Positions 1-64,000 of a stretch of 64,000 nucleotides of DNA are shown one piece after another (positions within the stretch are counted from its first letter, which is position 1; every line of letters starts with the position of its first letter). The position numbers and the translations under genes are program-made. The notes under the pieces are model-generated. The model was not told where the DNA came from. It saw only the letters and a program-made list of their open reading frames with translations, and made no database searches. This DNA is from Gemmatales bacterium (lineage in GTDB: Bacteria; Planctomycetota; Planctomycetia; Gemmatales; HRBIN36). The DNA is taken from positions 5,586 to 69,585 of the forward strand of contig JBDHUG010000012.1 of NCBI GenBank assembly GCA_039809045.1. The letters run 5' to 3'.

Positions 1-474
1 ACAACAGCCGCCATCGGGTTGGCATGTTTTCCTGCCTTTTGCCTTTGGTTGTTTCAGCCCTATGTCATCGATTCGCGCTGGCAAGAAGTCGAGCAATGGG
101 TTCCCTCATTGCTCATTTTCATGGCCTTGTATACGTTCTTCGACTGCTTGTGCATTACCCTCGGATATGCTTTGCGCGGGGCAGGCGATACGCGATTCGT
201 TTCCACGGCTGCAGCCGTTATCGGAGGCGTCTTCCTGGTGCTTCCCGTTTTCCTCATCTGCCGATATCACTCTGACTTTTATTGGGCTTGGACTGCGGTC
301 ATCGTTTATTTGATGGCCCAAGCGGCTATCTTCCTGGCACGCTTCATCTGGGGTCCCTGGAGAACCATGCGGGTCATTGAACCGCTACCAAGCCGCAACG
401 GCGAGTTGACGATTGAACCGGAAAAGACGACTTCAACTTGCACATCGGCGATGACCGGGGATAATCTGTCTTGA
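1..474 (+). CDS. MATE-family efflux transporter, C-terminal fragment (5' end outside window)
   Basis: Frame 1 is open from nt 1 to the stop at 472-474. The product is almost entirely hydrophobic helices with an '...LRGAGDTRF...' loop typical of the second half of MATE/NorM transporters. The TTG start at 19 in the ORF track is a window-edge artefact. Confidence 0.6.
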   Translation, partial: TTAAIGLACFPAFCLWLFQPYVIDSRWQEVEQWVPSLLIFMALYTFFDCLCITLGYALRGAGDTRFVSTAAAVIGGVFLVLPVFLICRYHSDFYWAWTAVIVYLMAQAAIFLARFIWGPWRTMRVIEPLPSRNGELTIEPEKTTSTCTSAMTGDNLS

Positions 475-528
475 TGATACATTGCTCGATTTGTTAGCAC
501 CCATTCGGTCGCAACCCAAGAGTGCACT

Positions 529-999
529 ATGGATCATTCCGCTTTCATGGATCAAGCCATTGCCTTGTCTGGCCAAGCCATCCAAACAGGCATGGGCGGC
601 CCCTTCGGAGCCGTAATTGTGCAAGGCGAACAGATCGTTGCTGCCGCTCATAACGAAGTCCTTGCAACTCATGATCCCACTGCGCACGCAGAGGTCTTGG
701 CCATTCGCAGAGCAAGCAGAAACTTAGGCAAGCATGTATTGGATGATTGCGTCATCTACACGAGCTGCGAGCCTTGCCCGATGTGTTTAGGAGCAATCTA
801 CTGGTCGCGTATCAAGGCCATCTACTTTGCCAACAGCCGAGATGAAGCCGCTGCCATCGGCTTTGATGACGCCTTTTTCTACGAAGAAATGATGCGGACC
901 ATGGAGCAACGGCACATCCCCATGATCCGTGCCTGTAGTGCCAAAGCGAAAAAAGTGTTTGACGATTACCTGGCCATGCCCAGTCGTCAGATTTATTAA
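529..999 (+). CDS. guanine/nucleoside deaminase (CMP/dCMP deaminase zinc-binding fold)
   Basis: 156 aa with the zinc motifs HAE (..[10 protein letters not shown]..) and PCPMC (..[11 protein letters not shown]..). Size and layout resemble GuaD/TadA-type deaminases. Confidence 0.85.
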
Positions 1000-1946
1000 A
1001 CCGGGATCGCCGCTTGGTTGACCAGGTTCATGAAGTACTTGAGCGTACGGTTCAAGCCTTCAGCTCGCTTAATGACGGGTTCCCAGCCGAGCAATCCCCT
1101 AGCCAAGCTGATATCCGGCTGGCGCAGTTTAGGATCGTCCGCAGGCAAAGGACGAAACACGATTCGATTCTTGCCGCCTGTTAAGCGATTGATTTCCTCG
1201 GCAAATTGGAGAATGGTCACCTCATCCGGATTCCCCAAATTGACCGGCATGTGATAGTCTTTTTGCATCAAGCGAGCAATGCCCTCGACCAGGTCGTCCA
1301 CATAGCAAAAGCTGCGCGTTTGCGATCCATCGCCGTAGACCGTTAACGGTTCCCCGCGTAAAGCTTGCCCCATGAAGTTGGGGAGCACTCTACCATCATC
1401 CAGCCGCATACGCGGACCATAGGTATTGAAAATGCGAATGATTCGCGAGTCCACGTGATGGTGGCGATGATAGGCCATGGTGATGGCTTCGGCAAAACGT
1501 TTGGCTTCATCATAAACAGCCCGATAACCCACCGGGTTCACATGCCCCCAATAGTCCTCTCGTTGGGGGTGAATTTGCGGGTCACCATAGACTTCACTGG
1601 TAGAAGCCAGAAGAAACTTGGCCTTCTTCTCTTTGGCAAGTCCTAAAGAGTGATAAGTACCCAATGAGCCGACTTTCAGAGTTTGAATGGGAAATTTTAA
1701 ATAATCCACCGGGCTGGCCGGTGAGGCAAAATGCAGGACAAAATCGACAGGTCCATTGAGCTGAATAGGCTCGGAGATATCGTGATCGATCAAGGTAAAG
1801 CGCGGTGAATGCCTCAACCCTTCCAAATTTCTTTCCGAACCCGTGATAAAATTATCGACGGCTACAACATCATGGCCTTCAGATTCAAATCGTTCACATA
1901 AATGGGAACCGATAAATCCTGCTCCCCCGGTTATTACGAGTCGCAC
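996..1946 (-). CDS. UDP-glucuronate decarboxylase-like NAD-dependent epimerase/dehydratase (extended SDR)
   Basis: N-terminal Rossmann motif [11 protein letters not shown] and YxxxK catalytic motif (YDEAK). 316 aa. The start overlaps the rnd stop by 13 nt. Confidence 0.85.
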
Positions 1947-3229
1947 GTTGTTTGCTCCGATGAATTAGTCTGTGTATCTTCTTCAGTATAGCAAGGTGGC
2001 TTACTCTCGACAGTATCGGCTTGCTTTGGAGCCGAATGGAAGGGACTTACTTCATTGACATGAGCTAAGAATTCAATGGTCAGCTCAGAGACAGGCTGCT
2101 TCAGCCTCATAGCCAGTTTACCGCGTAGTACATTCTCAAGGATGGGCCGAATGTGCTGTGCGCGCCAGCCCCGCGCTAATGGCTGTTCGTCGGGCAACGG
2201 TCGATTTTTCAGAAAATGATGGGCCAACATCCGCAAATCACTGACATTGGCAATCATGTTGGGTGTGATACTCAGCACTTGTCCCAATTGCGTTAGAATG
2301 GCCTGCAACAATGGAACCAGCATGTTGAGCTGGGGCGGCTCAGGCTCCTTGATGGTACGCGAAGGCCATGAACTCGTCGGTGATTGACGGGTTTTACGAA
2401 TGACTTCGAGAATTTCACTCCAATCACGCTTGGCCAGCCCCCGGTAGCTGGCAAGCTCTTGCAATTGATGCGGCTCTCGTCGTGCGATTTCGACAAGGAT
2501 TTCATCCCGACAAATCACTCGGATGGGTTTCTGAAGCTCTTCTGCTCGAGCTTCCCGCCAGGCAAATAGATCGCGTGCGATCGCTAGTTGGCGCCCATTG
2601 AGCTTGCCTAGACCCGGAAGCTTGCGCCACCGTTCTAGAACGCGCTGATCGTCCATCACCAAGTGAATCAAACGCGCAAACTCTTCGTTGGCCCAAGGTA
2701 GCCTCTGTAGTTGGACTAGCTTCGATGCTAACTGCTCACGCAAGGGCAACAGGTAACGCACATCGTCAAATGCATAGCGGATTTGTGCATCCGTCAGTGG
2801 CCTTCGTCGCCAATCCGTCAGCGTTTCCGATTTCTGCAACTGCACGCCCATCAGTTCGCTGACTAAATTGGCGTGACTCATTGGGTAATTCAACCCGACC
2901 AAGCCGGCAGCCAACTGTACATCAAAGCATTGACCCGGCGGTTTTCCTGAAGCGACTTTACACAACCGCACTTCTTCACGTCCGGCATGGACCACAACAC
3001 AAGTATCAGGATGATTGACCAACTCCCAAAACTCGGACAATGGGCCGACCGATTGCGGGTCGATGAGATACAATGCTTCTGGCGTTGAGACTTGAATGAG
3101 ACAGAGGATCGGATGATAGGTCGTTTCGCCGACAAACTCTGTATCAAAGCCGAAGATCTTCGTTTGTAATAACTGACGACAAACGACTTTCAATTCATGA
3201 GGTTTTGTGACGATTTCTTCCCTGACCAT
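1934..3229 (-). CDS. rnd: ribonuclease D (DEDD 3'-5' exonuclease with HRDC-like region)
   Basis: Exo motifs FGFDTEF and YAFDDVRYL, followed by a helical HRDC-like segment. 431 aa with a low-complexity C-terminal tail. Confidence 0.85.
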
Positions 3230-3334
3230 GCTGTTCCGTTCTGCTATCCTTTAGATGGCTTCGTATTCACCTGTGATTTACTTTATTCTACGGCACCAGG
3301 TCTTTCTTCTGAAGGTTTCTTGAACAGGAATTTG

Positions 3335-3622
3335 ATGTTCATGCCAGACGCACTCAACCTGCTGAGCAACTTGATTGGACAAGATGTGGTTGTGGACATG
3401 CGCAGCACATTTGTTTGTTTAGGCACATTGAAAACCGTGGATGACCGATGGTTCATTCTGACCGACGCTGACTTGCACGATCTCCGGGATACACCCACCA
3501 ATCGCGAAAACTATGTCGCTGAGTCCAAAATGACCGGCATTAAAAGGAATCGCACCGAAGTCTATCTCAACACCGCGGAAGTGGTAGCCGTGACCCGCTT
3601 CGATGATTTGATTGATGAATAA
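3335..3622 (+). CDS. small Sm-like (LSm-fold) candidate protein, function unknown
   Basis: I chose the ATG at 3335; the 3197 start would overlap the rnd start on the other strand. The 95-aa product shows an Sm1-like pattern (LxxLIGxxVVVxM....GTLxxVDD....LTDA) and a later beta-strand segment (VYLNTAEVVAVTRF). Confidence 0.5.
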   Translation: MFMPDALNLLSNLIGQDVVVDMRSTFVCLGTLKTVDDRWFILTDADLHDLRDTPTNRENYVAESKMTGIKRNRTEVYLNTAEVVAVTRFDDLIDE

Positions 3623-3703
3623 ACACTTGCCCATCGGCCAAAGGCAAGTTAGCATAAGCACGATTTCGTTTTGCCAGGTCAAAATCATCGAAGGGGTGCC
3701 TAC

Positions 3704-4168
3704 ATGGATGCTGAACGCCGATTGCAGGAAATGCATTTGATCTTACCCCCTGCACCTAAGCCCGTTGCGGTCTACCGTACAGCGGTGCCAGTGGGATCAT
3801 TGCTTTTTCTCTCCGGCCACGGCCCGCTGAAGGAAGACGGCCAATTGATTCTGGGCACCCTCGGCAGTGATTTGACGCTTGAACAAGGGTATCAAGCCGC
3901 CCGACAAACCGGACTGGCCATTTTATCCACACTCAAAAATCATTTAGGTTCGCTTAATCAAGTCAAGCGGCTTGTAAAAACGTTTGGCTTGGTGAATTGC
4001 ACTGCAGCCTTTAAGGATCAACCCAAAGTCATCAATGGCTTCTCTGAATTGATGGCTGAAATCTTTGGCAAGGAAGCTGGGATAGGCGCACGCTCGGCGG
4101 TGGGCGCCATCTCTTTGCCTGGTAACATGGCCGTTGAAATCGAATGCATCTTTGAAGTGGCGAACTAA
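3704..4168 (+). CDS. RidA/YjgF/UK114-family protein (reactive intermediate deaminase family)
   Basis: ATG at 3704. Family-like blocks include ...LFLSGHGP... and the C-terminal ...ARSAVGAISLPGNMAVEIECIFEV. About 154 aa. Confidence 0.8.
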   Translation: MDAERRLQEMHLILPPAPKPVAVYRTAVPVGSLLFLSGHGPLKEDGQLILGTLGSDLTLEQGYQAARQTGLAILSTLKNHLGSLNQVKRLVKTFGLVNCTAAFKDQPKVINGFSELMAEIFGKEAGIGARSAVGAISLPGNMAVEIECIFEVAN

Positions 4169-4197
4169 TCTGCACATGCGTTGGCTTGATTATGCCA

Positions 4198-5631
4198 TCA
4201 CGCCAGGAGTTCACTGGCGACACGTCCGCTGATGTCGGTCAGACGATAGTCCCTGCCTTGATGCCGAAACACAAGTTTGGTGTGATCCACACCCAGCAAA
4301 TGCAAGATGGTCGCCTGGAAGTCATGCACGTGAATGCCGCCATCGACCAGGTTGTAGCCAAAATCATCGGTTTGCCCATGGCATAAACCACCTTTGATGC
4401 CGCCGCCTGCCATCCATATCGAGAAACAGCGCGGATGGTGATCTCGGCCAAAATTGCCGGGGGATATTTTGCCTTGTGAATAAGCGGTTCGGCCGAACTC
4501 GCCACCCCAAATGACCAACGTATCGTCGAGCATGCCGCGTTGTTTCAGATCCCGAACGAGCGCGGCCGAGGCACGATCCGTTGTTTCACATTGTCGTTTG
4601 ATCTCGCTTGGCAAATTACCATGATGATCCCAATCGCGGTGGTAAAGCTGTATGTAACGTACCCCACGTTCCGCCAATCGCCGTGCAAGAAGACAATTGT
4701 TGGCATAACTGGCTTTCCCCGGCTCAGCACCATACATTTCTAAAACCTTGGCTGGTTCTTTCGACAAGTCCATAAGCTCCGGAACGCTGGTCTGCATCTT
4801 GAAGGCCATTTCATAGGAATTGATGCGTGTTGCAATATCCGGGTCACCGATTGCGTCTAACTGCAATCGGTTCAAAGCCTGTACGCCGTCGAGAATGTCC
4901 CGTCTGGTTTGTGCGTCCATGCCTTGTGGATTTTGCACGTACAGGACTGGATCGCCGCCCGAACGGAATTGCACTCCTTGATATTTACCCGGTAGGAAAC
5001 CATTGCCCCAATAGCGTGTCTGCAATGGCTGCCCGCCACCGCCCGATAATAGCACGACATATTCAGGCAAGTTTTTATTGACGCTGCCCAAGCCATAGGC
5101 CACCCAAGCCCCAACCGTTGGCCTGCCCGGTTGCTGGTTGCCGGTGAGCAAAAACGTAACGGCAGGATCATGGTTGATGGGTTCAGTATACATGGAGCGC
5201 ACGAGGCAAAGTTCGTCCATGATTTGCCCTGTGTGCGGAAGCATTTCGCTGATCAAGGTTCGCGCTTTGCCTTGCGGAACAAATTTGTGGGCTGGCCCAA
5301 CGAGCAACAGTTTATCTTGTCCAGAGGTCATGCCGGTGATGCGCTGGCCCTTGCGAATGGAGTCTGGCAATTCCTGGCCAGTTCGCTGGGTCAAAACAGG
5401 CTTGGGATCAAACAAATCCAAATGCGAAGGCGCCCCCGACTGGAACAGATAAATGACGCGTTTGGCTTTAGGTGCATGGTGCAAGCGATCCAAAATTCCA
5501 TGCGCTGCCAAAGGATCCGCGTTATCACCAGCCTGCAAGAGAGAAGTGAGTGCCAGGCTGCCCAGACAGGATGTGCTGTGGCGCAAGAACGTTCGCCGAT
5601 TCACCGCCCAAGTCCAATCGATCCATTTCAT
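4198..5631 (-). CDS. DUF1501 domain protein (sulfatase-fold, Tat signal)
   Basis: ATG at 5631 is preceded by AAGGA. Twin-arginine signal NRRTFLRH. It sits immediately downstream of a DUF1553 gene, the canonical pairing. Confidence 0.9.
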   Translation of the reverse strand: MKWIDWTWAVNRRTFLRHSTSCLGSLALTSLLQAGDNADPLAAHGILDRLHHAPKAKRVIYLFQSGAPSHLDLFDPKPVLTQRTGQELPDSIRKGQRITGMTSGQDKLLLVGPAHKFVPQGKARTLISEMLPHTGQIMDELCLVRSMYTEPINHDPAVTFLLTGNQQPGRPTVGAWVAYGLGSVNKNLPEYVVLLSGGGGQPLQTRYWGNGFLPGKYQGVQFRSGGDPVLYVQNPQGMDAQTRRDILDGVQALNRLQLDAIGDPDIATRINSYEMAFKMQTSVPELMDLSKEPAKVLEMYGAEPGKASYANNCLLARRLAERGVRYIQLYHRDWDHHGNLPSEIKRQCETTDRASAALVRDLKQRGMLDDTLVIWGGEFGRTAYSQGKISPGNFGRDHHPRCFSIWMAGGGIKGGLCHGQTDDFGYNLVDGGIHVHDFQATILHLLGVDHTKLVFRHQGRDYRLTDISGRVASELLA

Positions 5632-5662
5632 GCCTTGTTCCTTCAGCACATGCGCCTTTGCG

Positions 5663-8600
5663 TCAATTTTTGGTGATGGTCTCGTCCAAATTAAATAAGA
5701 GATTGGCAACTGCTGTCCAGGTTGCTAATTCAGATTCGTTGATGTCCTGAGGTAAAGGATACTCACCCACTTGAATCAATTGCTTCGCTCCCAGCTTATC
5801 GCTTTGCCATTTTTCAAGCTGTTTGTGATAAAAGCCGACGAGCAGCTTCAACTCCTCCGGGTTTGGCGGCCGGCTGGTGCATTGTGCGAAAGCGAAGGTC
5901 ATGCGTTTGGTAATGTTGTCCCCCCCTTCCTTGATGATCCGAGTGGCGAAGACGCGTGCGGCTTCAACAAATATCGGATCATTCATCAGCACCAAAGCCT
6001 GCAAGGGCGTGTTGGTCACCGGGCGACGATCGCAACAGATCTCACGATTGGGCGCATCAAAGGCCGTCATACTCGGATGAGGAGCTGAGCGTTTCCAATA
6101 CACATAAATACCGCGACGATACAGGTCGGACCCGTGACTTTGTTCATAGGTCTGCGCACTGAAGCCAGCTCCGAACGCCACTTGCTCCCACAAGCCAGCG
6201 GGCTGATAGGGTTTGATGCTGGGTCCGCCCATTTGTGGATTCAGCAGCCCACTGATGGATAAGGCCGCGTCACGAATCATTTCCGCACTTAGCCTTTGCC
6301 GCGGGCCACGCAGAAAGTAGCGATTGTTCGGATCAACGCTTAACATCAAAGGAGTCACTTTGGACTGCTGACGATACGTTGCCGAAGTGACCAGGTATTT
6401 GAGAATGGCTTTGATATCCCAAGGCCTATTGGCTCCCGAACCGTTGGGCCGAGGCGTTGGCTGCATCCATTCAGCAGCCAGCCAATCCAGCAGTTCCGGA
6501 TGGCTTGGCCAATCGCCTTGAGCACCAAATTCCTCCGTGGTTTTGACGATGCCATTGCCAAACAACTGTTCCCAATAGCGGTTCACGGTGACTCGGGCCG
6601 TCAATGGATTTTTGGGATCGACAAGCCAATGAGCCAAGTCGAGGCGATTGGCTGGTTTGGGTTCGGGCCACGGCAATAAGAACTGAGGCATCCCACCCTC
6701 AACTCTCTCGCCTTTCGCGCGGAAGTCGCCTCGGTTCAAGATGTGCGTCATACGCGGTTGCGGTAATTCAACCATCACCATGGTTGCTGGGATTAGCTTC
6801 TCCAAAGCCGTCATTTGCTCTCGTAGACGATCCTGCTCTTCAACCATGGGTTTAAAGCGTTCACGCGTATGTGGATGGATTCGCTGCAAGAAATACTCGC
6901 GCAAAGCCACGTTTTCTTGATCATTCCTTTGCTGTTGCTGTTTGCGCATGGCGGACAAGACGGCTGGCGGCAATTGACTTTGACGATTCATCGATTCCCA
7001 GCGTTGCCAAGCAGCAAAGGAGTCGAAGGTCGAATGTGCTTGAGGTAATTGACTTTGAATGCCCGCCCTATCCCAGGCAACCGTACCCCCAAATTGCGTG
7101 AAGGCCATGCCGCGCACACTTGAACCCGCTGCCAAACCAACCGCCTTTGCTGGCACTTGGATGCGAACCCATCGCCCCGGGGGGGGTAATGGACCAGCAT
7201 AGAAACGGCTCGGCGAACGCTCCTTGCCCCAAGGGATGTGGCTCTCGCCCCAATAGGCACGATGCTCCCAATGGCCATCGTTCCATTGCAGCATGATCTG
7301 TTTGGGCGGGTTTTGGGGATCGATATATACATAGGCAAATAACTGATCCCGTTGCCCGATGCGCAAGGGTGCATGTGCATTTTCAAAGAAATGTTGACTC
7401 AATCCTTGTGCCGTTCGAATCATGGAGCGTGTACCTGAGAAAATCTCCATTTCCTGGCGTGTTCGCCAATGCCAGCCAACTAATTCGCCTGCACTGTTGG
7501 CTTGTCCACCCGCGGGAACATCATCATCCACCCAGACGTATTCACGAAAGGGCAGCGACTGCCCTTCTTCCATTTCTGCAGGCCATGGGATCGACTTGAT
7601 TTCCTTATCCATCCGCGTTTGCAAATGTTCCACCTGTTGTGCAAGCGATTGCCGTTTTTCAACTTGATCGGGCGACGGCACTTTCAAACTGGGTACGGGG
7701 TTGCTTTGCTGTCCATCCAAACCGTTTTCGGGCACATTGTGAAAAACCGCATAGAGTCGGTAAAAATCACGCTGCGTAAATGGATCATACTTGTGATCGT
7801 GACACTCGGCGCAAGCCATGGTGCTACCGAGCCAGACCGTGGCGGTGGTATTGACTCGATCAACAATGTATTTGGTCAAGTATTCATCTGGATCTGCCCC
7901 GCCTTCGAAATTAACCATCACGTTGCGTTGGAAACCAGTGGCAACGCGCTGTTCCATCGTCGGATTCGGCAGCAAGTCACCTGCCAATTGCTCGATGGTA
8001 AATTGATCAAATGGCATGTTTTGATTGAGTGCTTGAATCACCCAATCACGCCATTTCCACATGTCGCGGTGATTGTCAATGTGGTAACCATTGGTGTCGG
8101 CATAGCGTGCCAAGTCGAGCCAATGAACAGCCCAGCGTTCGCCAAAACGGGGCGAAGCCAATAACCGATCCACCACCTTTTCATATGCGTTGGGAGATCG
8201 ATCTTGCAAGAATGCTTGAATTTCTTCTTGCGTAGGTGGCAGGCCGATCAAGTCGAACGTGACTCGACGAATCAATGTGGAGCGATCCGCTTCAGGGGAA
8301 GGCTTCCACCCACGCTTTTCCAGTTGGGCCAGGATGAAATAATCAATCCCGTTCTTAGGCCAGTCCATTTGCTTAACGTCTGGCAAGGTGCGCCGCTGAA
8401 CAGGCTGGTAAGCCCAATGTCCTTTCCAAGAAGCCCCTTGGACGATCCATTGTTTGAGCAAATGAATTTGTTCAGGCTTAAGCGGTTTGCCAAACTCCGG
8501 GGGCGGCATGCGTTCAGCATCATCCTCACTGCTGATGCGCAGCCACAATTCCGATTTTTCCAGATCATGCGGCACCAATGCATGATGGCCTGATTGCAAT

Positions 8601-8842
8601 GCTGATAGTGCCGACTCGCTTTGATCAAGTCTTAAACCTGCTTTGCGTTTTTTTTCATCTGGGCCATGGCAAGCATAACAGTGATTTGACAACACGGGAC
8701 GAATATCGCGGTTATAATCAACCTTGGTCGTTGGCGATTGTGAAGGAGCATCCTCAGATGCAATCGTCATGCCTGAAAGGGGCAGACTGGCACCGAGGAT
8801 TGCAATACCGATAACTGTGAGTACACAAAGCAATCGTTGCAT
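5663..8842 (-). CDS. PSCyt1 (planctomycete cytochrome c) / DUF1549 / DUF1553 protein
   Basis: Signal peptide, a single CxxCH (CYACHGPDEKKRKAGLRLD), a DUF1549-like block (..IRRVTFDLIGLPPTQEEIQAFL..) and a DUF1553-like C-terminal part. 1059 aa. Confidence 0.9.
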   Translation of the reverse strand: MQRLLCVLTVIGIAILGASLPLSGMTIASEDAPSQSPTTKVDYNRDIRPVLSNHCYACHGPDEKKRKAGLRLDQSESALSALQSGHHALVPHDLEKSELWLRISSEDDAERMPPPEFGKPLKPEQIHLLKQWIVQGASWKGHWAYQPVQRRTLPDVKQMDWPKNGIDYFILAQLEKRGWKPSPEADRSTLIRRVTFDLIGLPPTQEEIQAFLQDRSPNAYEKVVDRLLASPRFGERWAVHWLDLARYADTNGYHIDNHRDMWKWRDWVIQALNQNMPFDQFTIEQLAGDLLPNPTMEQRVATGFQRNVMVNFEGGADPDEYLTKYIVDRVNTTATVWLGSTMACAECHDHKYDPFTQRDFYRLYAVFHNVPENGLDGQQSNPVPSLKVPSPDQVEKRQSLAQQVEHLQTRMDKEIKSIPWPAEMEEGQSLPFREYVWVDDDVPAGGQANSAGELVGWHWRTRQEMEIFSGTRSMIRTAQGLSQHFFENAHAPLRIGQRDQLFAYVYIDPQNPPKQIMLQWNDGHWEHRAYWGESHIPWGKERSPSRFYAGPLPPPGRWVRIQVPAKAVGLAAGSSVRGMAFTQFGGTVAWDRAGIQSQLPQAHSTFDSFAAWQRWESMNRQSQLPPAVLSAMRKQQQQRNDQENVALREYFLQRIHPHTRERFKPMVEEQDRLREQMTALEKLIPATMVMVELPQPRMTHILNRGDFRAKGERVEGGMPQFLLPWPEPKPANRLDLAHWLVDPKNPLTARVTVNRYWEQLFGNGIVKTTEEFGAQGDWPSHPELLDWLAAEWMQPTPRPNGSGANRPWDIKAILKYLVTSATYRQQSKVTPLMLSVDPNNRYFLRGPRQRLSAEMIRDAALSISGLLNPQMGGPSIKPYQPAGLWEQVAFGAGFSAQTYEQSHGSDLYRRGIYVYWKRSAPHPSMTAFDAPNREICCDRRPVTNTPLQALVLMNDPIFVEAARVFATRIIKEGGDNITKRMTFAFAQCTSRPPNPEELKLLVGFYHKQLEKWQSDKLGAKQLIQVGEYPLPQDINESELATWTAVANLLFNLDETITKN

Positions 8843-8983
8843 TGATCCTCCTGAGCAGAGGCGGTCTTGATTAGCCCATGGTTGGCCGAAGGGCTGTCAC
8901 TAAAGGTAGGAATGCAGCGTCCTTACCATCCTAATCAATCTCGATTCGGATGGAATAGCAAAATAGGCGAAAGGCATTGAACC

Positions 8984-10696
8984 ATGGCCCCGACTCGTCT
9001 TAGCTTCCTTCTTTTCCTTACCCTCATGCTGACCTTCACGACCATGGTATGGAGCCAACGTCCGACCCCTGCTCCCTTCCAGGCTGGACGATCCGTGACT
9101 TTCTCTACCCACGGAATGGTGGCTTGTGCCCATCCCCTGGCCGCTCAGATCGGCTTGGACGTGCTCAAACAGGGTGGCAATGCGATGGATGCTGCCATTG
9201 CCGTGAATGCCGCCTTGGGCTTGATGGAGCCAACCTCGTGTGGCATTGGTGGGGACTTATTCGCCATGGTTTGGGATGCCAAAACCCAAAAGCTCTATGG
9301 GTTAAATGCGAGTGGTCGTTCACCCTACAAAGCCACACGTGCGTATTTCCTAGAGAAAGGCTTGAAAGCCATCCCCTACAAAGGCCCCTTGAGTTGGTCC
9401 GTGCCTGGATGTGTTGATGGCTGGGATCAATTAAGACAGCGTTTCGGTACGTGGTCATTCTCGCAATTGCTCAAACCAACGATCCAATACGCCGAAGAGG
9501 GATTTCCCGTAACGGAAGTGATTGCGGGGTATTGGAGAGCTTCTGAACGAACGTTGGCCAGGTCACCCGAAGGCGCGGGCATATTTCTGATCCAAGGTCG
9601 TGCCCCCCGGGCTGGAACTCTGTTTAAGAACCCCTTGTTGGCCAAAAGTTACCGTGAAATCGCTGAGCATGGCCGTGATGGCTATTACAAAGGTCGAATC
9701 GCACAGGATATCGTTGCATTCTCCGAAAAGCAGGGAGGCTTGTTCAGTCTCAAAGACTTCGAAGACCATACGTCCACTTGGGTTGAACCAGTCAGCACCA
9801 ACTATCGCGGTTATGATGTGTGGGAACTGCCCCCCAACGGGCAAGGCATCGCGGCCTTGCAAATGCTCAACATGCTCGAGCCATATGATCTCGCCAAAAT
9901 GGGGCCGAAATCAGCGGATTATTGGCATCTCTTTCTCGAATCCAAAAAACTGGCGTTCGCGGATCGGGCACAGTACTACGCGGATCCGGAATTCTCAAAA
10001 GTTCCTGTCCAGGCCTTGATCAGCAAGCCCTACGCCGAATCACGACGAAAGCTCATCAAGATGGACCAGGCTGCGGTGGGGCTATCTGCTGGGAATCCGC
10101 TAATCGGCCAAAGCGACACGACTTATTTGTGCGTCGTCGATGCACAAAGAAATTGCGTATCCTTAATTCAAAGCAATTATGCAGGTTTTGGCTCAGACTA
10201 TTTCCCGACAGGGCTAGGCTTTGGCTTACAGAACCGCGGTACCCTGTTTAGTCTCGACGAACAACATCCCAATCGTCTGGAACCACACAAGAGACCGTTT
10301 CACACCATCATTCCAGGGTTTGTCACTTATCAGGGTAAACCCTATTTTGTCTTCGGCGTCATGGGCGGCGACATGCAACCTCAAGGTCATGTCCAAGTGT
10401 TAAACAACCTGATCGATTTTAACATGAACGTCCAAGCGGCTGGCGAAGCCCCTAGGCTCGAACATCTGGGTTCCGCAAGCCCAACGGGCACCGCTGAAGA
10501 ACCCCAGGGCGGCCGTGTGGAATATGAAATTGGCCTGGACCCAAAGATTGTGCAAGAATTAACCAAACGCGGCCATGTCATGAAGGAAGTTCGCCGCAAC
10601 GGTGGCGGTTATCAAGGCATACTAATCGACCCAGTCACGAATGTCCTCAAGGGCGGGACCGAAGCTAGAAAAGATGGCATGGCTATTGGCTACTAA
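8984..10696 (+). CDS. ggt: gamma-glutamyltransferase
   Basis: Signal peptide. Autoprocessing/catalytic Thr context (..GQSDTTYLCVVD..) and the GGDMQPQ block typical of Ntn-hydrolase GGTs. 570 aa. Confidence 0.9.
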   Translation: MAPTRLSFLLFLTLMLTFTTMVWSQRPTPAPFQAGRSVTFSTHGMVACAHPLAAQIGLDVLKQGGNAMDAAIAVNAALGLMEPTSCGIGGDLFAMVWDAKTQKLYGLNASGRSPYKATRAYFLEKGLKAIPYKGPLSWSVPGCVDGWDQLRQRFGTWSFSQLLKPTIQYAEEGFPVTEVIAGYWRASERTLARSPEGAGIFLIQGRAPRAGTLFKNPLLAKSYREIAEHGRDGYYKGRIAQDIVAFSEKQGGLFSLKDFEDHTSTWVEPVSTNYRGYDVWELPPNGQGIAALQMLNMLEPYDLAKMGPKSADYWHLFLESKKLAFADRAQYYADPEFSKVPVQALISKPYAESRRKLIKMDQAAVGLSAGNPLIGQSDTTYLCVVDAQRNCVSLIQSNYAGFGSDYFPTGLGFGLQNRGTLFSLDEQHPNRLEPHKRPFHTIIPGFVTYQGKPYFVFGVMGGDMQPQGHVQVLNNLIDFNMNVQAAGEAPRLEHLGSASPTGTAEEPQGGRVEYEIGLDPKIVQELTKRGHVMKEVRRNGGGYQGILIDPVTNVLKGGTEARKDGMAIGY

Positions 10697-13500
10697 TGGT
10701 TTTCGGAATTGCGGATATGGCGTCTCCCTCTGACTCGTCTACCAAACTAAATTCAAGCTCTGATGATGGTCTAGCACCCTTGGCGGGACAGCTGCAGGAC
10801 CGGCCTCTTTCTGCCTCAGAGAATCTGAGTTGGTTTACACCCAATGTGCAAACGGTGGCTGGCTCCGAGACCGCACTCCCTTGGAGCACCTCAACTGCGC
10901 AACCCTTGCCGCAAATCCCCAATTACCGCGTCGATGCCATGATCGGTCGCGGCGGCATGGGGGTGGTCTATAAGGCATTCGATGAAGCTCTGAAACGACC
11001 TGTTGCTATTAAAATGGTCTTGCAGGGCGAGTTTGCCGACGCCAAGGAATTGCAGCGTTTTCGCACGGAAGCCCAAGCCATCGCCCAATTGAGACACCCT
11101 AACATTGTGCAGATTTACAGCATTGGTGAGCTGTCGGGCAGGCCGTTTTTTGCATTGGAATATCTGCCCGGCGGAACGCTTGCCGAACGCATCCAGGGTC
11201 ACGTGCAAGACCCACGCTCGACAGCCACGTTGTTGTGCCAGTTGGCAAGAGCGATACAGCATGCCCATGAGCAGGGCATCGTTCATCGCGATTTAAAACC
11301 CAACAATATCCTGTTTGATTCGGATAACAACCCACACATCACCGACTTTGGATTGGCCAAACTCTTACAAGAACAATCGCAGCTACACGATTCGAAAGTC
11401 AATTCACTGACGCAAACTGGAACCGTCGTCGGCACGCCGCAATACATGGCTCCCGAACAAGCTAGTGGCGGTTCGGCGCCTGTTTCACCAGCCGTCGATA
11501 TTTATGCATTGGGTGTTATCCTTTACGAAATGTTGACAGGCCGTCGACCGTTTGACGCGGTGCATCCCATTGATGTGTTTATCCGCGTCCGAACAGAAGA
11601 CCCTGTAGCCCTTAGTGTTTTACAACCGTCTATTCCCAAAGACCTTGAGACCATATGTCTGAAATGTCTGGCCAAATTGCCGCAACAACGCTACGTGAGC
11701 GCATCGGCATTGGCGGACGACCTTGAGCGTTTCCTTCGCCATGAACCGATTCTGGCTAGTCCTGTTAGCAGATTTGAAAAAGCCATCAAATGGATGCGTC
11801 GTCATCCTTCATGGACGTTGGCTGGCTTGATCTTCCTGCTAAGCCTGGCATCGATCACCATGCTTGTTTGGATTTACACGGATAAACTAGAACAAGCCTT
11901 ACTGGATTTAATCAAGGCAAGGAAAGACGAACAGCAGGAACGCCAACGTGCTGAACACAATCTCAGTCGGGCCATACAAACGATTGAAGAGTTTTTACTT
12001 CGCATTGGCGCGGAGCGGCTTGAGGATGTCCCTTACATGGACGAGATTCGTCGGGACATTTTGCGCGATGCCCTCAATCGCTTCAAAGAGTTGTTCGCTG
12101 ACGAATCAAGCCGCCCGCAACTCAAGCAACAAATTGCAAAATACTTAGTGGTTATGGGAGTTCTTGAGGAGCGCTTGGGCCAATACAAAGAGGCCGAACA
12201 TCACCTTGAAGAAGCTTGGAGCTTGCACGAAGAACTGCTGAAGCAAGACCCCAACAACGAAGCCTGGCAGGATAGTTTAGATACTGCCTTGCACAATTTG
12301 GCACGCACCAAACGTGCTATAGGCAATTATTCCGCTTCGCAGAATGTCGTCACTCGGCTGCAACAACTACGCGAAAATAGGCTGATTCATTTTCCAGACC
12401 GTCTGGATCTGCGTATAGACATGGCCGCTTTGCTCAACGATCACCTGTACCCATTGCATATGGAACAAGGCCGTGACAAAGAGGCCATAGCCGTGCTGAA
12501 GCAAGGATATCAGCAGGTAACCTTGATTCAGACGGATCATCCAAATGAATTCAAAGTACGTCGATTAGCAGTCATGTTGAGTTCCAACCTGGCCAAGGAT
12601 CTCAAGGAAGGCGACCCGTTGTGCCTGTACTATTGCACGCAAGCCCTGGCACAACTCAATAAACTGACGTCAAAACAGGCACGATTGCCCGAATCACTGT
12701 ATCAGCGAGCAGTTGTGGAAAAGCGCTTCGGCGAGTTGCAAGCCAATTTGGGTTTTAAAGAAGATAAGGTGCTGCCCCATTTTGTCACTGCTACGCAAAT
12801 CGCCGATTTATTGGTGCGGGATTACCCTGCCGTTCTCAGATATAAACAGACCTTAGCTTTGTGTTTGGATCGCCAAGCTGAGTATCTTTATCGCTTTCAT
12901 CCTGAATCCATTCTCGAGTGCTTGCAGCTAAGGGAGCGTGCCGAACAATTACTGCTCTCAACTTTAGAGATTCCTGAAAACAACACGCATCTCACGCAGC
13001 ATTTTCTAGCCGGCATCTATCATAATCACTCATCTCTGCTTTACCTTCGCAAAGAATACGGCGCAGCCGTCGATCTCCTGCAAAAATCAATCCATCACCA
13101 GAAAGTAGCCTTGCAATCCTCACCCAACCATTCTGAATACCTGCTCCACCAGAATAATCACTTCCATTTACTTGCCTTAGTCTACATGCACTCGGGCCAA
13201 TTCAAGGAATGTGTGCATTCGATCGAAGCCCTACGCCAACTCATTCCGCGCCATCCTTACTCGGGATTCATCGCGGCCAGGCTGTACATGAACATCTGTG
13301 CCTTTCATTCGAAGTACCAATTCAGTGGAAAAGCCCCAACGGAAATGGAGTGTTTACAGGAAGCGCTATTAGCGCTGCAGGAAGCATACCGAAATGGCTA
13401 TACACTTACCAAACGTGACTTGCAAAACATCGAACTAAAGCAACTGACGCAATGGCCACCGTTCCAAGAGTGGCTGCGTTCGATCCAACTTGAGAAATAA
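10696..13500 (+). CDS. Ser/Thr protein kinase with TM helix and C-terminal TPR-like repeats
   Basis: Hanks kinase motifs GRGGMGVVYKA, VAIK, HRDLKPNNILF, DFGLAK and GTPQYMAPE, then a TM segment and a long helical repeat region. The ATG at 10696 overlaps the ggt stop (TAATG); an alternative ATG lies at 10717. Confidence 0.9.
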   Translation: MVFGIADMASPSDSSTKLNSSSDDGLAPLAGQLQDRPLSASENLSWFTPNVQTVAGSETALPWSTSTAQPLPQIPNYRVDAMIGRGGMGVVYKAFDEALKRPVAIKMVLQGEFADAKELQRFRTEAQAIAQLRHPNIVQIYSIGELSGRPFFALEYLPGGTLAERIQGHVQDPRSTATLLCQLARAIQHAHEQGIVHRDLKPNNILFDSDNNPHITDFGLAKLLQEQSQLHDSKVNSLTQTGTVVGTPQYMAPEQASGGSAPVSPAVDIYALGVILYEMLTGRRPFDAVHPIDVFIRVRTEDPVALSVLQPSIPKDLETICLKCLAKLPQQRYVSASALADDLERFLRHEPILASPVSRFEKAIKWMRRHPSWTLAGLIFLLSLASITMLVWIYTDKLEQALLDLIKARKDEQQERQRAEHNLSRAIQTIEEFLLRIGAERLEDVPYMDEIRRDILRDALNRFKELFADESSRPQLKQQIAKYLVVMGVLEERLGQYKEAEHHLEEAWSLHEELLKQDPNNEAWQDSLDTALHNLARTKRAIGNYSASQNVVTRLQQLRENRLIHFPDRLDLRIDMAALLNDHLYPLHMEQGRDKEAIAVLKQGYQQVTLIQTDHPNEFKVRRLAVMLSSNLAKDLKEGDPLCLYYCTQALAQLNKLTSKQARLPESLYQRAVVEKRFGELQANLGFKEDKVLPHFVTATQIADLLVRDYPAVLRYKQTLALCLDRQAEYLYRFHPESILECLQLRERAEQLLLSTLEIPENNTHLTQHFLAGIYHNHSSLLYLRKEYGAAVDLLQKSIHHQKVALQSSPNHSEYLLHQNNHFHLLALVYMHSGQFKECVHSIEALRQLIPRHPYSGFIAARLYMNICAFHSKYQFSGKAPTEMECLQEALLALQEAYRNGYTLTKRDLQNIELKQLTQWPPFQEWLRSIQLEK

Positions 13501-13694
13501 TGATTCATTTTGTGCATTTAAGCTGGTTAGTTTAGGGATTATTTATCGATTAATCCGCGTGAATCGATCCTGCCGATTGCCATTAGTATTCTGATCAAAC
13601 AAAGCTATCCGAACTTACCGACGATATTTCTCTTTAGGGGAAGCGATACGCCGTTTGCTTGTGCACTTTACTTCCTCAGCGAGGAGATTGGCTC

Positions 13695-14846
13695 ATGATG
13701 GGGCGAACAGTTCCGTGGTTGCTGGTGGGTTGCCTGAGCCTTGGTTTTCATTCGCTCAATATTCACGCACAAGACTCGGCCATGCCTGCGGGAGCAACCA
13801 AGCCAACCACAACAGCACAAATAGACAAGGATGGATCTCTTGTTCTTGTAAATCATACGATCGAACAAACAGCCATCGATCCCTCAACACCCAAGACGCA
13901 ACCCGTTTTCGACTCGCAACCATCGTACAGTATAAGTTTAGCACTGACTCCAACATTGGCGGTTGATTGGTGTCGCGCGCAAATGGGATGGCCTACGCCT
14001 GAATACTATTTGCCCAATTGGGAAAGCGCGGCACGGCACATCGATAGCGCTCTGATCGGCAATCGCATGCGCTTGCGCTGGGATGTCGGCTACGACATGG
14101 AAAGATATGACCGAGCCGAATATTACACAGCCCGCAATCGAGCAAATTTCAATGGTCGTGGCCTGGCCAAGCCGGAAACCAGCATCGACGGCGAGGATTT
14201 GTCGTTGTACCTGGAATCAGCCTTGTCCTCGCGTTTTTCGGTTTTTCTGGAGATGTCGTCACGGTATTTAAACCCCGAGCAAAACAGCAATGCCTTTGGT
14301 GTGGGCGATTTGAATTGCGGTTTCAAGCTCATGTTTGCTGTGGATGAAACCGTCTGGCGTACGTTTCAATTACGTCTGTATACGCCGACCGGCGACCATG
14401 ATCGCGGCATGGGGACGGGACACTGCACGCTTGAACCTGCCTTGCTCATTTTTCAGAAATTGACCCCTCATTTCAATTTAGAGGCAGAACTGCGTGACTG
14501 GATCCCCATCAACGGCACCCTTACCGCAGGCAATGTACTTCGCTACGGACTAGGACTCAGTCACGATCTCATGCACACGAACAACGGTTGGTTGATTCGA
14601 CCCGTCGCCGAAATCGTGGGATGGACCGTGCTGCGTGGCGAGGCCTCCTCGAGTTACCCAGCCGATCAATTAGGTTCATCCTTTAACATCATCTCGGAAA
14701 CCAATCGTGATACGATCATCAACGGTGCTTTAGGCATTCGCTTGGGTTCAGGATCAGCCGATTTCTATCTGGGTTATAGCCGAGCATTAACGGGCCCTGC
14801 CTGGTTTAATAATGCGTTTCATTGTGAATTCCGCATCAACTACTAA
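13695..14846 (+). CDS. putative outer-membrane beta-barrel protein (function unknown)
   Basis: ATG at 13695 is preceded by GAGGAG. Signal peptide (..LSLGFHSLNIHAQD), alternating beta-strand-like sequence and a C-terminal aromatic residue (..FRINY). It resembles the MetA-pathway/transporter-type barrel family, from memory only. Confidence 0.5.
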   Translation: MMGRTVPWLLVGCLSLGFHSLNIHAQDSAMPAGATKPTTTAQIDKDGSLVLVNHTIEQTAIDPSTPKTQPVFDSQPSYSISLALTPTLAVDWCRAQMGWPTPEYYLPNWESAARHIDSALIGNRMRLRWDVGYDMERYDRAEYYTARNRANFNGRGLAKPETSIDGEDLSLYLESALSSRFSVFLEMSSRYLNPEQNSNAFGVGDLNCGFKLMFAVDETVWRTFQLRLYTPTGDHDRGMGTGHCTLEPALLIFQKLTPHFNLEAELRDWIPINGTLTAGNVLRYGLGLSHDLMHTNNGWLIRPVAEIVGWTVLRGEASSSYPADQLGSSFNIISETNRDTIINGALGIRLGSGSADFYLGYSRALTGPAWFNNAFHCEFRINY

Positions 14847-14900
14847 GCGTGTCTTGTGCTCGCGTCGCTTGTTTTTGTTTCAATCCCATCATCAGGCAGG

Positions 14901-17156
14901 ATGGCCTGGAGGCCTTCGTTTATGCGTTGGCGGTTTGTTGTCATCCTGTTGCTCTTGTTTCTGATTGGCTGCAGCCGTTCTTGGTATCGAAGAGATGCCG
15001 ACCGCGAAACGTATCCTGCCATTTTGGAACGCAACGAGCTAACCTGGCAGTTTCCATCCATCAACCTCAGCAAGCCCCCTGCTTCCCGTTTACATGACCC
15101 GTATAACCCCGATCGCTCGCCGAGGCCTCCAGACGATCCCACGGCCAACGGGTACATGCAAAAAGTGTTTCGCTTTAAAGGCTATCGCCATTGGGATGAT
15201 CATGGCGTGCTCGATTCGGTCGAAGACCCTACCTGGCTTGAGTTACTGCAGCGCGAACCCGATGGCACTGTTTTGCTGACACCAGAACGTTCAGTTGAAC
15301 TGGGGCAGCTCAACAGCCGCGAATATCAAACCACGGTTGAAGCACTTTACCTCAATGCATTGAGTTTGACTCTAAACCGCTTCGAGTTCTCTACCCAGTG
15401 GTTTCTAACTGGAGCCTTGTTCTATGATCATTCAGGTGCGAGCAGCTTGCCCAATGAAAGCAATACCCTAAGCCTCAATTCCAACTTTGGCTTCTCCCAG
15501 GCATTTGCTGCTGGAGGCCAATTATTTGTCGATCTGGCCAACTCCATGGTCTGGCAATACACCGGACGGCAAGAATTCATCTCAAGCAATTTGGCCATCA
15601 CCTTTGTGCAACCCCTCTTGCGACGTGCAGGCCGAGAGGTTCGCTTGGAGAGCTTGACCCAAGGTGAGCGTGATCTGCTGTACGCAGTGCGCGATTTTGC
15701 TCGTTTCCGCAAGCAGTTTTATTTAAATGTGGCTGTTATTGGCTACCGCGGTTTGTTGCTTCAATTGCAAAGTATTCGCAATCTCGAATCCAATCTGATC
15801 AGCCAAGAACAGAATCTCCGATTGCACGACGCGCTTTACGCGGCCGGCGAAGTCTCGCTGGTGCAAGTTGATCAGGTCTTTTTGAGTTATCAGCAAGCCA
15901 AGGTAGCCTTGCTGCAGGCACGCACGAATTTAGAAAACAGCTTCGATGGTTACAAGTTTACTCTCGGTTTACCACCCGCTCTGCCCATCCGTTTGGATGA
16001 TGGCTTGTTGCAACCATTTCAGTTCAATTCCAAAGAAATCAGCGACCTGCAAGAGAACCTGGATCAGTTTTTGTCTCGTTATCGCGAAAAAAGTGCGGCA
16101 CCCAACATGGACGAATTGCGGAAAGGATTCGAAGAGTTGCTGAATTTTTACCAGCAAACCGAGATTCAATTCAGAGAAGTCGCTTCAGAACATCAAAATT
16201 GGGCCAAACGCATCGGCTCGAAAGCGCAGCCAGAAAATGACGAAGCACGGCGTGAACTTCAGTCACTAGAGACACTGAAGAAACAGCTCGATTTGGTGGC
16301 GAAGGATATGCCGATCAAATTACGCGCCATTCAAACCGACTTGGGACGACTGCGCGAAGCGAATCGCCAGCAGGATTGGGAACGATTGCAAAGGCGCACG
16401 CGCGAGATGAGTGATTTGGTTTCACAACTATTTGTCATCCAAACGCAAATACGCGTTTTTGCCGTGCAGTTGACCCCTTTCCCGTTCAAGGAGCCTGAAG
16501 CCGTCAGAATTGCGTTGGACCAGCGGTTGGACTTGAAGAATGAGCGAGCGCGCGTGGTCGATGCCTGGCGTAAAATAACGGTGGCCGCGGATGGCTTGGA
16601 ACCGGGTCTCAATCTAGTTGTCAACGCCAATTTAAACAACGAAACCGGCTCCGACCGCTTGTTCGATTTTTCAGCCCAAGCCAGCCGCTACCGTGTCGGC
16701 ATGCAATTCGATGGCCCTTTAAACCGGCAAGCTGAGCGCAATTCGTACCGCGCTAGTTTAATTACCTACCAGCGCGCACGTCGACTCTATATGGCTTCGG
16801 AAGACCAGATTGTGCAGTCGATTCGTAGGAATTTACGGCAGTTGGAAACGGATCGGCTCAATTTCAACATAGCGCGTCAAAGCCTGATTGCAGCGGCCCG
16901 TCAAGTGGAAGCGACACGCGAACGCTTACTTTTGGGTGGACAGAGTGGACCGCAAACCGGTACGCTGGATATATTGCGTGCATTGGACTCCTTATTGGCA
17001 GCCAAACAGACGTTGATTAGCATTTGGGTTAGTTATGAGATAGGGCGGCAGCAACTCTTGTTCGATTTGGAATTGTTGGAACTCGATGATCGAGGATTTT
17101 TCAGCCATGAGTCTCCCTTCGGAAACCCAACCGCTGGAGCATCCCCTGCACCCTAA
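14901..17156 (+). CDS. TolC-family outer membrane efflux protein, unusually long, probable lipoprotein
   Basis: Lipobox-like LFLIGC after a hydrophobic leader (start at 14901 or 14922). Two OEP-type repeat regions are separated by a charged helical segment. About 750 aa versus the usual 450-500. Confidence 0.8.
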   Translation: MAWRPSFMRWRFVVILLLLFLIGCSRSWYRRDADRETYPAILERNELTWQFPSINLSKPPASRLHDPYNPDRSPRPPDDPTANGYMQKVFRFKGYRHWDDHGVLDSVEDPTWLELLQREPDGTVLLTPERSVELGQLNSREYQTTVEALYLNALSLTLNRFEFSTQWFLTGALFYDHSGASSLPNESNTLSLNSNFGFSQAFAAGGQLFVDLANSMVWQYTGRQEFISSNLAITFVQPLLRRAGREVRLESLTQGERDLLYAVRDFARFRKQFYLNVAVIGYRGLLLQLQSIRNLESNLISQEQNLRLHDALYAAGEVSLVQVDQVFLSYQQAKVALLQARTNLENSFDGYKFTLGLPPALPIRLDDGLLQPFQFNSKEISDLQENLDQFLSRYREKSAAPNMDELRKGFEELLNFYQQTEIQFREVASEHQNWAKRIGSKAQPENDEARRELQSLETLKKQLDLVAKDMPIKLRAIQTDLGRLREANRQQDWERLQRRTREMSDLVSQLFVIQTQIRVFAVQLTPFPFKEPEAVRIALDQRLDLKNERARVVDAWRKITVAADGLEPGLNLVVNANLNNETGSDRLFDFSAQASRYRVGMQFDGPLNRQAERNSYRASLITYQRARRLYMASEDQIVQSIRRNLRQLETDRLNFNIARQSLIAAARQVEATRERLLLGGQSGPQTGTLDILRALDSLLAAKQTLISIWVSYEIGRQQLLFDLELLELDDRGFFSHESPFGNPTAGASPAP

Positions 17157-18795
17157 ACAAGCAGCCGAACTGGAACAAACCAGAAATCACACGCTCCACC
17201 AGCAATTAAACAGCCTCGTCTTCAATGAGTTCAATGGTTCATCAACCGTACCTGCCACTCCACTCAAACGTAAAAGAAAACGCCTAAGTTGGCCGATGGT
17301 GATCGCGCTGTTGCTAGCCGCGGCTAGCGGGCTTGGATATTGGTATTGGCCCAATCAAGCCAATGCCTTAGCAGAAGTCACCGTGCGGGCGACCATAGGC
17401 GACATGCAGATTACGGTGACGGAGCGGGCCGACATCGAAAGCGCTTCCACCGTTGACGCTCGGGTGGAGATGGAAGGTGAAGCCAGCAAAATTATTGAAA
17501 TCCTGCCTGAAGGCACAATGGTCACCAAAGGCCAAGTCGTCGTTCGCTTCGATCTGGACAAATTGAATACACAGCTATCCGACCAAACGATCAAAGTCAA
17601 ACAAGCCGAAGGCAAAGCCCGAACTTCTAAAGAAGAGTTGGCCGTTGCAAAAAATAAAGCTGAAAGCGATATCAGCCAAGCCCAACTGAAGCTGGAACTG
17701 GCCATCCTCGATTATGAGCAATATCTCGAAGGCGACTATAAAGTGGAACTCGACAATTTGCGCGGTGAGATCGCACTCTCGGAAAAGGATCTGCTTGAAG
17801 CGAAAGATAAACTGGAAAAATATCGTGACTATTTACGCAAAGGGTTCGGCACACCCGATGAATTGACACGCAAGGAAATGGAAGTCCGCCGATTTGAACA
17901 TTTCCTGGATCGCAATAAAGCCAAATTGTTCGTGTTGGAGAAATTTACACGTAAACGTCAAATCGCGGAACGCAAAGCCAAAGCAGAAGACGCAGAGCGG
18001 GAACTGGAGCGAACGAAAAGCAGCGCCGCCTCTAGCATTGCCAAAGCGGACACGGAATACCAAGCCGCCCTGGTGACGGCTGAGCTGGAAAATCAACGCT
18101 TGGCACGCATTAAAAAGCAATTGGAAGCTGGTGTTATGCGTGCTCCTCAAGACGGCATTCTTGTTTACTTCAAGCGACCTTGGGACATCGACTCACGCAT
18201 TCAACCCGGGGCGATGGTTTTTTATCAACAAACGGTTTTCAGCATTCCCGATCTGACCAAGATGCGGGCCAAACTCAAAATCCATGAGTCGCTCATCAAA
18301 AAAGTTACCAAAGGATTATCTGCCGAAATTCGCACCCCTGCCTTGCCGAATATGGTGCTGCATGGCAAAGTCCAAATGGTCGCCACGCTGGCCGATTCCA
18401 TGGGGTTCTTCGACGAACGCGGCGTCAAGGAATATGTCACCAGCGTCAGCATCGATGATTTACCGACCGATTCTGGCCTGAAACCTGGCATGTCCGCCGA
18501 AGTGCGTATTTTAATAAAAGAGCTAAAATCAGTGGTTCAGCTTCCATTGCAGGCGGTTGCCGAATGGGAAGGCAAGCATTATGTCTTTCTCATTCGTGCG
18601 GGCAAGCCCGTTCGAACCGAAGTAACCATCGGCGAAAACAACGACAAGTTCATCGAAATACGCCAAGGAATTCAGCCTGACGACGAAGTATTGTTAACTG
18701 CACGCAGCAGGCTGATCACTGAAATGAAAAAACTGCAAAGTCAGCAAACAACTTCAACGAGTCCTCTACTTCCAACGTCGTCGAACGCGCATTAA
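17107..18795 (+). CDS. HlyD/MacA-family periplasmic adaptor subunit
   Basis: KRKRKR followed by a TM anchor, a long coiled-coil, and lipoyl/beta-barrel blocks (GQVVVRFD, GILVYF). The 17107 start overlaps the upstream gene by 50 nt; the alternative start at 17296 would remove the positively charged region before the TM anchor. Confidence 0.85.
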   Translation: MSLPSETQPLEHPLHPKQAAELEQTRNHTLHQQLNSLVFNEFNGSSTVPATPLKRKRKRLSWPMVIALLLAAASGLGYWYWPNQANALAEVTVRATIGDMQITVTERADIESASTVDARVEMEGEASKIIEILPEGTMVTKGQVVVRFDLDKLNTQLSDQTIKVKQAEGKARTSKEELAVAKNKAESDISQAQLKLELAILDYEQYLEGDYKVELDNLRGEIALSEKDLLEAKDKLEKYRDYLRKGFGTPDELTRKEMEVRRFEHFLDRNKAKLFVLEKFTRKRQIAERKAKAEDAERELERTKSSAASSIAKADTEYQAALVTAELENQRLARIKKQLEAGVMRAPQDGILVYFKRPWDIDSRIQPGAMVFYQQTVFSIPDLTKMRAKLKIHESLIKKVTKGLSAEIRTPALPNMVLHGKVQMVATLADSMGFFDERGVKEYVTSVSIDDLPTDSGLKPGMSAEVRILIKELKSVVQLPLQAVAEWEGKHYVFLIRAGKPVRTEVTIGENNDKFIEIRQGIQPDDEVLLTARSRLITEMKKLQSQQTTSTSPLLPTSSNAH

Positions 18796-18807
18796 CGATA
18801 ACCCAAC

Positions 18808-20082
18808 ATGTTTATCGATACGGGCATTCACCTATTACGTTTAGGCCTTAAGAACATTCTTGTGCACCGCCTACGCTCCGCGCTAACGGTACTGGGCATT
18901 ATTTTAGGTGTCGCTTCGGTGATTATCATGCTGGCCGTCGGTGAAGCCGCCCGATTTCAGGCATTAAGTCAAATTGAACAATTAGGTGCCACTAATATCA
19001 TCGTGCGCAGCGTCAAACCGTTGGATAAGCCCAAGCAATCGAATCAACGTCAACTGCTATTGAGTTACGGTTTGAAGTTCGCTGACCTGGAGAAAATCGA
19101 GCAGATTCCCCATGTGCGTTCGATAACGCCCCTGCGTGAGTTTAGGCGAGACATCTGCTTTCAGAATCAAAAGCTATCAGGCCGGGTTGTGGCCGTCATG
19201 CCTGGATATCTGGAAGCGAACGGCCTCAAAATCGCTCAAGGGCGCTGGTTGACTCAACGCGATCATGAACTCATCGCCAACAATGCCGTGATCGGTTCGG
19301 AAACGGCTAGCCGATTATTTCCATTTCAAGACCCTATTGGTAAAGCTGTCACCGTCAACAATCTGTCTTTCGTCGTTGTTGGCGTGACGGAAAAGCGGGC
19401 TGCCTCAGCCGGGGTAGGCAGCAGCCTTTCCGCACAAGATTACAATCGCGATATTTACATACCGTTTGCCACCGATCAGGCACGCGTAGGCAAAATGCTC
19501 TTTCAAATGCGTGCCGGTTCGATTGAGTTTGAAATGCTGGAAATGAGTCAGGTGAGCCTGGCCATCGACCGTATCGAAAACGTGCGACGAACGGCCGAAG
19601 TCATTCAAGACCTGATGGATCGTTATCATCCCGATCAAGACGTTGCTGTCGTTATCCCATTGGACCTGATCGAAAAGGCCGAGCAAACCCAACGATTGTT
19701 TACGATGGTTTTAGGTGCTATCGCATCGATTTCGTTAATGGTCGGCGGCATCGGCATCATGAACATCATGCTAGCCACCGTTACCGAACGCACCAAAGAA
19801 ATCGGCATCCGCAGGGCGTTAGGCGCCAAGCAAAGAGATATCATTTGGCAATTTCTGACGGAAACCATGGTGCTTTCAAGCGCGGGCGGCATCCTCGGTG
19901 TCGCTTTGGGAGTCGGCGGAGCCATAAGCGTGAACGAGTTCTTTCAATTTCCCACGATCCTTACAACCTGGTCGCTCACTTTGGCCTTTGCTGTGTCCTT
20001 AGTCCTCGGTTTGCTGTTTGGCATTTACCCTGCCATAAGGGCTGCCCACATGGATCCCATTGAAGCATTACGCCACGAATAA
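18808..20082 (+). CDS. MacB-like ABC transporter permease (MacB_PCD + FtsX domains)
   Basis: N-terminal TM (..ALTVLGIILGVASVIIMLAVGEA..), a periplasmic domain and a C-terminal three-TM FtsX-like block. It lies 12 nt after the adaptor gene. Confidence 0.85.
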   Translation: MFIDTGIHLLRLGLKNILVHRLRSALTVLGIILGVASVIIMLAVGEAARFQALSQIEQLGATNIIVRSVKPLDKPKQSNQRQLLLSYGLKFADLEKIEQIPHVRSITPLREFRRDICFQNQKLSGRVVAVMPGYLEANGLKIAQGRWLTQRDHELIANNAVIGSETASRLFPFQDPIGKAVTVNNLSFVVVGVTEKRAASAGVGSSLSAQDYNRDIYIPFATDQARVGKMLFQMRAGSIEFEMLEMSQVSLAIDRIENVRRTAEVIQDLMDRYHPDQDVAVVIPLDLIEKAEQTQRLFTMVLGAIASISLMVGGIGIMNIMLATVTERTKEIGIRRALGAKQRDIIWQFLTETMVLSSAGGILGVALGVGGAISVNEFFQFPTILTTWSLTLAFAVSLVLGLLFGIYPAIRAAHMDPIEALRHE

Positions 20083-20157
20083 GCGGATCCTTTTCCCTGG
20101 AACCTTTGGTTTAAGTTCATCATCATACCAGTGTTTCGCATTCATAGTGAGGTTAAG

Positions 20158-21516
20158 ATGATTCCTTTGTTGCGATGCATTTGCTGCATGCTCTGGCTGC
20201 TACCAAGCATGCTGACTGCCCAAACAACCAAGCCGAATCTCGTGATCATGATGACTGATGATCAACGCGCAGATGCGTTGAGCTGCGCCGGCAACACCGT
20301 TTTAAGCACCCCCAACCTGGACCGAATTGCGACCGAAGGCATCCGCTTTCGCAACATGTTCGTGACGAATGCTCTCTGTGCGCCAAGCCGCGCGACCTTG
20401 CTCACTGGTATGTATGCGCATCGCCATGGCGTTGTCGATAATATGAACCGTCAACTCAAACCCGACCAGCGAACGCTGGCCGAGGAATTACAGGATGCAG
20501 GGTATGAGGTGGCATTTTGCGGAAAATCGCACATGAAAGGTGCGTTGCGTGATCGCCCCTGGGATTATTACTTCGGCTATCAGGGCCAAGGTCAGTATTT
20601 ACAGCCGCGCATTGCCGAGGGAGTTAAAGGTCAAGATGAAATCCATCAAGGATACATGGATGACATCGTAACCGCCAAGGCGATCGCTTGGCTGAAACAA
20701 CCGCGTACCAAGCCTTTTTGTCTGTTCTTGTTTTTTAAGGCGCCGCACCGTTCCTGGGTCCGTGCTCCACGTCATCAAAATCTATTCGCGAATATTACAG
20801 TTCCAAAACCTGCCACCTTTGACGACGCAGGTGTTGGGAAGCCCAGAGCATTTCTGGAGGCCAAGAACAAAATCGGCATGTTTAAAGATGTCACCGATTA
20901 TCAATCGTTTATGAAGGATTATTATTCGACCATCACCGCCGTAGATGAAAACGTTGGCCTTTTGCTCAATGCACTTACGGATCTCAAGCAGTTAGATCAA
21001 ACAGCCATCTTGTTTACCTCGGACAACGGCTTTTTCCTAGGTGAATGGCAACGCTTCGACAAACGTTTCATGCACGAACCGTCTATTCGCGTGCCTTTGC
21101 TTATTCGATATCCCAAACTCGTCAAAGCTGGATCGCTCTCCGATCGTATGGCGTTGAACATCGACATCGCGCCGACGCTGATGGAACTGGCAGGCGCGAA
21201 AATTCCAGACTACATGCAAGGGTGCAGCCTCGTGCCATTGCTGAAGGAACCACATGCACCCTTTCGGAAAGATTGGCTCTATGCCTATTATGAATATCCA
21301 GACCCCTCGCATGAAGTTCGCAAGCAAAGAGGCGTTCGCACGGAACGATACAAGCTTATTCACTATTTCGATCCGCCTGAAGCATTTGAGTTGTACGATT
21401 TGGAAAAAGACCCGGAAGAACGATTCAATCTATACAGCAAACCCGAATGGGCTGAGTTGGAGATGCAACTCAAGCAACGTTTGGAAGCATTACGCAAGGA
21501 AATGGGTGAACAATAG
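20158..21516 (+). CDS. formylglycine-dependent sulfatase
   Basis: ATG at 20158 is preceded by GAGG. Signal peptide and sulfatase signature CAPSRATLLTG. About 452 aa. Confidence 0.9.
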   Translation: MIPLLRCICCMLWLLPSMLTAQTTKPNLVIMMTDDQRADALSCAGNTVLSTPNLDRIATEGIRFRNMFVTNALCAPSRATLLTGMYAHRHGVVDNMNRQLKPDQRTLAEELQDAGYEVAFCGKSHMKGALRDRPWDYYFGYQGQGQYLQPRIAEGVKGQDEIHQGYMDDIVTAKAIAWLKQPRTKPFCLFLFFKAPHRSWVRAPRHQNLFANITVPKPATFDDAGVGKPRAFLEAKNKIGMFKDVTDYQSFMKDYYSTITAVDENVGLLLNALTDLKQLDQTAILFTSDNGFFLGEWQRFDKRFMHEPSIRVPLLIRYPKLVKAGSLSDRMALNIDIAPTLMELAGAKIPDYMQGCSLVPLLKEPHAPFRKDWLYAYYEYPDPSHEVRKQRGVRTERYKLIHYFDPPEAFELYDLEKDPEERFNLYSKPEWAELEMQLKQRLEALRKEMGEQ

Positions 21517-21579
21517 CCAGCTGCAATGTAATTTGATTTTTTCGCAACGTCCCTTCAGTTGTTGGGATTGGGAGTTAAT

Positions 21580-22155
21580 ATGTCACCAAGCCGTGATCAA
21601 GCATTAAACCTAGTGAAGGCATACACGACCAATGTTGGCTTAATCAAACACATGTTGGCTGTTGAAATTGCCATGCGAGCTTACGCCAGGCAACTGCAGG
21701 AAGACGAGGAAAAATGGGGCATGGTTGGTTTGTTGCACGATTTTGATTACGAGCGCTGGCCTGACCCACCCGATCATCCTTTGCAAGGAGCGAAAATTCT
21801 GGCTGAACAAGGTTATCCAGAAGATGTCATCTATGCCATCAAAACGCATGCCGATTATTTGCCGGACTGCCCAAGGCTACGTCCGATTGAAAAAGCACTC
21901 TTTGCCTGTGATGAATTGTGCGGTTTTATCTCAGCCTGTGCCCTCGTTCGTCCAGAAGGCCTGCGAGGAATGACCGCCAGCAACGTACGTAAGAAAATGA
22001 AGAACAAAACGTTTGCGGCCAAGGTCAAGCGGGAAGACATCATTACAGGAGCAGCTGATTTCGGTGTTGATTTGGACACCCATATCCAATTTGTCATTGA
22101 TGCGCTATTGCCGCATGCGGATGATCTGGGACTAACCAAAGGACTGGGATCGTAA
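21580..22155 (+). CDS. HD-domain (HDIG-like) phosphohydrolase
   Basis: ATG at 21580 is preceded by GGGAG. H...HD motif (..GLLHDFDYERW..) and a later H/D block (..IKTHADY..). Confidence 0.8.
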   Translation: MSPSRDQALNLVKAYTTNVGLIKHMLAVEIAMRAYARQLQEDEEKWGMVGLLHDFDYERWPDPPDHPLQGAKILAEQGYPEDVIYAIKTHADYLPDCPRLRPIEKALFACDELCGFISACALVRPEGLRGMTASNVRKKMKNKTFAAKVKREDIITGAADFGVDLDTHIQFVIDALLPHADDLGLTKGLGS

Positions 22156-22265
22156 GGCGTGTTATAAAATCGGGGGTGCAAGCAGATTGTTGATTGCATC
22201 CTCAATCTTGGTCCATGAAAATAGAGTTAGTTTGACCTTAGTCTAGAAAAATCAAAGAGCAAAGT

Positions 22266-22799
22266 ATGCCTATTCAATTTCGCTGTGGCAATTGCAAACA
22301 ACTCCTAGGCATCGCCCGACGCAAGGCAGGCGCGGTGGTTGCATGCCCGACTTGTGGTGGAAAAACCATCGTTCCAAGAACCCCAGAGAACGGCTCATCG
22401 TTAGAGCCCAATGAAGGCAAAAAAGGTCATGCTGCTGCCCCTAAGCCTGGTTCGTTTTCGTTGCTTGAACGCGTCGATGTCGAAAAATTGCTGAGCAATC
22501 CCATCAATCAGCCATCCGCACCAGCAGGCGGTGGCAAGGCGGCCATTGCTGATCCCTTAGAGATGAAAGCGCTGCCCGCTGCTTCGGCGACTGTTCAACC
22601 GAATGCCGCTAAGCCGGCTTCGATACCGTTGATTCCCATCGATGATGACGATGATGTGCCAATGGCCTTGTCCGAGTTGGCACAACCGCCAACGTTATTC
22701 CGTGTCACACCTGCACGAGCCATTTTCATGCTTTTCGTGTTTTTGCTCAGTGTGTCAGGTAGCTTTCTGCTAGGCATGTGGGTTGGATCATTAAAATAA
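22266..22799 (+). CDS. zinc-ribbon membrane protein, function unknown
   Basis: N-terminal CxxC...CxxC (CGNCKQ...CPTCGG), a low-complexity Ala/Pro linker and a C-terminal TM helix. Confidence 0.55.
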   Translation: MPIQFRCGNCKQLLGIARRKAGAVVACPTCGGKTIVPRTPENGSSLEPNEGKKGHAAAPKPGSFSLLERVDVEKLLSNPINQPSAPAGGGKAAIADPLEMKALPAASATVQPNAAKPASIPLIPIDDDDDVPMALSELAQPPTLFRVTPARAIFMLFVFLLSVSGSFLLGMWVGSLK

Positions 22800-22848
22800 G
22801 CGGCCACGATTTCATTACGAAACTGCCCTAAAGCAAAGGGATTCATGG

Positions 22849-25287
22849 ATGGTCAAGGAGTTTCGATTCCTACCACAAGCACGGATCATACCTTGGACAA
22901 CACCTGTGCATGGGTTGTTGGTGTTGCTGCTGCTTGTATTTCCCTTGCTGCTCCATTCAGCCTGGGCCGACTACGTTTATATGACCGATGGCTTTACGCT
23001 CTATGGTAAGGTTGAAAAAGAAGGCCGTTACATCGAAGATCCTAGCGGGATTGACATCTGGGTTCCCAATGCTGGTTACCTGGTTGACGACCAGGCGCGG
23101 CGCGTCTTCTTCAGCTACAAACTGGTCGCTGAAGCTCAGAAGGATCCTCCCAATCATAAGTCGGATTTAGAAACTTTTACGTTGAAGCAACCTTTCAATC
23201 CGTTTAAGCCATTGATTCCCAACGTCGTTTTCGAAAAAGCGGAGCCATGGCAAAAGAACGGTGAACGCAAACTGCAGCTTCGAACCCCCCTACCGTTAAC
23301 CGTCGAGCAATTCGTTGTCAAAGTCTCACCACTCGCCGTCCGTACGCAAGCGCGCTTGCATCGCTGGTTCACAGGCATGTTGCCCAGCGAATTTCAACCG
23401 CAAGAATTGTTGGACATATTGCGCACCCATCCAGATGCACTGGGCAAGGAACCTGAAAGTGCCTCCTCCCGCATCAGGCTATTCCGTTTTTGCATGCAAG
23501 CGGGATGGTACGAAGAAGCTGAGGCAGAACGCTCAGCCCTGATAAAAAAATTCCCCGAGATGGAACCGGAGTTGGAAAGTCTGACCAAGGAATTACGCCG
23601 CCTTCAAGCTTTGCAGGCGGACCAGAACATTCAACGAGCGATACGGACAGGCCAGTTTGTTCGACTGCAACAATTGCTGCAAACGAGTAAGGAAGAAGGT
23701 GCTAGCGATGCCGTTCGCACCCGCATGCGTAATGCCAAAACCTTATGGCAAGACCTGAATGCACAATTGGAAGCTGCCCGTCGCCAATTGACACTCGTGC
23801 GCAAACGTGTTGCCCAACCCGGTCTTATTGCAGAATGGACGGAAGTGCTTGATGAAATTGAGAAAGGCCTCAACCTGGAAACGTGCCAGCGATTGGATGT
23901 GTTCACCACCCTATCCCACCAGGAAGACAAACGATCTGAACGCAAGCAACCCAGCGAATACAAACCCGAACAATTACTCGCCTTGGCGGTTTCGGGTTGG
24001 ATCATGGGAGCCAAAGGTTCAGAACCCAACGTCGTATATGCCACTCGTTTGTGCAAAGCTCGCTCAATGGTCTTGCAATACCTGAAAGCCGAGAGCAAGG
24101 AACTTCGTGATAAACAACTTTATGAGTATCAGTTAAACAATCCCCTTCGCGTGGATGAAATGGCGCAGCTCATAGAACTGCTGCCACCACCGCTGGCCAA
24201 CAAGGAACCAAGCCAGGAATTGACCAAAGAACATCAAACACCCATTACCAAGGAATGGCCCAAGGGCGTGACTTATCACGTTCAGCGCCCTCCCGAATAT
24301 CACCAACATCGACCTTATCCTGTGCTGGTCGTGCTCCCTGACCCGGGATTAAGCGACTATGGCGATGCACTGCAATGCACTCGCGAGCATATCCAGCAAC
24401 TTTGGGGACCTGCCGCTGGCGAGCATGGCTATTTGCTCGTTATCCCAGAATGGTTAGCTGCAAACCAAAAAACGTACCGAGGCACCTTGCGTGAACAGGA
24501 AGCCGTGCTCGAAGTCATTCGCGATGTGCGGCGCCGCTACTTCGTTGATGGCGAGCGCATCTGCCTGGCTGGCTTCCATCAAGCAGGCACCTTGGCTTAC
24601 GATTTGGGGTTATCCTTTCCAGACCGCTTTGCTGCCGTTGCCATCATCTGCGGCAAACCCAGCAAATTGGCCAAAATGTTACGCACCAACGGACAGTATC
24701 TCCCCTTTTATCTTGTCGATGGAGAAAAGAACTTTGACAGCCCCAAAGAGAACAAGGGCATCATCGATTATTGGATCCAGCGCAGCTTCCCCAGCATTTT
24801 TGTCGAATACTATGGCCGAGGATTTGAACGCTATGAACAAGAAATTCCCCTAATCGTCGATTGGATGAGCCGTAAACAACGCTCGCGCGGTTTGCCTGAA
24901 TTGGGTCGTGAGGACATGACCAAAACCAATCTCGGCGATGAAATCAAGAGTATTCGTACCAGCGATCAACGCTTTTATTGGATTACCAGCAGTGATTTGT
25001 CAGGGTCATTGAATCGCCCGGCCATGTTAACCGCCAAGCAGATCCGCGGCAATGAGTTTGTTATTCGAGCAGCAGGGTTTAAGCAATTAAGCGTTTGGCT
25101 GCATTCCAGCATGGTTGATTTCGAAATCCCTGTTGAAATTCGGCTCAATCCGGGATCGACGTACGGTCAGACGTATAAACAATTGGTACAGCCCAGTTTG
25201 AACGTGATGCTTGATGACTTCTATGAGCGCGGTGATCGCAAGAATTTGTATATGGGCCGGGTTGACTTCGACCTCCAGCGACGGTAA
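22849..25287 (+). CDS. large secreted/anchored protein with helical repeat region and C-terminal alpha/beta-hydrolase-like (esterase-like) domain lacking the nucleophile Ser
   Basis: N-terminal hydrophobic leader. The C-terminal block (..PVLVVLPD..GYLLVIPEW..ERICLAGFHQAGTLAYDLG..FAAVAIICG..) resembles PHB-depolymerase/carboxylesterase folds, but the GxSxG elbow reads G-F-H-Q-A-G. Confidence 0.55.
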   Translation: MVKEFRFLPQARIIPWTTPVHGLLVLLLLVFPLLLHSAWADYVYMTDGFTLYGKVEKEGRYIEDPSGIDIWVPNAGYLVDDQARRVFFSYKLVAEAQKDPPNHKSDLETFTLKQPFNPFKPLIPNVVFEKAEPWQKNGERKLQLRTPLPLTVEQFVVKVSPLAVRTQARLHRWFTGMLPSEFQPQELLDILRTHPDALGKEPESASSRIRLFRFCMQAGWYEEAEAERSALIKKFPEMEPELESLTKELRRLQALQADQNIQRAIRTGQFVRLQQLLQTSKEEGASDAVRTRMRNAKTLWQDLNAQLEAARRQLTLVRKRVAQPGLIAEWTEVLDEIEKGLNLETCQRLDVFTTLSHQEDKRSERKQPSEYKPEQLLALAVSGWIMGAKGSEPNVVYATRLCKARSMVLQYLKAESKELRDKQLYEYQLNNPLRVDEMAQLIELLPPPLANKEPSQELTKEHQTPITKEWPKGVTYHVQRPPEYHQHRPYPVLVVLPDPGLSDYGDALQCTREHIQQLWGPAAGEHGYLLVIPEWLAANQKTYRGTLREQEAVLEVIRDVRRRYFVDGERICLAGFHQAGTLAYDLGLSFPDRFAAVAIICGKPSKLAKMLRTNGQYLPFYLVDGEKNFDSPKENKGIIDYWIQRSFPSIFVEYYGRGFERYEQEIPLIVDWMSRKQRSRGLPELGREDMTKTNLGDEIKSIRTSDQRFYWITSSDLSGSLNRPAMLTAKQIRGNEFVIRAAGFKQLSVWLHSSMVDFEIPVEIRLNPGSTYGQTYKQLVQPSLNVMLDDFYERGDRKNLYMGRVDFDLQRR

Positions 25288-25494
25288 AGCACACTACCGA
25301 ATCCGTTCATTGCTTCGCTTGATTCTTTGAATCCAATCTTAGTCTTCACGAACGGACTTTACAAAGCTGTTACATTCATTTCTCGTCGATCCCGTTAGAA
25401 TGGGATCGTTGCTGCATGGTCAGCAAATCATCCATAGACACAGCGTGAAACACGCATGAAGTACCTTGTGTATTTTTTTGGGAAAGGAAGAACC

Positions 25495-27294
25495 ATGAAT
25501 CGTCGTAGTCTTTTTGTATTAGCGTGGTTGATCACAACCCCGATTTGGGTTTATTGCAGCGAACCCAAGATCATCACTAAAGAAACCACCAGCCGGATCG
25601 TCAGCGTGACGGTTTACCGCACGAACGCATTGATTACACGTGAAGTCGATGTTCCGGAGGGAATTGGCACTTTTGAATTGGAAATCAAAGGCTTGCCACA
25701 CGCTGTTCAGCATGAATCGCTTTATTCGGAAGCTTTAAATGGCACGCGCATTCTGGCCACGCGTTCCCGAACCAGGGTCGTCGCTGAAGACACCCGCGAA
25801 GAAGTGCGCACATTGCAGAATAAACTGAAAGAACTGCAAGCCATCAGCGACCGCATGCAAAGCGAAATCACCACACTCGAGCAAAACATGCAAACCTTGA
25901 CAAAGCTAGAAGCCTTCACGGCGGCCACCTTGCAGCAAATCACCGACAAAGGCTTGATGAACAGCGAAGCCACCATCAAATTAGCGGAGTTCATCATGAA
26001 CACCCGCAAACAACGAGCAGCCGATGTCGTGACCTTGAAACAACAAAAAGCTACCAATCAAGAGCAGATCGATTTTACCCAACGGCAATTAAAAACGGTC
26101 TCAACGCGTGGAGGACGGACTGAAAATGATGCGATCATCGTTGTAGATAAAGTTGGCCAGGCTGCAACCAAAGTCCGTCTCAATTATTTGGTAACGAATG
26201 CCACTTGGAATCCTCAATACAAATTGCGTGCACAGAAAATGACAGAACCGGTGCAGTTGGAGTATTTGGCCGCTGTGGCACAAGACACGGGTGAAGATTG
26301 GAACAATGTTCAGCTCATCTTATCAACGGCACAACCGATGCTGAATGCTGCTCCCCCCTCCTTGAAAAAGCTGGAAGTGACCGTTGCTCCGGTCATCACG
26401 ACAAGAGTTCCAGCACCTCAAACGGCAGGCCAGGCGGGTCCTGTCAACTACAAGCAACTTGAAATGCAATCCCAGCAATTACGCGGCAAAGCCCAGATGG
26501 AATACAATGCCAATCGAGCATGGGATGCGACAAAGTCGATTAACGACGCTGCAGCCCTGGAGCAATGGTGTGATATCGCCATGCTTCGCGACCAAGAGCC
26601 ACAACGTTTGGAAGAGCAAGACGATCAAAGCACCAGCTTTAAAGAAGGCCCCACGGTTACGTACACGCTTGCTTCGCGTCTGAGCATTCCTTCACGACAA
26701 GACGAGCAAGTGTTGCAAATCACCCGGATTGATCTTGCTCCTGACTTTTACTACAAGGCAGTGCCTGTGCTGACTTCGCATGTCTATCGCCAGGCGAATC
26801 TCGTCAATAAAAGCGATTACGTTCTATTACCAGGCGAAGCAACGATGTATTTCGGAACAGACTTTGTCGGTCGCACCGCTTTGCCCCTCGTGGCCATCGG
26901 CGAGCAGTTCACGGCTGGTTTCGGTGTTGACCCCCAATTGCAAGTACAACGCCGCTTGATTGATAAATCCAAGACCATGCAGGGTGGCAACCAGGTTCAG
27001 CGTTTTGATTACCGCATACTTGTTAATAGCTACAAAGCCCAAGCGATTAAGCTGCAAGTTTGGGATCGCCTGCCTTATTCTGAAAACCAGAATGTTGCTG
27101 TCACTTTGGTGAATCAAACGCCAGACTTGAGTAAAGATCCTTTGTACCTGCGCGAAGAGCGCACCAAGAATCTCTTGCGCTGGGACGTCACGGTCGACCC
27201 CAATACCAACGGCGAAAAGGCGCTGGCGATCAACTATCAATTCAAAGTGGAATTGGATCGGCAAATGCAATTGAGTGCATTTACCACGAAGTAG
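25495..27294 (+). CDS. DUF4140/DUF4139 family protein (TIGR02231-like), function unknown
   Basis: ATG at 25495 is preceded by AAGGAAG. Signal peptide, an N-terminal '..VTVYRTNALITREV..' block, a central coiled-coil, and a C-terminal '..LLPGEATMYFGTDFVGRTALP..' block typical of the family as I recall it. Confidence 0.75.
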   Translation: MNRRSLFVLAWLITTPIWVYCSEPKIITKETTSRIVSVTVYRTNALITREVDVPEGIGTFELEIKGLPHAVQHESLYSEALNGTRILATRSRTRVVAEDTREEVRTLQNKLKELQAISDRMQSEITTLEQNMQTLTKLEAFTAATLQQITDKGLMNSEATIKLAEFIMNTRKQRAADVVTLKQQKATNQEQIDFTQRQLKTVSTRGGRTENDAIIVVDKVGQAATKVRLNYLVTNATWNPQYKLRAQKMTEPVQLEYLAAVAQDTGEDWNNVQLILSTAQPMLNAAPPSLKKLEVTVAPVITTRVPAPQTAGQAGPVNYKQLEMQSQQLRGKAQMEYNANRAWDATKSINDAAALEQWCDIAMLRDQEPQRLEEQDDQSTSFKEGPTVTYTLASRLSIPSRQDEQVLQITRIDLAPDFYYKAVPVLTSHVYRQANLVNKSDYVLLPGEATMYFGTDFVGRTALPLVAIGEQFTAGFGVDPQLQVQRRLIDKSKTMQGGNQVQRFDYRILVNSYKAQAIKLQVWDRLPYSENQNVAVTLVNQTPDLSKDPLYLREERTKNLLRWDVTVDPNTNGEKALAINYQFKVELDRQMQLSAFTTK

Positions 27295-27334
27295 CCAAAC
27301 GGCCCCGTAAGCAAAACCTTACGTTATAATAGGA

Positions 27335-27366
27335 GCAGGTCCCTGACGCGCGGGTCAAGGACCTGC
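27335..27366 (+). terminator. GC-rich hairpin between the DUF4139 gene and the response regulator (terminator or attenuator)
   Basis: 12 paired positions (GCAGGTCC-C-TGAC / GTCA-A-GGACCTGC) with a 6-nt loop. It lies 41 nt after the stop at 27294 and 19 nt before the ATG at 27385. The downstream T-tract is weak (CTTCCATTC). Confidence 0.5.
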
Positions 27367-27384
27367 CTTCCATTCGGGTGAATT

Positions 27385-28119
27385 ATGAACAAACGACGTG
27401 TGGTGGTTGTTGAAGATGATCCAGCCATTCGCCGAGGTGTTTGCGATGCCTTGACGTTGTCTGGCTACGAGTCAGTCCCCGCCGTCGATGGTGACGAAGG
27501 TTTAACCAAAGCCACCACGCCTGGAGTCGATTTAGTTCTTCTTGATTTGCAGTTGCCCAAACGGGATGGGCTTGATGTGCTTGTGGGCTTACGTGAGCAG
27601 AAGCCGACGATACCCGTCATAATTCTGACGGCACGAGGTACGGAAGATGATCGCGTCCGTGGCTTGCAATTGGGTGCGGATGATTATGTCGTAAAGCCGT
27701 TTTCAGCGCGTGAATTGCTAGCTAGGGTGGAAGCCGTGTTGCGGCGCAGTTTACATGCCAGCGATGAATTGCAAACCGCCAAATGGGGCAGGCTCACCAT
27801 TGATTTTACGGTACGCAAGCTCATTCGCTCGAAACAATCCAGTGAGGATATGTCGGAAACCGAAGCCATTTTACTGCATTACTTGCTGTCCCAACGCCAA
27901 CGGGTGGTGAGCCGAGAAGAATTGCTAAGCAGGCTTTGGGGCATGAACGGCAAAGACATTGAAACCCGTACCATCGACATGCATATTGCACGGTTGCGCG
28001 GCAAACTTCGTGAACTCTCAGGCCGCACAGAATCAGAAGCCATCATCACTGTCCGTGCACAAGGATACATGGCTGGCCCAGACTGGATCATTTCTGATAG
28101 TGAGGGAACCTCCTCATGA
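27385..28119 (+). CDS. OmpR/PhoB-family response regulator
   Basis: Receiver domain (VVVVEDD...LVLLDLQLP...K) plus a winged-helix output domain (..IDMHIARLRGKL..). The stop overlaps the kinase start by 4 nt. Confidence 0.9.
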   Translation: MNKRRVVVVEDDPAIRRGVCDALTLSGYESVPAVDGDEGLTKATTPGVDLVLLDLQLPKRDGLDVLVGLREQKPTIPVIILTARGTEDDRVRGLQLGADDYVVKPFSARELLARVEAVLRRSLHASDELQTAKWGRLTIDFTVRKLIRSKQSSEDMSETEAILLHYLLSQRQRVVSREELLSRLWGMNGKDIETRTIDMHIARLRGKLRELSGRTESEAIITVRAQGYMAGPDWIISDSEGTSS

Positions 28120-29996
28120 ATCGAAAACTGAAAATCCGCGGCAAGGCCTGGCTTGGTTTCCTGGCCATCAGCTTGCTCGTCACCGGCGGACTCGCTTGGG
28201 CCACTTACATGGCTCTCGAAGTGGAACATGACCAGCGCACGAGCCGAGCTATCAATGAACGTAATCAAAAGTTGCGTCTGGCCCTTTGGCGGCTTGATAG
28301 CCGCGTTTTTCCGGTGCTGGCCCGTGAGGCCAATCGACCCTTCCAACATTACCGGGCCTTGTATTCCACTTCTCAAACATTAATACGCCAGGGCAAATCC
28401 TGGCGCGCGGGCGAAGCATTACAACCTTCCCCCTTGCTGAATGAACCTCTGCCCAAATGGGTGCTGCTTCATTTTCAGGTTTCAACACAAGCTGTACCGA
28501 TCATGTGGGAATCGCCACAGGTTCTCAATGAAGTCGATATGGCCTGTCTGAATGCCAATCCCATTCTGACCACATGCGAAAATGTCACTGGCGAGCGCAA
28601 GCAAGTCTTTCAACGCTTGCAACAACGATTGAAAACCGATTTGCTTCAGACTTGGATGAACGCACAAATACCGCTATTGGCACTCGAGCCGCCAATTCAA
28701 ACGGTTGTCGATAAACCCGTCACCCCCCAAGTGTCGAATAACGACCAGGTCAACGAGACGCCGCCGCAGCAATTTGTGCCTAGCCAACGCGGTTCCATGG
28801 ACCAGGAATTCCAGAGCCGCTTTAATCAAAAAGCGCAGATCGAACAGCTCCAAGGCAATCGATCCAACTACAAACAATCCGCCAATGCGCTGAACCTGCA
28901 CGACACCACCACGATTCGCATGGGAGTGATCCAACCCCTGTGGCTCCCGAACGAACAAACGACACAACCGGATACCTTGTTGATGACCAGGTTAGTACAA
29001 TTAGGCTCAGAGTACTATTGCCAAGGGTTTGTCCTCGATTGGCCCGTATTAGCCAAGGAATTGGCTGAAAGTGTTCAAGACCTGTTTCCACAAGCTTCCC
29101 TTGCAGCCATACGCACTGAAATACCAGAACGTCCCGAACAAACGATGACGGCCTTGCCGTTGGAGTTGCTACCCAACGAACCTATTTCCACTCATGCGCA
29201 AGAAACATGGTCCCCCATGCGCATCAGTCTGCTTTTAGCCTGGTGTGCGGCTGGGCTGGCTTTGCTGGCCGTGGGCTTGGGCGGTTGGTCTTTGCTCGAA
29301 CTTTCCGAACGCCGTATTCGGTTTATCTCAACCGTCACCCATGAATTACGAACCCCATTAACGACGCTGCGTTTATATTCCGACATGCTCACCAATGGCC
29401 TGATCAAGGATGAAGAAAAGAAGACCGAGTATTTATCGACTCTGCATCAAGAGGCTGAGCGCTTGCATCGTTTGATTGCCAACGTTCTCGATTATTCCCG
29501 ACTCGAAAACCACTCGTTGAAACTGGAACGCAAATCCATGCCAGCACAACAGATTTGCGACCATATCATGCAAGCATGGAAAGACCGCTGTGAGCAAGCC
29601 GACAAACAATTAACCTTGGAAGCCGCGACAGAAGACTTACAAGCAATGGTTCATACCGATCCGGTTCTGGTCGAACAGATCCTCGGCAACTTGATCGACA
29701 ATGCATGCAAATATAGCCAAAAGGCAGGCGACACACGCATTTGGCTGCGTGTCACTCAGGATCGCAACCAGGTTTACTTTCTGGTCGAAGACCACGGTCC
29801 GGGCATCCCCCTGGCCGAACAGAAAGCCATCTTTCAGCCATTTCAACGAGGCAAGACGGTGGATGTTACCTCCGCAGGTGTCGGTCTTGGGCTGGCCCTG
29901 GCTAGGCGTTGGGCACACCTCCTAGGGGGCCATTTGCATATCCTGACCAGCAAACATGGGTGCGGCGCTTGTTTTCAATTAGCAATACCAAAGTAA
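28116..29996 (+). CDS. sensor histidine kinase (HisKA + HATPase_c) with large unassigned periplasmic domain
   Basis: Two TM segments flank a domain of roughly 340 aa. H-box VTHELRTPL, N-box NLIDNACKY, G-boxes EDHGPGI and GVGLGLA. Confidence 0.9.
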   Translation: MNRKLKIRGKAWLGFLAISLLVTGGLAWATYMALEVEHDQRTSRAINERNQKLRLALWRLDSRVFPVLAREANRPFQHYRALYSTSQTLIRQGKSWRAGEALQPSPLLNEPLPKWVLLHFQVSTQAVPIMWESPQVLNEVDMACLNANPILTTCENVTGERKQVFQRLQQRLKTDLLQTWMNAQIPLLALEPPIQTVVDKPVTPQVSNNDQVNETPPQQFVPSQRGSMDQEFQSRFNQKAQIEQLQGNRSNYKQSANALNLHDTTTIRMGVIQPLWLPNEQTTQPDTLLMTRLVQLGSEYYCQGFVLDWPVLAKELAESVQDLFPQASLAAIRTEIPERPEQTMTALPLELLPNEPISTHAQETWSPMRISLLLAWCAAGLALLAVGLGGWSLLELSERRIRFISTVTHELRTPLTTLRLYSDMLTNGLIKDEEKKTEYLSTLHQEAERLHRLIANVLDYSRLENHSLKLERKSMPAQQICDHIMQAWKDRCEQADKQLTLEAATEDLQAMVHTDPVLVEQILGNLIDNACKYSQKAGDTRIWLRVTQDRNQVYFLVEDHGPGIPLAEQKAIFQPFQRGKTVDVTSAGVGLGLALARRWAHLLGGHLHILTSKHGCGACFQLAIPK

Positions 29997-30042
29997 GCAC
30001 CGATACCCTCCGTCAACTACAAAGCTTGACAACACAAAAGCA

Positions 30043-30070
30043 AAGACCTTCCGGTTGCCCGCAAGGTCTT
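30043..30070. terminator. weak hairpin between the convergent histidine kinase and giant-protein genes
   Basis: 8-bp stem AAGACCTT/AAGGTCTT with a 12-nt loop. It lies in the 111-bp gap between the two stops. Confidence 0.3.
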
Positions 30071-30107
30071 ATTGTGTTCATCACCGATCTCGATCAATTA
30101 CTGCTCA

Positions 30108-33100
30108 TTATCGCTGGGGCGGAGCTACTTCCCTTATCTGAGCACCATGCTTTTCACTCAAAATGAGCAAGGCAAAGCGCTGGATGGGTTTAAGCTCAGG
30201 AGTGCTCACCGAGGCATAATCAAAGCGGCCCCGCAAATCCGTATAGCCATCCTTGTAGAACTTGACTTCGCCGTCAGCGTAACGAGCGTACACTTTGACA
30301 TATACTTTCGGCAATGATTGATTATTCGTTGTTGTCATCACGCGTAATTGCCCATAGTTCTCATTCATGACCACATTCATGGCGTTGGAGACATAGGGCA
30401 AACTCCGCGTTTTGCCTGCTGCTTGAATTTCTACCATGACATTGCGCTGTGTCAGATGAGTCGGCAAGGGAACATCTAATTTTTGTTTGCCACCTGGTAA
30501 TTGAACGATTTGCGTTTCGTTCGGTTTGATGGATATGAACTGGCCAGTCGCTTGTTGCGTGAATGGATTGCGACTGAACAGCAATTCGACGTCCATTAAA
30601 TAGTAGTTGATGCGCACTGATTCGAGATTCTGCCAGGTCATCTGAATGGTCTTGGCATCGATCGCAAAATCGAAACTCGGTTCCTTGGAAGCCAAATGAG
30701 TTTGCTGCTGATCGCGATCTTCAGGATTGGTTACCTTGCCGGCTTTGCCTTCGATTTCATCCAGTTGGCTCACAATGGCGGCAAAGGCGTTCCGCCAGCG
30801 ATCAACCGGATGCTTCAAGTAGTTGGTCGCAATCGCTCGAGCCTTGGTGGGCAGATCATGATACATGTCCATATAGGCAGCACAGTAGTCATACTGAATG
30901 CGGGTGGTCAATTGGTTAGGATCGATCTTGGCAAACTCTTCGAAGGCCTCGGCAATACGATCCTGCAAGAGCAAGTAATAACAAACAGCCAGCCGATGCT
31001 GATCTTGCAGCGTGCTCTTGTAGCTCAGCAGCTTCAAGAAACTTTCGTATTGTTCATGAAATCGTTTGTTGACGATCTGTCGCCGTGCACCCAAAGCATG
31101 TGCACGCGCATTGACCAGGGGTTTGTATTCCAAGTGTTCATACAGATGCCGCTTTTCCAAATCCAGCTGCAGCAAGGGACTTTGAATGGGACCGCTGCAT
31201 TCCTGAATGATTGTGTCGTTCATGGATAGGAATTGCTGAATCAGCGATGGTGCATTGTGATAGATGCTATAGGACCATAGCGTTGGGTTATACACATGCC
31301 TGCTGTCCAGATACTTCACAACCGTCTCAAAAAAGGCTCGATCGCGCATGCGGAACGCCATTTTGTCCAACTGAATCGTGTTGAGGTTTTCGCGTGTTAG
31401 CATCGCCAACACATCTTCATTCGAACCAAATTGAGAGACATAATCCCACGAAGTGGTATCCAGCTTGCTTGGCTTCGTCACGACTTTGAAAGTAAAAGGT
31501 TGTGTAAAAGCCATGAGCACTTCGTTTTTGGCCACGTGGACAGGGTAGTGCTGGAATGTACCGGCAAACGGAAAATAGAACAGGTAATCGATCGTCTTGG
31601 TGTGGTAGGGTTCTAAATCAAGTAAAACCGTTCGTGTGTATTGGCTTTGCTCAACGGGCAGCGCGCCGATGGGCAACTGCCATAATACCGCCAATTTTTG
31701 CCTAGTGGGCGAAGGATTCGTGACCACCACCTGACAGCCATAAACCGTCTGAATAACGAATTCGTCCGTTATGAATTTATCGAGCTGCTCGCCGTTCTCG
31801 ACGCGATAGCGGTCGCCATGGCGATAGAAGTTTTGACTCACGAGGATCGTTGTTGGAGCCTGGCCTGCTTGCGTTGGGCGAACCTCCTCATGAAATGCAA
31901 CCACGGGCGAAGCTGCGGTAAAGGTCATTCGCTGACCTTCGTATTTCACTTCATGTTTACCTGGTTCAAATGGCACATCCAGCACGGATAGGGCAAGCAT
32001 CATTTCCGAAAAGCTGCCAGCAACCTCAGCCAAATGACGTGATAAAAATGGGTTTCGACCGTCATGCTTAACAAAATCCAGCCAGAATGGGTTCACCTTG
32101 ATCAAATCAGCGATCTGCATCGCCAAGGGGACTTGGTAGTAGTGATTCTCTGCCCATTCCTGGGTAGCATCCAGGCGACGGTAAAGTTGCTGTAGTTGTC
32201 GACGAGCACGTTCATTGCTGTAGAAATAAGCGTCTTGCTGTGGAGCCTCTTTGAGCGCTTTATCCTCTGGCACGGTAGCTCCCGAACGCGTCTTCGATGC
32301 ATCCCCTTTTTTGAGAGAATCGACTTCCTCTTTGCCCTTTTCCTTCATATCCTTCAGCCCAGATCCGCGACCTCCACCGCCAAGCCCCCCCGCACCGCCT
32401 GCGATACCAGAGGTTGGTGCTGTTGGAGCGTTCATTTGGACTTTGTTAGACTGTTCATCCCGTTTGTTTTTCCTTAATTCTTCCATCAATTCCGGCTTAG
32501 GCGCATGGACCGGCATGCCTAACCGTGTTTCGACATCCAAAAGGCTCCCTTGAACGGCGGTGTTAAACAACACTTGGAACCGCTCCAAATTGGGGGGTTG
32601 TAGCCGATAGAGATCATTCATGTAGCGTTCTGTCTTAGTCATTTCTCCGACAATCCGTTGTGCCAACAAGACACGCTCGACGGTATTGAGCCGATCAAAC
32701 GCCCAAGGTTGAAGGAATTCGTTCAAATCCATCTCGAGCAACCACATATCCATGAACGTCTTGTGCTTCTTGTTCGCCAAATAGGGTTTGACTACGTTCT
32801 GGAAGAAGGGTGGATCCTTCTTGTAAATAAAGAAGTTCAATTCATGGCAGGCATACTTTGAATACAGGGAGTGCTTCTCTTCGGTCTTGAGTTTGGGCCA
32901 GCCAAGAATGAAATTGAATTCGACAAGTGTCGTGTTGTGCGACAACGTGTTATACAACCCATAAACTTTGGGCAGACTGTCGTACACTTCAAATCGACTG
33001 GACAGCACGTCGGCTATGACCAATGTCTGCTTAGGTCCAAGCACACTGATCTGCTTTTGCTGGGTAAAGTGGGCTTTGGGGTCTAATCCTTGTTTCATAC

Positions 33101-36100
33101 GCTGGTCGATGATTTTGATGGACGTTTCGGGCAATACGATCGTCCTGGTCAGAGTGTGCAATGGATCAACCACGACCGCTTGGATCGTGGAGTGGTTTCC
33201 AAGATCCTTGCGTTTGATTTTGATCGTTCCATCTTTTTCGGGGATCAGATTCAGCAGTACGGCCGAGGAATCTGCCAGAAAATCCAAATTAGCAAAGTCG
33301 CCAGCCAAAATTGGCCCCGTTGGCCGGGTCGAGGTGCGGGGGGCTAGAGGGGCTTGTGGCTTGCCTGGTCCTTTGGGCTCGAAATCCGTGCCGCCGGTTA
33401 CGGATTGTTCCGTGGTTTCGGTCGAACGAACGGCCCAAGGGTTCAGCAATAATGATGGGCGATCTAGCATATTCCCAGGGTACGTGGTTTGCAACTTGCG
33501 ATCGAGCACGTATCGATATTCGTCGCCAATATCGCGACCCGTCAAATACATCGAAAGAGCCATCGAAGGGCGAAATGTATCCAGTTCCGCATCTCGTACT
33601 TTGCTGAGATTAGCAAATGCCGAAAATGCTGGCTTATACCTAGAAGCCAGCAAATGCACCCGCGTGAACGGCGAGGTTTCGCGGAGTGTGATGACCAGTT
33701 CTTCTTCATTGGCACTCATGTTGCTGATTCGCGGTGGTTTAAGTCCGGTTTGGCGAGCGAATCGAGCATGGCCTAACCAATGACCAGCCGAGTTTTCACC
33801 GGCTACCACGCGTATCCAAACGGTCTGATTGTCCTGCTTGAGCGTCAGTTGATAATCGCCTGGAGTCAATCCCGATATTTCCAAGGCGCCTTTGTTGATC
33901 GCTAGGGCAGCAAGGCGATCAGCATAATACACTGCGCCGCGCAGTTCGAAAAATGCGAACTCCGAACGCGTAATTTCTTGCGCTCGACCCAAATAGGGCA
34001 GTTGGATGGTCTCGCCAACACCCGCATGTACGATCTGTCGGTAGGTAAATTGATTTTTGGGCAAGCTCCAGGTGTGGGATACGGCATCGGCATTGGTTAC
34101 CTTGATGTAATCAATATCGTTCAATTCACCCAGTAGAATTCTACCTTTGTCATCACTCTTCAAGGTAACGTCAATAGGTTCTCTGAAATCACGATGTTTA
34201 ATGCTGAAATAAACAATCCGATCGACGCGTTCTTCGCCGGTCTTGCCTCGAAGCTCCAGCACATACGTGGTTCCATATTGAGCCAAGTGCATATCTTCGA
34301 TCTTGTTCGACTTATCAATTTCATTGAGCGAAAAGGTTTCTTGCGCTGATAAGTCGATCTTCTTGTCTTGACTCAGGCTTTTTACTTTGGCATGCAGGGC
34401 CACAGTCAAGTGGGCCAGGCGAGGCGGTACCCGAAATTCGTGAGTTGTTTCACGATCTTCAAAAAGCTTGAAATCGCGTATTTCCGAAGTGGTCGCAATG
34501 CCGTCCTGGTCGATGGCTGTCAAAACAAGCCGTGCCTCTTCCAGCAATTTCAGCGAGATGGGTATCTGATTCAACATGAGGCCAGGTCGCAGAATGAGTT
34601 GGGCCATCCTTTGACTTAACAAGGATTCCCGATCAACGTAAAAGCCGGCTGCCAGTTGGTAGTTCTCGGCTTGGTGATTCAGATATTCCAGACAAGCAAA
34701 GTCCCCTTGCTGAATCACGATGGGTTGTCGAGAGGGGTTGGTGCTGAACGGAACCAATATGGAGCCATCTTTTTCAGCATGATATTCCTGGCCGCCGATC
34801 CATAAGGATGCATCCGTCACAAGTTGTCTTGCATCATTGATCACTTGTACCACGTGCCCCGCTGGCGTCAGAGAGACGAGCGGTCGCAAACTCCCTTTGC
34901 GAATAAGCGCCCGGCTGCTTTTGCCGCTGCCGATGAAATCAATGACGTAAACACCCGGTTTGGATAGTTCCGGGAAAGTGAATTGTCGGGGCATTCGACG
35001 AAGTGGCGGCTCGGCAAATTTCTCCGTTCTTTCCGCATTGGGAATGAGGCCATCCAGATTGATGTCGGTGTCTACTTCTTGTTTATGTTCCCGATAATAA
35101 TTCGACGTGTTGATTTCATAAATCTTGATGATCAAGGTTGGCACGTTCTTCACAAGCAAATGCAATTGCACAGGCTCATTGGCTTTGAAATGAGTCTTGT
35201 TCGTCGAATCAAAGTCGATGTCGACTCGTTCTTTTAAGGAACGGAACACTTCCGGCGGTAATTGCGATGCCCATTGTTCCGCATCGCCTAAGCCGTTTTC
35301 AATTTTTGTTTCAGCGAATAAATGTCGCAGATAAACATCGTTGATGTAAGGTGTGAATTCTTGAGGCGAACTGGCGTTGACCAGAAAGTGTTTGAGATAA
35401 TCGCGAACCAACGGTTCATCGAAACCAACGGGGGCCAGCTTCGTGAATTCTGTGAAGTTTGCATTCAGATCAACGGGATATTGGCGAGCTTGCAGCGATT
35501 CTAACATGCTTTTGGACATGTAGTGCTGTTGGCGGGGCAATTGCAAGTATTCCAAAAACAGCGATCGATCATAATTGCCCAAACTGCGATCCAACAACAA
35601 ACGATGATACAAAACATGGGCTTTCAAGTTATTATGAACCGGCGCTAAGCGGCGAACAAAAGTGAGCATGCGATCAAGATAGGCTTTGAGTAGCTCAGGT
35701 TCATAACGCCAGTTTTCATCTGCGTTTGGTTGCAAGCGAAGTAAGATATTCTGAACAAAAACCGTTTGATTGAGCAAGTCGGGCCGTAAGCGCAACAGTT
35801 CTTCATGTTGAGCCAAGGTCAGTTTTCGATGTATGGCATATTGGCCAAAGGGTACCGCATGCTCCGCTTGCATATCAGCGGCGATCATTTGCGGCAAATT
35901 CGGCAGATCGGGAAGTTGGGCTTGCTGCAAAAGCTGCCTGCGACGTTCCCAGTTCAGGTTTTCTTTAGCCAACCAATCAAAAGACGACGGTTCAAAATTC
36001 TCGATAAATCGCCAACGTTGAAATGAGTTAGCTTTCAATGTTTCGCGAGCGATCAATTGTGGATTCAAGGATGTTGGCAAATTCGGAACATCACTGATCA

Positions 36101-36458
36101 AGCTACGTTCATGGTTGAAACTTAGCCCCAATCGATGTCGCAAATAGTCCAGAGTTCGTTGCTGATTTAAGGTATAGGTTAGTAAGGCGTAACGTGTTTG
36201 AATCTCATGCAATCGCTGGGTTTCTCCATGACGTTCCAGCCAAAGACGCGTCATTGGTTCAATCTTTGAAAATTGCTCTGTATTTAAATAATGCAAGCAA
36301 TGAAAGTAGTAATAGTCTTCTGTGCCCGGGATCAACTGTTTCAGGCTTTCAGCTCGATCTTTAGCTAACGCAAAATCTTCGATAAAACCGATCTCATCGG
36401 CCACGCAGGGCAGTATGGAAATTAGCAACATCAGACTAACGATGGCCAATCGACGCAT
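30108..36458 (-). CDS. giant secreted protein (2116 aa), no recognisable family
   Basis: Uninterrupted 6351-nt ORF with GAGG 7 nt upstream of the ATG. Signal peptide MRRLAIVSLMLLISILPCVA|DE. Helical N-terminal part, beta-sandwich-like modules, a Pro-rich linker, a Gly/Lys-rich disordered segment (nt 32232-32435) and a large C-terminal part. Confidence 0.9.
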   Translation of the reverse strand: MRRLAIVSLMLLISILPCVADEIGFIEDFALAKDRAESLKQLIPGTEDYYYFHCLHYLNTEQFSKIEPMTRLWLERHGETQRLHEIQTRYALLTYTLNQQRTLDYLRHRLGLSFNHERSLISDVPNLPTSLNPQLIARETLKANSFQRWRFIENFEPSSFDWLAKENLNWERRRQLLQQAQLPDLPNLPQMIAADMQAEHAVPFGQYAIHRKLTLAQHEELLRLRPDLLNQTVFVQNILLRLQPNADENWRYEPELLKAYLDRMLTFVRRLAPVHNNLKAHVLYHRLLLDRSLGNYDRSLFLEYLQLPRQQHYMSKSMLESLQARQYPVDLNANFTEFTKLAPVGFDEPLVRDYLKHFLVNASSPQEFTPYINDVYLRHLFAETKIENGLGDAEQWASQLPPEVFRSLKERVDIDFDSTNKTHFKANEPVQLHLLVKNVPTLIIKIYEINTSNYYREHKQEVDTDINLDGLIPNAERTEKFAEPPLRRMPRQFTFPELSKPGVYVIDFIGSGKSSRALIRKGSLRPLVSLTPAGHVVQVINDARQLVTDASLWIGGQEYHAEKDGSILVPFSTNPSRQPIVIQQGDFACLEYLNHQAENYQLAAGFYVDRESLLSQRMAQLILRPGLMLNQIPISLKLLEEARLVLTAIDQDGIATTSEIRDFKLFEDRETTHEFRVPPRLAHLTVALHAKVKSLSQDKKIDLSAQETFSLNEIDKSNKIEDMHLAQYGTTYVLELRGKTGEERVDRIVYFSIKHRDFREPIDVTLKSDDKGRILLGELNDIDYIKVTNADAVSHTWSLPKNQFTYRQIVHAGVGETIQLPYLGRAQEITRSEFAFFELRGAVYYADRLAALAINKGALEISGLTPGDYQLTLKQDNQTVWIRVVAGENSAGHWLGHARFARQTGLKPPRISNMSANEEELVITLRETSPFTRVHLLASRYKPAFSAFANLSKVRDAELDTFRPSMALSMYLTGRDIGDEYRYVLDRKLQTTYPGNMLDRPSLLLNPWAVRSTETTEQSVTGGTDFEPKGPGKPQAPLAPRTSTRPTGPILAGDFANLDFLADSSAVLLNLIPEKDGTIKIKRKDLGNHSTIQAVVVDPLHTLTRTIVLPETSIKIIDQRMKQGLDPKAHFTQQKQISVLGPKQTLVIADVLSSRFEVYDSLPKVYGLYNTLSHNTTLVEFNFILGWPKLKTEEKHSLYSKYACHELNFFIYKKDPPFFQNVVKPYLANKKHKTFMDMWLLEMDLNEFLQPWAFDRLNTVERVLLAQRIVGEMTKTERYMNDLYRLQPPNLERFQVLFNTAVQGSLLDVETRLGMPVHAPKPELMEELRKNKRDEQSNKVQMNAPTAPTSGIAGGAGGLGGGGRGSGLKDMKEKGKEEVDSLKKGDASKTRSGATVPEDKALKEAPQQDAYFYSNERARRQLQQLYRRLDATQEWAENHYYQVPLAMQIADLIKVNPFWLDFVKHDGRNPFLSRHLAEVAGSFSEMMLALSVLDVPFEPGKHEVKYEGQRMTFTAASPVVAFHEEVRPTQAGQAPTTILVSQNFYRHGDRYRVENGEQLDKFITDEFVIQTVYGCQVVVTNPSPTRQKLAVLWQLPIGALPVEQSQYTRTVLLDLEPYHTKTIDYLFYFPFAGTFQHYPVHVAKNEVLMAFTQPFTFKVVTKPSKLDTTSWDYVSQFGSNEDVLAMLTRENLNTIQLDKMAFRMRDRAFFETVVKYLDSRHVYNPTLWSYSIYHNAPSLIQQFLSMNDTIIQECSGPIQSPLLQLDLEKRHLYEHLEYKPLVNARAHALGARRQIVNKRFHEQYESFLKLLSYKSTLQDQHRLAVCYYLLLQDRIAEAFEEFAKIDPNQLTTRIQYDYCAAYMDMYHDLPTKARAIATNYLKHPVDRWRNAFAAIVSQLDEIEGKAGKVTNPEDRDQQQTHLASKEPSFDFAIDAKTIQMTWQNLESVRINYYLMDVELLFSRNPFTQQATGQFISIKPNETQIVQLPGGKQKLDVPLPTHLTQRNVMVEIQAAGKTRSLPYVSNAMNVVMNENYGQLRVMTTTNNQSLPKVYVKVYARYADGEVKFYKDGYTDLRGRFDYASVSTPELKPIQRFALLILSEKHGAQIREVAPPQR

Positions 36459-36887
36459 TGGAGACCTCGCGCAAAATTAGGATGATTCACACTTTTGACC
36501 GAATCCAGCGGCACAGCACTCCGGTTTTTCTGAAAATGTAGCGACCGTTTGGTTCGCTCCAAAGCCATAATGATAGACGAACGCCGTTGGAAAATCGATT
36601 TGCATCGAGTTACAAAAAGACAATAAACGTAAAACTCGCTTTTAAATCGTTTATGTACTTATTGATCTTAAACAGATAGGTCGCCCTGTAGTTGAGACGG
36701 TGAATGAATAGATGCAACAATGCCCTTGGATATTCGAGCCGAATTTTTGAACGGAGCTGAAATATCTGCCCAATACGGAATTATTACGACATTACTGTGG
36801 CAAAATCCTCAGCACAGCCTTCATTGCAATCGCTTGAAAGATAAAATGTACGTGGTTGTGAATGACATGCCGTTTGCAACTACATAA

Positions 36888-38084
36888 ATGGAACGTTTTA
36901 TGTACCCACTAAAACTCATTCTAATCGGTTGTAGCGAAACGACGCGACTTGAAATTCACCGTGAAGCTGCGAACCATGCAGCAACGGTCGATGCTGAGTT
37001 TCCAGACGCTCGTGCAGCAATGGGTCGGATACATCCTACGCCTGAACAAAAGCCGCTTTTTATCATCGAAGTGCGCCAAAGCGAAGACATCCTGGAAATC
37101 GAAAAAATCAATAATACGCTTATCGGCTGCCCTGTTTTAGCTCTCATTAACGTGAATAATAACTTTGACTTGGTATTTCAAGCCATGCGAGCTGGTGCAT
37201 CGCAAGTCGTTCCATTGCCCATTCGCCCGCATGACCTTGAGAACGCAATGTCGAGATTGCTCCGGCAATTTGGCGTATTGGATAACGAAAGCAAATTAAT
37301 CGCTGTTTGCGGAGTTAGCGGAGGAACCGGTGGAACCACACTGGCGATTAATCTGGCGTATGAGTTGGCGCACACGCAGCAACATTCGACCATCTTGCTT
37401 GAGCTGGGCCAACAAGTCGGCAAACTTGCCGTTTGTTTAGACCTTAAACCACGGTTTTCGACGCATGATTTACTCAACGATATATCGCGCATGGACCTGA
37501 ATTTGATACGCGATTATCTGTATCCCTATGACGCACACTTACAGATTCTTGCAGGCCCCTATCTCACGAGTCAGGTGCAAACTTACCCAATAGCCGATGT
37601 CGTTCATATGCTAGAATACCTTCGGCGATTAGCGCACATTATTGTCGTGGACATCCCATTTGCGGTAGACGATACTTTTTATGCGGTCATGGCGGCTGCC
37701 GACGAGATTGTGCTAGTAACCGAACAGAAAGTCCCTTCACTCCATTCGCTCATCTTGGCAAGGCAAGGTCTGGAAGAAAAAGGGGTTATGGGACATCAGC
37801 ATATCGTCGTCAATCGATATAACTCGGCATCGGAAATAAACCTGGATTATTTGCACAAACTGACTAACGTGGAAAAGATCTTCACCATACACAATGATTA
37901 CTCCGCCATAAGCGAAGCAATCAACAAGGGCAGACCACTACGAGTCCATGATGCACATTGCACTGCTTTAAAAGATATCCATAACCTTGTTCAATACATT
38001 CTGAGTCCGCGTGAACCAGCCAGCGCCAAACCTCAAGAACACCACAAAGGCTTTTGGCATATGGCTAAGAAACTATTGCATTAA
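36888..38084 (+). CDS. TadZ/CpaE-like protein (pseudo-receiver + degenerate ParA/MinD-type ATPase domain)
   Basis: The N-terminal receiver-like fold lacks the acidic pocket (GCSE.. and ..FIIEVRQ). The P-loop region reads GVSGGTGGTT (nt 37311-37340) instead of KGGxGK[ST]. An alternative ATG lies at 36900. Confidence 0.65.
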   Translation: MERFMYPLKLILIGCSETTRLEIHREAANHAATVDAEFPDARAAMGRIHPTPEQKPLFIIEVRQSEDILEIEKINNTLIGCPVLALINVNNNFDLVFQAMRAGASQVVPLPIRPHDLENAMSRLLRQFGVLDNESKLIAVCGVSGGTGGTTLAINLAYELAHTQQHSTILLELGQQVGKLAVCLDLKPRFSTHDLLNDISRMDLNLIRDYLYPYDAHLQILAGPYLTSQVQTYPIADVVHMLEYLRRLAHIIVVDIPFAVDDTFYAVMAAADEIVLVTEQKVPSLHSLILARQGLEEKGVMGHQHIVVNRYNSASEINLDYLHKLTNVEKIFTIHNDYSAISEAINKGRPLRVHDAHCTALKDIHNLVQYILSPREPASAKPQEHHKGFWHMAKKLLH

Positions 38085-38156
38085 GTTGAAGCATTGCAGC
38101 AAGCACATCTGGTTTCGAAAGCAGTCCGATGGGGTATCGTTTCCCCACACCATCAT

Positions 38157-39629
38157 TCAGCAAGCCAGCATCACTCGTTTACGAAACATATCAGGGGAGA
38201 AATGAATGCCAGCCGCGCGGATTTTCACGTCATAGTGAGAATTGATGCCTGCCATTTCAAAATGGCCAACGGCTTTGCCTTGCGAATCAATGCCTGTCTG
38301 TTTATAGATCATCAGCTCTTGGGTAACGATGGTATCTTGCTCCATTCCAACGATCTCTGAAACAGAAGTTACTTTGCGAAGCCCGCCGATTAATCGATCG
38401 ACTTGGATGACGAGATTGATGGATGATGCTATTTGTTGACGCATGGCTTTCAAAGGTAGATCAAGACCGCTCATCATGATCATCATTTCCAATCGGCTCA
38501 ATGCATCGCGGGGGCTGTTCGCATGCAAAGTCGTCATTGAGCCTTCATGACCCGTATTCATTGCTTGAAGCATATCCAGTGCTTCCGGACCTCGACATTC
38601 ACCCACAATAATTCGATTAGGGCGCATACGCAGCGCATTCCGGACAAGATCACGAATGGTCACTTCGCCTTTGCCTTCAATGTTCGGCGGTCTGGATTCG
38701 AGCCGCCCGACGTGCACTTGCTGCAACTGCAATTCGGCTGCGTCTTCAATCGTTATGAGTCGCTCATGGGCTGGGATAAAACTGGAAAGGGCATTGAGCA
38801 GGGTCGTTTTACCGCTTCCCGTTCCTCCACTTACCAAGATGTTCAATTTTCCTTTCACGGCACCGTCGAGAAATTGAACGATTTCAGGCGTTAAGGCCTT
38901 CAAGGCAATCAAATCGGGGATCCGGAGGGGGCGAACGCCAAACCTGCGGATACTCACCATGGGCCCAACCAACGACAGGGGCGGTATGATGGCATTGAAA
39001 CGTGACCCATCGGGCATGCGTGCATCAACCATCGGTGATGACTCATTCACCCGACGCCCGACACGTGCGACAATCCGTTGGATGATTTCTATCAGCTGAT
39101 CGTCATTTCGAAACGTAACGCCGCTTGGCTCGAGAATACCACGCCTTTCGACATATACTTGCTTGGCCCCATTGACCAGAATATCGCCAATGGTCGGATC
39201 GCGAAGCAGTTTCTCGAGGGGACCAAAACCAAGGATATCATCCAATAAATCATCGATGAGTTCTTTGCGCTGGGCAAAGGTAAGCGGCTGATGGGCATGG
39301 GTATCAATCAATTGTTCCAGGGCAAATCGGATTTCCGTACGTCTTTGCTCTTCTGGAAATCGATTGATTTCTTCGGGCTTGATATTATTGACAAACACAT
39401 TGTGTATCGTTCGCTTCAAGTCCTCTAAAGTTTGGTCCGTTGCTGAAACCGGCACAACGCCACTCGCAACGTTTGCAGGGCTGGATGCACTCCCGATGGG
39501 TTCAGCAGCAGCGATGTTTCCACTCGGCTCCGGCTCCGCTGCTATTTCCTTCTCGGTCTGCTGATTGACCGCTTCTTTCGCCTTTTTCTTTTGTTCTTCT
39601 AGTTCTTTGATGAAATCATTAAGTTCCAT
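38157..39629 (-). CDS. cpaF: CpaF/TadA-family type II/IV secretion ATPase
   Basis: Walker A GGTGSGKTTLLNAL, Asp-box/Walker B and His-box regions (..IIVGECRG..,..GHEGSMTTLHAN..). The N-terminal low-complexity extension is typical of CpaF. Confidence 0.9.
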   Translation of the reverse strand: MELNDFIKELEEQKKKAKEAVNQQTEKEIAAEPEPSGNIAAAEPIGSASSPANVASGVVPVSATDQTLEDLKRTIHNVFVNNIKPEEINRFPEEQRRTEIRFALEQLIDTHAHQPLTFAQRKELIDDLLDDILGFGPLEKLLRDPTIGDILVNGAKQVYVERRGILEPSGVTFRNDDQLIEIIQRIVARVGRRVNESSPMVDARMPDGSRFNAIIPPLSLVGPMVSIRRFGVRPLRIPDLIALKALTPEIVQFLDGAVKGKLNILVSGGTGSGKTTLLNALSSFIPAHERLITIEDAAELQLQQVHVGRLESRPPNIEGKGEVTIRDLVRNALRMRPNRIIVGECRGPEALDMLQAMNTGHEGSMTTLHANSPRDALSRLEMMIMMSGLDLPLKAMRQQIASSINLVIQVDRLIGGLRKVTSVSEIVGMEQDTIVTQELMIYKQTGIDSQGKAVGHFEMAGINSHYDVKIRAAGIHFSPDMFRKRVMLAC

Positions 39630-39874
39630 ATCCGCACCTATACTTCACGCAAAAAAACCCTTGGCATTGGAATTAATTGAAAGCCGAATACGTCTTGGCT
39701 TCCTATTGGTTTTATTACGACCACACACAAGCAGCAATCTGATTCAACTTCGAATCACTTTCAACCGTTTGGCCTAACGTTGCTGCAAGATTGCCAATTA
39801 TCTGAATTCTCTGCATTTTTGGGCCAATGGTCGTGCTCGACAACAACCCACGCGATTGCTCGTCTAGACAATAG

Positions 39875-39886
39875 TTGTTTAAACAA
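39875..39886. promoter_or_regulatory. perfect 12-bp palindrome TTGTTTAAACAA upstream of the MarR gene (candidate operator)
   Basis: The sequence is self-complementary over 12 bp and ends 48 nt upstream of the MarR ATG at 39935, in the 305-bp gap shared with divergent cpaF. Confidence 0.5.
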
Positions 39887-39934
39887 TTAAAATATGGTGA
39901 TGCTGTAATACTGCTTTCCTGGAATAAACGCCGC

Positions 39935-40411
39935 ATGCACTTTGATTCCATTGCCCAAAAGGCTTTTATCAATCTGTGGCGAACCTACGATCGGTTACGC
40001 CAGTTAGAAGCGCGACTGTTCGACCGTTTCGAACTTACCGCACAGCAATACAACGTTTTAAGGATACTCAATGCCAAATATCCAGACCCCGTCCCCACTC
40101 TCCATCTCGCTGAACGTTTGATCTCGGCTGCACCCGATATCACGCGCATCGTTGATAAACTCGAAAAGCAAGGGCTGATCAGTAGAACTCGCACGCAGCA
40201 TGATCGCCGTTCCGTTTTGATTCATATTACAAAGGCTGGCCGAGCTAAACTGAGCCAGATTCAACGCCCTCTGCGGCAATGTCATGAACAACAACTAGGA
40301 CATCTAACCAAAAAACAACTTGTACAATTAACCAACCTGTTACGCCGAGCGCGACAACCCCATGAGAACGCAACCAGTCCATGGCGTGTTGAAAGGAGCG
40401 ACGATAGATGA
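39935..40411 (+). CDS. MarR-family transcriptional regulator
   Basis: ATG at 39935. Winged-helix block (..LTAQQYNVLRIL...ITRIVDKLEKQGLISRTRTQHDRRSVLIHITKAG..). The stop overlaps the next gene start by 4 nt. Confidence 0.85.
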   Translation: MHFDSIAQKAFINLWRTYDRLRQLEARLFDRFELTAQQYNVLRILNAKYPDPVPTLHLAERLISAAPDITRIVDKLEKQGLISRTRTQHDRRSVLIHITKAGRAKLSQIQRPLRQCHEQQLGHLTKKQLVQLTNLLRRARQPHENATSPWRVERSDDR

Positions 40412-41682
40412 CTCCATCCATTCCCAGCAACACCGAAGTCGTGGTCATCGGTGGCGGACCTGCGGGTTCCACAGCTGCTACCCTCATTGCTGAGCAGGGT
40501 CGCCGGGTAACTCTTTTTGAGCGTGAGCATTTTCCGCGTTTCCATATCGGCGAATCGTTGATTCCCGAAACGTATTGGGTCTTACAACGCTTAAAATTGA
40601 TTGAACCCCTGAAACATGGACATTTCGTTAAGAAGTATTCCGTGCAATTCATCACCGAACATGGCAAGCTTTCCGAACCTTTTTACTTCTGGGATCACAA
40701 GCCTTATGAATCATCACAAACCTGGCAAGTACGTCGTGATGAGTTTGACACCATCTTGCTTAACAATGCGCGGCAAAAGGGGGCGGATGTGCATGAAGGC
40801 GTGCGTGTGCTCAATGTGATCTTTGATGGCAATAAGGCAAAGGGCGTTCGCATCAAGACCACTAATGGTCAAGAAAAGGATGTCATGTGCCAAGTGGTAG
40901 TCGATGCTAGCGGCATGAGCACCGTCCTCATGGATCGTTTGCAATTACGACAATGGGACCCGGATTTAAAAAAGGCAGCCGTTTGGACCTATTGGAAGGG
41001 CGCCAAGCGCGACCAAGGCCGCGACGAAGGAGCAACCCTCGTGATTCAAACCGAGGGTAAGCGCGGCTGGTTCTGGTACATCCCGCTGCACGATGATGTC
41101 GTCAGTGTCGGCGTGGTCAGTTCAGAGCAAGATTTGTTCAAAGAACAAGGCAGCAAAGATCTCGAGAAGATCTACTTTGACCAAGTTGCCAAATGCCCAG
41201 GGCTTCAGCCGCGCTTGCAAGGTGCCACGCGTTGCGACATTTTTCGGGCACAAAAAGAGTATTCTTATCGAGCACGCCAAATCGCGGGCGATGGCTGGGT
41301 CTTGGTTGGTGACGCATTAGGTTTTCTCGATCCGCTCTACTCCTCTGGCGTCTTGCTGGCTTTGGTTTCTGGTGCGAAAGCAGCAGATGCTGTCGTGGAG
41401 GGATTAAGCAAGCACGATGTCTCAGCCCGACAACTGGGCTGCTGGTCGGAGGAGTACATCAAGGGCATGAACCGCATGCGACGTCTGGTATGTGAATTTT
41501 ACAATGGCTTTAGCTTTGGCCAGTTCATCAGACGTCATCCACACCTGAAAGGCTATATCACCGACATGCTGATCGGTGATCTTTACAAGGATGAACTAGA
41601 CCAATTATGGCCGCTCATGGATGCCATGCGTGCTGAACTAAGTTCAGAACAAGCGACGATGCTTGAATCCGCCACGGCCTAA
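40408..41682 (+). CDS. flavin-dependent halogenase-like FAD oxidoreductase
   Basis: GxGxxG (VIGGGPAGS), FPRFHIGESLIP block, a candidate catalytic Lys region (GHFVKKYSVQF), WxWxIP motif (WFWYIP, nt 41068-41085) and GDALGFLDPLYSSGV. Confidence 0.7.
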   Translation: MTPSIPSNTEVVVIGGGPAGSTAATLIAEQGRRVTLFEREHFPRFHIGESLIPETYWVLQRLKLIEPLKHGHFVKKYSVQFITEHGKLSEPFYFWDHKPYESSQTWQVRRDEFDTILLNNARQKGADVHEGVRVLNVIFDGNKAKGVRIKTTNGQEKDVMCQVVVDASGMSTVLMDRLQLRQWDPDLKKAAVWTYWKGAKRDQGRDEGATLVIQTEGKRGWFWYIPLHDDVVSVGVVSSEQDLFKEQGSKDLEKIYFDQVAKCPGLQPRLQGATRCDIFRAQKEYSYRARQIAGDGWVLVGDALGFLDPLYSSGVLLALVSGAKAADAVVEGLSKHDVSARQLGCWSEEYIKGMNRMRRLVCEFYNGFSFGQFIRRHPHLKGYITDMLIGDLYKDELDQLWPLMDAMRAELSSEQATMLESATA

Positions 41683-41695
41683 CTCTCAACATTGA

Positions 41696-44600
41696 TCAGA
41701 CTTGCTGCACCAATCGTGCGGTAAATAGGTAATCGATCCATAGGGAAGTCAACTTCTCGGCGGTGCTGTTCTGCCGCAACCGGGCGTGCAGATGCTCAAA
41801 ATCAACTTGCCTCAGAAATTGATCCTGGTTGAAGCAACTAAAGACGAAACTTTCCTTGCCGGTTTCGGGATCTACATGCCGTTGCATGCATTGGGCGCAG
41901 ATTTCTTTCATCATACACTGCATGGGTGAATTGATTGAACCAATAGCAACGGGCCTTTTTTTGAAGTGCCCTGCCAATGGCCCATCGAGGGATTGGCGCA
42001 CGGCATTCATCATGCGATCCGAGCCGATGGCAATAATCCGATCCGCCTCGTCGAGAGGTACAGGCATGGGGCCAAGTTTACCCGTGCCGTAGGCCGCCAT
42101 GGCCTCGACGATATTGCCGACAAAAGCCTTGTCTTGTGGCCGCCTGGCTTCGATAGCTGGCGCAACATCGGTACTCCAAACGACGACATCACACGCCTTC
42201 TCGATTTCGTGCCGTTTAAACAAGTCGTTTGGCTTCTTGTAACCTGCAAAATAGATCACACGGTTGTGCTTTTCCTTGAGGGCCAGAGCAATTGAAAACA
42301 ACACGGCATTGCCCAACCCCCCGCCAGCCAGCACAACCGTTTCATTCTCCGGTATTTCCGTGGGTGTACCTGTCGGTCCCATCAGAACCACCCGCTCATT
42401 GGGTTCGAGCAATGCACAAAGCCGACTGCTTCCACCCATTTCCAACACAATGATGGAGATCAAACCTTGTCGCTGATCCACCCAAGCTCCCGTTAAGGCA
42501 ATTCCTTCCATCGTCAAACGAAAGCCCTGTACTTCCTCTGCCCGCGTTTCATAATTTTGCAGCCGATAAAACTGGCCAGGTCGAAAGTGCCGCGCAGCCA
42601 AGGGAGCCTTAATGATGACCTCGACAATTTGGTGTGTTAACCGAAAGGCATCGACCACTTCAGCAACCAGCTGTTGGTCCAATTGCTCAACAAAAAGCAC
42701 CCACTGACGCTCTCGCTCTGGTTGCAGTTCTTGCTGCAGCTTATTCAATTCATGCTTGAACAGGTCCGCGATGAACGGGTATCCATGCTTGGCCGATGCC
42801 ATGGCTTTGACAACATTACCCGCATACTTGGCATGCGCATCCCCAAAAAAGCTGATGTATTTATGGTCGTGCTGGTAGGATGTCAGGAAGGCTTCTTGCT
42901 TTTCGGGATCGACCGGCACTAATTTCCGTAAGGAGCCTTCCTGCTCTGCCAGTACATGGGCTTGATAAAACTCGCCGTCCGCATCCAATTGAAAGGTTCC
43001 TGGATATTCCTTTTCGTAGACGGTATTTGGATGGGTGCCGGCGGCGATCAGCACCGTTCGTGCGGGCAATTCGAAAAATTTACCCGAATTCTTCCATTTC
43101 CCTTGAATGTTGTCTTGGTGCTCACAGCGTAAGGCACGTACAGCTCCACATTCATCGGCCAGACATTCAACCGGGCTAAGACATTCGGCAAAAAGGATGC
43201 CTTCCTCGAGTGCTTTGATGACTTCCTCGTGATTGAGTCGATAAGCCGGCGAATCTTGTAGACGTTTGCGATAGGCAATGGTGACGCCTCCCCAAGCACG
43301 GATCAGGCGATTAAAATCGGGCGCCCGACCTGCCGTGGCCGCAGCCGAACGTTCCGTTCGGATTGCCCTCCCATGCTTGAGCCAACGCTGTAGCTTGGCC
43401 CATTCTTCGTTGTCCATGCGTTCACGAATGGCCGATTCGCCTATTTTTTCAACCAGTCTTTCGAAACGATCCAACGTCTTTTCGCACTGCACGACATAAT
43501 ACGCCTGCAATTCCGTCGCCGTGTCGATCGCCGTTAAGCCGCCTCCAATCACGACGGCTGGCAAATCGACTTGCAAGTTGCCCAGGCTGTCATTGCGATA
43601 GATACCTGTGGCCTGCAATCCCATGAGAAAGTCGGAGGCCAGCCGAACTCCGCGCAGCAAATTATTCTTCATGGGAACGAGTGTTGGCCGCCCTGCCCCA
43701 GCACAAATGGCGATATGATGAAATCCCAATTGCCAGGCGTCGTCAATGGTGATGGTCCCACCAAAACGAACACCATCATATAGACCAAACTTTTTCCTGC
43801 GCATCAGCAGCAAATAATTGATATCGAGAAAGTTCTTATCCCAGCGAACAGTAATGCCATACTCGGATACCCCCCCAAAGCCAAGTATGGTCCGTTGATC
43901 CAAAGGCCCCACGATATCCTTAATATCTTTGATCGGTTGTGGCACACGCCGTTTAGCCCCACGCATGCGCAAAGACAATGGTTCAATTTTCAGTCCATCG
44001 ATGCCAATCACGCCGAAACCTTCATTCAGTAGGTGATGCGCAAGGGTGTAACCCGCCGGCCCCATCCCAACGACGAGCACATTCTTACCGTTGTATGCTA
44101 ACGGGTATGGCCGCTTTGCATTGATGGGGTTCCACCGCGAAAGCAATGCATAGATTTCAAAACCATAAGGCAGGTTCAGCACATCGGTCAGGATGCTGGT
44201 CTCGATTTGAGGGATGTTAACAGGCGTTTGTTTTTGATAAATGCACGACTTCATGCAATCGTTGCAGATACGGTGCCCTGTCCCTGCACACAGCGGGTTG
44301 TCAATCATGATCATGGCCAAGGCGCCGATACCATAGCCCTCGCGTTTGAGCAGATGGGCCTCGGAAATCTTCTCGTCAAGTGGACATCCCGTTAACGGAA
44401 TTCCCAAGGGATTGGGTTGAAATTCGTTTTCGCCTTTCGTGAACCCTCGGGAGCATGAGTCCTTTTCACGAGGATGACAAATGATGCAATAGTGCATTTC
44501 CCGGAGTGCTTCCCGAGGGGTCATGCGCGCGTCGGTCAGATTGAATCCGTCGCGGTTACGCCGCGTTTCCGTTGGGCCTTCAAAAATGATGGGCAAGGAT

Positions 44601-45316
44601 TGCAGAAAACGGCGGGGAACCAGGTCGTCAAAGTCCATTTTTTCAGGAATCACAAAGGAAGTGAATCCTTGCCTGCGTCCTTTTAGTTTTGGATGAAATG
44701 CCAATGCTCTCATCCATTCAGTCACGGCCTGCAAAGCTTGTTCATTCCATGCGCGTTTGCCATCCGTTTCACCTTTCGCCCCAGACATCATTAAGCGGGA
44801 AACCACTTCCGCCATTTCCCTTTCTGGATCTGTGGTAAAGACCCCTGGCTCAAGCAGTTCAGCCACAACCTCTCGATAGCGAAACTCCAATTCCTCAACA
44901 TTCATGGCTTCGATTTCCTCTGACGTTGGATGCTTTTTCAGTATCCGTCGATCAAGGAATTCGCGTTTGACTTTGAAGACGACACCATCTTGTTTCGAGC
45001 GGCTATTCATGGCCGCGACAGCTTCTTCAATATGAAAGAGCCTGCCGACAAAATGATCAATATGTTTGGCCAAGGCAATCAACGTTTCACTGAACTCAGG
45101 CGAATGCGGTATGGGTTGTGGTCGATTGCGAAGCTCGATCAACTTGTTAACCAAGTCGGGATCAGACTTTTGTAATTCATCGCGAAAACACTGATCGAGA
45201 TCCATGAGCCGACGCACGCGGTTCAAATCTGCAAATCGAAACCCTGGATAACCCAGAACAAAATTCCAACTGGTTGCCGTGCTGCGCGAAGTTGATGGTA
45301 AATGCATGAAATTCAT
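41696..45316 (-). CDS. fused GltD-like (Fe-S + FAD/NAD(P)) and PyrK-like (FAD/NAD + 2Fe-2S) oxidoreductase with unassigned N-terminal region
   Basis: Cys clusters with GCPLDEKI as in glutamate synthase small-chain relatives. Two dinucleotide folds (VVGMGPAGYTLA, VVIGGGLTAIDTA). The C-terminal ferredoxin-reductase-like part (RPGQFYRLQ, LAGGGLGNAV) ends in C-x5-C-x2-C...C. An alternative ATG lies at 45307. Confidence 0.7.
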   Translation of the reverse strand: MNFMHLPSTSRSTATSWNFVLGYPGFRFADLNRVRRLMDLDQCFRDELQKSDPDLVNKLIELRNRPQPIPHSPEFSETLIALAKHIDHFVGRLFHIEEAVAAMNSRSKQDGVVFKVKREFLDRRILKKHPTSEEIEAMNVEELEFRYREVVAELLEPGVFTTDPEREMAEVVSRLMMSGAKGETDGKRAWNEQALQAVTEWMRALAFHPKLKGRRQGFTSFVIPEKMDFDDLVPRRFLQSLPIIFEGPTETRRNRDGFNLTDARMTPREALREMHYCIICHPREKDSCSRGFTKGENEFQPNPLGIPLTGCPLDEKISEAHLLKREGYGIGALAMIMIDNPLCAGTGHRICNDCMKSCIYQKQTPVNIPQIETSILTDVLNLPYGFEIYALLSRWNPINAKRPYPLAYNGKNVLVVGMGPAGYTLAHHLLNEGFGVIGIDGLKIEPLSLRMRGAKRRVPQPIKDIKDIVGPLDQRTILGFGGVSEYGITVRWDKNFLDINYLLLMRRKKFGLYDGVRFGGTITIDDAWQLGFHHIAICAGAGRPTLVPMKNNLLRGVRLASDFLMGLQATGIYRNDSLGNLQVDLPAVVIGGGLTAIDTATELQAYYVVQCEKTLDRFERLVEKIGESAIRERMDNEEWAKLQRWLKHGRAIRTERSAAATAGRAPDFNRLIRAWGGVTIAYRKRLQDSPAYRLNHEEVIKALEEGILFAECLSPVECLADECGAVRALRCEHQDNIQGKWKNSGKFFELPARTVLIAAGTHPNTVYEKEYPGTFQLDADGEFYQAHVLAEQEGSLRKLVPVDPEKQEAFLTSYQHDHKYISFFGDAHAKYAGNVVKAMASAKHGYPFIADLFKHELNKLQQELQPERERQWVLFVEQLDQQLVAEVVDAFRLTHQIVEVIIKAPLAARHFRPGQFYRLQNYETRAEEVQGFRLTMEGIALTGAWVDQRQGLISIIVLEMGGSSRLCALLEPNERVVLMGPTGTPTEIPENETVVLAGGGLGNAVLFSIALALKEKHNRVIYFAGYKKPNDLFKRHEIEKACDVVVWSTDVAPAIEARRPQDKAFVGNIVEAMAAYGTGKLGPMPVPLDEADRIIAIGSDRMMNAVRQSLDGPLAGHFKKRPVAIGSINSPMQCMMKEICAQCMQRHVDPETGKESFVFSCFNQDQFLRQVDFEHLHARLRQNSTAEKLTSLWIDYLFTARLVQQV

Positions 45317-45605
45317 GGAGTGCTTCTCTTCATTCAGTGACCATTACCTATCCCAATTAGCTCAGCCTATTCTAGTAACTTCTTTCCATAGTCTGGCTCA
45401 GTATTCGCTCGTGTATTACAAACATGTGTTGTATGCAAGATAATACGTTTTCCTCAGATTATTTAACATCATTTACTGTTGCTGCACTTAGACCAAATGT
45501 CGTTTGGAATCCGCGCTCTCAGGCAGCGAAATCCGCTTGTGAGATATTGCCTCACTGCAAACAAAGGAATGGCCAAACCGGGTTCATTTCAATCACAATG
45601 GAGAA

Positions 45606-45635
45606 GCGAAAAAGCCAGATCGTGCTGATCTGGCT
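45606..45635 (-). terminator. rho-independent terminator (minus strand), second of two tandem hairpins after the Mrp gene
   Basis: Perfect 8-bp stem GCCAGATC/GATCTGGC (45614-45621 / 45627-45634) with a 5-nt loop. It is followed on the minus strand by a run of five U residues (A-run 45609-45613 on the plus strand). Confidence 0.7.
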
Positions 45636-45689
45636 GATCGTCCCAGCAAGCCATGGGAGCTTCGTCTGTAATCAAATAACAACGAAACG

Positions 45690-45711
45690 AAATGCCAACG
45701 GTGTGGCATTT
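45690..45711 (-). terminator. hairpin downstream of Mrp gene (possible terminator, minus strand)
   Basis: 8-bp stem AAATGCCA/TGGCATTT with a 6-nt loop. The downstream minus-strand sequence is T-rich (CGTTTCGTTGTTATTTG). It lies 54 nt after the stop at 45765. Confidence 0.45.
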
Positions 45712-45764
45712 TGGTGAATGGATCATTGCACGATGGACGTAGCTGAGCTTACACGCGAAGAACA

Positions 45765-46601
45765 CTAAAGTTCAACTACGGGCATTTGCGGAATGTTTGC
45801 CTTGGCTGCCTCAATGCCTGCGTTAATTTTATCAGCCAGTTCACGGTATGCAGCAGCAACCGGCGTATCAGGATGGCACATGACCATAGGCTTGCCAGAG
45901 TCGCCACAGGACGCGATGCGTGGATCGATCTGGATTTCAGCCAAAAAAGGAACGCCCAGTTCAGCGGCACATTTGCGTCCGCCGCCATGTCGAAAGATCT
46001 CGTAGCGTTTGCCGTCATCGCCAACAAAATAGCTCATATTCTCAACAATACCGAGCACGGGGACATTGACTTGTTGAAACATTTTGAGCCCGCGCCGTGC
46101 GTCTAACAGGCTGACATCCTGTGGGGTTGTGACGATCACTGCACCGGTTAACGGCGCATGCTGACACAAAGTCAATTGTGCGTCGCCTGTTCCCGGTGGA
46201 AGGTCAATCACCAGATAATCTAGCTGCCCCCAATCGAGAGCCATGAGGAACTGGCGCAGATATTTATCCACCATTGGACCACGCCAAATCACCGCTTGCT
46301 CCGGAGTGACCAAAAATCCCATGGACATGATCCGCAAGCCGAATTTTTCGATCGGAAACTGAGTCGATTGTGGATCAATCCCCTCCAACCCAAGCATCAT
46401 CGGCACGCTCGGTCCGTAGATATCGGCATCCAATAGACCCACTCGATGGCCCATGCCCTGCAAGGCCATCGCCAGGTTGACCGCCACCGTAGACTTGCCT
46501 ACTCCACCTTTTCCGCTAGCGACAGCGACGACATTTTTTACACCCGTTAATTGAATCTTGGGCGGCAAACCAGCGGGGCCACCGTGTGGTGCATGCGACA
46601 T
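45765..46601 (-). CDS. apbC: Mrp/ApbC/NBP35-family Fe-S cluster carrier ATPase
   Basis: Deviant Walker A SGKGGVGKST, a CxxC-type region (ASCGDSG) and the characteristic ..GIVENMSYF.. block. Confidence 0.9.
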   Translation of the reverse strand: MSHAPHGGPAGLPPKIQLTGVKNVVAVASGKGGVGKSTVAVNLAMALQGMGHRVGLLDADIYGPSVPMMLGLEGIDPQSTQFPIEKFGLRIMSMGFLVTPEQAVIWRGPMVDKYLRQFLMALDWGQLDYLVIDLPPGTGDAQLTLCQHAPLTGAVIVTTPQDVSLLDARRGLKMFQQVNVPVLGIVENMSYFVGDDGKRYEIFRHGGGRKCAAELGVPFLAEIQIDPRIASCGDSGKPMVMCHPDTPVAAAYRELADKINAGIEAAKANIPQMPVVEL

Positions 46602-46603
46602 GT

Positions 46604-46936
46604 CTACTCCTGCGAGGTTGAAGGCTTAATCCATTCACACAATGAACGTAATTGTTCGAACGTCCAAATGCCCGCGTCGTGCCCATCGTTCCAAACGATT
46701 TTATAGGCATAATAACCAACGGGTGTCATGGCAACGGGCCGAAGCGGACCAGCGGAAATGTCTTTCATGTCGATGACGCGAAAAGGATTTGGCGGTTGCA
46801 AGCGTTCTTCACGGCAACCGGCACACGGGCAGTTATCCCGCAAATGGCGCCAAGTGATCACACCGACTTTGCCATCATTCCACTCGATGCGGATGCGATC
46901 GTCGCCATCTTTTTGGATCGCTGTTGGCTGAAGCAT
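46604..46936 (-). CDS. DUF971 domain protein
   Basis: ATG at 46936; the longer ORF-track N-terminus looks non-coding. Contains ..IRIEWNDGK.. and the CPCAGC motif. It lies 2 nt upstream of the Mrp gene, a pairing I recall as common. Confidence 0.7.
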   Translation of the reverse strand: MLQPTAIQKDGDDRIRIEWNDGKVGVITWRHLRDNCPCAGCREERLQPPNPFRVIDMKDISAGPLRPVAMTPVGYYAYKIVWNDGHDAGIWTFEQLRSLCEWIKPSTSQE

Positions 46937-47048
46937 GTTCGAATAATCATTCCAAACGCAACAAATGAAATCACAAAGCAAATTGTAGCCCTGTTGAGAC
47001 AAGAGGCCATTGCTCGATTGTTTGCATGGAGGCAAACTACCGAAAAAA

Positions 47049-48407
47049 TCAAAGGGTTTTTAGATACTCAATAATGGCCCAGCGTTCCTCAGCGGCCAGG
47101 TTATCGCCAAAAGTGTGCCCGCCGTTGCCGCGTCCTGGCTGGGTCGTGTCATAGATCTTTCGCTTTTCAATAGACGGCAACTGGGGATCTACGGTGCCTG
47201 TCCACTCTTGAAAGCGCCATCCTAGGCGGACGCTGTCGTAATCCGCTTCATTTGTCCGAAACGATCGTGTATAGGCCTTGGGGCGTGCCTGTGAGTTTAA
47301 AACATGATAAACCGTCGGGACCGACCCATTGTGCAAATAGGGTGCTGACGCCCATATCCCATCGAGTGGCGGAGCTTGATAACCCCGCGTCAATTGATAC
47401 TTCAATGGCTGGCCTTGCTCATTGGTTTCCTGGCCAAACCATGTCGAGAGATAATGATCTCGGGCACGCTCAGTGATGGCCATTGCACGAACTGGATCGG
47501 TGCCGATCTCGTCCAACTTCACAATCTTATTCGGATACTGTCCGTCTGGACCATAAGTACCATGACAACTCGAACAGTGGTGATTGAACAGTATTTTGCC
47601 TTGTGCAGCCTTGTTTGTATCGACAGGAAAAGGATACTTCGGCGGCTCAATGGTCTTAATGTAGGCCAGAACATCCATAAAATCTGGCTCCATCGCCTGG
47701 ATGCTATCTCGGGTCGCTAATGGCCCAAGCGTAAATTGCATGATTGAGCGCACGGACGTTGTTGGCGTGCTCCCATCGTAATACATCGTCTTTTTCTTTT
47801 TCATGTGCCACCAGGGAGGCACATCCTCGCACAAGTTGTCTTTGAGACCTAAATCCAATGGTTTAGTGCGCAAGGTAAGATCGGGGTTACGAATGGAAAA
47901 AAGGAAAATCGCCATGGCTGCAGCTTCATTCGTTCCCCGTACATTGGTGAAGGCAAACAATGCCTTGCGCTGCTTACCGCCAAAGCCATAAAGGTCATCA
48001 AATAAGGCTTCAATCTCTAAACTGGCATTGCCCAAACCAATATAGCTTTTGCCGAGCAACGAACTGCCGTGACAAATCATGCAGTCGTTGGTCACTCCGG
48101 GTCGACCTATCAAGGTTTTGGTTTCCCGCAACCCCATTGGTAACCCCTGATTGGAATAGGGAGCTGGATGCAAACCATAGCGCTCCCTGAATAATTGTTC
48201 AAACGCTTCTGGTTTTTCCCTATACCCCCATTGTTTCCAGGCTTGATCGACGGTATCGCGACTCCACAAAGCAGAGTTGAAAGCTCGAGTGGTGAGCAGT
48301 GTATATCCTTTTTGAGCGTCTGGTAATGGTTTGACTGGATTCGCATACACCACAAGCGAGCATAGGCTCAAGCTCATCAGTAGCCAGACCAATGGATGTT
48401 TCTTCAT
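47049..48407 (-). CDS. di-haem c-type cytochrome, secreted
   Basis: Signal peptide and two CxxCH motifs (CMICH, CSSCH). The C-terminal ..GGHTFGDNL..IIEYLKTL tail is seen in di-haem cytochrome/peroxidase-like families. Confidence 0.75.
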   Translation of the reverse strand: MKKHPLVWLLMSLSLCSLVVYANPVKPLPDAQKGYTLLTTRAFNSALWSRDTVDQAWKQWGYREKPEAFEQLFRERYGLHPAPYSNQGLPMGLRETKTLIGRPGVTNDCMICHGSSLLGKSYIGLGNASLEIEALFDDLYGFGGKQRKALFAFTNVRGTNEAAAMAIFLFSIRNPDLTLRTKPLDLGLKDNLCEDVPPWWHMKKKKTMYYDGSTPTTSVRSIMQFTLGPLATRDSIQAMEPDFMDVLAYIKTIEPPKYPFPVDTNKAAQGKILFNHHCSSCHGTYGPDGQYPNKIVKLDEIGTDPVRAMAITERARDHYLSTWFGQETNEQGQPLKYQLTRGYQAPPLDGIWASAPYLHNGSVPTVYHVLNSQARPKAYTRSFRTNEADYDSVRLGWRFQEWTGTVDPQLPSIEKRKIYDTTQPGRGNGGHTFGDNLAAEERWAIIEYLKTL

Positions 48408-48563
48408 CTTCAGAAACTCCTGTCACCCAGTGCTTAACGACTTCAATATGGATAGAAACGTAGATCTCGGAACTTCCATATGGGACAGTTCTGTTGGCAA
48501 AGATCAGCCTATCCCTTTATCATATCCACGATCGGTTGCTTCTACTACGAGTTACCCTTGTGA

Positions 48564-50093
48564 ATGAGTTCCATGATTCGCTATCACCATATACCATCCT
48601 TTGAATCTTTTCGCTCGTTGGCGAAAGATGCAACCATCGTGCCGGTTTACAGGCAACTAACCGGTGATACATTGACCCCAGTAACAGCTTTTGGCCTATT
48701 ACGTGGATCCTCCAGCCGCTTTTTGTTTGAAAGCGTGGTTGGCGGCGAACGCATCGGCCGTTATAGTTTTGTAGGCTCAAACCCATTCTTACGCATTCAA
48801 GCCTGGGGTCATCAGGTGACAGTCAGCACCGACCAGGAATTCGTATTCGAAGGTCAAGGTGATCCCTTTCTAGTGCTAGCAGAGCAGCTCAGGCAATTTC
48901 GAGCGGCCCATCTCATGGGCCTGCCCAGGTTCAGCGGTGGTGCTGTTGGTTGTGCCGGTTACGACTGTATTCGCTATACCGAAAAGCTGCCCAACGCGCC
49001 GCACGATGATCGCAAGCTGCCTGATTTTTCCTTTGCCCTTTACGACCGTATGGTCATCTTCGATCATTTGTTCAAAACCGTTTCAGTGGTTGCCAATGTA
49101 CGTATCGATGCTCATGCATCCCTTGAACAAGCTTATCAATATGGTTGCGATGCCGTCGATGAGTGGGTTGAGCGGTTGCAACCGACGGTTTCGCCTTGGC
49201 CGTTGCAAGACGTTCCACCACAACTTGTGCGTTCAACGCCCTCACCTCGGGTTTGGAAATCGAATGTCACTCAGCAGGAATTCGAACAATCGGTTGCCAA
49301 GGCGAAAGACTACATCCGTGCGGGGGATGTCTTCCAAGTGGTACTCAGCCAACGCCTGGAGACAACGACTCAGGCTGATCCGTTCGACATTTATCGTGCC
49401 CTGCGGATCGTCAACCCTAGTCCGTTCATGTTCTTCTTGGAAGACAGCCCCTTGCTGCTAATCGGCAGTTCGCCGGAAATCATGGTGCGTGTGGAAGGCA
49501 ACACTGTGACGACAAGGCCTTTAGCAGGGACCCGCCGCCGTGGGCAAACGGATACCGAGGATCAGGAGTTGGCAGCCGAATTGCTGGCCGATCCCAAAGA
49601 GCTTGCTGAACACATCATGCTTGTGGATCTCGGCAGAAATGACGTTGGCCGCATCGCGGAACTAGCGAGTGTTCGTCTAACCGAACTCATGGTCGTTGAA
49701 AAATACTCCCATGTCATGCACTTATCGAGCACTGTGCAGGGACAGTTACGCAATCAAGCACATGCACTGGATGCCTTGCGATCTTGCCTGCCAGCGGGAA
49801 CGCTATCCGGTGCACCCAAAGTGCGGGCGATGGAAATCATCGATGAGTTGGAACCCTGCCGGCGTGGCCCCTATGGGGGAGCCATTGGGTATATTGATTT
49901 CACTGGCAACATGGACACGTGCATTGCCCTGCGTACCCTGGTCATGATGGGTCAGAAGGCTTACATTCAAGCGGGTGCTGGTATCGTTTATGACAGTCAG
50001 CCAGAAGAGGAATACCAAGAAACATTGAACAAAGCGAAAGTGTTGCTACAAGCGATCGATTTGGCTGAACATTGCTTTAACCTGAGCCGTTAA
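48564..50093 (+). CDS. trpE: anthranilate synthase component I
   Basis: Typical TrpE blocks: ..VPVYRQLTGDTLTPV.., ..GDVFQVVLSQR.., ..NPSPFMFF.., ..GTLSGAPKVRAMEIIDELE...RGPYGGAIGY... Confidence 0.9.
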   Translation: MSSMIRYHHIPSFESFRSLAKDATIVPVYRQLTGDTLTPVTAFGLLRGSSSRFLFESVVGGERIGRYSFVGSNPFLRIQAWGHQVTVSTDQEFVFEGQGDPFLVLAEQLRQFRAAHLMGLPRFSGGAVGCAGYDCIRYTEKLPNAPHDDRKLPDFSFALYDRMVIFDHLFKTVSVVANVRIDAHASLEQAYQYGCDAVDEWVERLQPTVSPWPLQDVPPQLVRSTPSPRVWKSNVTQQEFEQSVAKAKDYIRAGDVFQVVLSQRLETTTQADPFDIYRALRIVNPSPFMFFLEDSPLLLIGSSPEIMVRVEGNTVTTRPLAGTRRRGQTDTEDQELAAELLADPKELAEHIMLVDLGRNDVGRIAELASVRLTELMVVEKYSHVMHLSSTVQGQLRNQAHALDALRSCLPAGTLSGAPKVRAMEIIDELEPCRRGPYGGAIGYIDFTGNMDTCIALRTLVMMGQKAYIQAGAGIVYDSQPEEEYQETLNKAKVLLQAIDLAEHCFNLSR

Positions 50094-51511
50094 TTCGCTA
50101 GTCGGCCTGGTGGACGTACGCCCTTGCCTTTTAGCTTGGTCAAGCTATTGCCCAAATCCGCATGTGCTTGATCGATCCACTTTTGCATTCGTTGCAGGAT
50201 TTCAGGATTTTGCTCAGCGACATCGTTTGTTTCGCCCAAGTCCGAATCTAAATGGAAAAGCATCGTCCTGGCTAGCTTCACCTGGCGATAACCTGCTGGT
50301 TGGCCATTCTTGCCCGGGGTTCGGTTTTCAAGCATGCGGCACTCATGAGGCAAAATCAACTTCCATGGACCGCTGCGTAATGCTTGCAGTTCATTGTCAC
50401 CGTAATAGAAGTAGTAAACTTCGTGGGGACAGCGAGCCCCCTTTGCCCCGACAAACAAAGGCCAAGCGTCCTTGCCGTCAATCGGCAGCTTTGGCAAGTC
50501 TGCCCCGAGCAATTTGGCTAAAGTTGGAAACACATCGATCGTCATGCAAGGTTCCGATTGCACAGCGCCTGCTGGAATGTGCCCTGGCCAACGTGCAATG
50601 CAAGGCACGCGTACGCCACCTTCCCAAACACTGCCTTTGCCCTCGCGCAACGGTCCTTTAGTGCCTCCGTGATTGCCGTAACTAAGCCAAGGACCATTAT
50701 CGCTGGTAAAAATCACGAGTGTGTTTTGCTCGAGCTTATATTGCTTCAGTGCCTGCATGATTTGGCCAACACTCCAATCGATTTCCTCAATGACATCTCC
50801 ATAAAGCCCCTGCTGCGACTTACCTTTGAATCGATCCGAAACAAACAAGGGCACGTGCGGCATGGTATGCGCAACGTAAAGAAAGAATGGATGATCGTGG
50901 TTGTCATGGATAAAACGCATCGCTCGTTCAGTGTATTTGGTCGTCAATTGCCGTTGATCTTCGGGTGTGACATCGGCCACAATGACGCGATTTTGCTCGA
51001 TCAATGGCAAGGGAGGGTACTTCACTTTATCAGGATGATGCGGCCACATATCGTTGGAATAAGGCAAGCCGAGATAGACGTCAAACCCATGACGCGTCGG
51101 CAGAAAACGATCATGATGGCCAAGATGCCACTTGCCAATGGCAGCCGTTTTATATCCTTGCGACTGAAACAACTCACCAAGGGTGGTTTCTTCATCAGCT
51201 ATCCCGTGTTGCGCACTTGGACCTAAAGCCCCATGAATGCCAATCCGATTGGCATAACATCCAGTCAACAGTGAAGCACGTGAAGCCGAGCAAACCGGTT
51301 GTGATACATAAAAACTCGTGAATCGTATCCCGTTGTTGGCAAGCTCATCCAAATGCGGCGTAGCCCAACCCTTGGCACCGTAACAACCCAAATCAGTGTA
51401 TCCAAGGTCATCCGCGAAAATGATGACAACATTAGGCGGCTTTTGCTCAGCGGCTCCAACGAGCGAACTACACCAAAGCCAGCCTAGCACCAAGCCTATG
51501 ATTCGCATCAC
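50090..51511 (-). CDS. formylglycine-dependent sulfatase (arylsulfatase A-like)
   Basis: Signal peptide, the NVVIIFADDLGY block and the sulfatase signature CSASRASLLTG. Its stop overlaps the trpE stop. Confidence 0.9.
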   Translation of the reverse strand: MMRIIGLVLGWLWCSSLVGAAEQKPPNVVIIFADDLGYTDLGCYGAKGWATPHLDELANNGIRFTSFYVSQPVCSASRASLLTGCYANRIGIHGALGPSAQHGIADEETTLGELFQSQGYKTAAIGKWHLGHHDRFLPTRHGFDVYLGLPYSNDMWPHHPDKVKYPPLPLIEQNRVIVADVTPEDQRQLTTKYTERAMRFIHDNHDHPFFLYVAHTMPHVPLFVSDRFKGKSQQGLYGDVIEEIDWSVGQIMQALKQYKLEQNTLVIFTSDNGPWLSYGNHGGTKGPLREGKGSVWEGGVRVPCIARWPGHIPAGAVQSEPCMTIDVFPTLAKLLGADLPKLPIDGKDAWPLFVGAKGARCPHEVYYFYYGDNELQALRSGPWKLILPHECRMLENRTPGKNGQPAGYRQVKLARTMLFHLDSDLGETNDVAEQNPEILQRMQKWIDQAHADLGNSLTKLKGKGVRPPGRLAN

Positions 51512-51542
51512 CAGCTACCTTGATTGGTCACAACACCACTGA

Positions 51543-52322
51543 TTACTTGATGATTTTGTTGAGGTCAACCACTTCACCATCCCGATATCCAATCATGGCT
51601 CGAACGAGCTGTTTCCACTGTTTGGCATCCACCGCATTCATTTTCAAGCTACGTACAGAGCCATCCACAAAGCCCACCAGGCAAACCTTCCATTCAGAAT
51701 CGACGCCCATTAATTTGAATGGCGTTGTGTCATCTTCAATAGTGGAATCAATGACCATATCCTCTGGCTTCGTCCATATGACGGGTGTATGCGCTTCAGC
51801 AACGGCAATCGTATTCGAGGTACCATCAGCCACTGATATTCTGCCCAACGTTTGCTTTTCCTTTAAATCAAACTTAAAGATTGGTATGTACTTCCCCTTA
51901 TAGTCTTTATGATTGACAAATACTTGATAATGCGTCTTCCCGTCAACGTTGGCTGGTTTTCCAGGCATCTGGTAGATTTTGGGCATCTTCGTGATCAGGG
52001 TTTGATTGTGTTCACTATCCCAAGGCTCATCCAGGCGAAATTGTTTGTACAGAGAATCTTGTTCCAAATAGGGCAAAATGGCAACACGCCAGCTCAAAAG
52101 TGGCTTACGATCCTTTTCCGGAGCTTTAGGGTTCGTAATCGCATATGAGCACAAGTAACCGTAATCCGAATGGTAATTATGCATTGCAAGCATAATCTGC
52201 CTCAAGTTATTCAAACCGACGACAACATCACGTCCTGAGCGATCATCCGCCCAAATGCTTGCTGTCAGGGAAAAGAGCGCGATCGTTGTTAGTCGCGTAG
52301 CGCCATGAAGTGAGAAGTACAT
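51543..52322 (-). CDS. DUF1559-like protein with Sec-type signal peptide instead of prepilin leader
   Basis: Contains NNLRQIMLAMHNYH, LLSWRVAILPYLEQDSLYKQFRLDEPWDSEHN and TSNTIAVAEA blocks typical of DUF1559. The N-terminus is a cleavable-looking signal (..LTASIWADD), and the C-terminal motif lacks the His of H-X9-DG. Confidence 0.6.
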   Translation of the reverse strand: MYFSLHGATRLTTIALFSLTASIWADDRSGRDVVVGLNNLRQIMLAMHNYHSDYGYLCSYAITNPKAPEKDRKPLLSWRVAILPYLEQDSLYKQFRLDEPWDSEHNQTLITKMPKIYQMPGKPANVDGKTHYQVFVNHKDYKGKYIPIFKFDLKEKQTLGRISVADGTSNTIAVAEAHTPVIWTKPEDMVIDSTIEDDTTPFKLMGVDSEWKVCLVGFVDGSVRSLKMNAVDAKQWKQLVRAMIGYRDGEVVDLNKIIK

Positions 52323-52524
52323 GTTTGATCTCGCTTTCGTTTTGAATTGACTTCGCTTGATCAGGCTGTGTAGAAATTAACCTCGCAGCTTACCCAATGC
52401 AAGCGCTCGACTGTCAGGTATTATGTAATTTGGGTCCTACGTCATATCCATCATAAGCCCATTCGAATTCTCATTGACCAAAGTTGGTGTAACGTCTAAG
52501 CTGGAGGGTGGATTATTTTATCAT

Positions 52525-52579
52525 GGCTTCAAAGGACTGAGTTATTTGGGTCAATAACTTGCATTTTTCCTTTGAAGCC
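52525..52579 (+). promoter_or_regulatory. extended 55-nt stem-loop in the 5' region of the DUF1559 gene
   Basis: Perfect 12-bp outer stem GGCTTCAAAGGA/TCCTTTGAAGCC (52525-52536 / 52568-52579) encloses a 6-8-bp inner stem GTTATT/AATAAC (52541-52546 / 52553-52558). It ends 38 nt before the ATG at 52618. There is no U-tract on either strand. Confidence 0.5.
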
Positions 52580-52617
52580 GAGGTTCATTCACGGTCGATT
52601 GACCGGGGAGATGTATC

Positions 52618-53748
52618 ATGAATCGATTGCATGTTCGACCCGACAGACATGGGTTCACGCTGATTGAGCTGCTGGTTGTGATCGGCATCATCGTCTTGCT
52701 TTTGGGACTGTTGTTGCCGGCCATTCAACGCGTTCGTGAATCCGCTAACATGGTTGCTTGCACCAATAATCTCAAAAATATTGGGCAAGGTATTGTCAAC
52801 AGTTTAGGGGACCGGAACAACAGTTTTCCAACAGGTGGCGGCGACTTGCTTTATGCTGGTAACCCCATGCCCAGGTCTGGACCATTAGCCAGCCCTGCAC
52901 CAACGGCTTCAGGTGTCCCTGCAGGCCGCGAGTTCCAAGATTGGGGTTGGGGATATCAAATCCTTCCCTTCATAGATCAGGACCCCATTTGGCGGAATGC
53001 CAACGACGCTAATATTGTAACCACTCGCATATCCACCTATTTTTGTCCAAGCCGTCGTAATCCGCAGTCCGTCAATAATTCATTGGGTGCTTTTGGTGTA
53101 GCTACTTTTGGCATTCGTGCGGTCGGGGATTACGCAGGCAATGCTGGCTGTTTTCCGCTCTGGGATGCCACCGGTGCCTCCAATGGAACTGAGAACCTTG
53201 CTCCAGCCAATCCCCCCTATCGCAATGGCATATTCGTTAAGAATCGTTTTTGGACCGGCCCAGGTGCTTTCACCAATCTGGATCGCCCACTACGCCCAAC
53301 CGATGTCAGCGATGGTGTTGCTTACACCATTATGATTGCTGAAAAACGAGTCAATTCCATGCTGATTCAATCGGGGTCCGATCTCAACCAACCGCAAGTT
53401 GGCGATCGTTTTGGCTTTGTGGCTGGCTACTCCAATGACACATTGCGAACCGGCTTCCTGCCTCCCGTTAGCGATTATCCTCGAGGGATCTTGCCATCGG
53501 AAATCCCTGGCAATGCTAACCAGGTCATAGCGGATGGTTTCGGTGCCGCTCACCCACTGGCGATGAATGCCCTTTTTGCAGATGGTTCTGTGCGGCGCAT
53601 TCGCTTTTCCATCAACGACTCCATCGAATCGCGTCCTGTTGGAACGCCTCCGATTGGTGCGTTGGGTTCGGCTGTGAATCTAACGGTCTTTCAACGGTTG
53701 TGCCATCGCTCTGATGGCGGCAAACTCAGCGCTGAAGACTTTGAATAA
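52618..53748 (+). CDS. DUF1559 'H-X9-DG' protein with prepilin-type N-terminal cleavage/methylation domain
   Basis: [26 protein letters not shown] leader, NNLKNIG block and an exact H-X9-DG near the C-terminus ([12 protein letters not shown]). Confidence 0.9.
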
Positions 53749-53767
53749 GAATCACTACTTATCAAAT

Positions 53768-53800
53768 AAAGAGGAAGGCGGCTTTGCCGTCTTCCTCTTT
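53768..53800. terminator. bidirectional terminator hairpin between convergent genes
   Basis: 15-bp stem AAAGAGGAAGGCGGC/GCCGTCTTCCTCTTT (one G-U pair) with a 3-nt loop. A/T runs flank both sides. It sits between the DUF1559 stop (53748) and the AhpD-like stop (53842). Confidence 0.75.
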
Positions 53801-53841
53801 ATTCGTAATTCCATTGTTACAATCGATCAATGTCCAGCAAA

Positions 53842-54174
53842 TTAAGCATTCGTGGCAGACATTAATCCGTGGTCGCGCATCCAAGAAAAAATAGCCACCG
53901 CGGAAGGCAGCCCAATGGTGCTGGCAGACAAGGCAACCAGTTGTTCAATCGCATGCTGAGATACCCCGGCTGCCATGGCTTTGCGTATGGCTGCATGAAC
54001 TGCACCTTCCTTCATTGAGCCAATCGCAATGGCCAGCTTGATTAGCCGAATCGACTTTTCATCCAAAGGGCCTTGTCGTTCGGCTTCGTGTATTTTATCC
54101 CATGCTTCTCCCAACAAGGGATAGCGTTCGATAAACGCAAAAAAAGTGGGTGGTGGACCAGCGGGTTCAGTCAT
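53842..54174 (-). CDS. carboxymuconolactone decarboxylase (AhpD-like) family protein
   Basis: 110 aa with a CMD-family-like helical pattern (..LDEKSIRLIKLAIAIGSMKEGAVHAAIRKAMAAGVS..). It is the last gene of the molybdoenzyme operon. Confidence 0.7.
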   Translation of the reverse strand: MTEPAGPPPTFFAFIERYPLLGEAWDKIHEAERQGPLDEKSIRLIKLAIAIGSMKEGAVHAAIRKAMAAGVSQHAIEQLVALSASTIGLPSAVAIFSWMRDHGLMSATNA

Positions 54175-54230
54175 GGCAGCGTCGTCCTTCTGATCAGGTA
54201 AGTGATTCTGCGTGTATCACTTTACTTGAT

Positions 54231-54842
54231 TTAATGCGCATGTCCACAACCGCAACCCGTCATTTGGTCATTTTCGATAAGACGTTTGGTCACGCCAAAG
54301 TGCTTGGCTAATTCATTGGCCAAGTTGAGATATTTTTCATGCACACCCGGACCAATGTCGTGGTGCTCGACTTTTGTATAAGCCTGCAGCAATTCCTGAT
54401 CATCTTCAGCCGAGGCCACCTGCTCTGCCATGGCGAAGAGGCAATGATCTTCTTTGTTAATATGCTCGCGCAGAAGCTGAACATAGGCTTTGGCGTGATG
54501 GACAAAAGCATGCACATCGTTGGCAACACCCGCTTCAGCACCAGGCAATGCCTTGTTCATTTGTTGAATATAATGCCTACCCAAGGTGTGTTCGCGCAGC
54601 ATAACACCCGTCGGCCCCATTTGCCGACTGAAACCATGGCGTTCCAGCCAAGGGAAGAGATGATCTTCCTCCTTGCCATGATGACACCGATCCGCAAACT
54701 CGCGCAAGAATTCCAAAATCTCCCGTGCCCGATCACCCTTTAAGCGACCTTGCTCTTTGGCTTGTTGAGTCAATACTTCCAAACAGTCCAAGACTTGTTC
54801 AATGACCCGATGCTCTTGCATCAAAATGGCCGTGGCTTGCAT
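54231..54842 (-). CDS. hemerythrin (HHE cation-binding) domain protein
   Basis: GAGGAGG RBS. His/Glu ligand pattern (..MQEHRVIEQ.., ..CHHGKEEDHLF.., ..LREHTLG.., ..LREHINKEDH..). Cys/His-rich tail CGCGHAH. Confidence 0.8.
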   Translation of the reverse strand: MQATAILMQEHRVIEQVLDCLEVLTQQAKEQGRLKGDRAREILEFLREFADRCHHGKEEDHLFPWLERHGFSRQMGPTGVMLREHTLGRHYIQQMNKALPGAEAGVANDVHAFVHHAKAYVQLLREHINKEDHCLFAMAEQVASAEDDQELLQAYTKVEHHDIGPGVHEKYLNLANELAKHFGVTKRLIENDQMTGCGCGHAH

Positions 54843-54899
54843 GTTTAACCTCCTCGATGTGTACTAAGCATCTGCCCTCCGAAGAGCGAGATGAAAAGC

Positions 54900-55691
54900 C
54901 TATATACCTTTACCAACTGAGCAATTGGCACATTCAAGTGGTTCTCCTGCCTCAGCATCGGGCTTGGGCTGCATGGGCATTTCTGGTGCGGGCAAATCGA
55001 ATATCCGACGTTCAATAGTGATGAAGGCTGCCAGAACCTGTGCTAGTTCAGCCAGATAGCCTTCACCTGCTTTGGCACGCAATCCACGCGTAAAGGAAGG
55101 AACCCACCAAGCTAAATGGGCCTCGAAGAAGGAACGAGCTGTTTCTAGGCACATGGCTTCGTTTTGTTCGGCTTGTGCTTCAGACGCTGCTAGCCGCGCT
55201 TTCATAAACAAAAAAGCCATGAATTCCAATTCCAGGGACAGTGCATCATGTCGCACTGATCGGCTGGCAGGTGGCTGCAAGCCGAATGCATGATAAAAGC
55301 CGGCGATGTCCGCCAGTTGTTGGGAACGGAAAAACGGTTCACTGTTGGGTTGAAACTCGGTTTCGAAAGGCGGACATTCACGGCAAGTCATTAACCCAAA
55401 AACACGCTCGTATTCCAGGGTATATTCTTCCAGTGTCAGATCATGATACAGCACCCATAAGGTTTGAAAACTTAACCGATCCTCCTTCACTTCGCCAAAG
55501 CCAAAAGTTGTTGGCTTACCTGCCACCTCCTGCCGAAGGAGTTGAGCAGCCGATTGCAAGAAGTTCAGGTTTTCCGTTGTGAAGTAATTCACGGTCTGTG
55601 CGTAACGTGGATCCGTCAGCGCTGCGGCAAGAAAACGGTAAATGCCTTCGCGTGCCCACTGGATAGTACGTTGCATGACCATTGCTCTCAC
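54900..55691 (-). CDS. TorD/NarJ/DmsD-family redox-enzyme maturation chaperone
   Basis: TorD-like blocks (..YERVFG...CPPFETEF..., ..IAGFYHAFGL..., ..HDALSLELEFMAFL..). The start lies 2 nt after the beta-subunit stop. Confidence 0.7.
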   Translation of the reverse strand: MRAMVMQRTIQWAREGIYRFLAAALTDPRYAQTVNYFTTENLNFLQSAAQLLRQEVAGKPTTFGFGEVKEDRLSFQTLWVLYHDLTLEEYTLEYERVFGLMTCRECPPFETEFQPNSEPFFRSQQLADIAGFYHAFGLQPPASRSVRHDALSLELEFMAFLFMKARLAASEAQAEQNEAMCLETARSFFEAHLAWWVPSFTRGLRAKAGEGYLAELAQVLAAFITIERRIFDLPAPEMPMQPKPDAEAGEPLECANCSVGKGI

Positions 55692-55693
55692 CT

Positions 55694-56986
55694 CTAAATC
55701 GAATTAGCATGCTTGGCAAATGGACGCTGGTGCAACGGTTCCTCAATCGTCACGCGCACCACTTCCTTACCAAATTTGTTGAAGCCAATCACCGTGTCGT
55801 TGAAAAGGTGTTGCACTTTGATTTGGCCATTCGGCATCTTGATGGGTACTTCGGCCACTTTCGGACCTTTCTCAATCTTGAATTTGAATAAGATTTGTCG
55901 CTGGGCGCGGAATAGTTGCAGCACCGCCAACAGTTCCCGATCCGGACAGCAATATTGCTCGATGGCCTGTTCCACCCCGGGCCCAAACATTTGTTGCAGA
56001 TAGCCGCGAGGCACCCAACGGGGCGGTATATAATAACCGTTTGGCTCGGTGCCGAACTGCGGATACAACGGTAACGCAATATGACGTTCGCGAATCAGAT
56101 AGCAAAGGGGATTCTCTGGGTCCTTAGCCCAACGGCCATCTCCATCGATCTTCACCAACCCCTGCATGCGAATCTTGCCGACACAAACCGACATGCACCG
56201 CGTTTCCACCGGTTCCCCATTTGGACTTAATTCCGGGTCCTTGCCTTCGATGCGTGGATAGCAGCCTACACACTTTTCGCTCGTGCGCGTATTTGGACGA
56301 TACATTACCTTCTTATAGGGACATCCCTCAACGCATTTGCGGTAGCCTCGGCAGCGTTCTTGATCGACCAAGACGATGCCGTCCTCAGGGCGTTTGTAAA
56401 TAGCTTGCCGTGGGCAGGCACCAAGACAACCCGGATAGGTACAATGATTGCAGATGCGAGCTAAGTAGAAAAACCAGACGCGATGTTCGGGTAGTTGTGA
56501 TGTTTGGTTGAATGCGCCGGGTTGGTATCTCATTCCTTGTGCCGCGTCTTCATGTAAATTGGGGGTACGCCAATCTGCTTCCGTAGGCAAATAGCCGAAA
56601 ACTTGTTGAGCCCCTTCTGGACCTACGTGCTTTTTGGCAGCATCAAAAATGGTCATACCCGTAAATTCACCGTACGGTTTTTCCTGACTTCTTTGGACTG
56701 TGGCATCCCATACTTGTTTCCCAGGATTTTCCTGGTCGAGCATGGCAAGCAGTTTGGCATCCCAGTTACGCGGATAGCCGCCAAATGGCTTTGTTTCAAC
56801 GTTGTTCCACCACATCGTCTCCTGCCCCTTGGAGAAGGTCCAGGTGCTTTTGCAAGCCATGGTGCATGTCTGGCAAGCAATGCAACGATTGATGTTGAAC
56901 ACGAAGGCGAATTGCCATTGCGGGTGTTTTTCATCGTAAGGGTAACTCATAGGTCGGCCGATTTGCCAGTTATAAACCATAGCCAT
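55694..56986 (-). CDS. NarH/NxrB-like iron-sulfur beta subunit of a type II DMSO-reductase-family enzyme
   Basis: Four Fe-S motifs: CIACQTCTMAC, CNHCTYPGCLGACP, CRGYRKCVEGCPYKK (very NarH-like) and CVGCYPRIEGK. 430 aa. AAGGAA RBS. Confidence 0.9.
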   Translation of the reverse strand: MAMVYNWQIGRPMSYPYDEKHPQWQFAFVFNINRCIACQTCTMACKSTWTFSKGQETMWWNNVETKPFGGYPRNWDAKLLAMLDQENPGKQVWDATVQRSQEKPYGEFTGMTIFDAAKKHVGPEGAQQVFGYLPTEADWRTPNLHEDAAQGMRYQPGAFNQTSQLPEHRVWFFYLARICNHCTYPGCLGACPRQAIYKRPEDGIVLVDQERCRGYRKCVEGCPYKKVMYRPNTRTSEKCVGCYPRIEGKDPELSPNGEPVETRCMSVCVGKIRMQGLVKIDGDGRWAKDPENPLCYLIRERHIALPLYPQFGTEPNGYYIPPRWVPRGYLQQMFGPGVEQAIEQYCCPDRELLAVLQLFRAQRQILFKFKIEKGPKVAEVPIKMPNGQIKVQHLFNDTVIGFNKFGKEVVRVTIEEPLHQRPFAKHANSI

Positions 56987-56999
56987 GGCCAGGTTCCTT

Positions 57000-57410
57000 T
57001 CAGGAGAGAAGCCCTTCCGAATGTTCCCGTCGCCGCAACGAAAGTTGGATCAAGCCCATGTCATCGTCTGCTTCGATCAAATCTGGGTCTGGTGTTTCGT
57101 CAACAACTGCTGTCACTCGCACACCAGCCATGCTTGCGATCAACTCATCGATCTCTGCCATCACCCGTGCTTCACCAAAATGGTCATACAATTGCTTCAG
57201 CACGGGAAATTCATCGTTCCGAAACAAGCTCAACAAATCCTCACGACTCCATCCCATCCACAAGTATTCGTCGATCATGCAGCGGAGCATCAATGCTGGA
57301 TCGCCATTCACAACGTTGGTCATCAGTTCCATGGGATCTTCGGGAAACATCTCCCGATCCAGGGGATGAACTTTAGGGACCATGTTGTCAGCCAAGGTAT
57401 CCATCGCCAT
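57000..57410 (-). CDS. small acidic protein of unknown function between alpha and beta subunit genes
   Basis: 136 aa with no signal peptide, rich in Asp/Glu. A strong AAGGAG RBS lies 5 nt upstream of the ATG and immediately after the alpha-subunit stop. Its own stop is 13 nt before the beta start. Confidence 0.65.
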   Translation of the reverse strand: MAMDTLADNMVPKVHPLDREMFPEDPMELMTNVVNGDPALMLRCMIDEYLWMGWSREDLLSLFRNDEFPVLKQLYDHFGEARVMAEIDELIASMAGVRVTAVVDETPDPDLIEADDDMGLIQLSLRRREHSEGLLS

Positions 57411-57421
57411 TCACTCCTTGA

Positions 57422-60400
57422 TTAACTTCGCACCTTAATCAGTCCACCGCTGAGGTATTGCAGATTGAGCGGTGAATCATTACCAGGGGTGAAGACCATG
57501 TCGGCGGTTTCCCACGGGCCTTTACCGCCTAATCCACCGTCTTCCGCTTTGACGATGCGAACCAGGGTCTCTTTCGGCACCGTGTTGACTGCATGATTGT
57601 CGGCTTCGCCACCGAACATGAACGCCATCTTCACCTTGGCTTTGTGGAACAAACTGTCGGTTTGATGCATCGGCATCAACCAATTGCGCGTACAGGATTG
57701 TTGCGCACCGTAGCGTAAATTGGCTTGATATCCGGTATCGGCGGAGCGTGCGCGCCCATCAGCACTATTTTCGTGGGCATGAACCGTTTTTTCCGTGGCA
57801 ATGAAAGGAGCATGTTTGATCATGACCACGCCACGTGGATAACTCGGATTGTAGACGACCCTGAGCATGAGCCGAGCCACCTTGGCTCGTGCAGGGTCTT
57901 GCTGCCAGCCGCGGAAAGGCCGATCTGCGGGATTGGAATCCACATATGCATAATCCCCATTCATGAGGCCCATTTCCTTGGCATCATCTGGATTCATGTG
58001 CATTTGATGATCGCCATATCCAGGCAGCCGTTTATCGGTCCGGAAAGGGTCGCCGTGATTGGAATCCCAAATGATATGCCAATCCACCGTCGACCAAGAA
58101 GAATGGACGCGGTGTCTTGATTTCGGCGTCAACAAGAAATAGCGGTAGCCCGCTTCCCAGAGCGGATTCTTGGTTTGTTTTACTTCATTCCAGGGTAACT
58201 TGACGTTCCGAATGGTGCGTTCATCCCAATGCATGGCGTCGCGGGGAATACCAAAATCTTCAGGCCTAATCATTGGGTTCGAACTGACGATCACATTGGG
58301 CAGATAGGGTGTTGCTTCCGGCCCCTCGCGATGAACGATGAAATTCTCACCATGTAGAATCGCTTCAGGGATGTCGCAATAGCTGTTCAGTCTACCCGTG
58401 TCGGTCCAGAAGGGCACGTGATCGTGCATGTTTTCATAGAACGGGATACGCGGGTAAGTTCGGAACAACATCAAAGCTACGCCCGGCTCGCCATACTTGC
58501 CATTGATGATGTCATCGACCTTATAACCGCGGGTCGTGGTAGAACCATCCAATAGCCTCTGCATGTATATTTTCACACCTTGTGTTTTGTCCTTGAGGAT
58601 AAATCGCCAATAATTGGCAAATCGTTCATCACCCGTTTCTTTGGCCAAGGCTTCAGCGGTATCCGCAAGGATATGAACGTCATCATGAGCATCGTGAACC
58701 GGATCGATACCGCCTTTCCATATGTTCAAAAACGGATTCGAGCAAGAAGCAGTGATTTCATACGTTTGAAATTCCATCCACGTATTGGCCGGGAAGACCA
58801 TGTCGGCATATTCACACGAACTGGTCATCTCACAATCTTGTGCGATGATGCAATCAATTTTGGGATTCACGACAAAGAGCATGTCATAGGCATGCTTGGC
58901 ATTATTGAACAAATTGACATTGGTGAACCACAGGAATTTGGTCGGCGTGGGCATATGAGTTTTGCCCGTAAAACATCGGCGCCCCATTTTCGGCGTGTCA
59001 ACAATAAGAGGCCTTTCGCCGTGATTCCAATAAGCGGGCTCTTCATCCTTCGTCAGTTTCAAAACCTTGATGGAGTTGCCGTCAGTGGCCGGGTCGAGAT
59101 TTGGCTTGAAAGGATCCTCGGCAATCCAGCCCAAAAAACCCGGCCCGGTGCCTTCGGCGCCCTGAAACAGTGCCGCTTTGTAATTCCCAGCCCATGTGAA
59201 GCAACCTGCCCCAGGGCGCCCCAATTGCCCCGTGAGCATCAAGGGCAGGTACTGCGACCGATTCGCCAACGTTGCATGGAACCAATGGTTGATGCCTTCC
59301 CCGACATGAATCGCTACCGAATGACCACGTTCGGTTGTTTCCCAAATATCCTTGGCAAGTTGAGCGAGTAGTTCTTTGTTTGAACCGGTGATTTGCGCGA
59401 CCGTATCCAGATCGTAATCCTGCAGATTGATCTGATAAGCGTCCCATAAGGTCATTACTTCTACTTCATGTCCATCCACCAGTTTGACTTTTCCTTTGTA
59501 CGACAAAGCTGGCGTGATTCCCGCTTGTTGCATGCGTTCGCCCATTTCGTCGCGGGTGATTGGTCGAAGTGCGTTTTGCTTTTCGTCAAAGATGACAAAG
59601 TCTCCGATCTTGGCATATTGTTCATCAGTGAGATGCTGATAGCTGAAGGAAGGTCCTTTCTTATCCAGCTTGAGTTGGTAACCAGGGAATAATTCACTGG
59701 CGCGTAGCCGCTTCAAATTATCGGTGCGTATGAGCAGCGGAAAGTCCGTGTATGCTTTGACAAAATCGGCTTTGTACCAGCCTTGATCGATCATGTGCTT
59801 GGTAACGGCCAAAAATAAAGCTGTATCAGTGCAACCTGGTCGGACCTGGATCCAATAATTCGCTTTCGTCGCCGGCGGACCATATTCGGGTGTGATCACA
59901 ACAATCTTGCCACCCCTCTCCATCAGTTCGTTGAACCAATGGTTGTCGGGCATTTTGTTTTCGACAAGGTTCTTGCCACACTGAATATGCAGTTTGGCAT
60001 TGCGCATGTCGTTGAAATCACAATCAGATGTTTGCAAACCATGAACGAATGGATGCCCAGGCGCCTGATCACCGTGCCAGGTATAATTGGACCAGAGCCT
60101 ACCTCCCAGGCAATCCTTCGCTGCCACCTTACGAATGGACTCATCGAGCAGAGCGAGCATGTTGGCCCAACGATAAATACCATACTTGCCCATCACGCCA
60201 AGCAACCCCATGCCCCCGCGTAGCTTGAAGGTCCGCGTGCCAGCACCATGGCATTCATCGATCATTTCTGGTTCATAGCCGTCTGCTTTCAGACGTTTTG
60301 CACCCTCAGAGCCTGAATAAGTCTTGGCAATAGCAACCACCGCTTTGGCATGGTAGCGATAGATCTCATCCCATGTCACCCGAACGAAAGTATCCGTGCC

Positions 60401-60886
60401 ACGCGAATTGAATTTGTATTTATCACGCAATTCAGGGTTATCCGACAATGAAGGGAAACCATCGTCGGCCCATGCTTTCCAGCCCTTGCGAATCAATGGA
60501 TAGCGGAGCCGATAAGGCCCGTAGAGCCGACGCTGTTGCGTAAATCCTTTGGCACACCCGCGCGGATTCCAGTGCTCGGTGTCCGTATGGCCGTACAAAT
60601 CTTTGACTTTGCCGCTTTCGTATTGTTGTTCCGACCTCAAGACGATGCCATTGCGAACAAAAGCAACCATGCGACAGTTGTGCGTGTCGTTTGGCGCACA
60701 TACCCAGGAAAAGGACCGATCGTAGCGATATTGATCTCGATAAACTTCTTCCCATCCACGATTGGGATAGACACCCAGTGGATTGGCAATATTGACCGGC
60801 TGTAACCCAAAAAGGTGTGGCAGCATCAAAGATTGAGTTGATATGGCCAGGCTGCTTGCCAGAAAGTCGCGACGATTCATGTCCAA
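57422..60886 (-). CDS. Tat-exported molybdopterin oxidoreductase alpha subunit, NxrA/NarG-like (type II DMSO reductase family)
   Basis: Twin-arginine signal MNRRDFLASS. FS0-type motif C-x3-D-x3-C (CAPNDTHNC, nt 60674-60700). 1154 aa. It is flanked by gamma, beta and chaperone genes. Confidence 0.9.
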   Translation of the reverse strand: MDMNRRDFLASSLAISTQSLMLPHLFGLQPVNIANPLGVYPNRGWEEVYRDQYRYDRSFSWVCAPNDTHNCRMVAFVRNGIVLRSEQQYESGKVKDLYGHTDTEHWNPRGCAKGFTQQRRLYGPYRLRYPLIRKGWKAWADDGFPSLSDNPELRDKYKFNSRGTDTFVRVTWDEIYRYHAKAVVAIAKTYSGSEGAKRLKADGYEPEMIDECHGAGTRTFKLRGGMGLLGVMGKYGIYRWANMLALLDESIRKVAAKDCLGGRLWSNYTWHGDQAPGHPFVHGLQTSDCDFNDMRNAKLHIQCGKNLVENKMPDNHWFNELMERGGKIVVITPEYGPPATKANYWIQVRPGCTDTALFLAVTKHMIDQGWYKADFVKAYTDFPLLIRTDNLKRLRASELFPGYQLKLDKKGPSFSYQHLTDEQYAKIGDFVIFDEKQNALRPITRDEMGERMQQAGITPALSYKGKVKLVDGHEVEVMTLWDAYQINLQDYDLDTVAQITGSNKELLAQLAKDIWETTERGHSVAIHVGEGINHWFHATLANRSQYLPLMLTGQLGRPGAGCFTWAGNYKAALFQGAEGTGPGFLGWIAEDPFKPNLDPATDGNSIKVLKLTKDEEPAYWNHGERPLIVDTPKMGRRCFTGKTHMPTPTKFLWFTNVNLFNNAKHAYDMLFVVNPKIDCIIAQDCEMTSSCEYADMVFPANTWMEFQTYEITASCSNPFLNIWKGGIDPVHDAHDDVHILADTAEALAKETGDERFANYWRFILKDKTQGVKIYMQRLLDGSTTTRGYKVDDIINGKYGEPGVALMLFRTYPRIPFYENMHDHVPFWTDTGRLNSYCDIPEAILHGENFIVHREGPEATPYLPNVIVSSNPMIRPEDFGIPRDAMHWDERTIRNVKLPWNEVKQTKNPLWEAGYRYFLLTPKSRHRVHSSWSTVDWHIIWDSNHGDPFRTDKRLPGYGDHQMHMNPDDAKEMGLMNGDYAYVDSNPADRPFRGWQQDPARAKVARLMLRVVYNPSYPRGVVMIKHAPFIATEKTVHAHENSADGRARSADTGYQANLRYGAQQSCTRNWLMPMHQTDSLFHKAKVKMAFMFGGEADNHAVNTVPKETLVRIVKAEDGGLGGKGPWETADMVFTPGNDSPLNLQYLSGGLIKVRS

Positions 60887-60919
60887 CTCCTCTCCGGGGA
60901 GGTAAACGTCTCTAGCCCA

Positions 60920-62602
60920 TTACTCCACGGTTAATTCGTGCCAAATGGAAATTTGCTTCTGACCATTACGATCACGGTAGGCACCATCCCAGATTGAAAA
61001 TGCGATGAAGCATTTTTTGCCAGAGTTCAGTAGCACGCCTTCATTGTTTTGCACCTGTAATGGCCGTGTAAACACCACCGACCACTGGCCCGATTCATAC
61101 TTTGCATGTGCGTTCACGACTTGTGAGCTCAACGGTCGAAATGTTGTGCTGCCCGGTCCTTGAGCCATCAAGTTGCTCGCGTTGTTTCCATTGGCGGATG
61201 CACTGTTCTGATTTTTGGCTGCTCGAGCAGTGATGAAGTCAGGAATCGGGCGATCAGACTTAGGCAGCCTCTTCAATAACTGTTGATAAAAAGGCAGATC
61301 AAAGGGATAGTCGTCCAAAATGTGTTTCGAGGCTGTTTGATCAACCGCATGGCTCGCCTTCCATAGCCAGATATCAACGACGCCAAATCCATGTGCCCCC
61401 ATGCCGATGAAGGGCTCGTTCTGTCCATCGAATAGTTGCAGGGATGCTTGGTCCTCAAAATCTTCAGGACGCAGGATGGAGTCATTCTTAGTTGAATCAT
61501 TCCAGCTCATACGCACAGCCAGCTGTTTGCCATCGTGCACCATCTGAACTTGTAAATGTGGCGGTTGCCAATCACGCCACCATAATGGCGCTGTGACAAC
61601 GAACGTGGATGGTACTTGCTGCCAATCGACACGGTTGAGATCGGCTACCCGCCTGGCCACCAACGCTTCACGCTTGAATTGAACTTGTTTCATGGCTGAT
61701 TCTGGCGCAAGCGAACGAATAAAATGCACCATATCCATGATTTCAGTGGGCTTTAGCTGCGGACTACCAGGCATGGGCGTTCCCGGCATGCCGATTTGCG
61801 TGCGGCGATACAGCGAAGCCACATCACGTCCCCCTTTGAAAATTCCTAATGTGAAATCGCGTGGTTTCGTAGGGGTCCCGTCGTCGTCGCGTTGATCTTT
61901 GCCGCCCTCGCCACGGCCTGTTTCTCCATGGCAAGTGGCACAATTGGCCATGTACAAAGCCCGACCACGCAGCACACTGGCCTGCTCTTCTTTAGGCATG
62001 TCTGTGGGTAAAGAGATCAAATCGCCAGGAGTTGTTTGCCGAACGGATTCCTTTTTGATTTGTTGCAGGTCTACTTCATCACCGGCGTCTTCATAAGCCT
62101 TCTTGAGTCGCTGTTCAATGCCTAAACGAGAAAGCTCACGAACGTATTGAACCAACGTTTTGCGTTCCATATCAGACAAGTGACCAAAAGCCACCATTAT
62201 CGAACCAGGCATGCCGTTGGTGATGACTTGCATCAAATCTTCATCTGTGGGAATGCGATTGATGGTGGAGATAACCTTAAACTTGCCTTCCTGGAAATTG
62301 CGTGGCTTCGGATATAAGAATGGAGCAGCAATGCCAAGCCCATCCCCCTTATCGCCATGACAGGAAGCACAATGGCGGTCATAGAGGGCTTTGCCCATGG
62401 CTAGCATGGGATTAGCCGAATCGCCGGGCTGGGTTGCAATTTGCGTTACAGGATGCAAGATAACAGCTTCGTAAGGCTTGCTATAAGCCCAAGCCCAGAT
62501 ACCACTCCCACACCCAATCCCTATTCCCAGAATCAGGAGCCCTTTTGAGATGGTTTGCGTCATGATTATGCTCCTTGGGATCATCGTCGCTACCGTTGTC
62601 AA
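60920..62602 (-). CDS. membrane-anchored di-haem cytochrome c fused to an EB_dh-type (ethylbenzene dehydrogenase gamma-like) haem-b domain; NxrC-like gamma subunit
   Basis: N-terminal TM helix. Two CxxCH motifs (CASCH at nt 62357-62371, and CATCH). The C-terminal block (..MGAHGFGVVDIWLWKA...WSVVFTRPL...IAFSIWDGAYRDRNGQKQISIWHEL) resembles the EB_dh/DOMON-like family. Confidence 0.8.
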   Translation of the reverse strand: MTTVATMIPRSIIMTQTISKGLLILGIGIGCGSGIWAWAYSKPYEAVILHPVTQIATQPGDSANPMLAMGKALYDRHCASCHGDKGDGLGIAAPFLYPKPRNFQEGKFKVISTINRIPTDEDLMQVITNGMPGSIMVAFGHLSDMERKTLVQYVRELSRLGIEQRLKKAYEDAGDEVDLQQIKKESVRQTTPGDLISLPTDMPKEEQASVLRGRALYMANCATCHGETGRGEGGKDQRDDDGTPTKPRDFTLGIFKGGRDVASLYRRTQIGMPGTPMPGSPQLKPTEIMDMVHFIRSLAPESAMKQVQFKREALVARRVADLNRVDWQQVPSTFVVTAPLWWRDWQPPHLQVQMVHDGKQLAVRMSWNDSTKNDSILRPEDFEDQASLQLFDGQNEPFIGMGAHGFGVVDIWLWKASHAVDQTASKHILDDYPFDLPFYQQLLKRLPKSDRPIPDFITARAAKNQNSASANGNNASNLMAQGPGSTTFRPLSSQVVNAHAKYESGQWSVVFTRPLQVQNNEGVLLNSGKKCFIAFSIWDGAYRDRNGQKQISIWHELTVE

Positions 62603-62733
62603 CTCAACAACGCAAATGAAATGCCAATACTCGTTCGAACTAGAAAAGTATGTTCCGCATTACAGGGGGTTGACTATGCACGGTGGCAAGGGGCTAAGTT
62701 TCACCAGACATGCTTACCTAATCCGCACATTTG

Positions 62734-62752
62734 CTGTGCAGATGCTGCACAG
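62734..62752. promoter_or_regulatory. inverted repeat CTGTGCAG-ATG-CTGCACAG in the divergent control region
   Basis: Perfect 8-bp arms separated by 3 nt. It lies in the 331-bp gap between the gamma-subunit gene and the cupredoxin gene. Confidence 0.4.
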
Positions 62753-62770
62753 TGCACATCGATGAGTATC

Positions 62771-62823
62771 ACTTGAAGCATGCCATTTCATGGCTTTGGT
62801 GAGACAATCACCAACTTGAAGCA
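62771..62823. repeat. 10-nt direct repeat ACTTGAAGCA x2 (spaced 43 bp) enclosing two short palindromes
   Basis: ACTTGAAGCA occurs at 62771-62780 and 62814-62823. Between the copies lie GCCAT-TTC-ATGGC and GGTGA-GACAA-TCACC. Confidence 0.4.
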
Positions 62824-62933
62824 AATTCCTGCCCTTGGCACAGAAACTGCGAAGTACAAAGCGTCGTCAGACCAGATTTTGCATTTTTTCAGAGCAGGTT
62901 TCTTGGCACTCCATGAACGAAAGGACATACACA

Positions 62934-63710
62934 ATGGCGCATCAACCAATCAAACGGTTAATACTTTTTTTGGTCTCAAGTGTTGGGCTGTGTCTAATAG
63001 GAATTGTCGGTGGTTTGGCGAATGCCATGCCTGACCCAATGGCCGATGGATGGGGTACAATCAAAGGGCAAATCATTTTTGACGGAACGGCTCCAACACC
63101 TGAAAACCTTAAAGTGGACAAAGATACGGATCACTGCTTGTCGAAAGGCCCTATCAAGAGTGAGGCATGGACAGTAGATCCTAAAAGCAAGGGAGTAAAA
63201 TGGGTCACGATTTTCTTGAAGCCTGCCAAAGGTCAATCCTTACCAGTTCATGATTCCCTCAAAGCTGTACCAAGTGAACCAGCCTATTTGGATCAGCCTC
63301 TTTGCACATTCGCACCACATGTGATTGCCATGCGTGAAGGGCAAAAATTGATTGCTAAAAACCCAGCCCCGATTCCACACAATGTCATTTTGTCTGGGCT
63401 TAGCAACTCAATGAACGTATCCACTCCAGCAGGCGGATCGTACACTTTCGATGTCAATTATGAGCCAGGTCCCATCACGATCAACTGTGGAGCGCATCCA
63501 TGGATGCGTGGTCACGTATGGGTCTTTAAACATCCTTATTTTGCGGTCACCGATGATGAAGGCCGCTTTGAAATCAAGCTGGCTCCCGCGGGTAAACGGC
63601 AATTGGTTATTTGGCACGAGATGGCTGGGTTCGTACCCGACAAGAATGGTCAAACCATTGATGTGACAGCCAATGGTGTCCTAGATTTAGGTACGATCAA
63701 GATTAAATGA
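62934..63710 (+). CDS. type-1 copper cupredoxin (amicyanin/plastocyanin-like) with C-terminal beta-sandwich (carboxypeptidase-regulatory-like) domain
   Basis: ATG at 62934 with AAGGA upstream (alternative start at 62913). Signal/anchor sequence, upstream His ligand context IPHNV, and C-x2-H-x2-M (CGAHPWM, nt 63486-63506). The tail ..FAVTDDEGRFEIKLAPAGKRQLVIWHE is typical of CarboxypepD_reg-like folds. Confidence 0.75.
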   Translation: MAHQPIKRLILFLVSSVGLCLIGIVGGLANAMPDPMADGWGTIKGQIIFDGTAPTPENLKVDKDTDHCLSKGPIKSEAWTVDPKSKGVKWVTIFLKPAKGQSLPVHDSLKAVPSEPAYLDQPLCTFAPHVIAMREGQKLIAKNPAPIPHNVILSGLSNSMNVSTPAGGSYTFDVNYEPGPITINCGAHPWMRGHVWVFKHPYFAVTDDEGRFEIKLAPAGKRQLVIWHEMAGFVPDKNGQTIDVTANGVLDLGTIKIK

Positions 63711-63795
63711 TCCGTGAATTGCTTCCCTAGTGGCGCGGGAAATCTGAATTTGGTAAAGTGAAAGGAAGTGCAGTTGGTTGAAGAATTTGCTAATG

Positions 63796-63831
63796 CCTCT
63801 CCTCACGGTGCGTGAGGAGAGGATGTGTTTT
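63796..63831 (+). terminator. rho-independent terminator after the cupredoxin gene
   Basis: Perfect 11-bp stem CCTCTCCTCAC/GTGAGGAGAGG with a 5-nt loop, followed by ATGTGTTTT. Confidence 0.8.
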
Positions 63832-63866
63832 GGCTGAACTCAACACTTTGTTCACTTGGTGGCCTC

Positions 63867-64000
63867 ATGCCTCACAGTTACGCAACAGGGCCAAAAAAAG
63901 TGGATACCCCACCCAACGCGGCTACAACCACTCCAAACAATGGAGGGAAACTGAGCCTTTTGCTTGTTGATGACGATCAAGATTATCGTTCGATTGTCGC
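63867..64000 (+). CDS. probable response regulator, N-terminal fragment (3' end outside window)
   Basis: ATG at 63867. The frame is open to the window end, and ...KLSLLLVDDDQDYRSIV matches the start of a receiver domain after a short low-complexity leader. Confidence 0.4.
   Translation, partial: MPHSYATGPKKVDTPPNAATTTPNNGGKLSLLLVDDDQDYRSIV

Follow-up and report, generated by a model that had tools for sequence, protein, structure and literature searches.

The 2116-amino acid (aa) exported protein encoded at the centre of the window (the whole stretch of Gemmatales bacterium DNA that was analysed, 64,000 nucleotides) is very probably a planctomycete homologue of CAGE, and would most likely be a hollow tetramer of the periplasm. 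CAGE proteins of Tetrahymena and Dictyostelium are homotetramers, and their subunit of ~1,900-2,400 aa has 15 alternating helical and beta-sandwich domains (bioRxiv 10.1101/2025.09.22.677704, a preprint that is not peer-reviewed). Four subunits form a hollow ellipsoidal shell of ~1 MDa, whose cavity (~18 x 8 x 8 nm, ~600 nm3) is entered by slit-like openings (bioRxiv 10.1101/2025.09.22.677704). The 3.3 Å cryo-EM structure of Dictyostelium CAGE is such a hollow homotetramer; this form has been shown for eukaryotic CAGE proteins only (bioRxiv 10.1101/2025.09.22.677704). Eukaryotic CAGE structures are found as PDB entries 11KS and 11KT (Tetrahymena, Dictyostelium).

The gene is a single ORF with an ATG start in the window sequence. 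The chance of an open frame this long is (61/64)^2116, or ~1e-44 by our own calculation; therefore, the 2116-codon frame is not a chance occurrence. The uninterrupted ORF and the GAGG ribosome-binding site reported in the initial annotation are both present, as is a predicted signal peptide:

30108..36458, minus strand: complete CAGE-family gene, 2116 codons and stop (ORF, full-length homologues, and three homologues in Table S2 of the preprint)
36465..36468, minus strand: GAGG motif resembling a Shine-Dalgarno sequence, 6 nt upstream of the start codon (read directly from the sequence)
36399..36458, minus strand: signal peptide, aa 1-20, Sec/SPase I type with predicted cleavage CVA/DE (pattern kept in 26/26 aligned homologues)

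The initial annotation called the protein an orphan that could not be assigned to a family, which no longer holds given 1,810 homologues at E <= 1e-3 (in a search of 5.8 billion proteins) and membership in the CAGE family. The top 120 homologues are ~2,030-2,160 aa long and 53-70% identical to the protein (best local alignment), nearly all of them aligned over 97-100% of the query, and conservation, at about 40-70% identity, extends over the entire protein. Clustering at 50% identity gives 3,723 representatives. A one-genome-per-species collection has at least 544 matching stretches, and the best 80 of these are almost all labelled Planctomycetota. This Planctomycetota-rich spread agrees with the distribution of bacterial CAGEs (bioRxiv 10.1101/2025.09.22.677704).

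The proposed link to the solved CAGE structure is transitive; it runs via listed homologues, at full length and with E = 0 in both steps. WP_213494470.1 (P0101), WP_088253768.1 (P0059), and MFO0808573.1 (P0110) each match the protein along 100% of its length at 54-55% identity (E = 0). All three accessions are BLASTP matches of Dictyostelium CAGE (XP_635154.1) in Table S2, with 83-92% of the query covered: WP_213494470.1 at E = 0 and 31.6% identity, WP_088253768.1 at E = 9e-156 and 29.7%, and MFO0808573.1 at E = 0 and 27.6% (bioRxiv 10.1101/2025.09.22.677704). Full-length homology to characterised CAGE proteins was found through these three, an indirect but strong test; no eukaryotic member is among the homologue matches listed.

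The domain order argues for the same assignment. CAGE proteins have helical domains 1-2, beta-sandwiches 3-8, mixed beta and helical domains 9-14, and a C-terminal beta domain 15 (bioRxiv 10.1101/2025.09.22.677704). AF2 modelling was done on two isolated monomer halves, of which the C-terminal one gives a moderate model (pLDDT 73.6, pTM 0.46). The predicted order is helical (22-410), beta-sandwich array (413-926), and linker in the first half, followed by beta, helical (1162-1300), disordered, helical, two beta, two helical, and two beta blocks. Thus the ~15-domain plan is found here, each block of the two halves matching the CAGE1 list with a shift of ~30-90 residues:

35229..36395, minus strand: all-helical N-terminal region, aa 22-410, predicted CAGE1 domains 1-2 (AF2, CAGE1 domain list)
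33681..35222, minus strand: beta-sandwich array, aa 413-926, predicted CAGE1 domains 3-8 (AF2 strand pattern)
33384..33590, minus strand: conserved segment, aa 957-1025 (column identity 0.75-0.86; pLDDT <50 in the isolated half)
33309..33383, minus strand: linker rich in Pro, Gly, and Ala, aa 1026-1050, hypervariable (column identity 0.34; pLDDT low)
32982..33188, minus strand: beta-strand region, aa 1091-1159, approximately the second part of CAGE1 domain 8 plus domain 10 (C-half model; mapped by order)
32559..32975, minus strand: helical domain, first part, aa 1162-1300, predicted CAGE1 domain 11 (AF2 helices, pLDDT 85-95)
32184..32558, minus strand: variable disordered polyampholyte segment, aa 1301-1425 (AF2, column identity, homologue lengths)
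31974..32183, minus strand: helical domain, second part, aa 1426-1495 (C-half model; column identity 0.72-0.86)
31479..31952, minus strand: beta-sandwich pair, aa 1503-1660, predicted CAGE1 domains 10b and 12 (C-half strands 454-611, pLDDT ~85-93)
30684..31448, minus strand: two helical domains, aa 1671-1925, predicted CAGE1 domains 13 and 14 (C-half model, column identity)
30126..30677, minus strand: C-terminal double beta-sandwich, aa 1928-2111, predicted CAGE1 domain 15 (C-half model)

Most of the N-terminal helical region has a pLDDT of 85-97; the value drops around aa 115-120, between its two helical domains. A helical N-terminal third had been proposed; the block exists, but at aa 22-410 it is about one fifth of the protein. 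The array that follows contains five complete beta-sandwich domains and the start of a sixth. It matches MG/Ig-like arrays in PDB, and generic phage Ig arrays are equally good. Within it, the patch at aa 501-525 is conserved family-wide, with invariant G502, G510, G512, S515, R516, and G522. In CAGE1, segments far apart in the sequence make up domains 3, 8, and 9 (bioRxiv 10.1101/2025.09.22.677704), and by analogy aa 957-1025 probably contributes strands to non-contiguous domains. The Pro-rich linker of the initial annotation is found at aa 1026-1050, and homologues have 29-39 aa in the aligned interval (aa 1024-1052). The strands of aa 1091-1159 are at positions 42-110 of the C-half model. 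A Gly/Lys/Glu-rich disordered segment of 68 residues had also been described. The segment is real but larger (~aa 1301-1425): it is mostly of pLDDT <50, is 103-166 aa long in homologues, and contains 13% Gly, 14% Ala, 16% K+R, and 16% D+E with a net charge near 0. It is placed where CAGE1 domain 11 is split (1244-1414 and 1519-1559 leave a gap). Both variable disordered segments keep their position across the family.

In the second helical pair (aa 1671-1925), the loop at aa 1773-1798 (HLEYKPLVNARAH) is conserved yet poorly modelled. The C-terminal block (aa 1928-2111) includes MDVELLFS and a transthyretin/CarboxypepD_reg-like motif, KDGYTDxRGxFDY; at the equivalent place in P0052/P0048 there is a Transthyretin match just over the Pfam cutoff and a sub-threshold MG4 match. 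Residues 2051-2100 include 12 invariant positions, of which ten fall in the stretch from Y2053 to Y2081. The motifs quoted in the initial annotation (PGVYVIDF, TTYVLELRG, PGDYQLTLK, and KVYVKVYARYADGEVKFYKDGYTDLRGRFDY) are all present and all within predicted beta-sandwiches. Of its three large ordered parts, the helical and beta-sandwich blocks and the two linkers remain, while the arrangement is one of alternating blocks in the order of the 15 CAGE domains.

The closest known systems are CAGE1 (I7MLD7), CAGE2, and CAGE3 of Tetrahymena and AbpF/DDB_G0291229 of Dictyostelium (XP_635154.1). The planctomycete protein resembles these in length (~1,900-2,400 aa), in the order of helical and beta-sandwich domains, and in a disordered insert at the same place. 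It is shorter by ~100-300 aa than Dictyostelium CAGE and Tetrahymena CAGE1 and CAGE2, and longer than CAGE3. CAGE1 has no Pfam or SCOP domains, and its beta-sandwiches resemble A2M/Ig-like folds in Foldseek (bioRxiv 10.1101/2025.09.22.677704). Likewise, the 2116-aa protein has no Pfam, NCBIfam, SCOP-type, or PDB sequence match, and its Foldseek matches are A2M/C3/TEP and Ig arrays. Identity to eukaryotic CAGEs is only ~28-32%, as judged through the listed homologues. The tetrameric form shown for eukaryotic CAGEs is inferred for the bacterial members.

Another difference is the export signal. Eukaryotic CAGEs are soluble, intracellular, and without signal peptides, whereas most bacterial CAGE proteins have signal peptides of 21-22 aa (bioRxiv 10.1101/2025.09.22.677704). 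Here the N-terminus is MRRLAIVSLMLLISILPCVA, followed by the predicted cleavage site and DE, i.e., a 20-aa signal-like N-terminus close to that size. By pattern, a K/R n-region, a hydrophobic core, and a small-x-small site exist in 26/26 aligned homologues, and the mature N-terminus is conserved as G/A-E/D-I/V-G-F/Y-x-E-D/E-F-A-L. The pattern bears out the classical signal peptide of the initial annotation. The aligned N-termini have no conserved lipobox Cys and end in an A-x-A type site. A signal peptide of this kind shows only export from the cytoplasm, and the most likely location in the planctomycete is the periplasm.

The initial annotation went further and placed the protein at the surface or outside the cell, as a mega-protein with the divergent tadZ-like gene as its regulatory partner; on this reading it would be adhesin-like and functionally coupled to the divergent tadZ-like/cpaF genes and an adjacent two-component system. 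The signal peptide and the long beta-sandwich array would fit this, and so would the tadZ-like gene, which is divergent from the CAGE gene across a 429-bp spacer, and the gene order, which is kept in a 70%-identical relative (L003/L004). However, the neighbourhood is lost at 55-59% identity: tadZ-like/cpaF and RR/HK genes are absent beside the homologues in Telmatocola, Fimbriiglobus, and JGI metagenome contig P0006, and their families are absent from 79 further loci. Among 84 loci, only L003/L004 have genes that cluster with the tadZ-like, cpaF, HK, DUF4139, and 826-aa families. The tad linkage (tadZ/cpaE, cpaF) thus exists in the window and L003/L004 and is absent in 81 other loci, which argues against a Tad/Flp pilus-associated secreted protein. 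The tadZ-like gene is not supported as a regulatory partner, and the CAGE protein has no conserved partner gene in the 84 loci. Moreover, anchoring, repeat, and RTX motifs are absent, the signal peptide speaks for export from the cytoplasm and no more, and the eukaryotic homologues are soluble hollow tetramers inside the cell. Repeats of adhesins evolve rapidly, unlike this protein with its ~40-70% identity over the full length. A surface adhesin coupled to Tad genes is therefore highly improbable. Equally improbable is a true bacterial alpha-2-macroglobulin (A2M), i.e., a periplasmic protease trap of the ECAM/YfhM or YfaS type. The UniRef name of P0059 and P0101 is "Alpha-2-macroglobulin domain-containing protein". 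The top Foldseek matches of the N-half are CD109, C3, TEP1, A2ML1, and human A2M (E = 2e-11 to 1e-7), those of the C-half include the C3b alpha' chain and E. coli A2M (3e-6 to 3e-4), and the variable disordered loop is comparable to a bait region. Human A2M, too, is hollow and homotetrameric and encloses other proteins. Like A2M-family proteins (ECAM/YfhM, YfaS; A2M/C3/TEP/CD109), the 2116-aa protein is large and exported, with a long string of macroglobulin-like beta-sandwiches and a flexible, sequence-variable internal segment. Against this, generic phage Ig/Big-1/FN3 arrays reach an equally good score (E = 3e-11, BFVD), and the structural similarity to A2M may be no better than that to generic Ig arrays; global TM-scores are only 0.08-0.19, those in the A2M-topped PDB list of the N-half being 0.10-0.19, and GH2 enzymes also appear in the C-half list. 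Even at E <= 10, A2M-family Pfam domains are absent from the 2116-aa protein, P0059, and P0101. The sole trace is a sub-threshold MG4 in P0048 (E = 0.078; 13.7 bits, with the cutoff at 24.7 bits), whereas ECAM, as positive control, matches 11 such domains with the same tool. The hhalign probability of family profile A1 against ECAM is 0.2%. Helical domains, five in all, make up about 40% of the protein and are without a counterpart in the A2M domain plan. The CxEQ thioester of A2M lies in the helical TED and is absent in YfaS-type members. The 2116-aa protein has no CxEQ; its look-alike T-T-E-Q (aa 1015-1018) has Thr for Cys, lies outside the helical domains, is TGEQ in relatives, and is not conserved family-wide. 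Bacterial A2M of the ECAM type is anchored to the inner membrane by a lipobox Cys and is frequently linked to pbpC (E. coli yfhM adjoins pbpC); there is no lipobox in the aligned N-termini and no recurrent pbpC-like neighbour family across the 84 loci. With MG, bait, CUB, TED, and receptor-binding profiles, CxEQ, lipobox, and pbpC linkage all absent, A2M membership is largely refuted, and the label probably derives from generic beta-sandwich similarity.

It is also unlikely, if less so, that the shell works as an enzyme or as a binding machine (a nanoreactor rather than a passive container) with a catalytic or metal/ligand site facing the cavity. Such a site could be formed by the invariant residues of the central helical domain (H1205, E1206, D1215, K1230, D1237, N1258, and E1261), putatively placed toward the cavity. 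They show 97% identity or more in 112 representatives, themselves 36-52% identical to the 2116-aa protein, and form one of the densest invariant clusters, mostly polar unlike the equally dense C-terminal one. However, subunit interfaces could account for these residues equally well, and no known catalytic motif or family match was found. CAGEs have no conserved enzymatic motifs or cofactors (bioRxiv 10.1101/2025.09.22.677704). CxEQ, HExxH, P-loop, CxxCH, LPXTG, GxSxG, and RTX-like motifs are all absent from the 2116-aa protein. The motif scan and the Pfam, NCBIfam, and PDB searches agree with the initial annotation in describing a very large exported multidomain protein without a recognisable catalytic or anchoring motif. 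PADLOC defence-system models do not match it either; among its neighbours the sole match is that of the CpaF-like ATPase, a marginal P-loop match (E = 6e-4).

For the periplasmic CAGE tetramer that we favour, the following working model may be proposed. The Sec signal peptide would be cleaved and, since it is of the cleavable Sec type, the protein would cross the cytoplasmic membrane unfolded. Folding and tetramerisation would take place in the periplasm without ATP and without a dedicated partner gene; the absence of a conserved neighbour in 84 loci is consistent with a self-sufficient homo-oligomer. The tetramer and its location in this bacterium are suggested by analogy with the eukaryotic proteins. 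The two variable disordered segments may provide flexibility, either at the shell or within it. GroEL/GroES, vaults, and carboxysome shells, used for comparison in bioRxiv 10.1101/2025.09.22.677704, are likewise homo-oligomeric shells with a large cavity and a broad phylogenetic distribution. They have no sequence or fold relationship to CAGE, which has no ATPase domain and whose cavity is larger and not compartmentalised. No substrate density is seen in the CAGE cavity (bioRxiv 10.1101/2025.09.22.677704).

Two results tell in part against the initial annotation as a whole: a structurally characterised family was found, and the neighbourhood is not conserved. Its mega-protein of new function is not of a new kind, since it belongs to the CAGE family (2025). 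It is an ordinary new member of this known, functionally enigmatic family with thousands of bacterial members, and may enclose macromolecules of the periplasm, acting passively as a molecular container or holdase.

The 2116-aa exported protein (30108-36458, -) is almost certainly a bacterial member of the CAGE family, and its link to the eukaryotic members runs through homologues listed in the preprint that describes the family (bioRxiv 10.1101/2025.09.22.677704). According to that source, a hollow homotetramer with a mass of about 1 MDa is formed by proteins of about 1,900-2,400 aa, namely CAGE1-3 of Tetrahymena and AbpF (XP_635154.1) of Dictyostelium. The structure of the Dictyostelium protein was obtained at 3.3 Å, and the cavity measures roughly 18 x 8 x 8 nm. 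CAGE is composed of 15 domains without a Pfam or SCOP match. Domains 1-2, 11, 13, and 14 are helical, domains 3-8 are beta-sandwiches, for some of which alpha-2-macroglobulin (A2M) is the top Foldseek match, and all others, the C-terminal domain 15 among them, are beta-sheet. The same text reports 3,521 BLASTP homologues, of which over two thirds are bacterial. The bacterial members are most prevalent in Planctomycetota and Verrucomicrobiota, and most of them have signal peptides of 21-22 aa (bioRxiv 10.1101/2025.09.22.677704).

Three homologues of the window protein, whose accessions were obtained independently of Table S2 of the preprint, are present in that table (bioRxiv 10.1101/2025.09.22.677704). 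Aligned with 100% of the window protein, they share 54-55% identity with it.

Homologues of the window protein listed in Table S2 of the preprint (query, Dictyostelium CAGE)
P0101, WP_213494470.1, Telmatocola sphagniphila: E = 0, identity 31.55%, query cover 0.83
P0059, WP_088253768.1, Fimbriiglobus ruber: E = 9e-156, identity 29.65%, query cover 0.87
P0110, MFO0808573.1, Gemmataceae bacterium: E = 0, identity 27.61%, query cover 0.92

The structure of the window protein was predicted as two halves, each from a 51-sequence alignment. The model of the N-half (aa 21-1030) has a mean pLDDT of 81.9 and a pTM of 0.74, and that of the C-half (aa 1050-2116) a mean pLDDT of 73.6 and a pTM of 0.46. The following blocks are predicted.

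aa 22-410 (N-half): all-helical
aa 413-926 (N-half): five complete beta-sandwiches and the start of a sixth
aa 957-1025 (N-half): conserved segment, placed without confidence
aa 1091-1159 (C-half): beta strands
aa 1162-1300 and 1426-1495 (C-half): one helical domain, with a disordered segment in between
aa 1503-1660 (C-half): two beta-sandwiches
aa 1671-1925 (C-half): two helical domains
aa 1928-2111 (C-half): C-terminal double beta-sandwich

The order of these blocks corresponds one to one to the published CAGE1 domain list. CAGE1 domain 11 is split there (1244-1414 and 1519-1559), and the long disordered segment of the window protein falls exactly at this split. Likewise, CAGE1 domain 8 has a largely unassigned stretch between its two parts, where the window protein has its Pro-rich linker. 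The initial annotation held that the protein could not be assigned to a family; the presence of P0101, P0059, and P0110 in Table S2, together with the matching domain order, provides the assignment.

The gene is one open reading frame of 2116 codons with an ATG start. By our own calculation, the probability of a stop-free run of 2116 random codons is about (61/64)^2116, or about 1e-44. A GAGG sequence is found at 36465-36468, 6 nt 5' of the ATG. The N-terminus (MRRLAIVSLMLLISILPCVA followed by DE) has the n-h-c layout typical of a Sec/SPase I signal, which is present in all 26 aligned homologues. In these homologues the mature N-terminus following the signal is also near-invariant (G/A-E/D-I/V-G-F/Y-x-E-D/E-F-A-L). 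Conservation of both elements argues for export, most simply to the periplasm, a compartment where ATP is absent. The initial description of the sequence was largely accurate: the peptide motifs that it quoted are all found in the protein, and none of the catalytic or anchoring motifs that it listed as missing is found. Scans of the protein with Pfam, NCBIfam, and PADLOC gave no match. Searches of PDB sequences with the protein (phmmer) and with the family profile (hmmsearch) gave only chance-level matches (E >= 0.23). The PDB set searched did not include the CAGE entries, 11KS and 11KT, and for this reason CAGE itself was returned by no search. No tRNA or Rfam element was found in the window. 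The promoter and terminator scan gave fewer sites than shuffled sequence and is uninformative.

The protein had also been called an orphan, a description that does not hold: a large homology search returned 1,810 homologues at E <= 1e-3. The best 120 of these are about 2,030-2,160 aa long, 53-70% identical, and nearly all aligned over their full length; wherever an organism is named among them, it belongs to the Gemmataceae or to other Planctomycetota. Searching with a profile built on the C-terminal 691 residues gave 3,723 representatives of 50%-identity clusters (1,486 at E <= 1e-30). The 150 matches listed are all close bacterial relatives, with no bridge to A2M or eukaryotic CAGE among them. 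When one genome per prokaryotic species was scanned, at least 544 stretches were found to encode a relative. The best 80 of these are full length, 45-57% identical, and, with few exceptions, labelled as Planctomycetota (Gemmataceae, Limnoglobus, Fimbriiglobus, Schlesneria, Pirellulaceae, Anatilimnocola, and others). Three planctomycete assemblies have two full-length CAGE genes at separate loci (L037 and L039 in OZ245717.1, L018 and L079 in JAIOPV01, and L044 and L047 in JBNJEM01); we found no mention of bacterial CAGE paralogy in the available part of the preprint. CAGE copies are also found in metagenome-assembled genomes labelled "uncultured Alcaligenaceae" or "Candidatus Kuenenia" (loci L006, L016, L058, and L070). 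Their identity to the window protein, 49-57%, is in the range of Gemmataceae-labelled copies, and the taxonomic labels of these bins look doubtful. The gene content of the window itself is that of a planctomycete chromosome, with PSCyt1/PSCyt2/PSD1 together with DUF1501, sulfatases, and DUF1559 proteins that bear a methylation motif at the N-terminus.

Two disordered segments are the sole poorly conserved parts of the protein, with a column identity of 0.24-0.39 against 0.63-0.93 in the rest of the mature protein. One is the Pro-rich linker (aa 1026-1050), which is 29-39 aa long in homologues and rich in Pro, Gly, and Ala. The other covers approximately aa 1301-1425, most of it at pLDDT < 50, and is 103-166 aa long in homologues. 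It contains about 13% Gly, 14% Ala, 16% Lys plus Arg, and 16% Asp plus Glu, has a net charge near zero, and is poor in hydrophobic residues (18%, compared with 35% in the whole protein). In both segments position and composition are kept among homologues and sequence is not. The linker and the Gly/Lys/Glu-rich stretch of the initial annotation are real, the latter being longer than was thought.

In a set of 112 full-length representatives sharing 36-52% identity with the window protein, 108 positions reach an identity of at least 97%. These invariant positions cluster in four places: aa 501-525; aa 1181-1264 in the central helical domain, with H1205, E1206, D1215, K1230, D1237, N1258, and E1261; aa 1951-1966, with MDVELLFS; and aa 2053-2081, with KDGYTDxRGxFDY. 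The last motif is of the transthyretin/CarboxypepD_reg type, and from what is generally known of this fold we take it to be probably structural. The loop HLEYKPLVNARAH (aa 1773-1798; window 31062-31139, -) is likewise one of the most conserved stretches in the family. Within this loop, P1780 and R1785 are at least 97% identical, yet its pLDDT is below 50 in the isolated C-half model, and the loop may pack on the N-half or on another subunit.

The CAGE gene lies tail-to-tail with a histidine kinase (HK) gene, 111 bp apart, and is divergent from a tadZ-like gene, 429 bp apart; by this arrangement it is monocistronic. The gene clusters around it and elsewhere in the window are as follows.

13659-20082 (+): 395-aa protein without Pfam match, then OEP, HlyD-like adaptor, and MacB/FtsX-type permease; a tripartite efflux cluster
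22266-29996 (+): co-oriented 177-aa and 812-aa proteins without Pfam match, DUF4140/DUF4139 protein (612 aa), OmpR-type response regulator (RR), and HK
36888-38084 (+): BcsQ/ParA-like ("tadZ-like") ATPase
38157-39629 (-): CpaF-type T2SSE ATPase, convergent with the tadZ-like gene
39875-45316: MarR regulator and FAD-dependent halogenase-like protein, adjoining a 1206-aa protein with a Pyr_redox_2 match
54231-62602 (-): in a row, cytochrome c/EB_dh (560 aa), molybdopterin oxidoreductase (1154 aa), and 4Fe-4S dicluster protein (430 aa); a respiratory-type module, which may be alternative-complex-III-like

The order MarR, FAD halogenase-like, CpaF-like ATPase, tadZ-like, CAGE, HK, RR, DUF4139, and others is preserved in the 70%-identical relative (loci L003 and L004). 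It is not preserved in Telmatocola, Fimbriiglobus, or the metagenome contig encoding the homologue P0006. No other Tad/Flp pilus genes accompany the tadZ-like/CpaF pair, which stands by itself and does not constitute a tad locus. The block at 22266-29996 is kept as a unit only in L003/L004. The MarR, halogenase-like, and 1206-aa genes are kept together in this relative, where the 70%-identical homologue of the 1206-aa protein (in L003) is annotated RP005_N as well, and may form a small module for redox or tailoring reactions.

All flanking ORFs at 84 homologue-bearing loci were clustered to define neighbour families. The tadZ-like gene had been proposed as the partner of the CAGE gene; among the 84 loci its family accompanies CAGE only in L003/L004, as do the cpaF, HK, DUF4139, and 826-aa families. 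The commonest neighbour, a DUF1501-type protein at variable distances, is found at 19 of the 84 loci, and no family is found at more. A second DUF1501 protein is encoded elsewhere in the window, and planctomycetes have a greatly expanded set of this family; we therefore read the recurrence as background. The CAGE gene thus lacks a conserved partner, regulator, or operon across the 84 loci, and operon and partner hypotheses were rejected on this clustering.

Membership of the A2M family is suggested by database names and by structure comparison. Two homologues are named "Alpha-2-macroglobulin domain-containing protein" in UniRef. In Foldseek searches of PDB, the top matches of the N-half are CD109, C3, TEP1, A2ML1, and human A2M (E = 2e-11 to 1e-7), and weaker matches of the C-half include the C3b alpha' chain and E. 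coli A2M (3e-6 to 3e-4). The TM-scores of these A2M-type matches are only 0.08-0.19, GH2 glycosidases intrude among the C-half matches, and in a control with the viral structure library BFVD, generic phage Big-1, FN3, and Ig arrays score equally (3e-11). Pfam detects no A2M domain in the window protein, nor in P0059 or P0101 even at E <= 10. At this threshold four named homologues have only a weak transthyretin match and a sub-threshold MG4 match, both in the last beta-sandwich; the latter, in the homologue P0048, is the sole trace of A2M Pfam domains. The positive control, E. coli YfhM (ECAM), gave 11 A2M-family domains, and hhalign of the family profile against it gave a probability of 0.2%. 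The window protein lacks a CxEQ motif, the aligned N-termini lack a lipobox, and none of the neighbour families that recur at the 84 loci is pbpC-like. A literature search for Gemmataceae or Planctomycetes with bacterial A2M returned nothing. A2M membership is therefore rejected on these results, and what is left is a generic resemblance between beta-sandwich arrays.

The sequence T-T-E-Q at aa 1015-1018 (33405-33416, -), which is T-G-E-Q in most Gemmataceae relatives, was considered as a counterpart of the A2M thioester C-G-E-Q. It was dismissed: Thr replaces Cys, the site is outside the helical domains, and E1017 and Q1018 are not invariant family-wide. The likeness is probably a coincidence. 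The beta-beta-helical-beta order after the disordered loop might mimic MG7-CUB-TED-MG8, an unproven parallel. A string of beta-sandwiches, as in the model of aa 21-1030, scores at E-values of about 1e-11 in Foldseek whether the target is A2M/C3/CD109 (PDB) or an unrelated phage Big-1/FN3/Ig array (BFVD). Array-level matches and names such as "Alpha-2-macroglobulin domain-containing" are not proof of family membership, and these names may rest on the same array resemblance.

As for how bacterial CAGE might work, the protein would be exported by Sec with removal of its 20-aa signal peptide, and would self-assemble in the periplasm into a shell like the hollow tetramer of the eukaryotic members. 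More speculatively, this shell could act as a passive container or holdase. An alternative, which we consider improbable, is that bacterial CAGE serves in the periplasm as a trap or holding cage independent of ATP, resembling A2M in its working and unrelated to it. Its cavity would capture foreign or misfolded proteins (e.g., proteases), with the polyampholyte loop (aa 1301-1425) as bait, tether, or gate and the seven invariant polar residues of the central helical domain as a functional site. An enzymatic site in that domain, where the same invariant residues lie, is a very unlikely alternative reading, and the protein has none of the catalytic motifs looked for. If the trapping cage were true, planctomycetes would be the natural place to work out what this ancient cage, which many unicellular eukaryotes also have, does.

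The window gene adds one more bacterial copy to a family that received its name in 2025 and whose known members already number thousands. It is no discovery in itself, and a specialist aware of the preprint would expect a planctomycete copy. The analysis corrects the reading as an orphan and the misleading "alpha-2-macroglobulin domain-containing" label. It also adds bacterial points that narrow the possible function of CAGE and have some practical value for work in cultivable Gemmataceae: a conserved signal peptide and mature N-terminus, no conserved partner in 84 loci, two copies in some genomes, two disordered segments kept in position and composition but not in sequence, and a few tight clusters of invariant residues.

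Follow-up and report, generated by a model that had tools for sequence, protein, structure and literature searches.

The periplasmic nitrite/nitrate oxidoreductases (NXR) of Nitrospira and of the anammox bacteria form a clade within the type II DMSO reductase family. The NXR of Kuenenia runs in both directions, and its substrate-coordinating asparagine is replaced by isoleucine in EbdA (PMC8387239). For Nitrospira moscoviensis, anoxic use of nitrate as electron acceptor has been raised (PMC6606698), while the wider clade includes nitrate-reducing Thermogutta (PMC10732223) and Methanoperedens (PMC5673643). In addition, NXR-like clusters were described between 2020 and 2023 from MAGs of Pirellulaceae and Planctomycetaceae and from other MAGs; nxr-like genes of this kind are known from 19 Planctomycetota MAGs (PMC10732223), and there are similar reports (bioRxiv 10.1101/2020.05.19.103440, PMC9562985, PMC10359470, PMC9306079). 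An NXR-type operon in a heterotroph-like planctomycete genome is thus already reported and not new, and the first-pass annotation of the present locus went too far in calling its host unexpected, since at least 568 species-level genomes, spread over many phyla, carry relatives.

The locus compared here lies in a window of 64 kb, i.e. the whole stretch of DNA analysed, from a divergent, non-anammox, heterotroph-type and uncultured member of the Planctomycetia that is no known nitrite oxidiser. Judged by its sequence, it is a complete and intact operon for a periplasmic NXR of the Nitrospira/anammox type (Table 1). According to the ORF list and domain search, seven minus-strand ORFs run from 62563/62602 to 53842 in the order gamma, alpha, small acidic protein, beta, chaperone, hemerythrin and CMD-family protein, separated by gaps of 2-57 nt; all seven are intact and the operon has the same GC content as its flanks. 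These coordinates and domains match the seven co-directional, tightly spaced genes described in the first-pass annotation, and the strong terminator placed there at the operon end is a hairpin with 18-nt arms (94% complementary), a 3-nt loop and A/T-rich sequence (AATAAA/TTTATT) on either side. Source-contig gene calls start slightly later than the ORF list for gamma, alpha, the small ORF and the chaperone. The genes around the operon encode DUF1501, PSCyt1/DUF1549/DUF1553, sulfatase and DUF1559 proteins, and the 64-kb window is devoid of N-cycle and carbon-fixation genes beside the operon, in line with the heterotrophic planctomycete surroundings noted earlier. Likewise, no oxidase or carbon-fixation genes were found within the visible 64-81 kb of the genome.

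Table 1. Features of the NXR-type operon and its upstream neighbours (positions in the window)
Position	Strand	Feature	Evidence
53765..53803	.	hairpin terminator, common to the convergent DUF1559 gene	inverted repeat
53842..54174	-	CMD-family protein (carboxymuconolactone decarboxylase/AhpD superfamily), accessory	Pfam CMD, 38.6 bits
54231..54842	-	hemerythrin-domain di-iron protein, accessory	Pfam Hemerythrin, 68.5 bits
54900..55691	-	NarJ/TorD-type private chaperone (type II DMSO reductase chaperone)	Pfam Nitrate_red_del, TIGR03482
55694..56986	-	beta, Fe-S electron-transfer subunit, NxrB-like, 430 aa	7B04_A, TIGR03478, Fer4_11
57000..57410	-	conserved acidic small protein	position between alpha and beta, homologs
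57422..60886	-	alpha, catalytic Mo-bisMGD subunit, NxrA-like, Tat-exported	7B04_B, TIGR03479, conserved ligands
60920..62602	-	gamma, NxrC-like fusion	Pfam Cytochrom_C, Cytochrome_CBB3, EB_dh; TIGR03477
62612..62626	-	candidate sigma-54 (-24/-12) promoter, TGGCAT-N5-TTGC	some 50 nt ahead of the gamma start, ATG 62563
62734..62752	.	perfect palindrome CTGTGCAG-cat-CTGCACAG	inverted-repeat search
62934..63710	+	membrane-anchored cupredoxin (type-1 copper protein), C-terminal Ig-like domain	divergent to operon
63825..64000	+	sigma-54-dependent response regulator, 5' end, extends beyond window	source-contig (L019) gene calls, Pfam

The alpha subunit (1154 aa when started at TTG 60886, 1152 aa with the source-contig start ATG 60880) carries a Molybdopterin domain and the twin-arginine motif NRRDFLA, and matches Kuenenia NxrA (7B04_B) over its full length with 1595 bits and 60% identity. 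PcrA, the next best match, reaches 163 bits and EbdA and NarG score no higher, which places the similarity to Pcr, Ebd and Nar an order of magnitude below that to Kuenenia NxrA. The Mo-ligand Asp273, the substrate Asn66 and a 3Cys/1Asp FS0 cluster are present: this alpha subunit retains C63, N66, D67, C71, C111, D273 and the RR motif, and an alignment of 90 relatives shows no variation at D273, N66 and three of the FS0 ligands. In the alpha tree, the planctomycete lineage that includes the window (clade I) receives a bootstrap of 100/100, mostly follows planctomycete taxonomy and is about 60-65% identical to characterised NXRs. These data place the operon product in the periplasm-facing NXR clade, as the first-pass annotation had proposed; the Mo-coordinating aspartate that it singled out is in place, and the alpha subunit does not branch inside a characterised non-nitrogen clade.

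The beta subunit, with four Cys groups, matches Kuenenia NxrB (7B04_A) over its full length with 577 bits. The first gene of the operon encodes the fused gamma subunit, which likely starts at ATG 62563 (547 aa, preceded by AAGGAG) and combines an N-terminal hydrophobic segment (residues 21-39), possibly a signal anchor or else a signal peptide that is cleaved off, with two c-type haem domains (CxxCH at C78 and C221) and, at the C-terminus, an EB_dh haem-b domain, the architecture recognised in the earlier annotation. Its N-terminal part resembles a dihaem cytochrome c of Kuenenia (6H5L_B, 124 bits) and its C-terminal part NxrC (7B04_C); in the alignment, Met401 and Lys549, the haem-b ligands, fall on M155/K305 of KsNxrC and likewise match EbdC.

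Between alpha and beta lies a protein of 136 aa (134 aa from the source-contig start at 57404) with a pI of 4.2, which has no match in Pfam, NCBIfam or PDB sequences. In several phyla, Nitrospinaceae among them, homologs are likewise placed between the two subunit genes at most pNXR-like loci, and they make up a family of 435 representative clusters. The AF2 model shows a confident four-helix core for which Foldseek returned no PDB match; the protein is a candidate for a cytoplasmic assembly or maturation factor. The chaperone (source-contig start 55682) follows beta at almost every locus. On the other hand, the last two genes are variable accessories outside the conserved core. The hemerythrin protein carries a C-terminal CGCGHAH motif and shows weak similarity to YtfE/RIC; hemerythrin genes lie in or adjoin the cluster in L001, L004, L005, L008, L026, L056, L079, L090, L092 and L093, and CMD homologs occur near it in six loci. 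The designation AhpD-like goes too far: this protein contains no cysteine, so that the catalytic cysteines and the CxxC motif found in peroxidase-type AhpD are missing, and it is a member of the CMD family only.

Upstream of the operon, the AF2 model of the cupredoxin has a pLDDT of 91, and in Foldseek it matches amicyanin, plastocyanin and the cupredoxin domain of NirK at a probability of 1.00; none of the residues H149, C185, H188 and M191 varies across 40 homologs. Homologs adjoin the cluster in L001, L005, L017, L033, L091 and L093, five lineages besides that of the window having an adjacent gene, and this large family of more than 409 members is not confined to nxr loci. The sigma-54 element recurs at the matching relative position in L001, L009 and L022, i.e. 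in a total of four of 36 loci, with 0.0085 expected per locus. The palindrome, which resembles a TGTGCGG...CCGCACA repeat upstream of gamma in L001, is a candidate enhancer (UAS) for a sigma-54 activator. Next after the response regulator on the source contig is a protoglobin-domain histidine kinase, a pair found beside the operon elsewhere only in L001, the closest relative. In Chloroflexota loci of the family, NarQ/NarX-like sensors and NarL-like regulators are flanking genes, and Rrf2 regulators occur at 22 family loci; these NarXL and Rrf2 settings belong to sub-clades other than that of the window.

In the mechanism suggested by these features, the chaperone and probably the 134-aa protein would act in the cytoplasm at the stage of cofactor insertion, prior to Tat export. 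The exported enzyme would interconvert nitrite and nitrate in the periplasm, with electrons passing between Mo-bisMGD (Asp273 as ligand, Asn66 as substrate contact), FS0, the four Fe-S clusters of beta, the Met/Lys haem b and the two c haems of membrane-tethered gamma, which may exchange them with a periplasmic pool of high-potential carriers. The adjoining cupredoxin is a candidate partner of gamma. Transcription would proceed from the sigma-54 promoter under the adjacent response regulator, paired with a kinase whose protoglobin domain, a gas-sensing haem type, may provide the signal.

For an enzyme of this reversible class, proposed to be wired to a periplasmic cytochrome c/cupredoxin pool, nitrate respiration is the likeliest use: we consider the chances about even that it serves mainly as a nitrate reductase under low oxygen, electrons then passing from quinol via complex III or ACIII to cytochrome c/cupredoxin, gamma and nitrate; with oxygen available, nitrite oxidation might be possible. 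We lean to nitrate reduction because of the heterotrophic context without carbon-fixation genes in the window, the nitrate reducers in the wider clade, the NarQ/NarX-, NarL- and Rrf2-type regulators at other family loci, and the wide distribution of the family in lineages such as Omnitrophota, Elusimicrobia, Dehalococcoidia and Anaerolineae, which are mainly recovered from anoxic environments and anammox reactors. To our knowledge, however, every member of the tight pNXR clade with biochemical or physiological characterisation, be it from Nitrospira, Nitrospina or anammox bacteria, oxidises nitrite in vivo, and the high-potential Met/Lys haem b, the c haems and the adjoining blue copper protein fit that direction equally well. 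An enzyme working mainly as periplasmic nitrite oxidase, handing electrons along the Fe-S chain to haem b, the gamma c haems, the cupredoxin and finally a terminal oxidase as a lithoheterotrophic or mixotrophic energy supplement, is a tentative but serious alternative. Nitrite-oxidising Nitrospira strongly express the same dihaem-c/TM 'alternative NxrC' type, sigma-54 regulators flank their nxrAB loci, and a link to O2 is conceivable for hemerythrin and the protoglobin sensor; nitrite oxidation has been hypothesised for Planctomycetota MAGs with oxygen reductases (PMC10732223), and non-autotrophic nitrite oxidation has been noted as a possibility (PMC9306079). This alternative is weakened by the lack of oxidase and carbon-fixation genes in the visible 64-81 kb, the low energy yield for an organotroph, the abundance of the family in lineages mostly recovered from anoxic environments and the NarQ/NarL-type regulators, typical of nitrate respiration, that flank it at other loci. 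Among planctomycetes, we know of nitrite oxidation only in anammox cultures.

The first-pass annotation had left a new substrate open. A switch, for instance to chlorate/perchlorate, selenate or another oxyanion, or to ethylbenzene-dehydrogenase-like hydroxylation, is unlikely, because of the 302 columns that are conserved among the other family members, Kuenenia and Nitrospinota among them, the window alpha keeps 294. Substrates have changed repeatedly within the type II DMSO reductase family, clade I is distinct at a modest identity to characterised NXRs, and the TIGR03479 and TIGR03478 scores lie under the curated cut-offs; against this stand the invariant Asn, Mo-Asp and FS0 ligands, the far lower similarity to Pcr, Ebd and Nar, the N-oxide-type regulators around family members and a search that found no fixed substitution specific to clade I. 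That the operon came in by recent transfer or is decaying, as a passenger unexpressed or non-functional in its host, is highly improbable. The family is patchy across the phylogeny, horizontal transfer is probable, and Mosley et al. infer horizontal gain in an archaeal MAG, but here intact ORFs, conserved ligands and uniform GC content coincide with a neighbourhood that is syntenic, including regulators and cupredoxin, in the 88%-identical L001, and with a clade that largely tracks planctomycete taxonomy.

All 98 related loci retrieved here come from metagenome bins and none from an isolate. To the planctomycete operons already described, the present comparison adds a planctomycete clade with 100% bootstrap, the unannotated small-protein family, the neighbouring cupredoxin and the putative sigma-54/protoglobin control. 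The dihaem-c/NxrC fusion and the putative sigma-54 control of the locus have counterparts in the nxr systems of Nitrospira, which counts against the nitrate-reductase reading.

The operon is assigned by sequence comparison to the periplasm-facing subgroup of the type II DMSO reductase family and, within this subgroup, to the clade of periplasmic nitrite/nitrate oxidoreductases (pNXR) of Nitrospira, Nitrospina and anammox bacteria. In searches against all PDB sequences, the alpha subunit matched NxrA of Kuenenia stuttgartiensis (7B04_B) over its full length with 1595 bits and 60.2% identity, whereas PcrA, EbdA and NarG reached only 131-163 bits, which upholds the NXR-clade placement proposed by the first-pass annotation. 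Likewise, the beta subunit scored 577 bits against NxrB of 7B04, while the gamma subunit is composite: its C-terminal half resembles NxrC and EbdC, and the N-terminal half a dihaem cytochrome c of Kuenenia. The identity of a cytoplasmic membrane-bound NarGHI was rejected in view of the Tat motif, the EB_dh and cytochrome c domains of gamma and the low NarG scores (131-137 bits).

The cofactor ligands, as defined in the Kuenenia structure paper (PMC8387239), are present in the window. The Mo-coordinating aspartate, whose presence the first-pass annotation had made a check on its reading, is D273; it aligns with D275 of KsNxrA and is invariant in 90 of 90 relatives. The unusual 3Cys/1Asp ligation of the FS0 cluster is formed by C63, D67, C71 and C111 (C67, D71, C75 and C115 of KsNxrA), of which the three cysteines are invariant in the 90 relatives, while the aspartate position holds Asp in 83 and Cys in the other seven. 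The substrate asparagine N66 adjoins the FS0 aspartate D67, as N70 adjoins D71 in KsNxrA, and is likewise Asn in every relative. Moreover, alpha carries the twin-arginine motif MDMNRRDFLASS, read directly in the sequence, the RR pair of which is kept in 87-88 of the 90 relatives. The four cysteine groups of beta all align with NxrB of 7B04, and its score against TIGR03478 (250 bits) lies below the curated cut-off of 480.7. In gamma, the EB_dh domain (PF09459, 81 bits) provides the haem-b ligands Met401 and Lys549, which align with those of EbdC and KsNxrC, Met401 exactly with EbdC and with a one-position offset to NxrC in the phmmer alignment. Tat motif, EB_dh gamma and Met/Lys ligands agree with the periplasm-facing orientation read earlier. 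The operon thus encodes a chain leading from Mo via five Fe-S clusters and the Met/Lys haem b to two c haems, together with Tat export and a private chaperone.

The first-pass annotation had left room for an NXR-like enzyme with a new substrate. The window alpha keeps 294 of the 302 alignment columns whose conservation among the other family members, Kuenenia and Nitrospinota included, reaches at least 97%, and no substitution specific to clade I, the planctomycete-dominated alpha-subunit clade to which it belongs, was found, i.e., no position separates clade I from the other clades. Hence, a switch to a new substrate appears unlikely from the alignment.

The seven co-directional minus-strand ORFs were recovered as described before by an ORF check and Pfam/NCBIfam searches and are spaced by 2-57 nt. 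The gene calls on the source contig start slightly downstream of those used here, and the true gamma start is probably the ATG at 62563, which is preceded by an AAGGAG ribosome-binding site. The closing terminator noted earlier was found as a hairpin with 18-nt arms of 94% complementarity and A/T-rich flanks, separating the operon from a convergent DUF1559 gene. The coordinates of the operon and of other features of the window are compiled in the table.

Features of the operon and of the remaining window, with the assignment of each
Feature	Coordinates	Strand	Assignment
gamma subunit	60920-62602	minus	two cytochrome c domains and EB_dh domain (Pfam, NCBIfam)
alpha subunit	57422-60886	minus	molybdopterin oxidoreductase (Pfam, NCBIfam)
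small acidic ORF	57000-57410	minus	no Pfam/NCBIfam assignment
beta subunit	55694-56986	minus	Fer4_11 / type II DMSO reductase beta (Pfam, NCBIfam)
chaperone, NarJ/TorD-type	54900-55691	minus	PF02613, 64 bits
hemerythrin	54231-54842	minus	Pfam/NCBIfam
CMD-family protein, 110 aa	53842-54174	minus	PF02627, 38.6 bits
operon terminator hairpin	53765-53803		
cupredoxin gene	62934-63710	plus	predicted type-1 copper protein
terminator-like hairpin	63796-63822	plus	12-bp stem, 8 GC pairs
response regulator	from ~63825, runs off the window		sigma-54-dependent
haem protein	47049-48407	minus	RoxA-like / dihaem cytochrome c peroxidase-type
FAD enzyme	40408-41682	plus	tryptophan-halogenase-like
1206-aa protein	41696-45316	minus	Pyr_redox_2
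2116-aa protein	30108-36458	minus	no Pfam match at E <= 1e-5
812-aa protein	22849-25287	plus	no Pfam match at E <= 1e-5
395-aa protein	13659-14846	plus	no Pfam match at E <= 1e-5

Across the related loci (L001-L098), two layouts of the cluster are found: that of the window, with a dihaem-c/EB_dh gamma fusion upstream of alpha, and that of Chloroflexota, with a plain gamma downstream of the chaperone. The five-gene core of gamma, alpha, small ORF, beta and chaperone is kept in all complete clade-I loci and in one Acidobacteria locus. The dedicated chaperone scores 62 bits against TIGR03482, which is under the cut-off of this model. Hemerythrin genes lie in or beside the cluster in ten loci and between alpha and beta in four of these. 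The last gene had been called AhpD-like, which does not hold: PF02627, the CMD fold family, is the sole match, and since the protein contains no cysteine at all, and hence no catalytic CxxC motif, it cannot be a peroxidase-type AhpD. Homologs of the CMD protein (43-89% identity) occur near the nxr-like cluster in L001, L004, L008, L027, L035 and L093.

The small acidic protein encoded between alpha and beta is found in most loci of both layouts, including those of Nitrospinaceae. Its family comprises 435 representative clusters at 50% identity, all of which are short, standalone and without annotation; every record looked up reads 'hypothetical protein', and no Pfam or NCBIfam model covers the family. 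Two motifs are conserved, VPKVHPLDRE..DPMEL at the N-terminus and DETPDPDL..LIQLSLR at the C-terminus. The AlphaFold model displays a confident four-helix core, for which a Foldseek search of the PDB yielded no match (best E = 5.8). Because the protein is missing from the crystallised NxrABC complex, we infer a role in maturation and regard it as a candidate cytoplasmic maturation factor.

Divergently from the operon, an upstream gene encodes a membrane-anchored cupredoxin. A Pfam search of its product at E = 10 matched no cupredoxin family; hence, the call relies on ligand conservation and on the structure model. The copper ligands H149, C185, H188 and M191 are invariant in 40 homologs, and the model (pLDDT 91) matches amicyanin, plastocyanin and cupredoxin_1 in Foldseek with probability 1.00 and TM 0.6-0.8, as well as the cupredoxin domains of NirK. 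The product is accordingly a predicted type-1 copper protein with a Greek-key beta-sandwich fold, and its homologs adjoin the cluster in five other lineages. Besides the N-terminal anchor, the protein has a beta-rich segment with two more invariant cysteines, C68 and C124, which possibly form a disulfide, and a C-terminal CarboxypepD_reg-like Ig domain. Of the more than 409 members of its family, most come from Planctomycetota such as Gemmataceae, and the majority carry a 'hypothetical' annotation.

A candidate -24/-12 sigma-54 element, TGGCAT-N5-TTGC, precedes the gamma start codon by about 50 nt, and a perfect palindrome lies about 110 nt farther upstream. Window-wide, the sigma-54 pattern occurs at chance level (47 matches vs 48 expected), while a position-restricted search recovered the element in 4 of 36 loci at a matching position, where 0.0085 per locus would be expected. 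Beyond the cupredoxin gene, a sigma-54-dependent response regulator is followed on the contig by a histidine kinase with a protoglobin domain, a pair kept only in the closest relative, L001. Nitrospira nxrAB loci are also flanked by sigma-54-dependent regulators (PMC6606698). The strong terminator-like hairpin between the cupredoxin and response-regulator genes suggests that these are separate transcription units. Neighbours recurrent in the wider family, mined after filtering out alternative-frame ORFs inside conserved genes, comprise Rrf2 regulators (22 loci), MobB, a TIGR04053/AhbD-like radical SAM protein and MOSC, and in Chloroflexota NarQ/NarX-like kinases with NarL-like regulators.

In 10-13 Chloroflexota loci, the NarQ/NarX-like kinase (PilJ, HAMP, GAF, HisKA_3) and the NarL-like regulator are encoded directly upstream of the cluster (e.g., L063:1107-3650, L038, L040, L044, L051, L058, L065). 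Loci of this type also feature a multi-TM protein without Pfam match, downstream in 21 loci, which may serve as a membrane anchor. Clade-II, Omnitrophota and Nitrospinota loci share, downstream of the chaperone, a protein of ~330 aa with a Cys-rich C-terminus and no Pfam/NCBIfam match; it occurs at L068:278-1270 and in 20 others (L033-L036, L045, L053, L061, L064, L077-L082, L085, L090-L093, L096 and L098).

The surroundings of the operon are of the heterotrophic planctomycete type and devoid of nitrogen-cycle and carbon-fixation genes within the window, as stated before; they include DUF1501, PSCyt1/DUF1549/DUF1553, sulfatase, DUF1559, Ser/Thr kinase and MacB-type efflux genes. Another periplasmic haem protein, RoxA-like or of the dihaem cytochrome c peroxidase type, is encoded 6 kb from the operon. 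The tryptophan-halogenase-like FAD enzyme adjoins the 1206-aa protein, in which Pyr_redox_2 is the only recognised domain, and three further large ORFs remain without Pfam match.

Close relatives of alpha (75-88% identity) stem from MAGs labelled Pirellulales, Pirellulaceae, Anatilimnocola, Gemmataceae, Planctomycetaceae and Phycisphaerae. A profile-guided scan detected relatives in at least 568 species-representative genomes of phyla including Chloroflexota, Omnitrophota, Elusimicrobia, Sumerlaeota, Armatimonadota, Acidobacteriota, Methylomirabilota and Nitrospinota, and a large protein database returned 2294 alpha matches below 1e-50. A midpoint-rooted neighbour-joining tree of 91 alpha sequences and 949 columns, built without sequences of Nitrospira, Nitrotoga, Thermogutta, Methanoperedens, Ser, Clr and Ddh and anchored only by Kuenenia NxrA (residues 31-981) and Nitrospinota MAGs, places the window alpha in clade I with 100/100 bootstrap, apart from a group of Kuenenia, Nitrospinota and a second planctomycete clade. 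No isolate is represented among the 98 loci, and neither the relatives' records nor the literature yielded a cultured or biochemically studied clade-I member. Several public records (L015, L022, L086, L091, P0096) bear the implausible labels 'Alcaligenaceae', 'Kiloniellales', 'Syntrophobacteraceae' and 'Leptolyngbya sp. PLA2' on bins with planctomycete/pNXR-type clusters, probably by mis-binning or mislabelling.

As for the host, its housekeeping TrpE is nearest to Planctomycetaceae, Pirellulaceae and Planctomicrobium MAGs (57-62% identity among species representatives), against 50-56% for the anammox genomes of Brocadia and Scalindua, and places the organism among Planctomycetia. An anammox (Brocadiales) host was rejected, in line with the first-pass annotation, given that the window holds no hzs or hdh genes, that TrpE is nearer to Planctomycetia and that NxrA is not sister to that of Kuenenia. 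Acquisition of the operon as a horizontally transferred island was set aside because GC content is uniform across the window and synteny with L001 (88% identical) extends past the operon. Genes for CO2 fixation or an NXR-coupled terminal oxidase were absent from the 64-kb window and the additional contig sequence.

The enzyme class is reversible in vitro (PMC8387239). In either direction, electrons would be exchanged with a periplasmic cytochrome c/cupredoxin pool. We give nitrate respiration under low oxygen an even chance of being the in vivo use: the host is organotroph-like, the family is abundant in lineages that were mostly recovered from anoxic habitats, regulators of the NarQ/NarL and Rrf2 types surround the relatives, and the wider clade includes nitrate-reducing Thermogutta (PMC10732223) and Methanoperedens (PMC5673643). 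Nitrite oxidation is the opposing reading and is retained as a serious though less probable rival; every characterised close relative oxidises nitrite, Nitrospira likewise has a dihaem-c NxrC fusion and sigma-54 control (PMC6606698), and the high-potential carriers fit either direction. Somewhat more doubtful is its extension to clade I as a whole, by which these enzymes would be in vivo nitrite oxidases of organotrophic Planctomycetia that pass electrons via the dihaem-c gamma and the cupredoxin to an oxidase. The filtered neighbour mining revealed no recurrent gene for an oxidase, complex III or a nitrite reductase in the 8-10 kb around the cluster, so that no gene nearby decides between the two directions, and the literature offers nothing decisive by way of planctomycete culture or expression evidence.

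An unexpected host, as suggested initially, is an overstatement, since such Planctomycetota MAGs have already been published. Suarez et al. 2023 (PMC10732223) found 19 Planctomycetota MAGs, among them members of Pirellulaceae, Planctomycetaceae and Bythopirellula, to carry NxrA-like genes in nxrABC clusters, Poghosyan et al. 2020 (bioRxiv 10.1101/2020.05.19.103440) described Tat-exported NXR-like enzymes in Planctomycetota and Pedosphaeraceae MAGs, and Mosley et al. 2022 and Zhang et al. 2023 found nxr homologues across many phyla. The same type of finding, a gene for a Tat-exported NxrA-like protein that strongly matches Kuenenia NxrA, recurs in PMC10732223, PMC9306079, PMC9562985, PMC10359470 and bioRxiv 2020.05.19.103440, with clusters also from Phycisphaerae and similar MAGs and the direction given as unknown (it 'remains unknown' in PMC9306079). 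Hence, the host context is not new, and both the occurrence in non-anammox Planctomycetota and the open direction are already published. However, two of the Suarez MAGs, OFTM371 and OFTM353 (L077 and L079), fall into the second planctomycete-containing clade, outside clade I, and those papers contain no description of the small conserved ORF, the cupredoxin neighbour or the sigma-54/protoglobin control. The present additions are modest: clade I, the small-protein family, the cupredoxin neighbour, the sigma-54/protoglobin control and the CMD rather than AhpD assignment.

No major biological source of nitrate other than nitrite oxidation is known, and nxrA is scored in marker-gene surveys as 'nitrite oxidation potential'. 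The enzyme type is found in at least 568 species-level genomes, and thus in hundreds of heterotroph-like species; whether these surveys set nitrification too high or nitrate reduction too low therefore depends on its true direction. If the nitrite-oxidase reading were true, a large, widespread guild of non-autotrophic, non-canonical nitrite oxidisers would have escaped notice in soils, groundwater, sediments and oxygen-deficient waters; a lesser novelty, if true, would be the 134-aa family as an unrecognised obligatory NXR maturation factor or subunit. The window by itself leaves existing knowledge unchanged. It represents a well-supported planctomycete clade cleanly and completely, and its plausible partner and regulator genes make it a reasonable template for studies by heterologous expression, targeted cultivation or transcript analysis.

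Among known systems, Kuenenia NxrABC (7B04; Chicano et al. 2021, PMC8387239) is alike in Tat export, full-length homology, Mo-ligand Asp, substrate Asn, the 3Cys/1Asp FS0 and an EB_dh gamma with Met/Lys haem b, as well as in alpha and beta sizes (1148/410 aa vs 1154/430 aa in the window); the identity to its NxrA falls inside the range of ~60-66% among anammox, Scalindua and NOB enzymes (PMC8387239). Unlike in Kuenenia, the window gamma, the gene of which lies upstream of alpha, carries an N-terminal anchor and two c-type haem domains as fused parts, neither an NXR-T tubule subunit nor an anammoxosome context nor hzs/hdh was seen with the operon, the host is of the heterotrophic Planctomycetia type, and alpha belongs to a separate clade with 100% bootstrap. 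NXR of Nitrospina and Nitrospira, the latter compared by published description, belongs to the same pNXR clade and has a TorD-like chaperone in common with the window; a homolog of the small ORF also lies between nxrA and nxrB in Nitrospinaceae/Nitrospinota MAG loci. The 62-kDa window gamma, with dihaem cytochrome c and membrane helix, resembles the 'alternative NxrC' of N. moscoviensis, NITMOv2_3640, which has a signal peptide, one TM helix, a dihaem cytochrome c and ~64 kDa (PMC6606698). In Nitrospira, however, nxrC candidates are encoded apart from nxrAB and the main gamma is soluble and without c haems, whereas in the window the fusion is the only gamma and lies inside the operon. Moreover, Nitrospira and Nitrospina are chemolithoautotrophs, unlike the host type of the window.

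Ebd, Pcr, Clr, Ser and Ddh, as well as the nitrate reductases of Thermogutta terrifontis and Methanoperedens, the latter two likened here by description, share with the window Tat export, Asp-ligated Mo-bisMGD, a NarH-like beta, an EB_dh haem-b gamma and a NarJ/TorD chaperone. On the other hand, type II DMSO reductase relatives reach only 137-163 bits to the window alpha, and their alpha (899-976 aa) and beta (333-352 aa) subunits are shorter. Pcr, Clr and Ser draw electrons from the periplasmic cytochrome c pool, and the proposed wiring of the window enzyme for nitrate reduction would follow this model. In EbdA, Ile replaces the substrate Asn (PMC8387239). Finally, NarGHI of Escherichia coli (1Q16) belongs to the same superfamily and corresponds in nitrate/nitrite chemistry, Asp Mo ligand, FS0, four-cluster beta and NarJ chaperone. 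NarG is cytoplasm-facing without functional Tat export and has a His-ligated FS0, unlike the window alpha, and NarI is an integral dihaem-b quinol oxidase, whereas the window gamma is an EB_dh protein.
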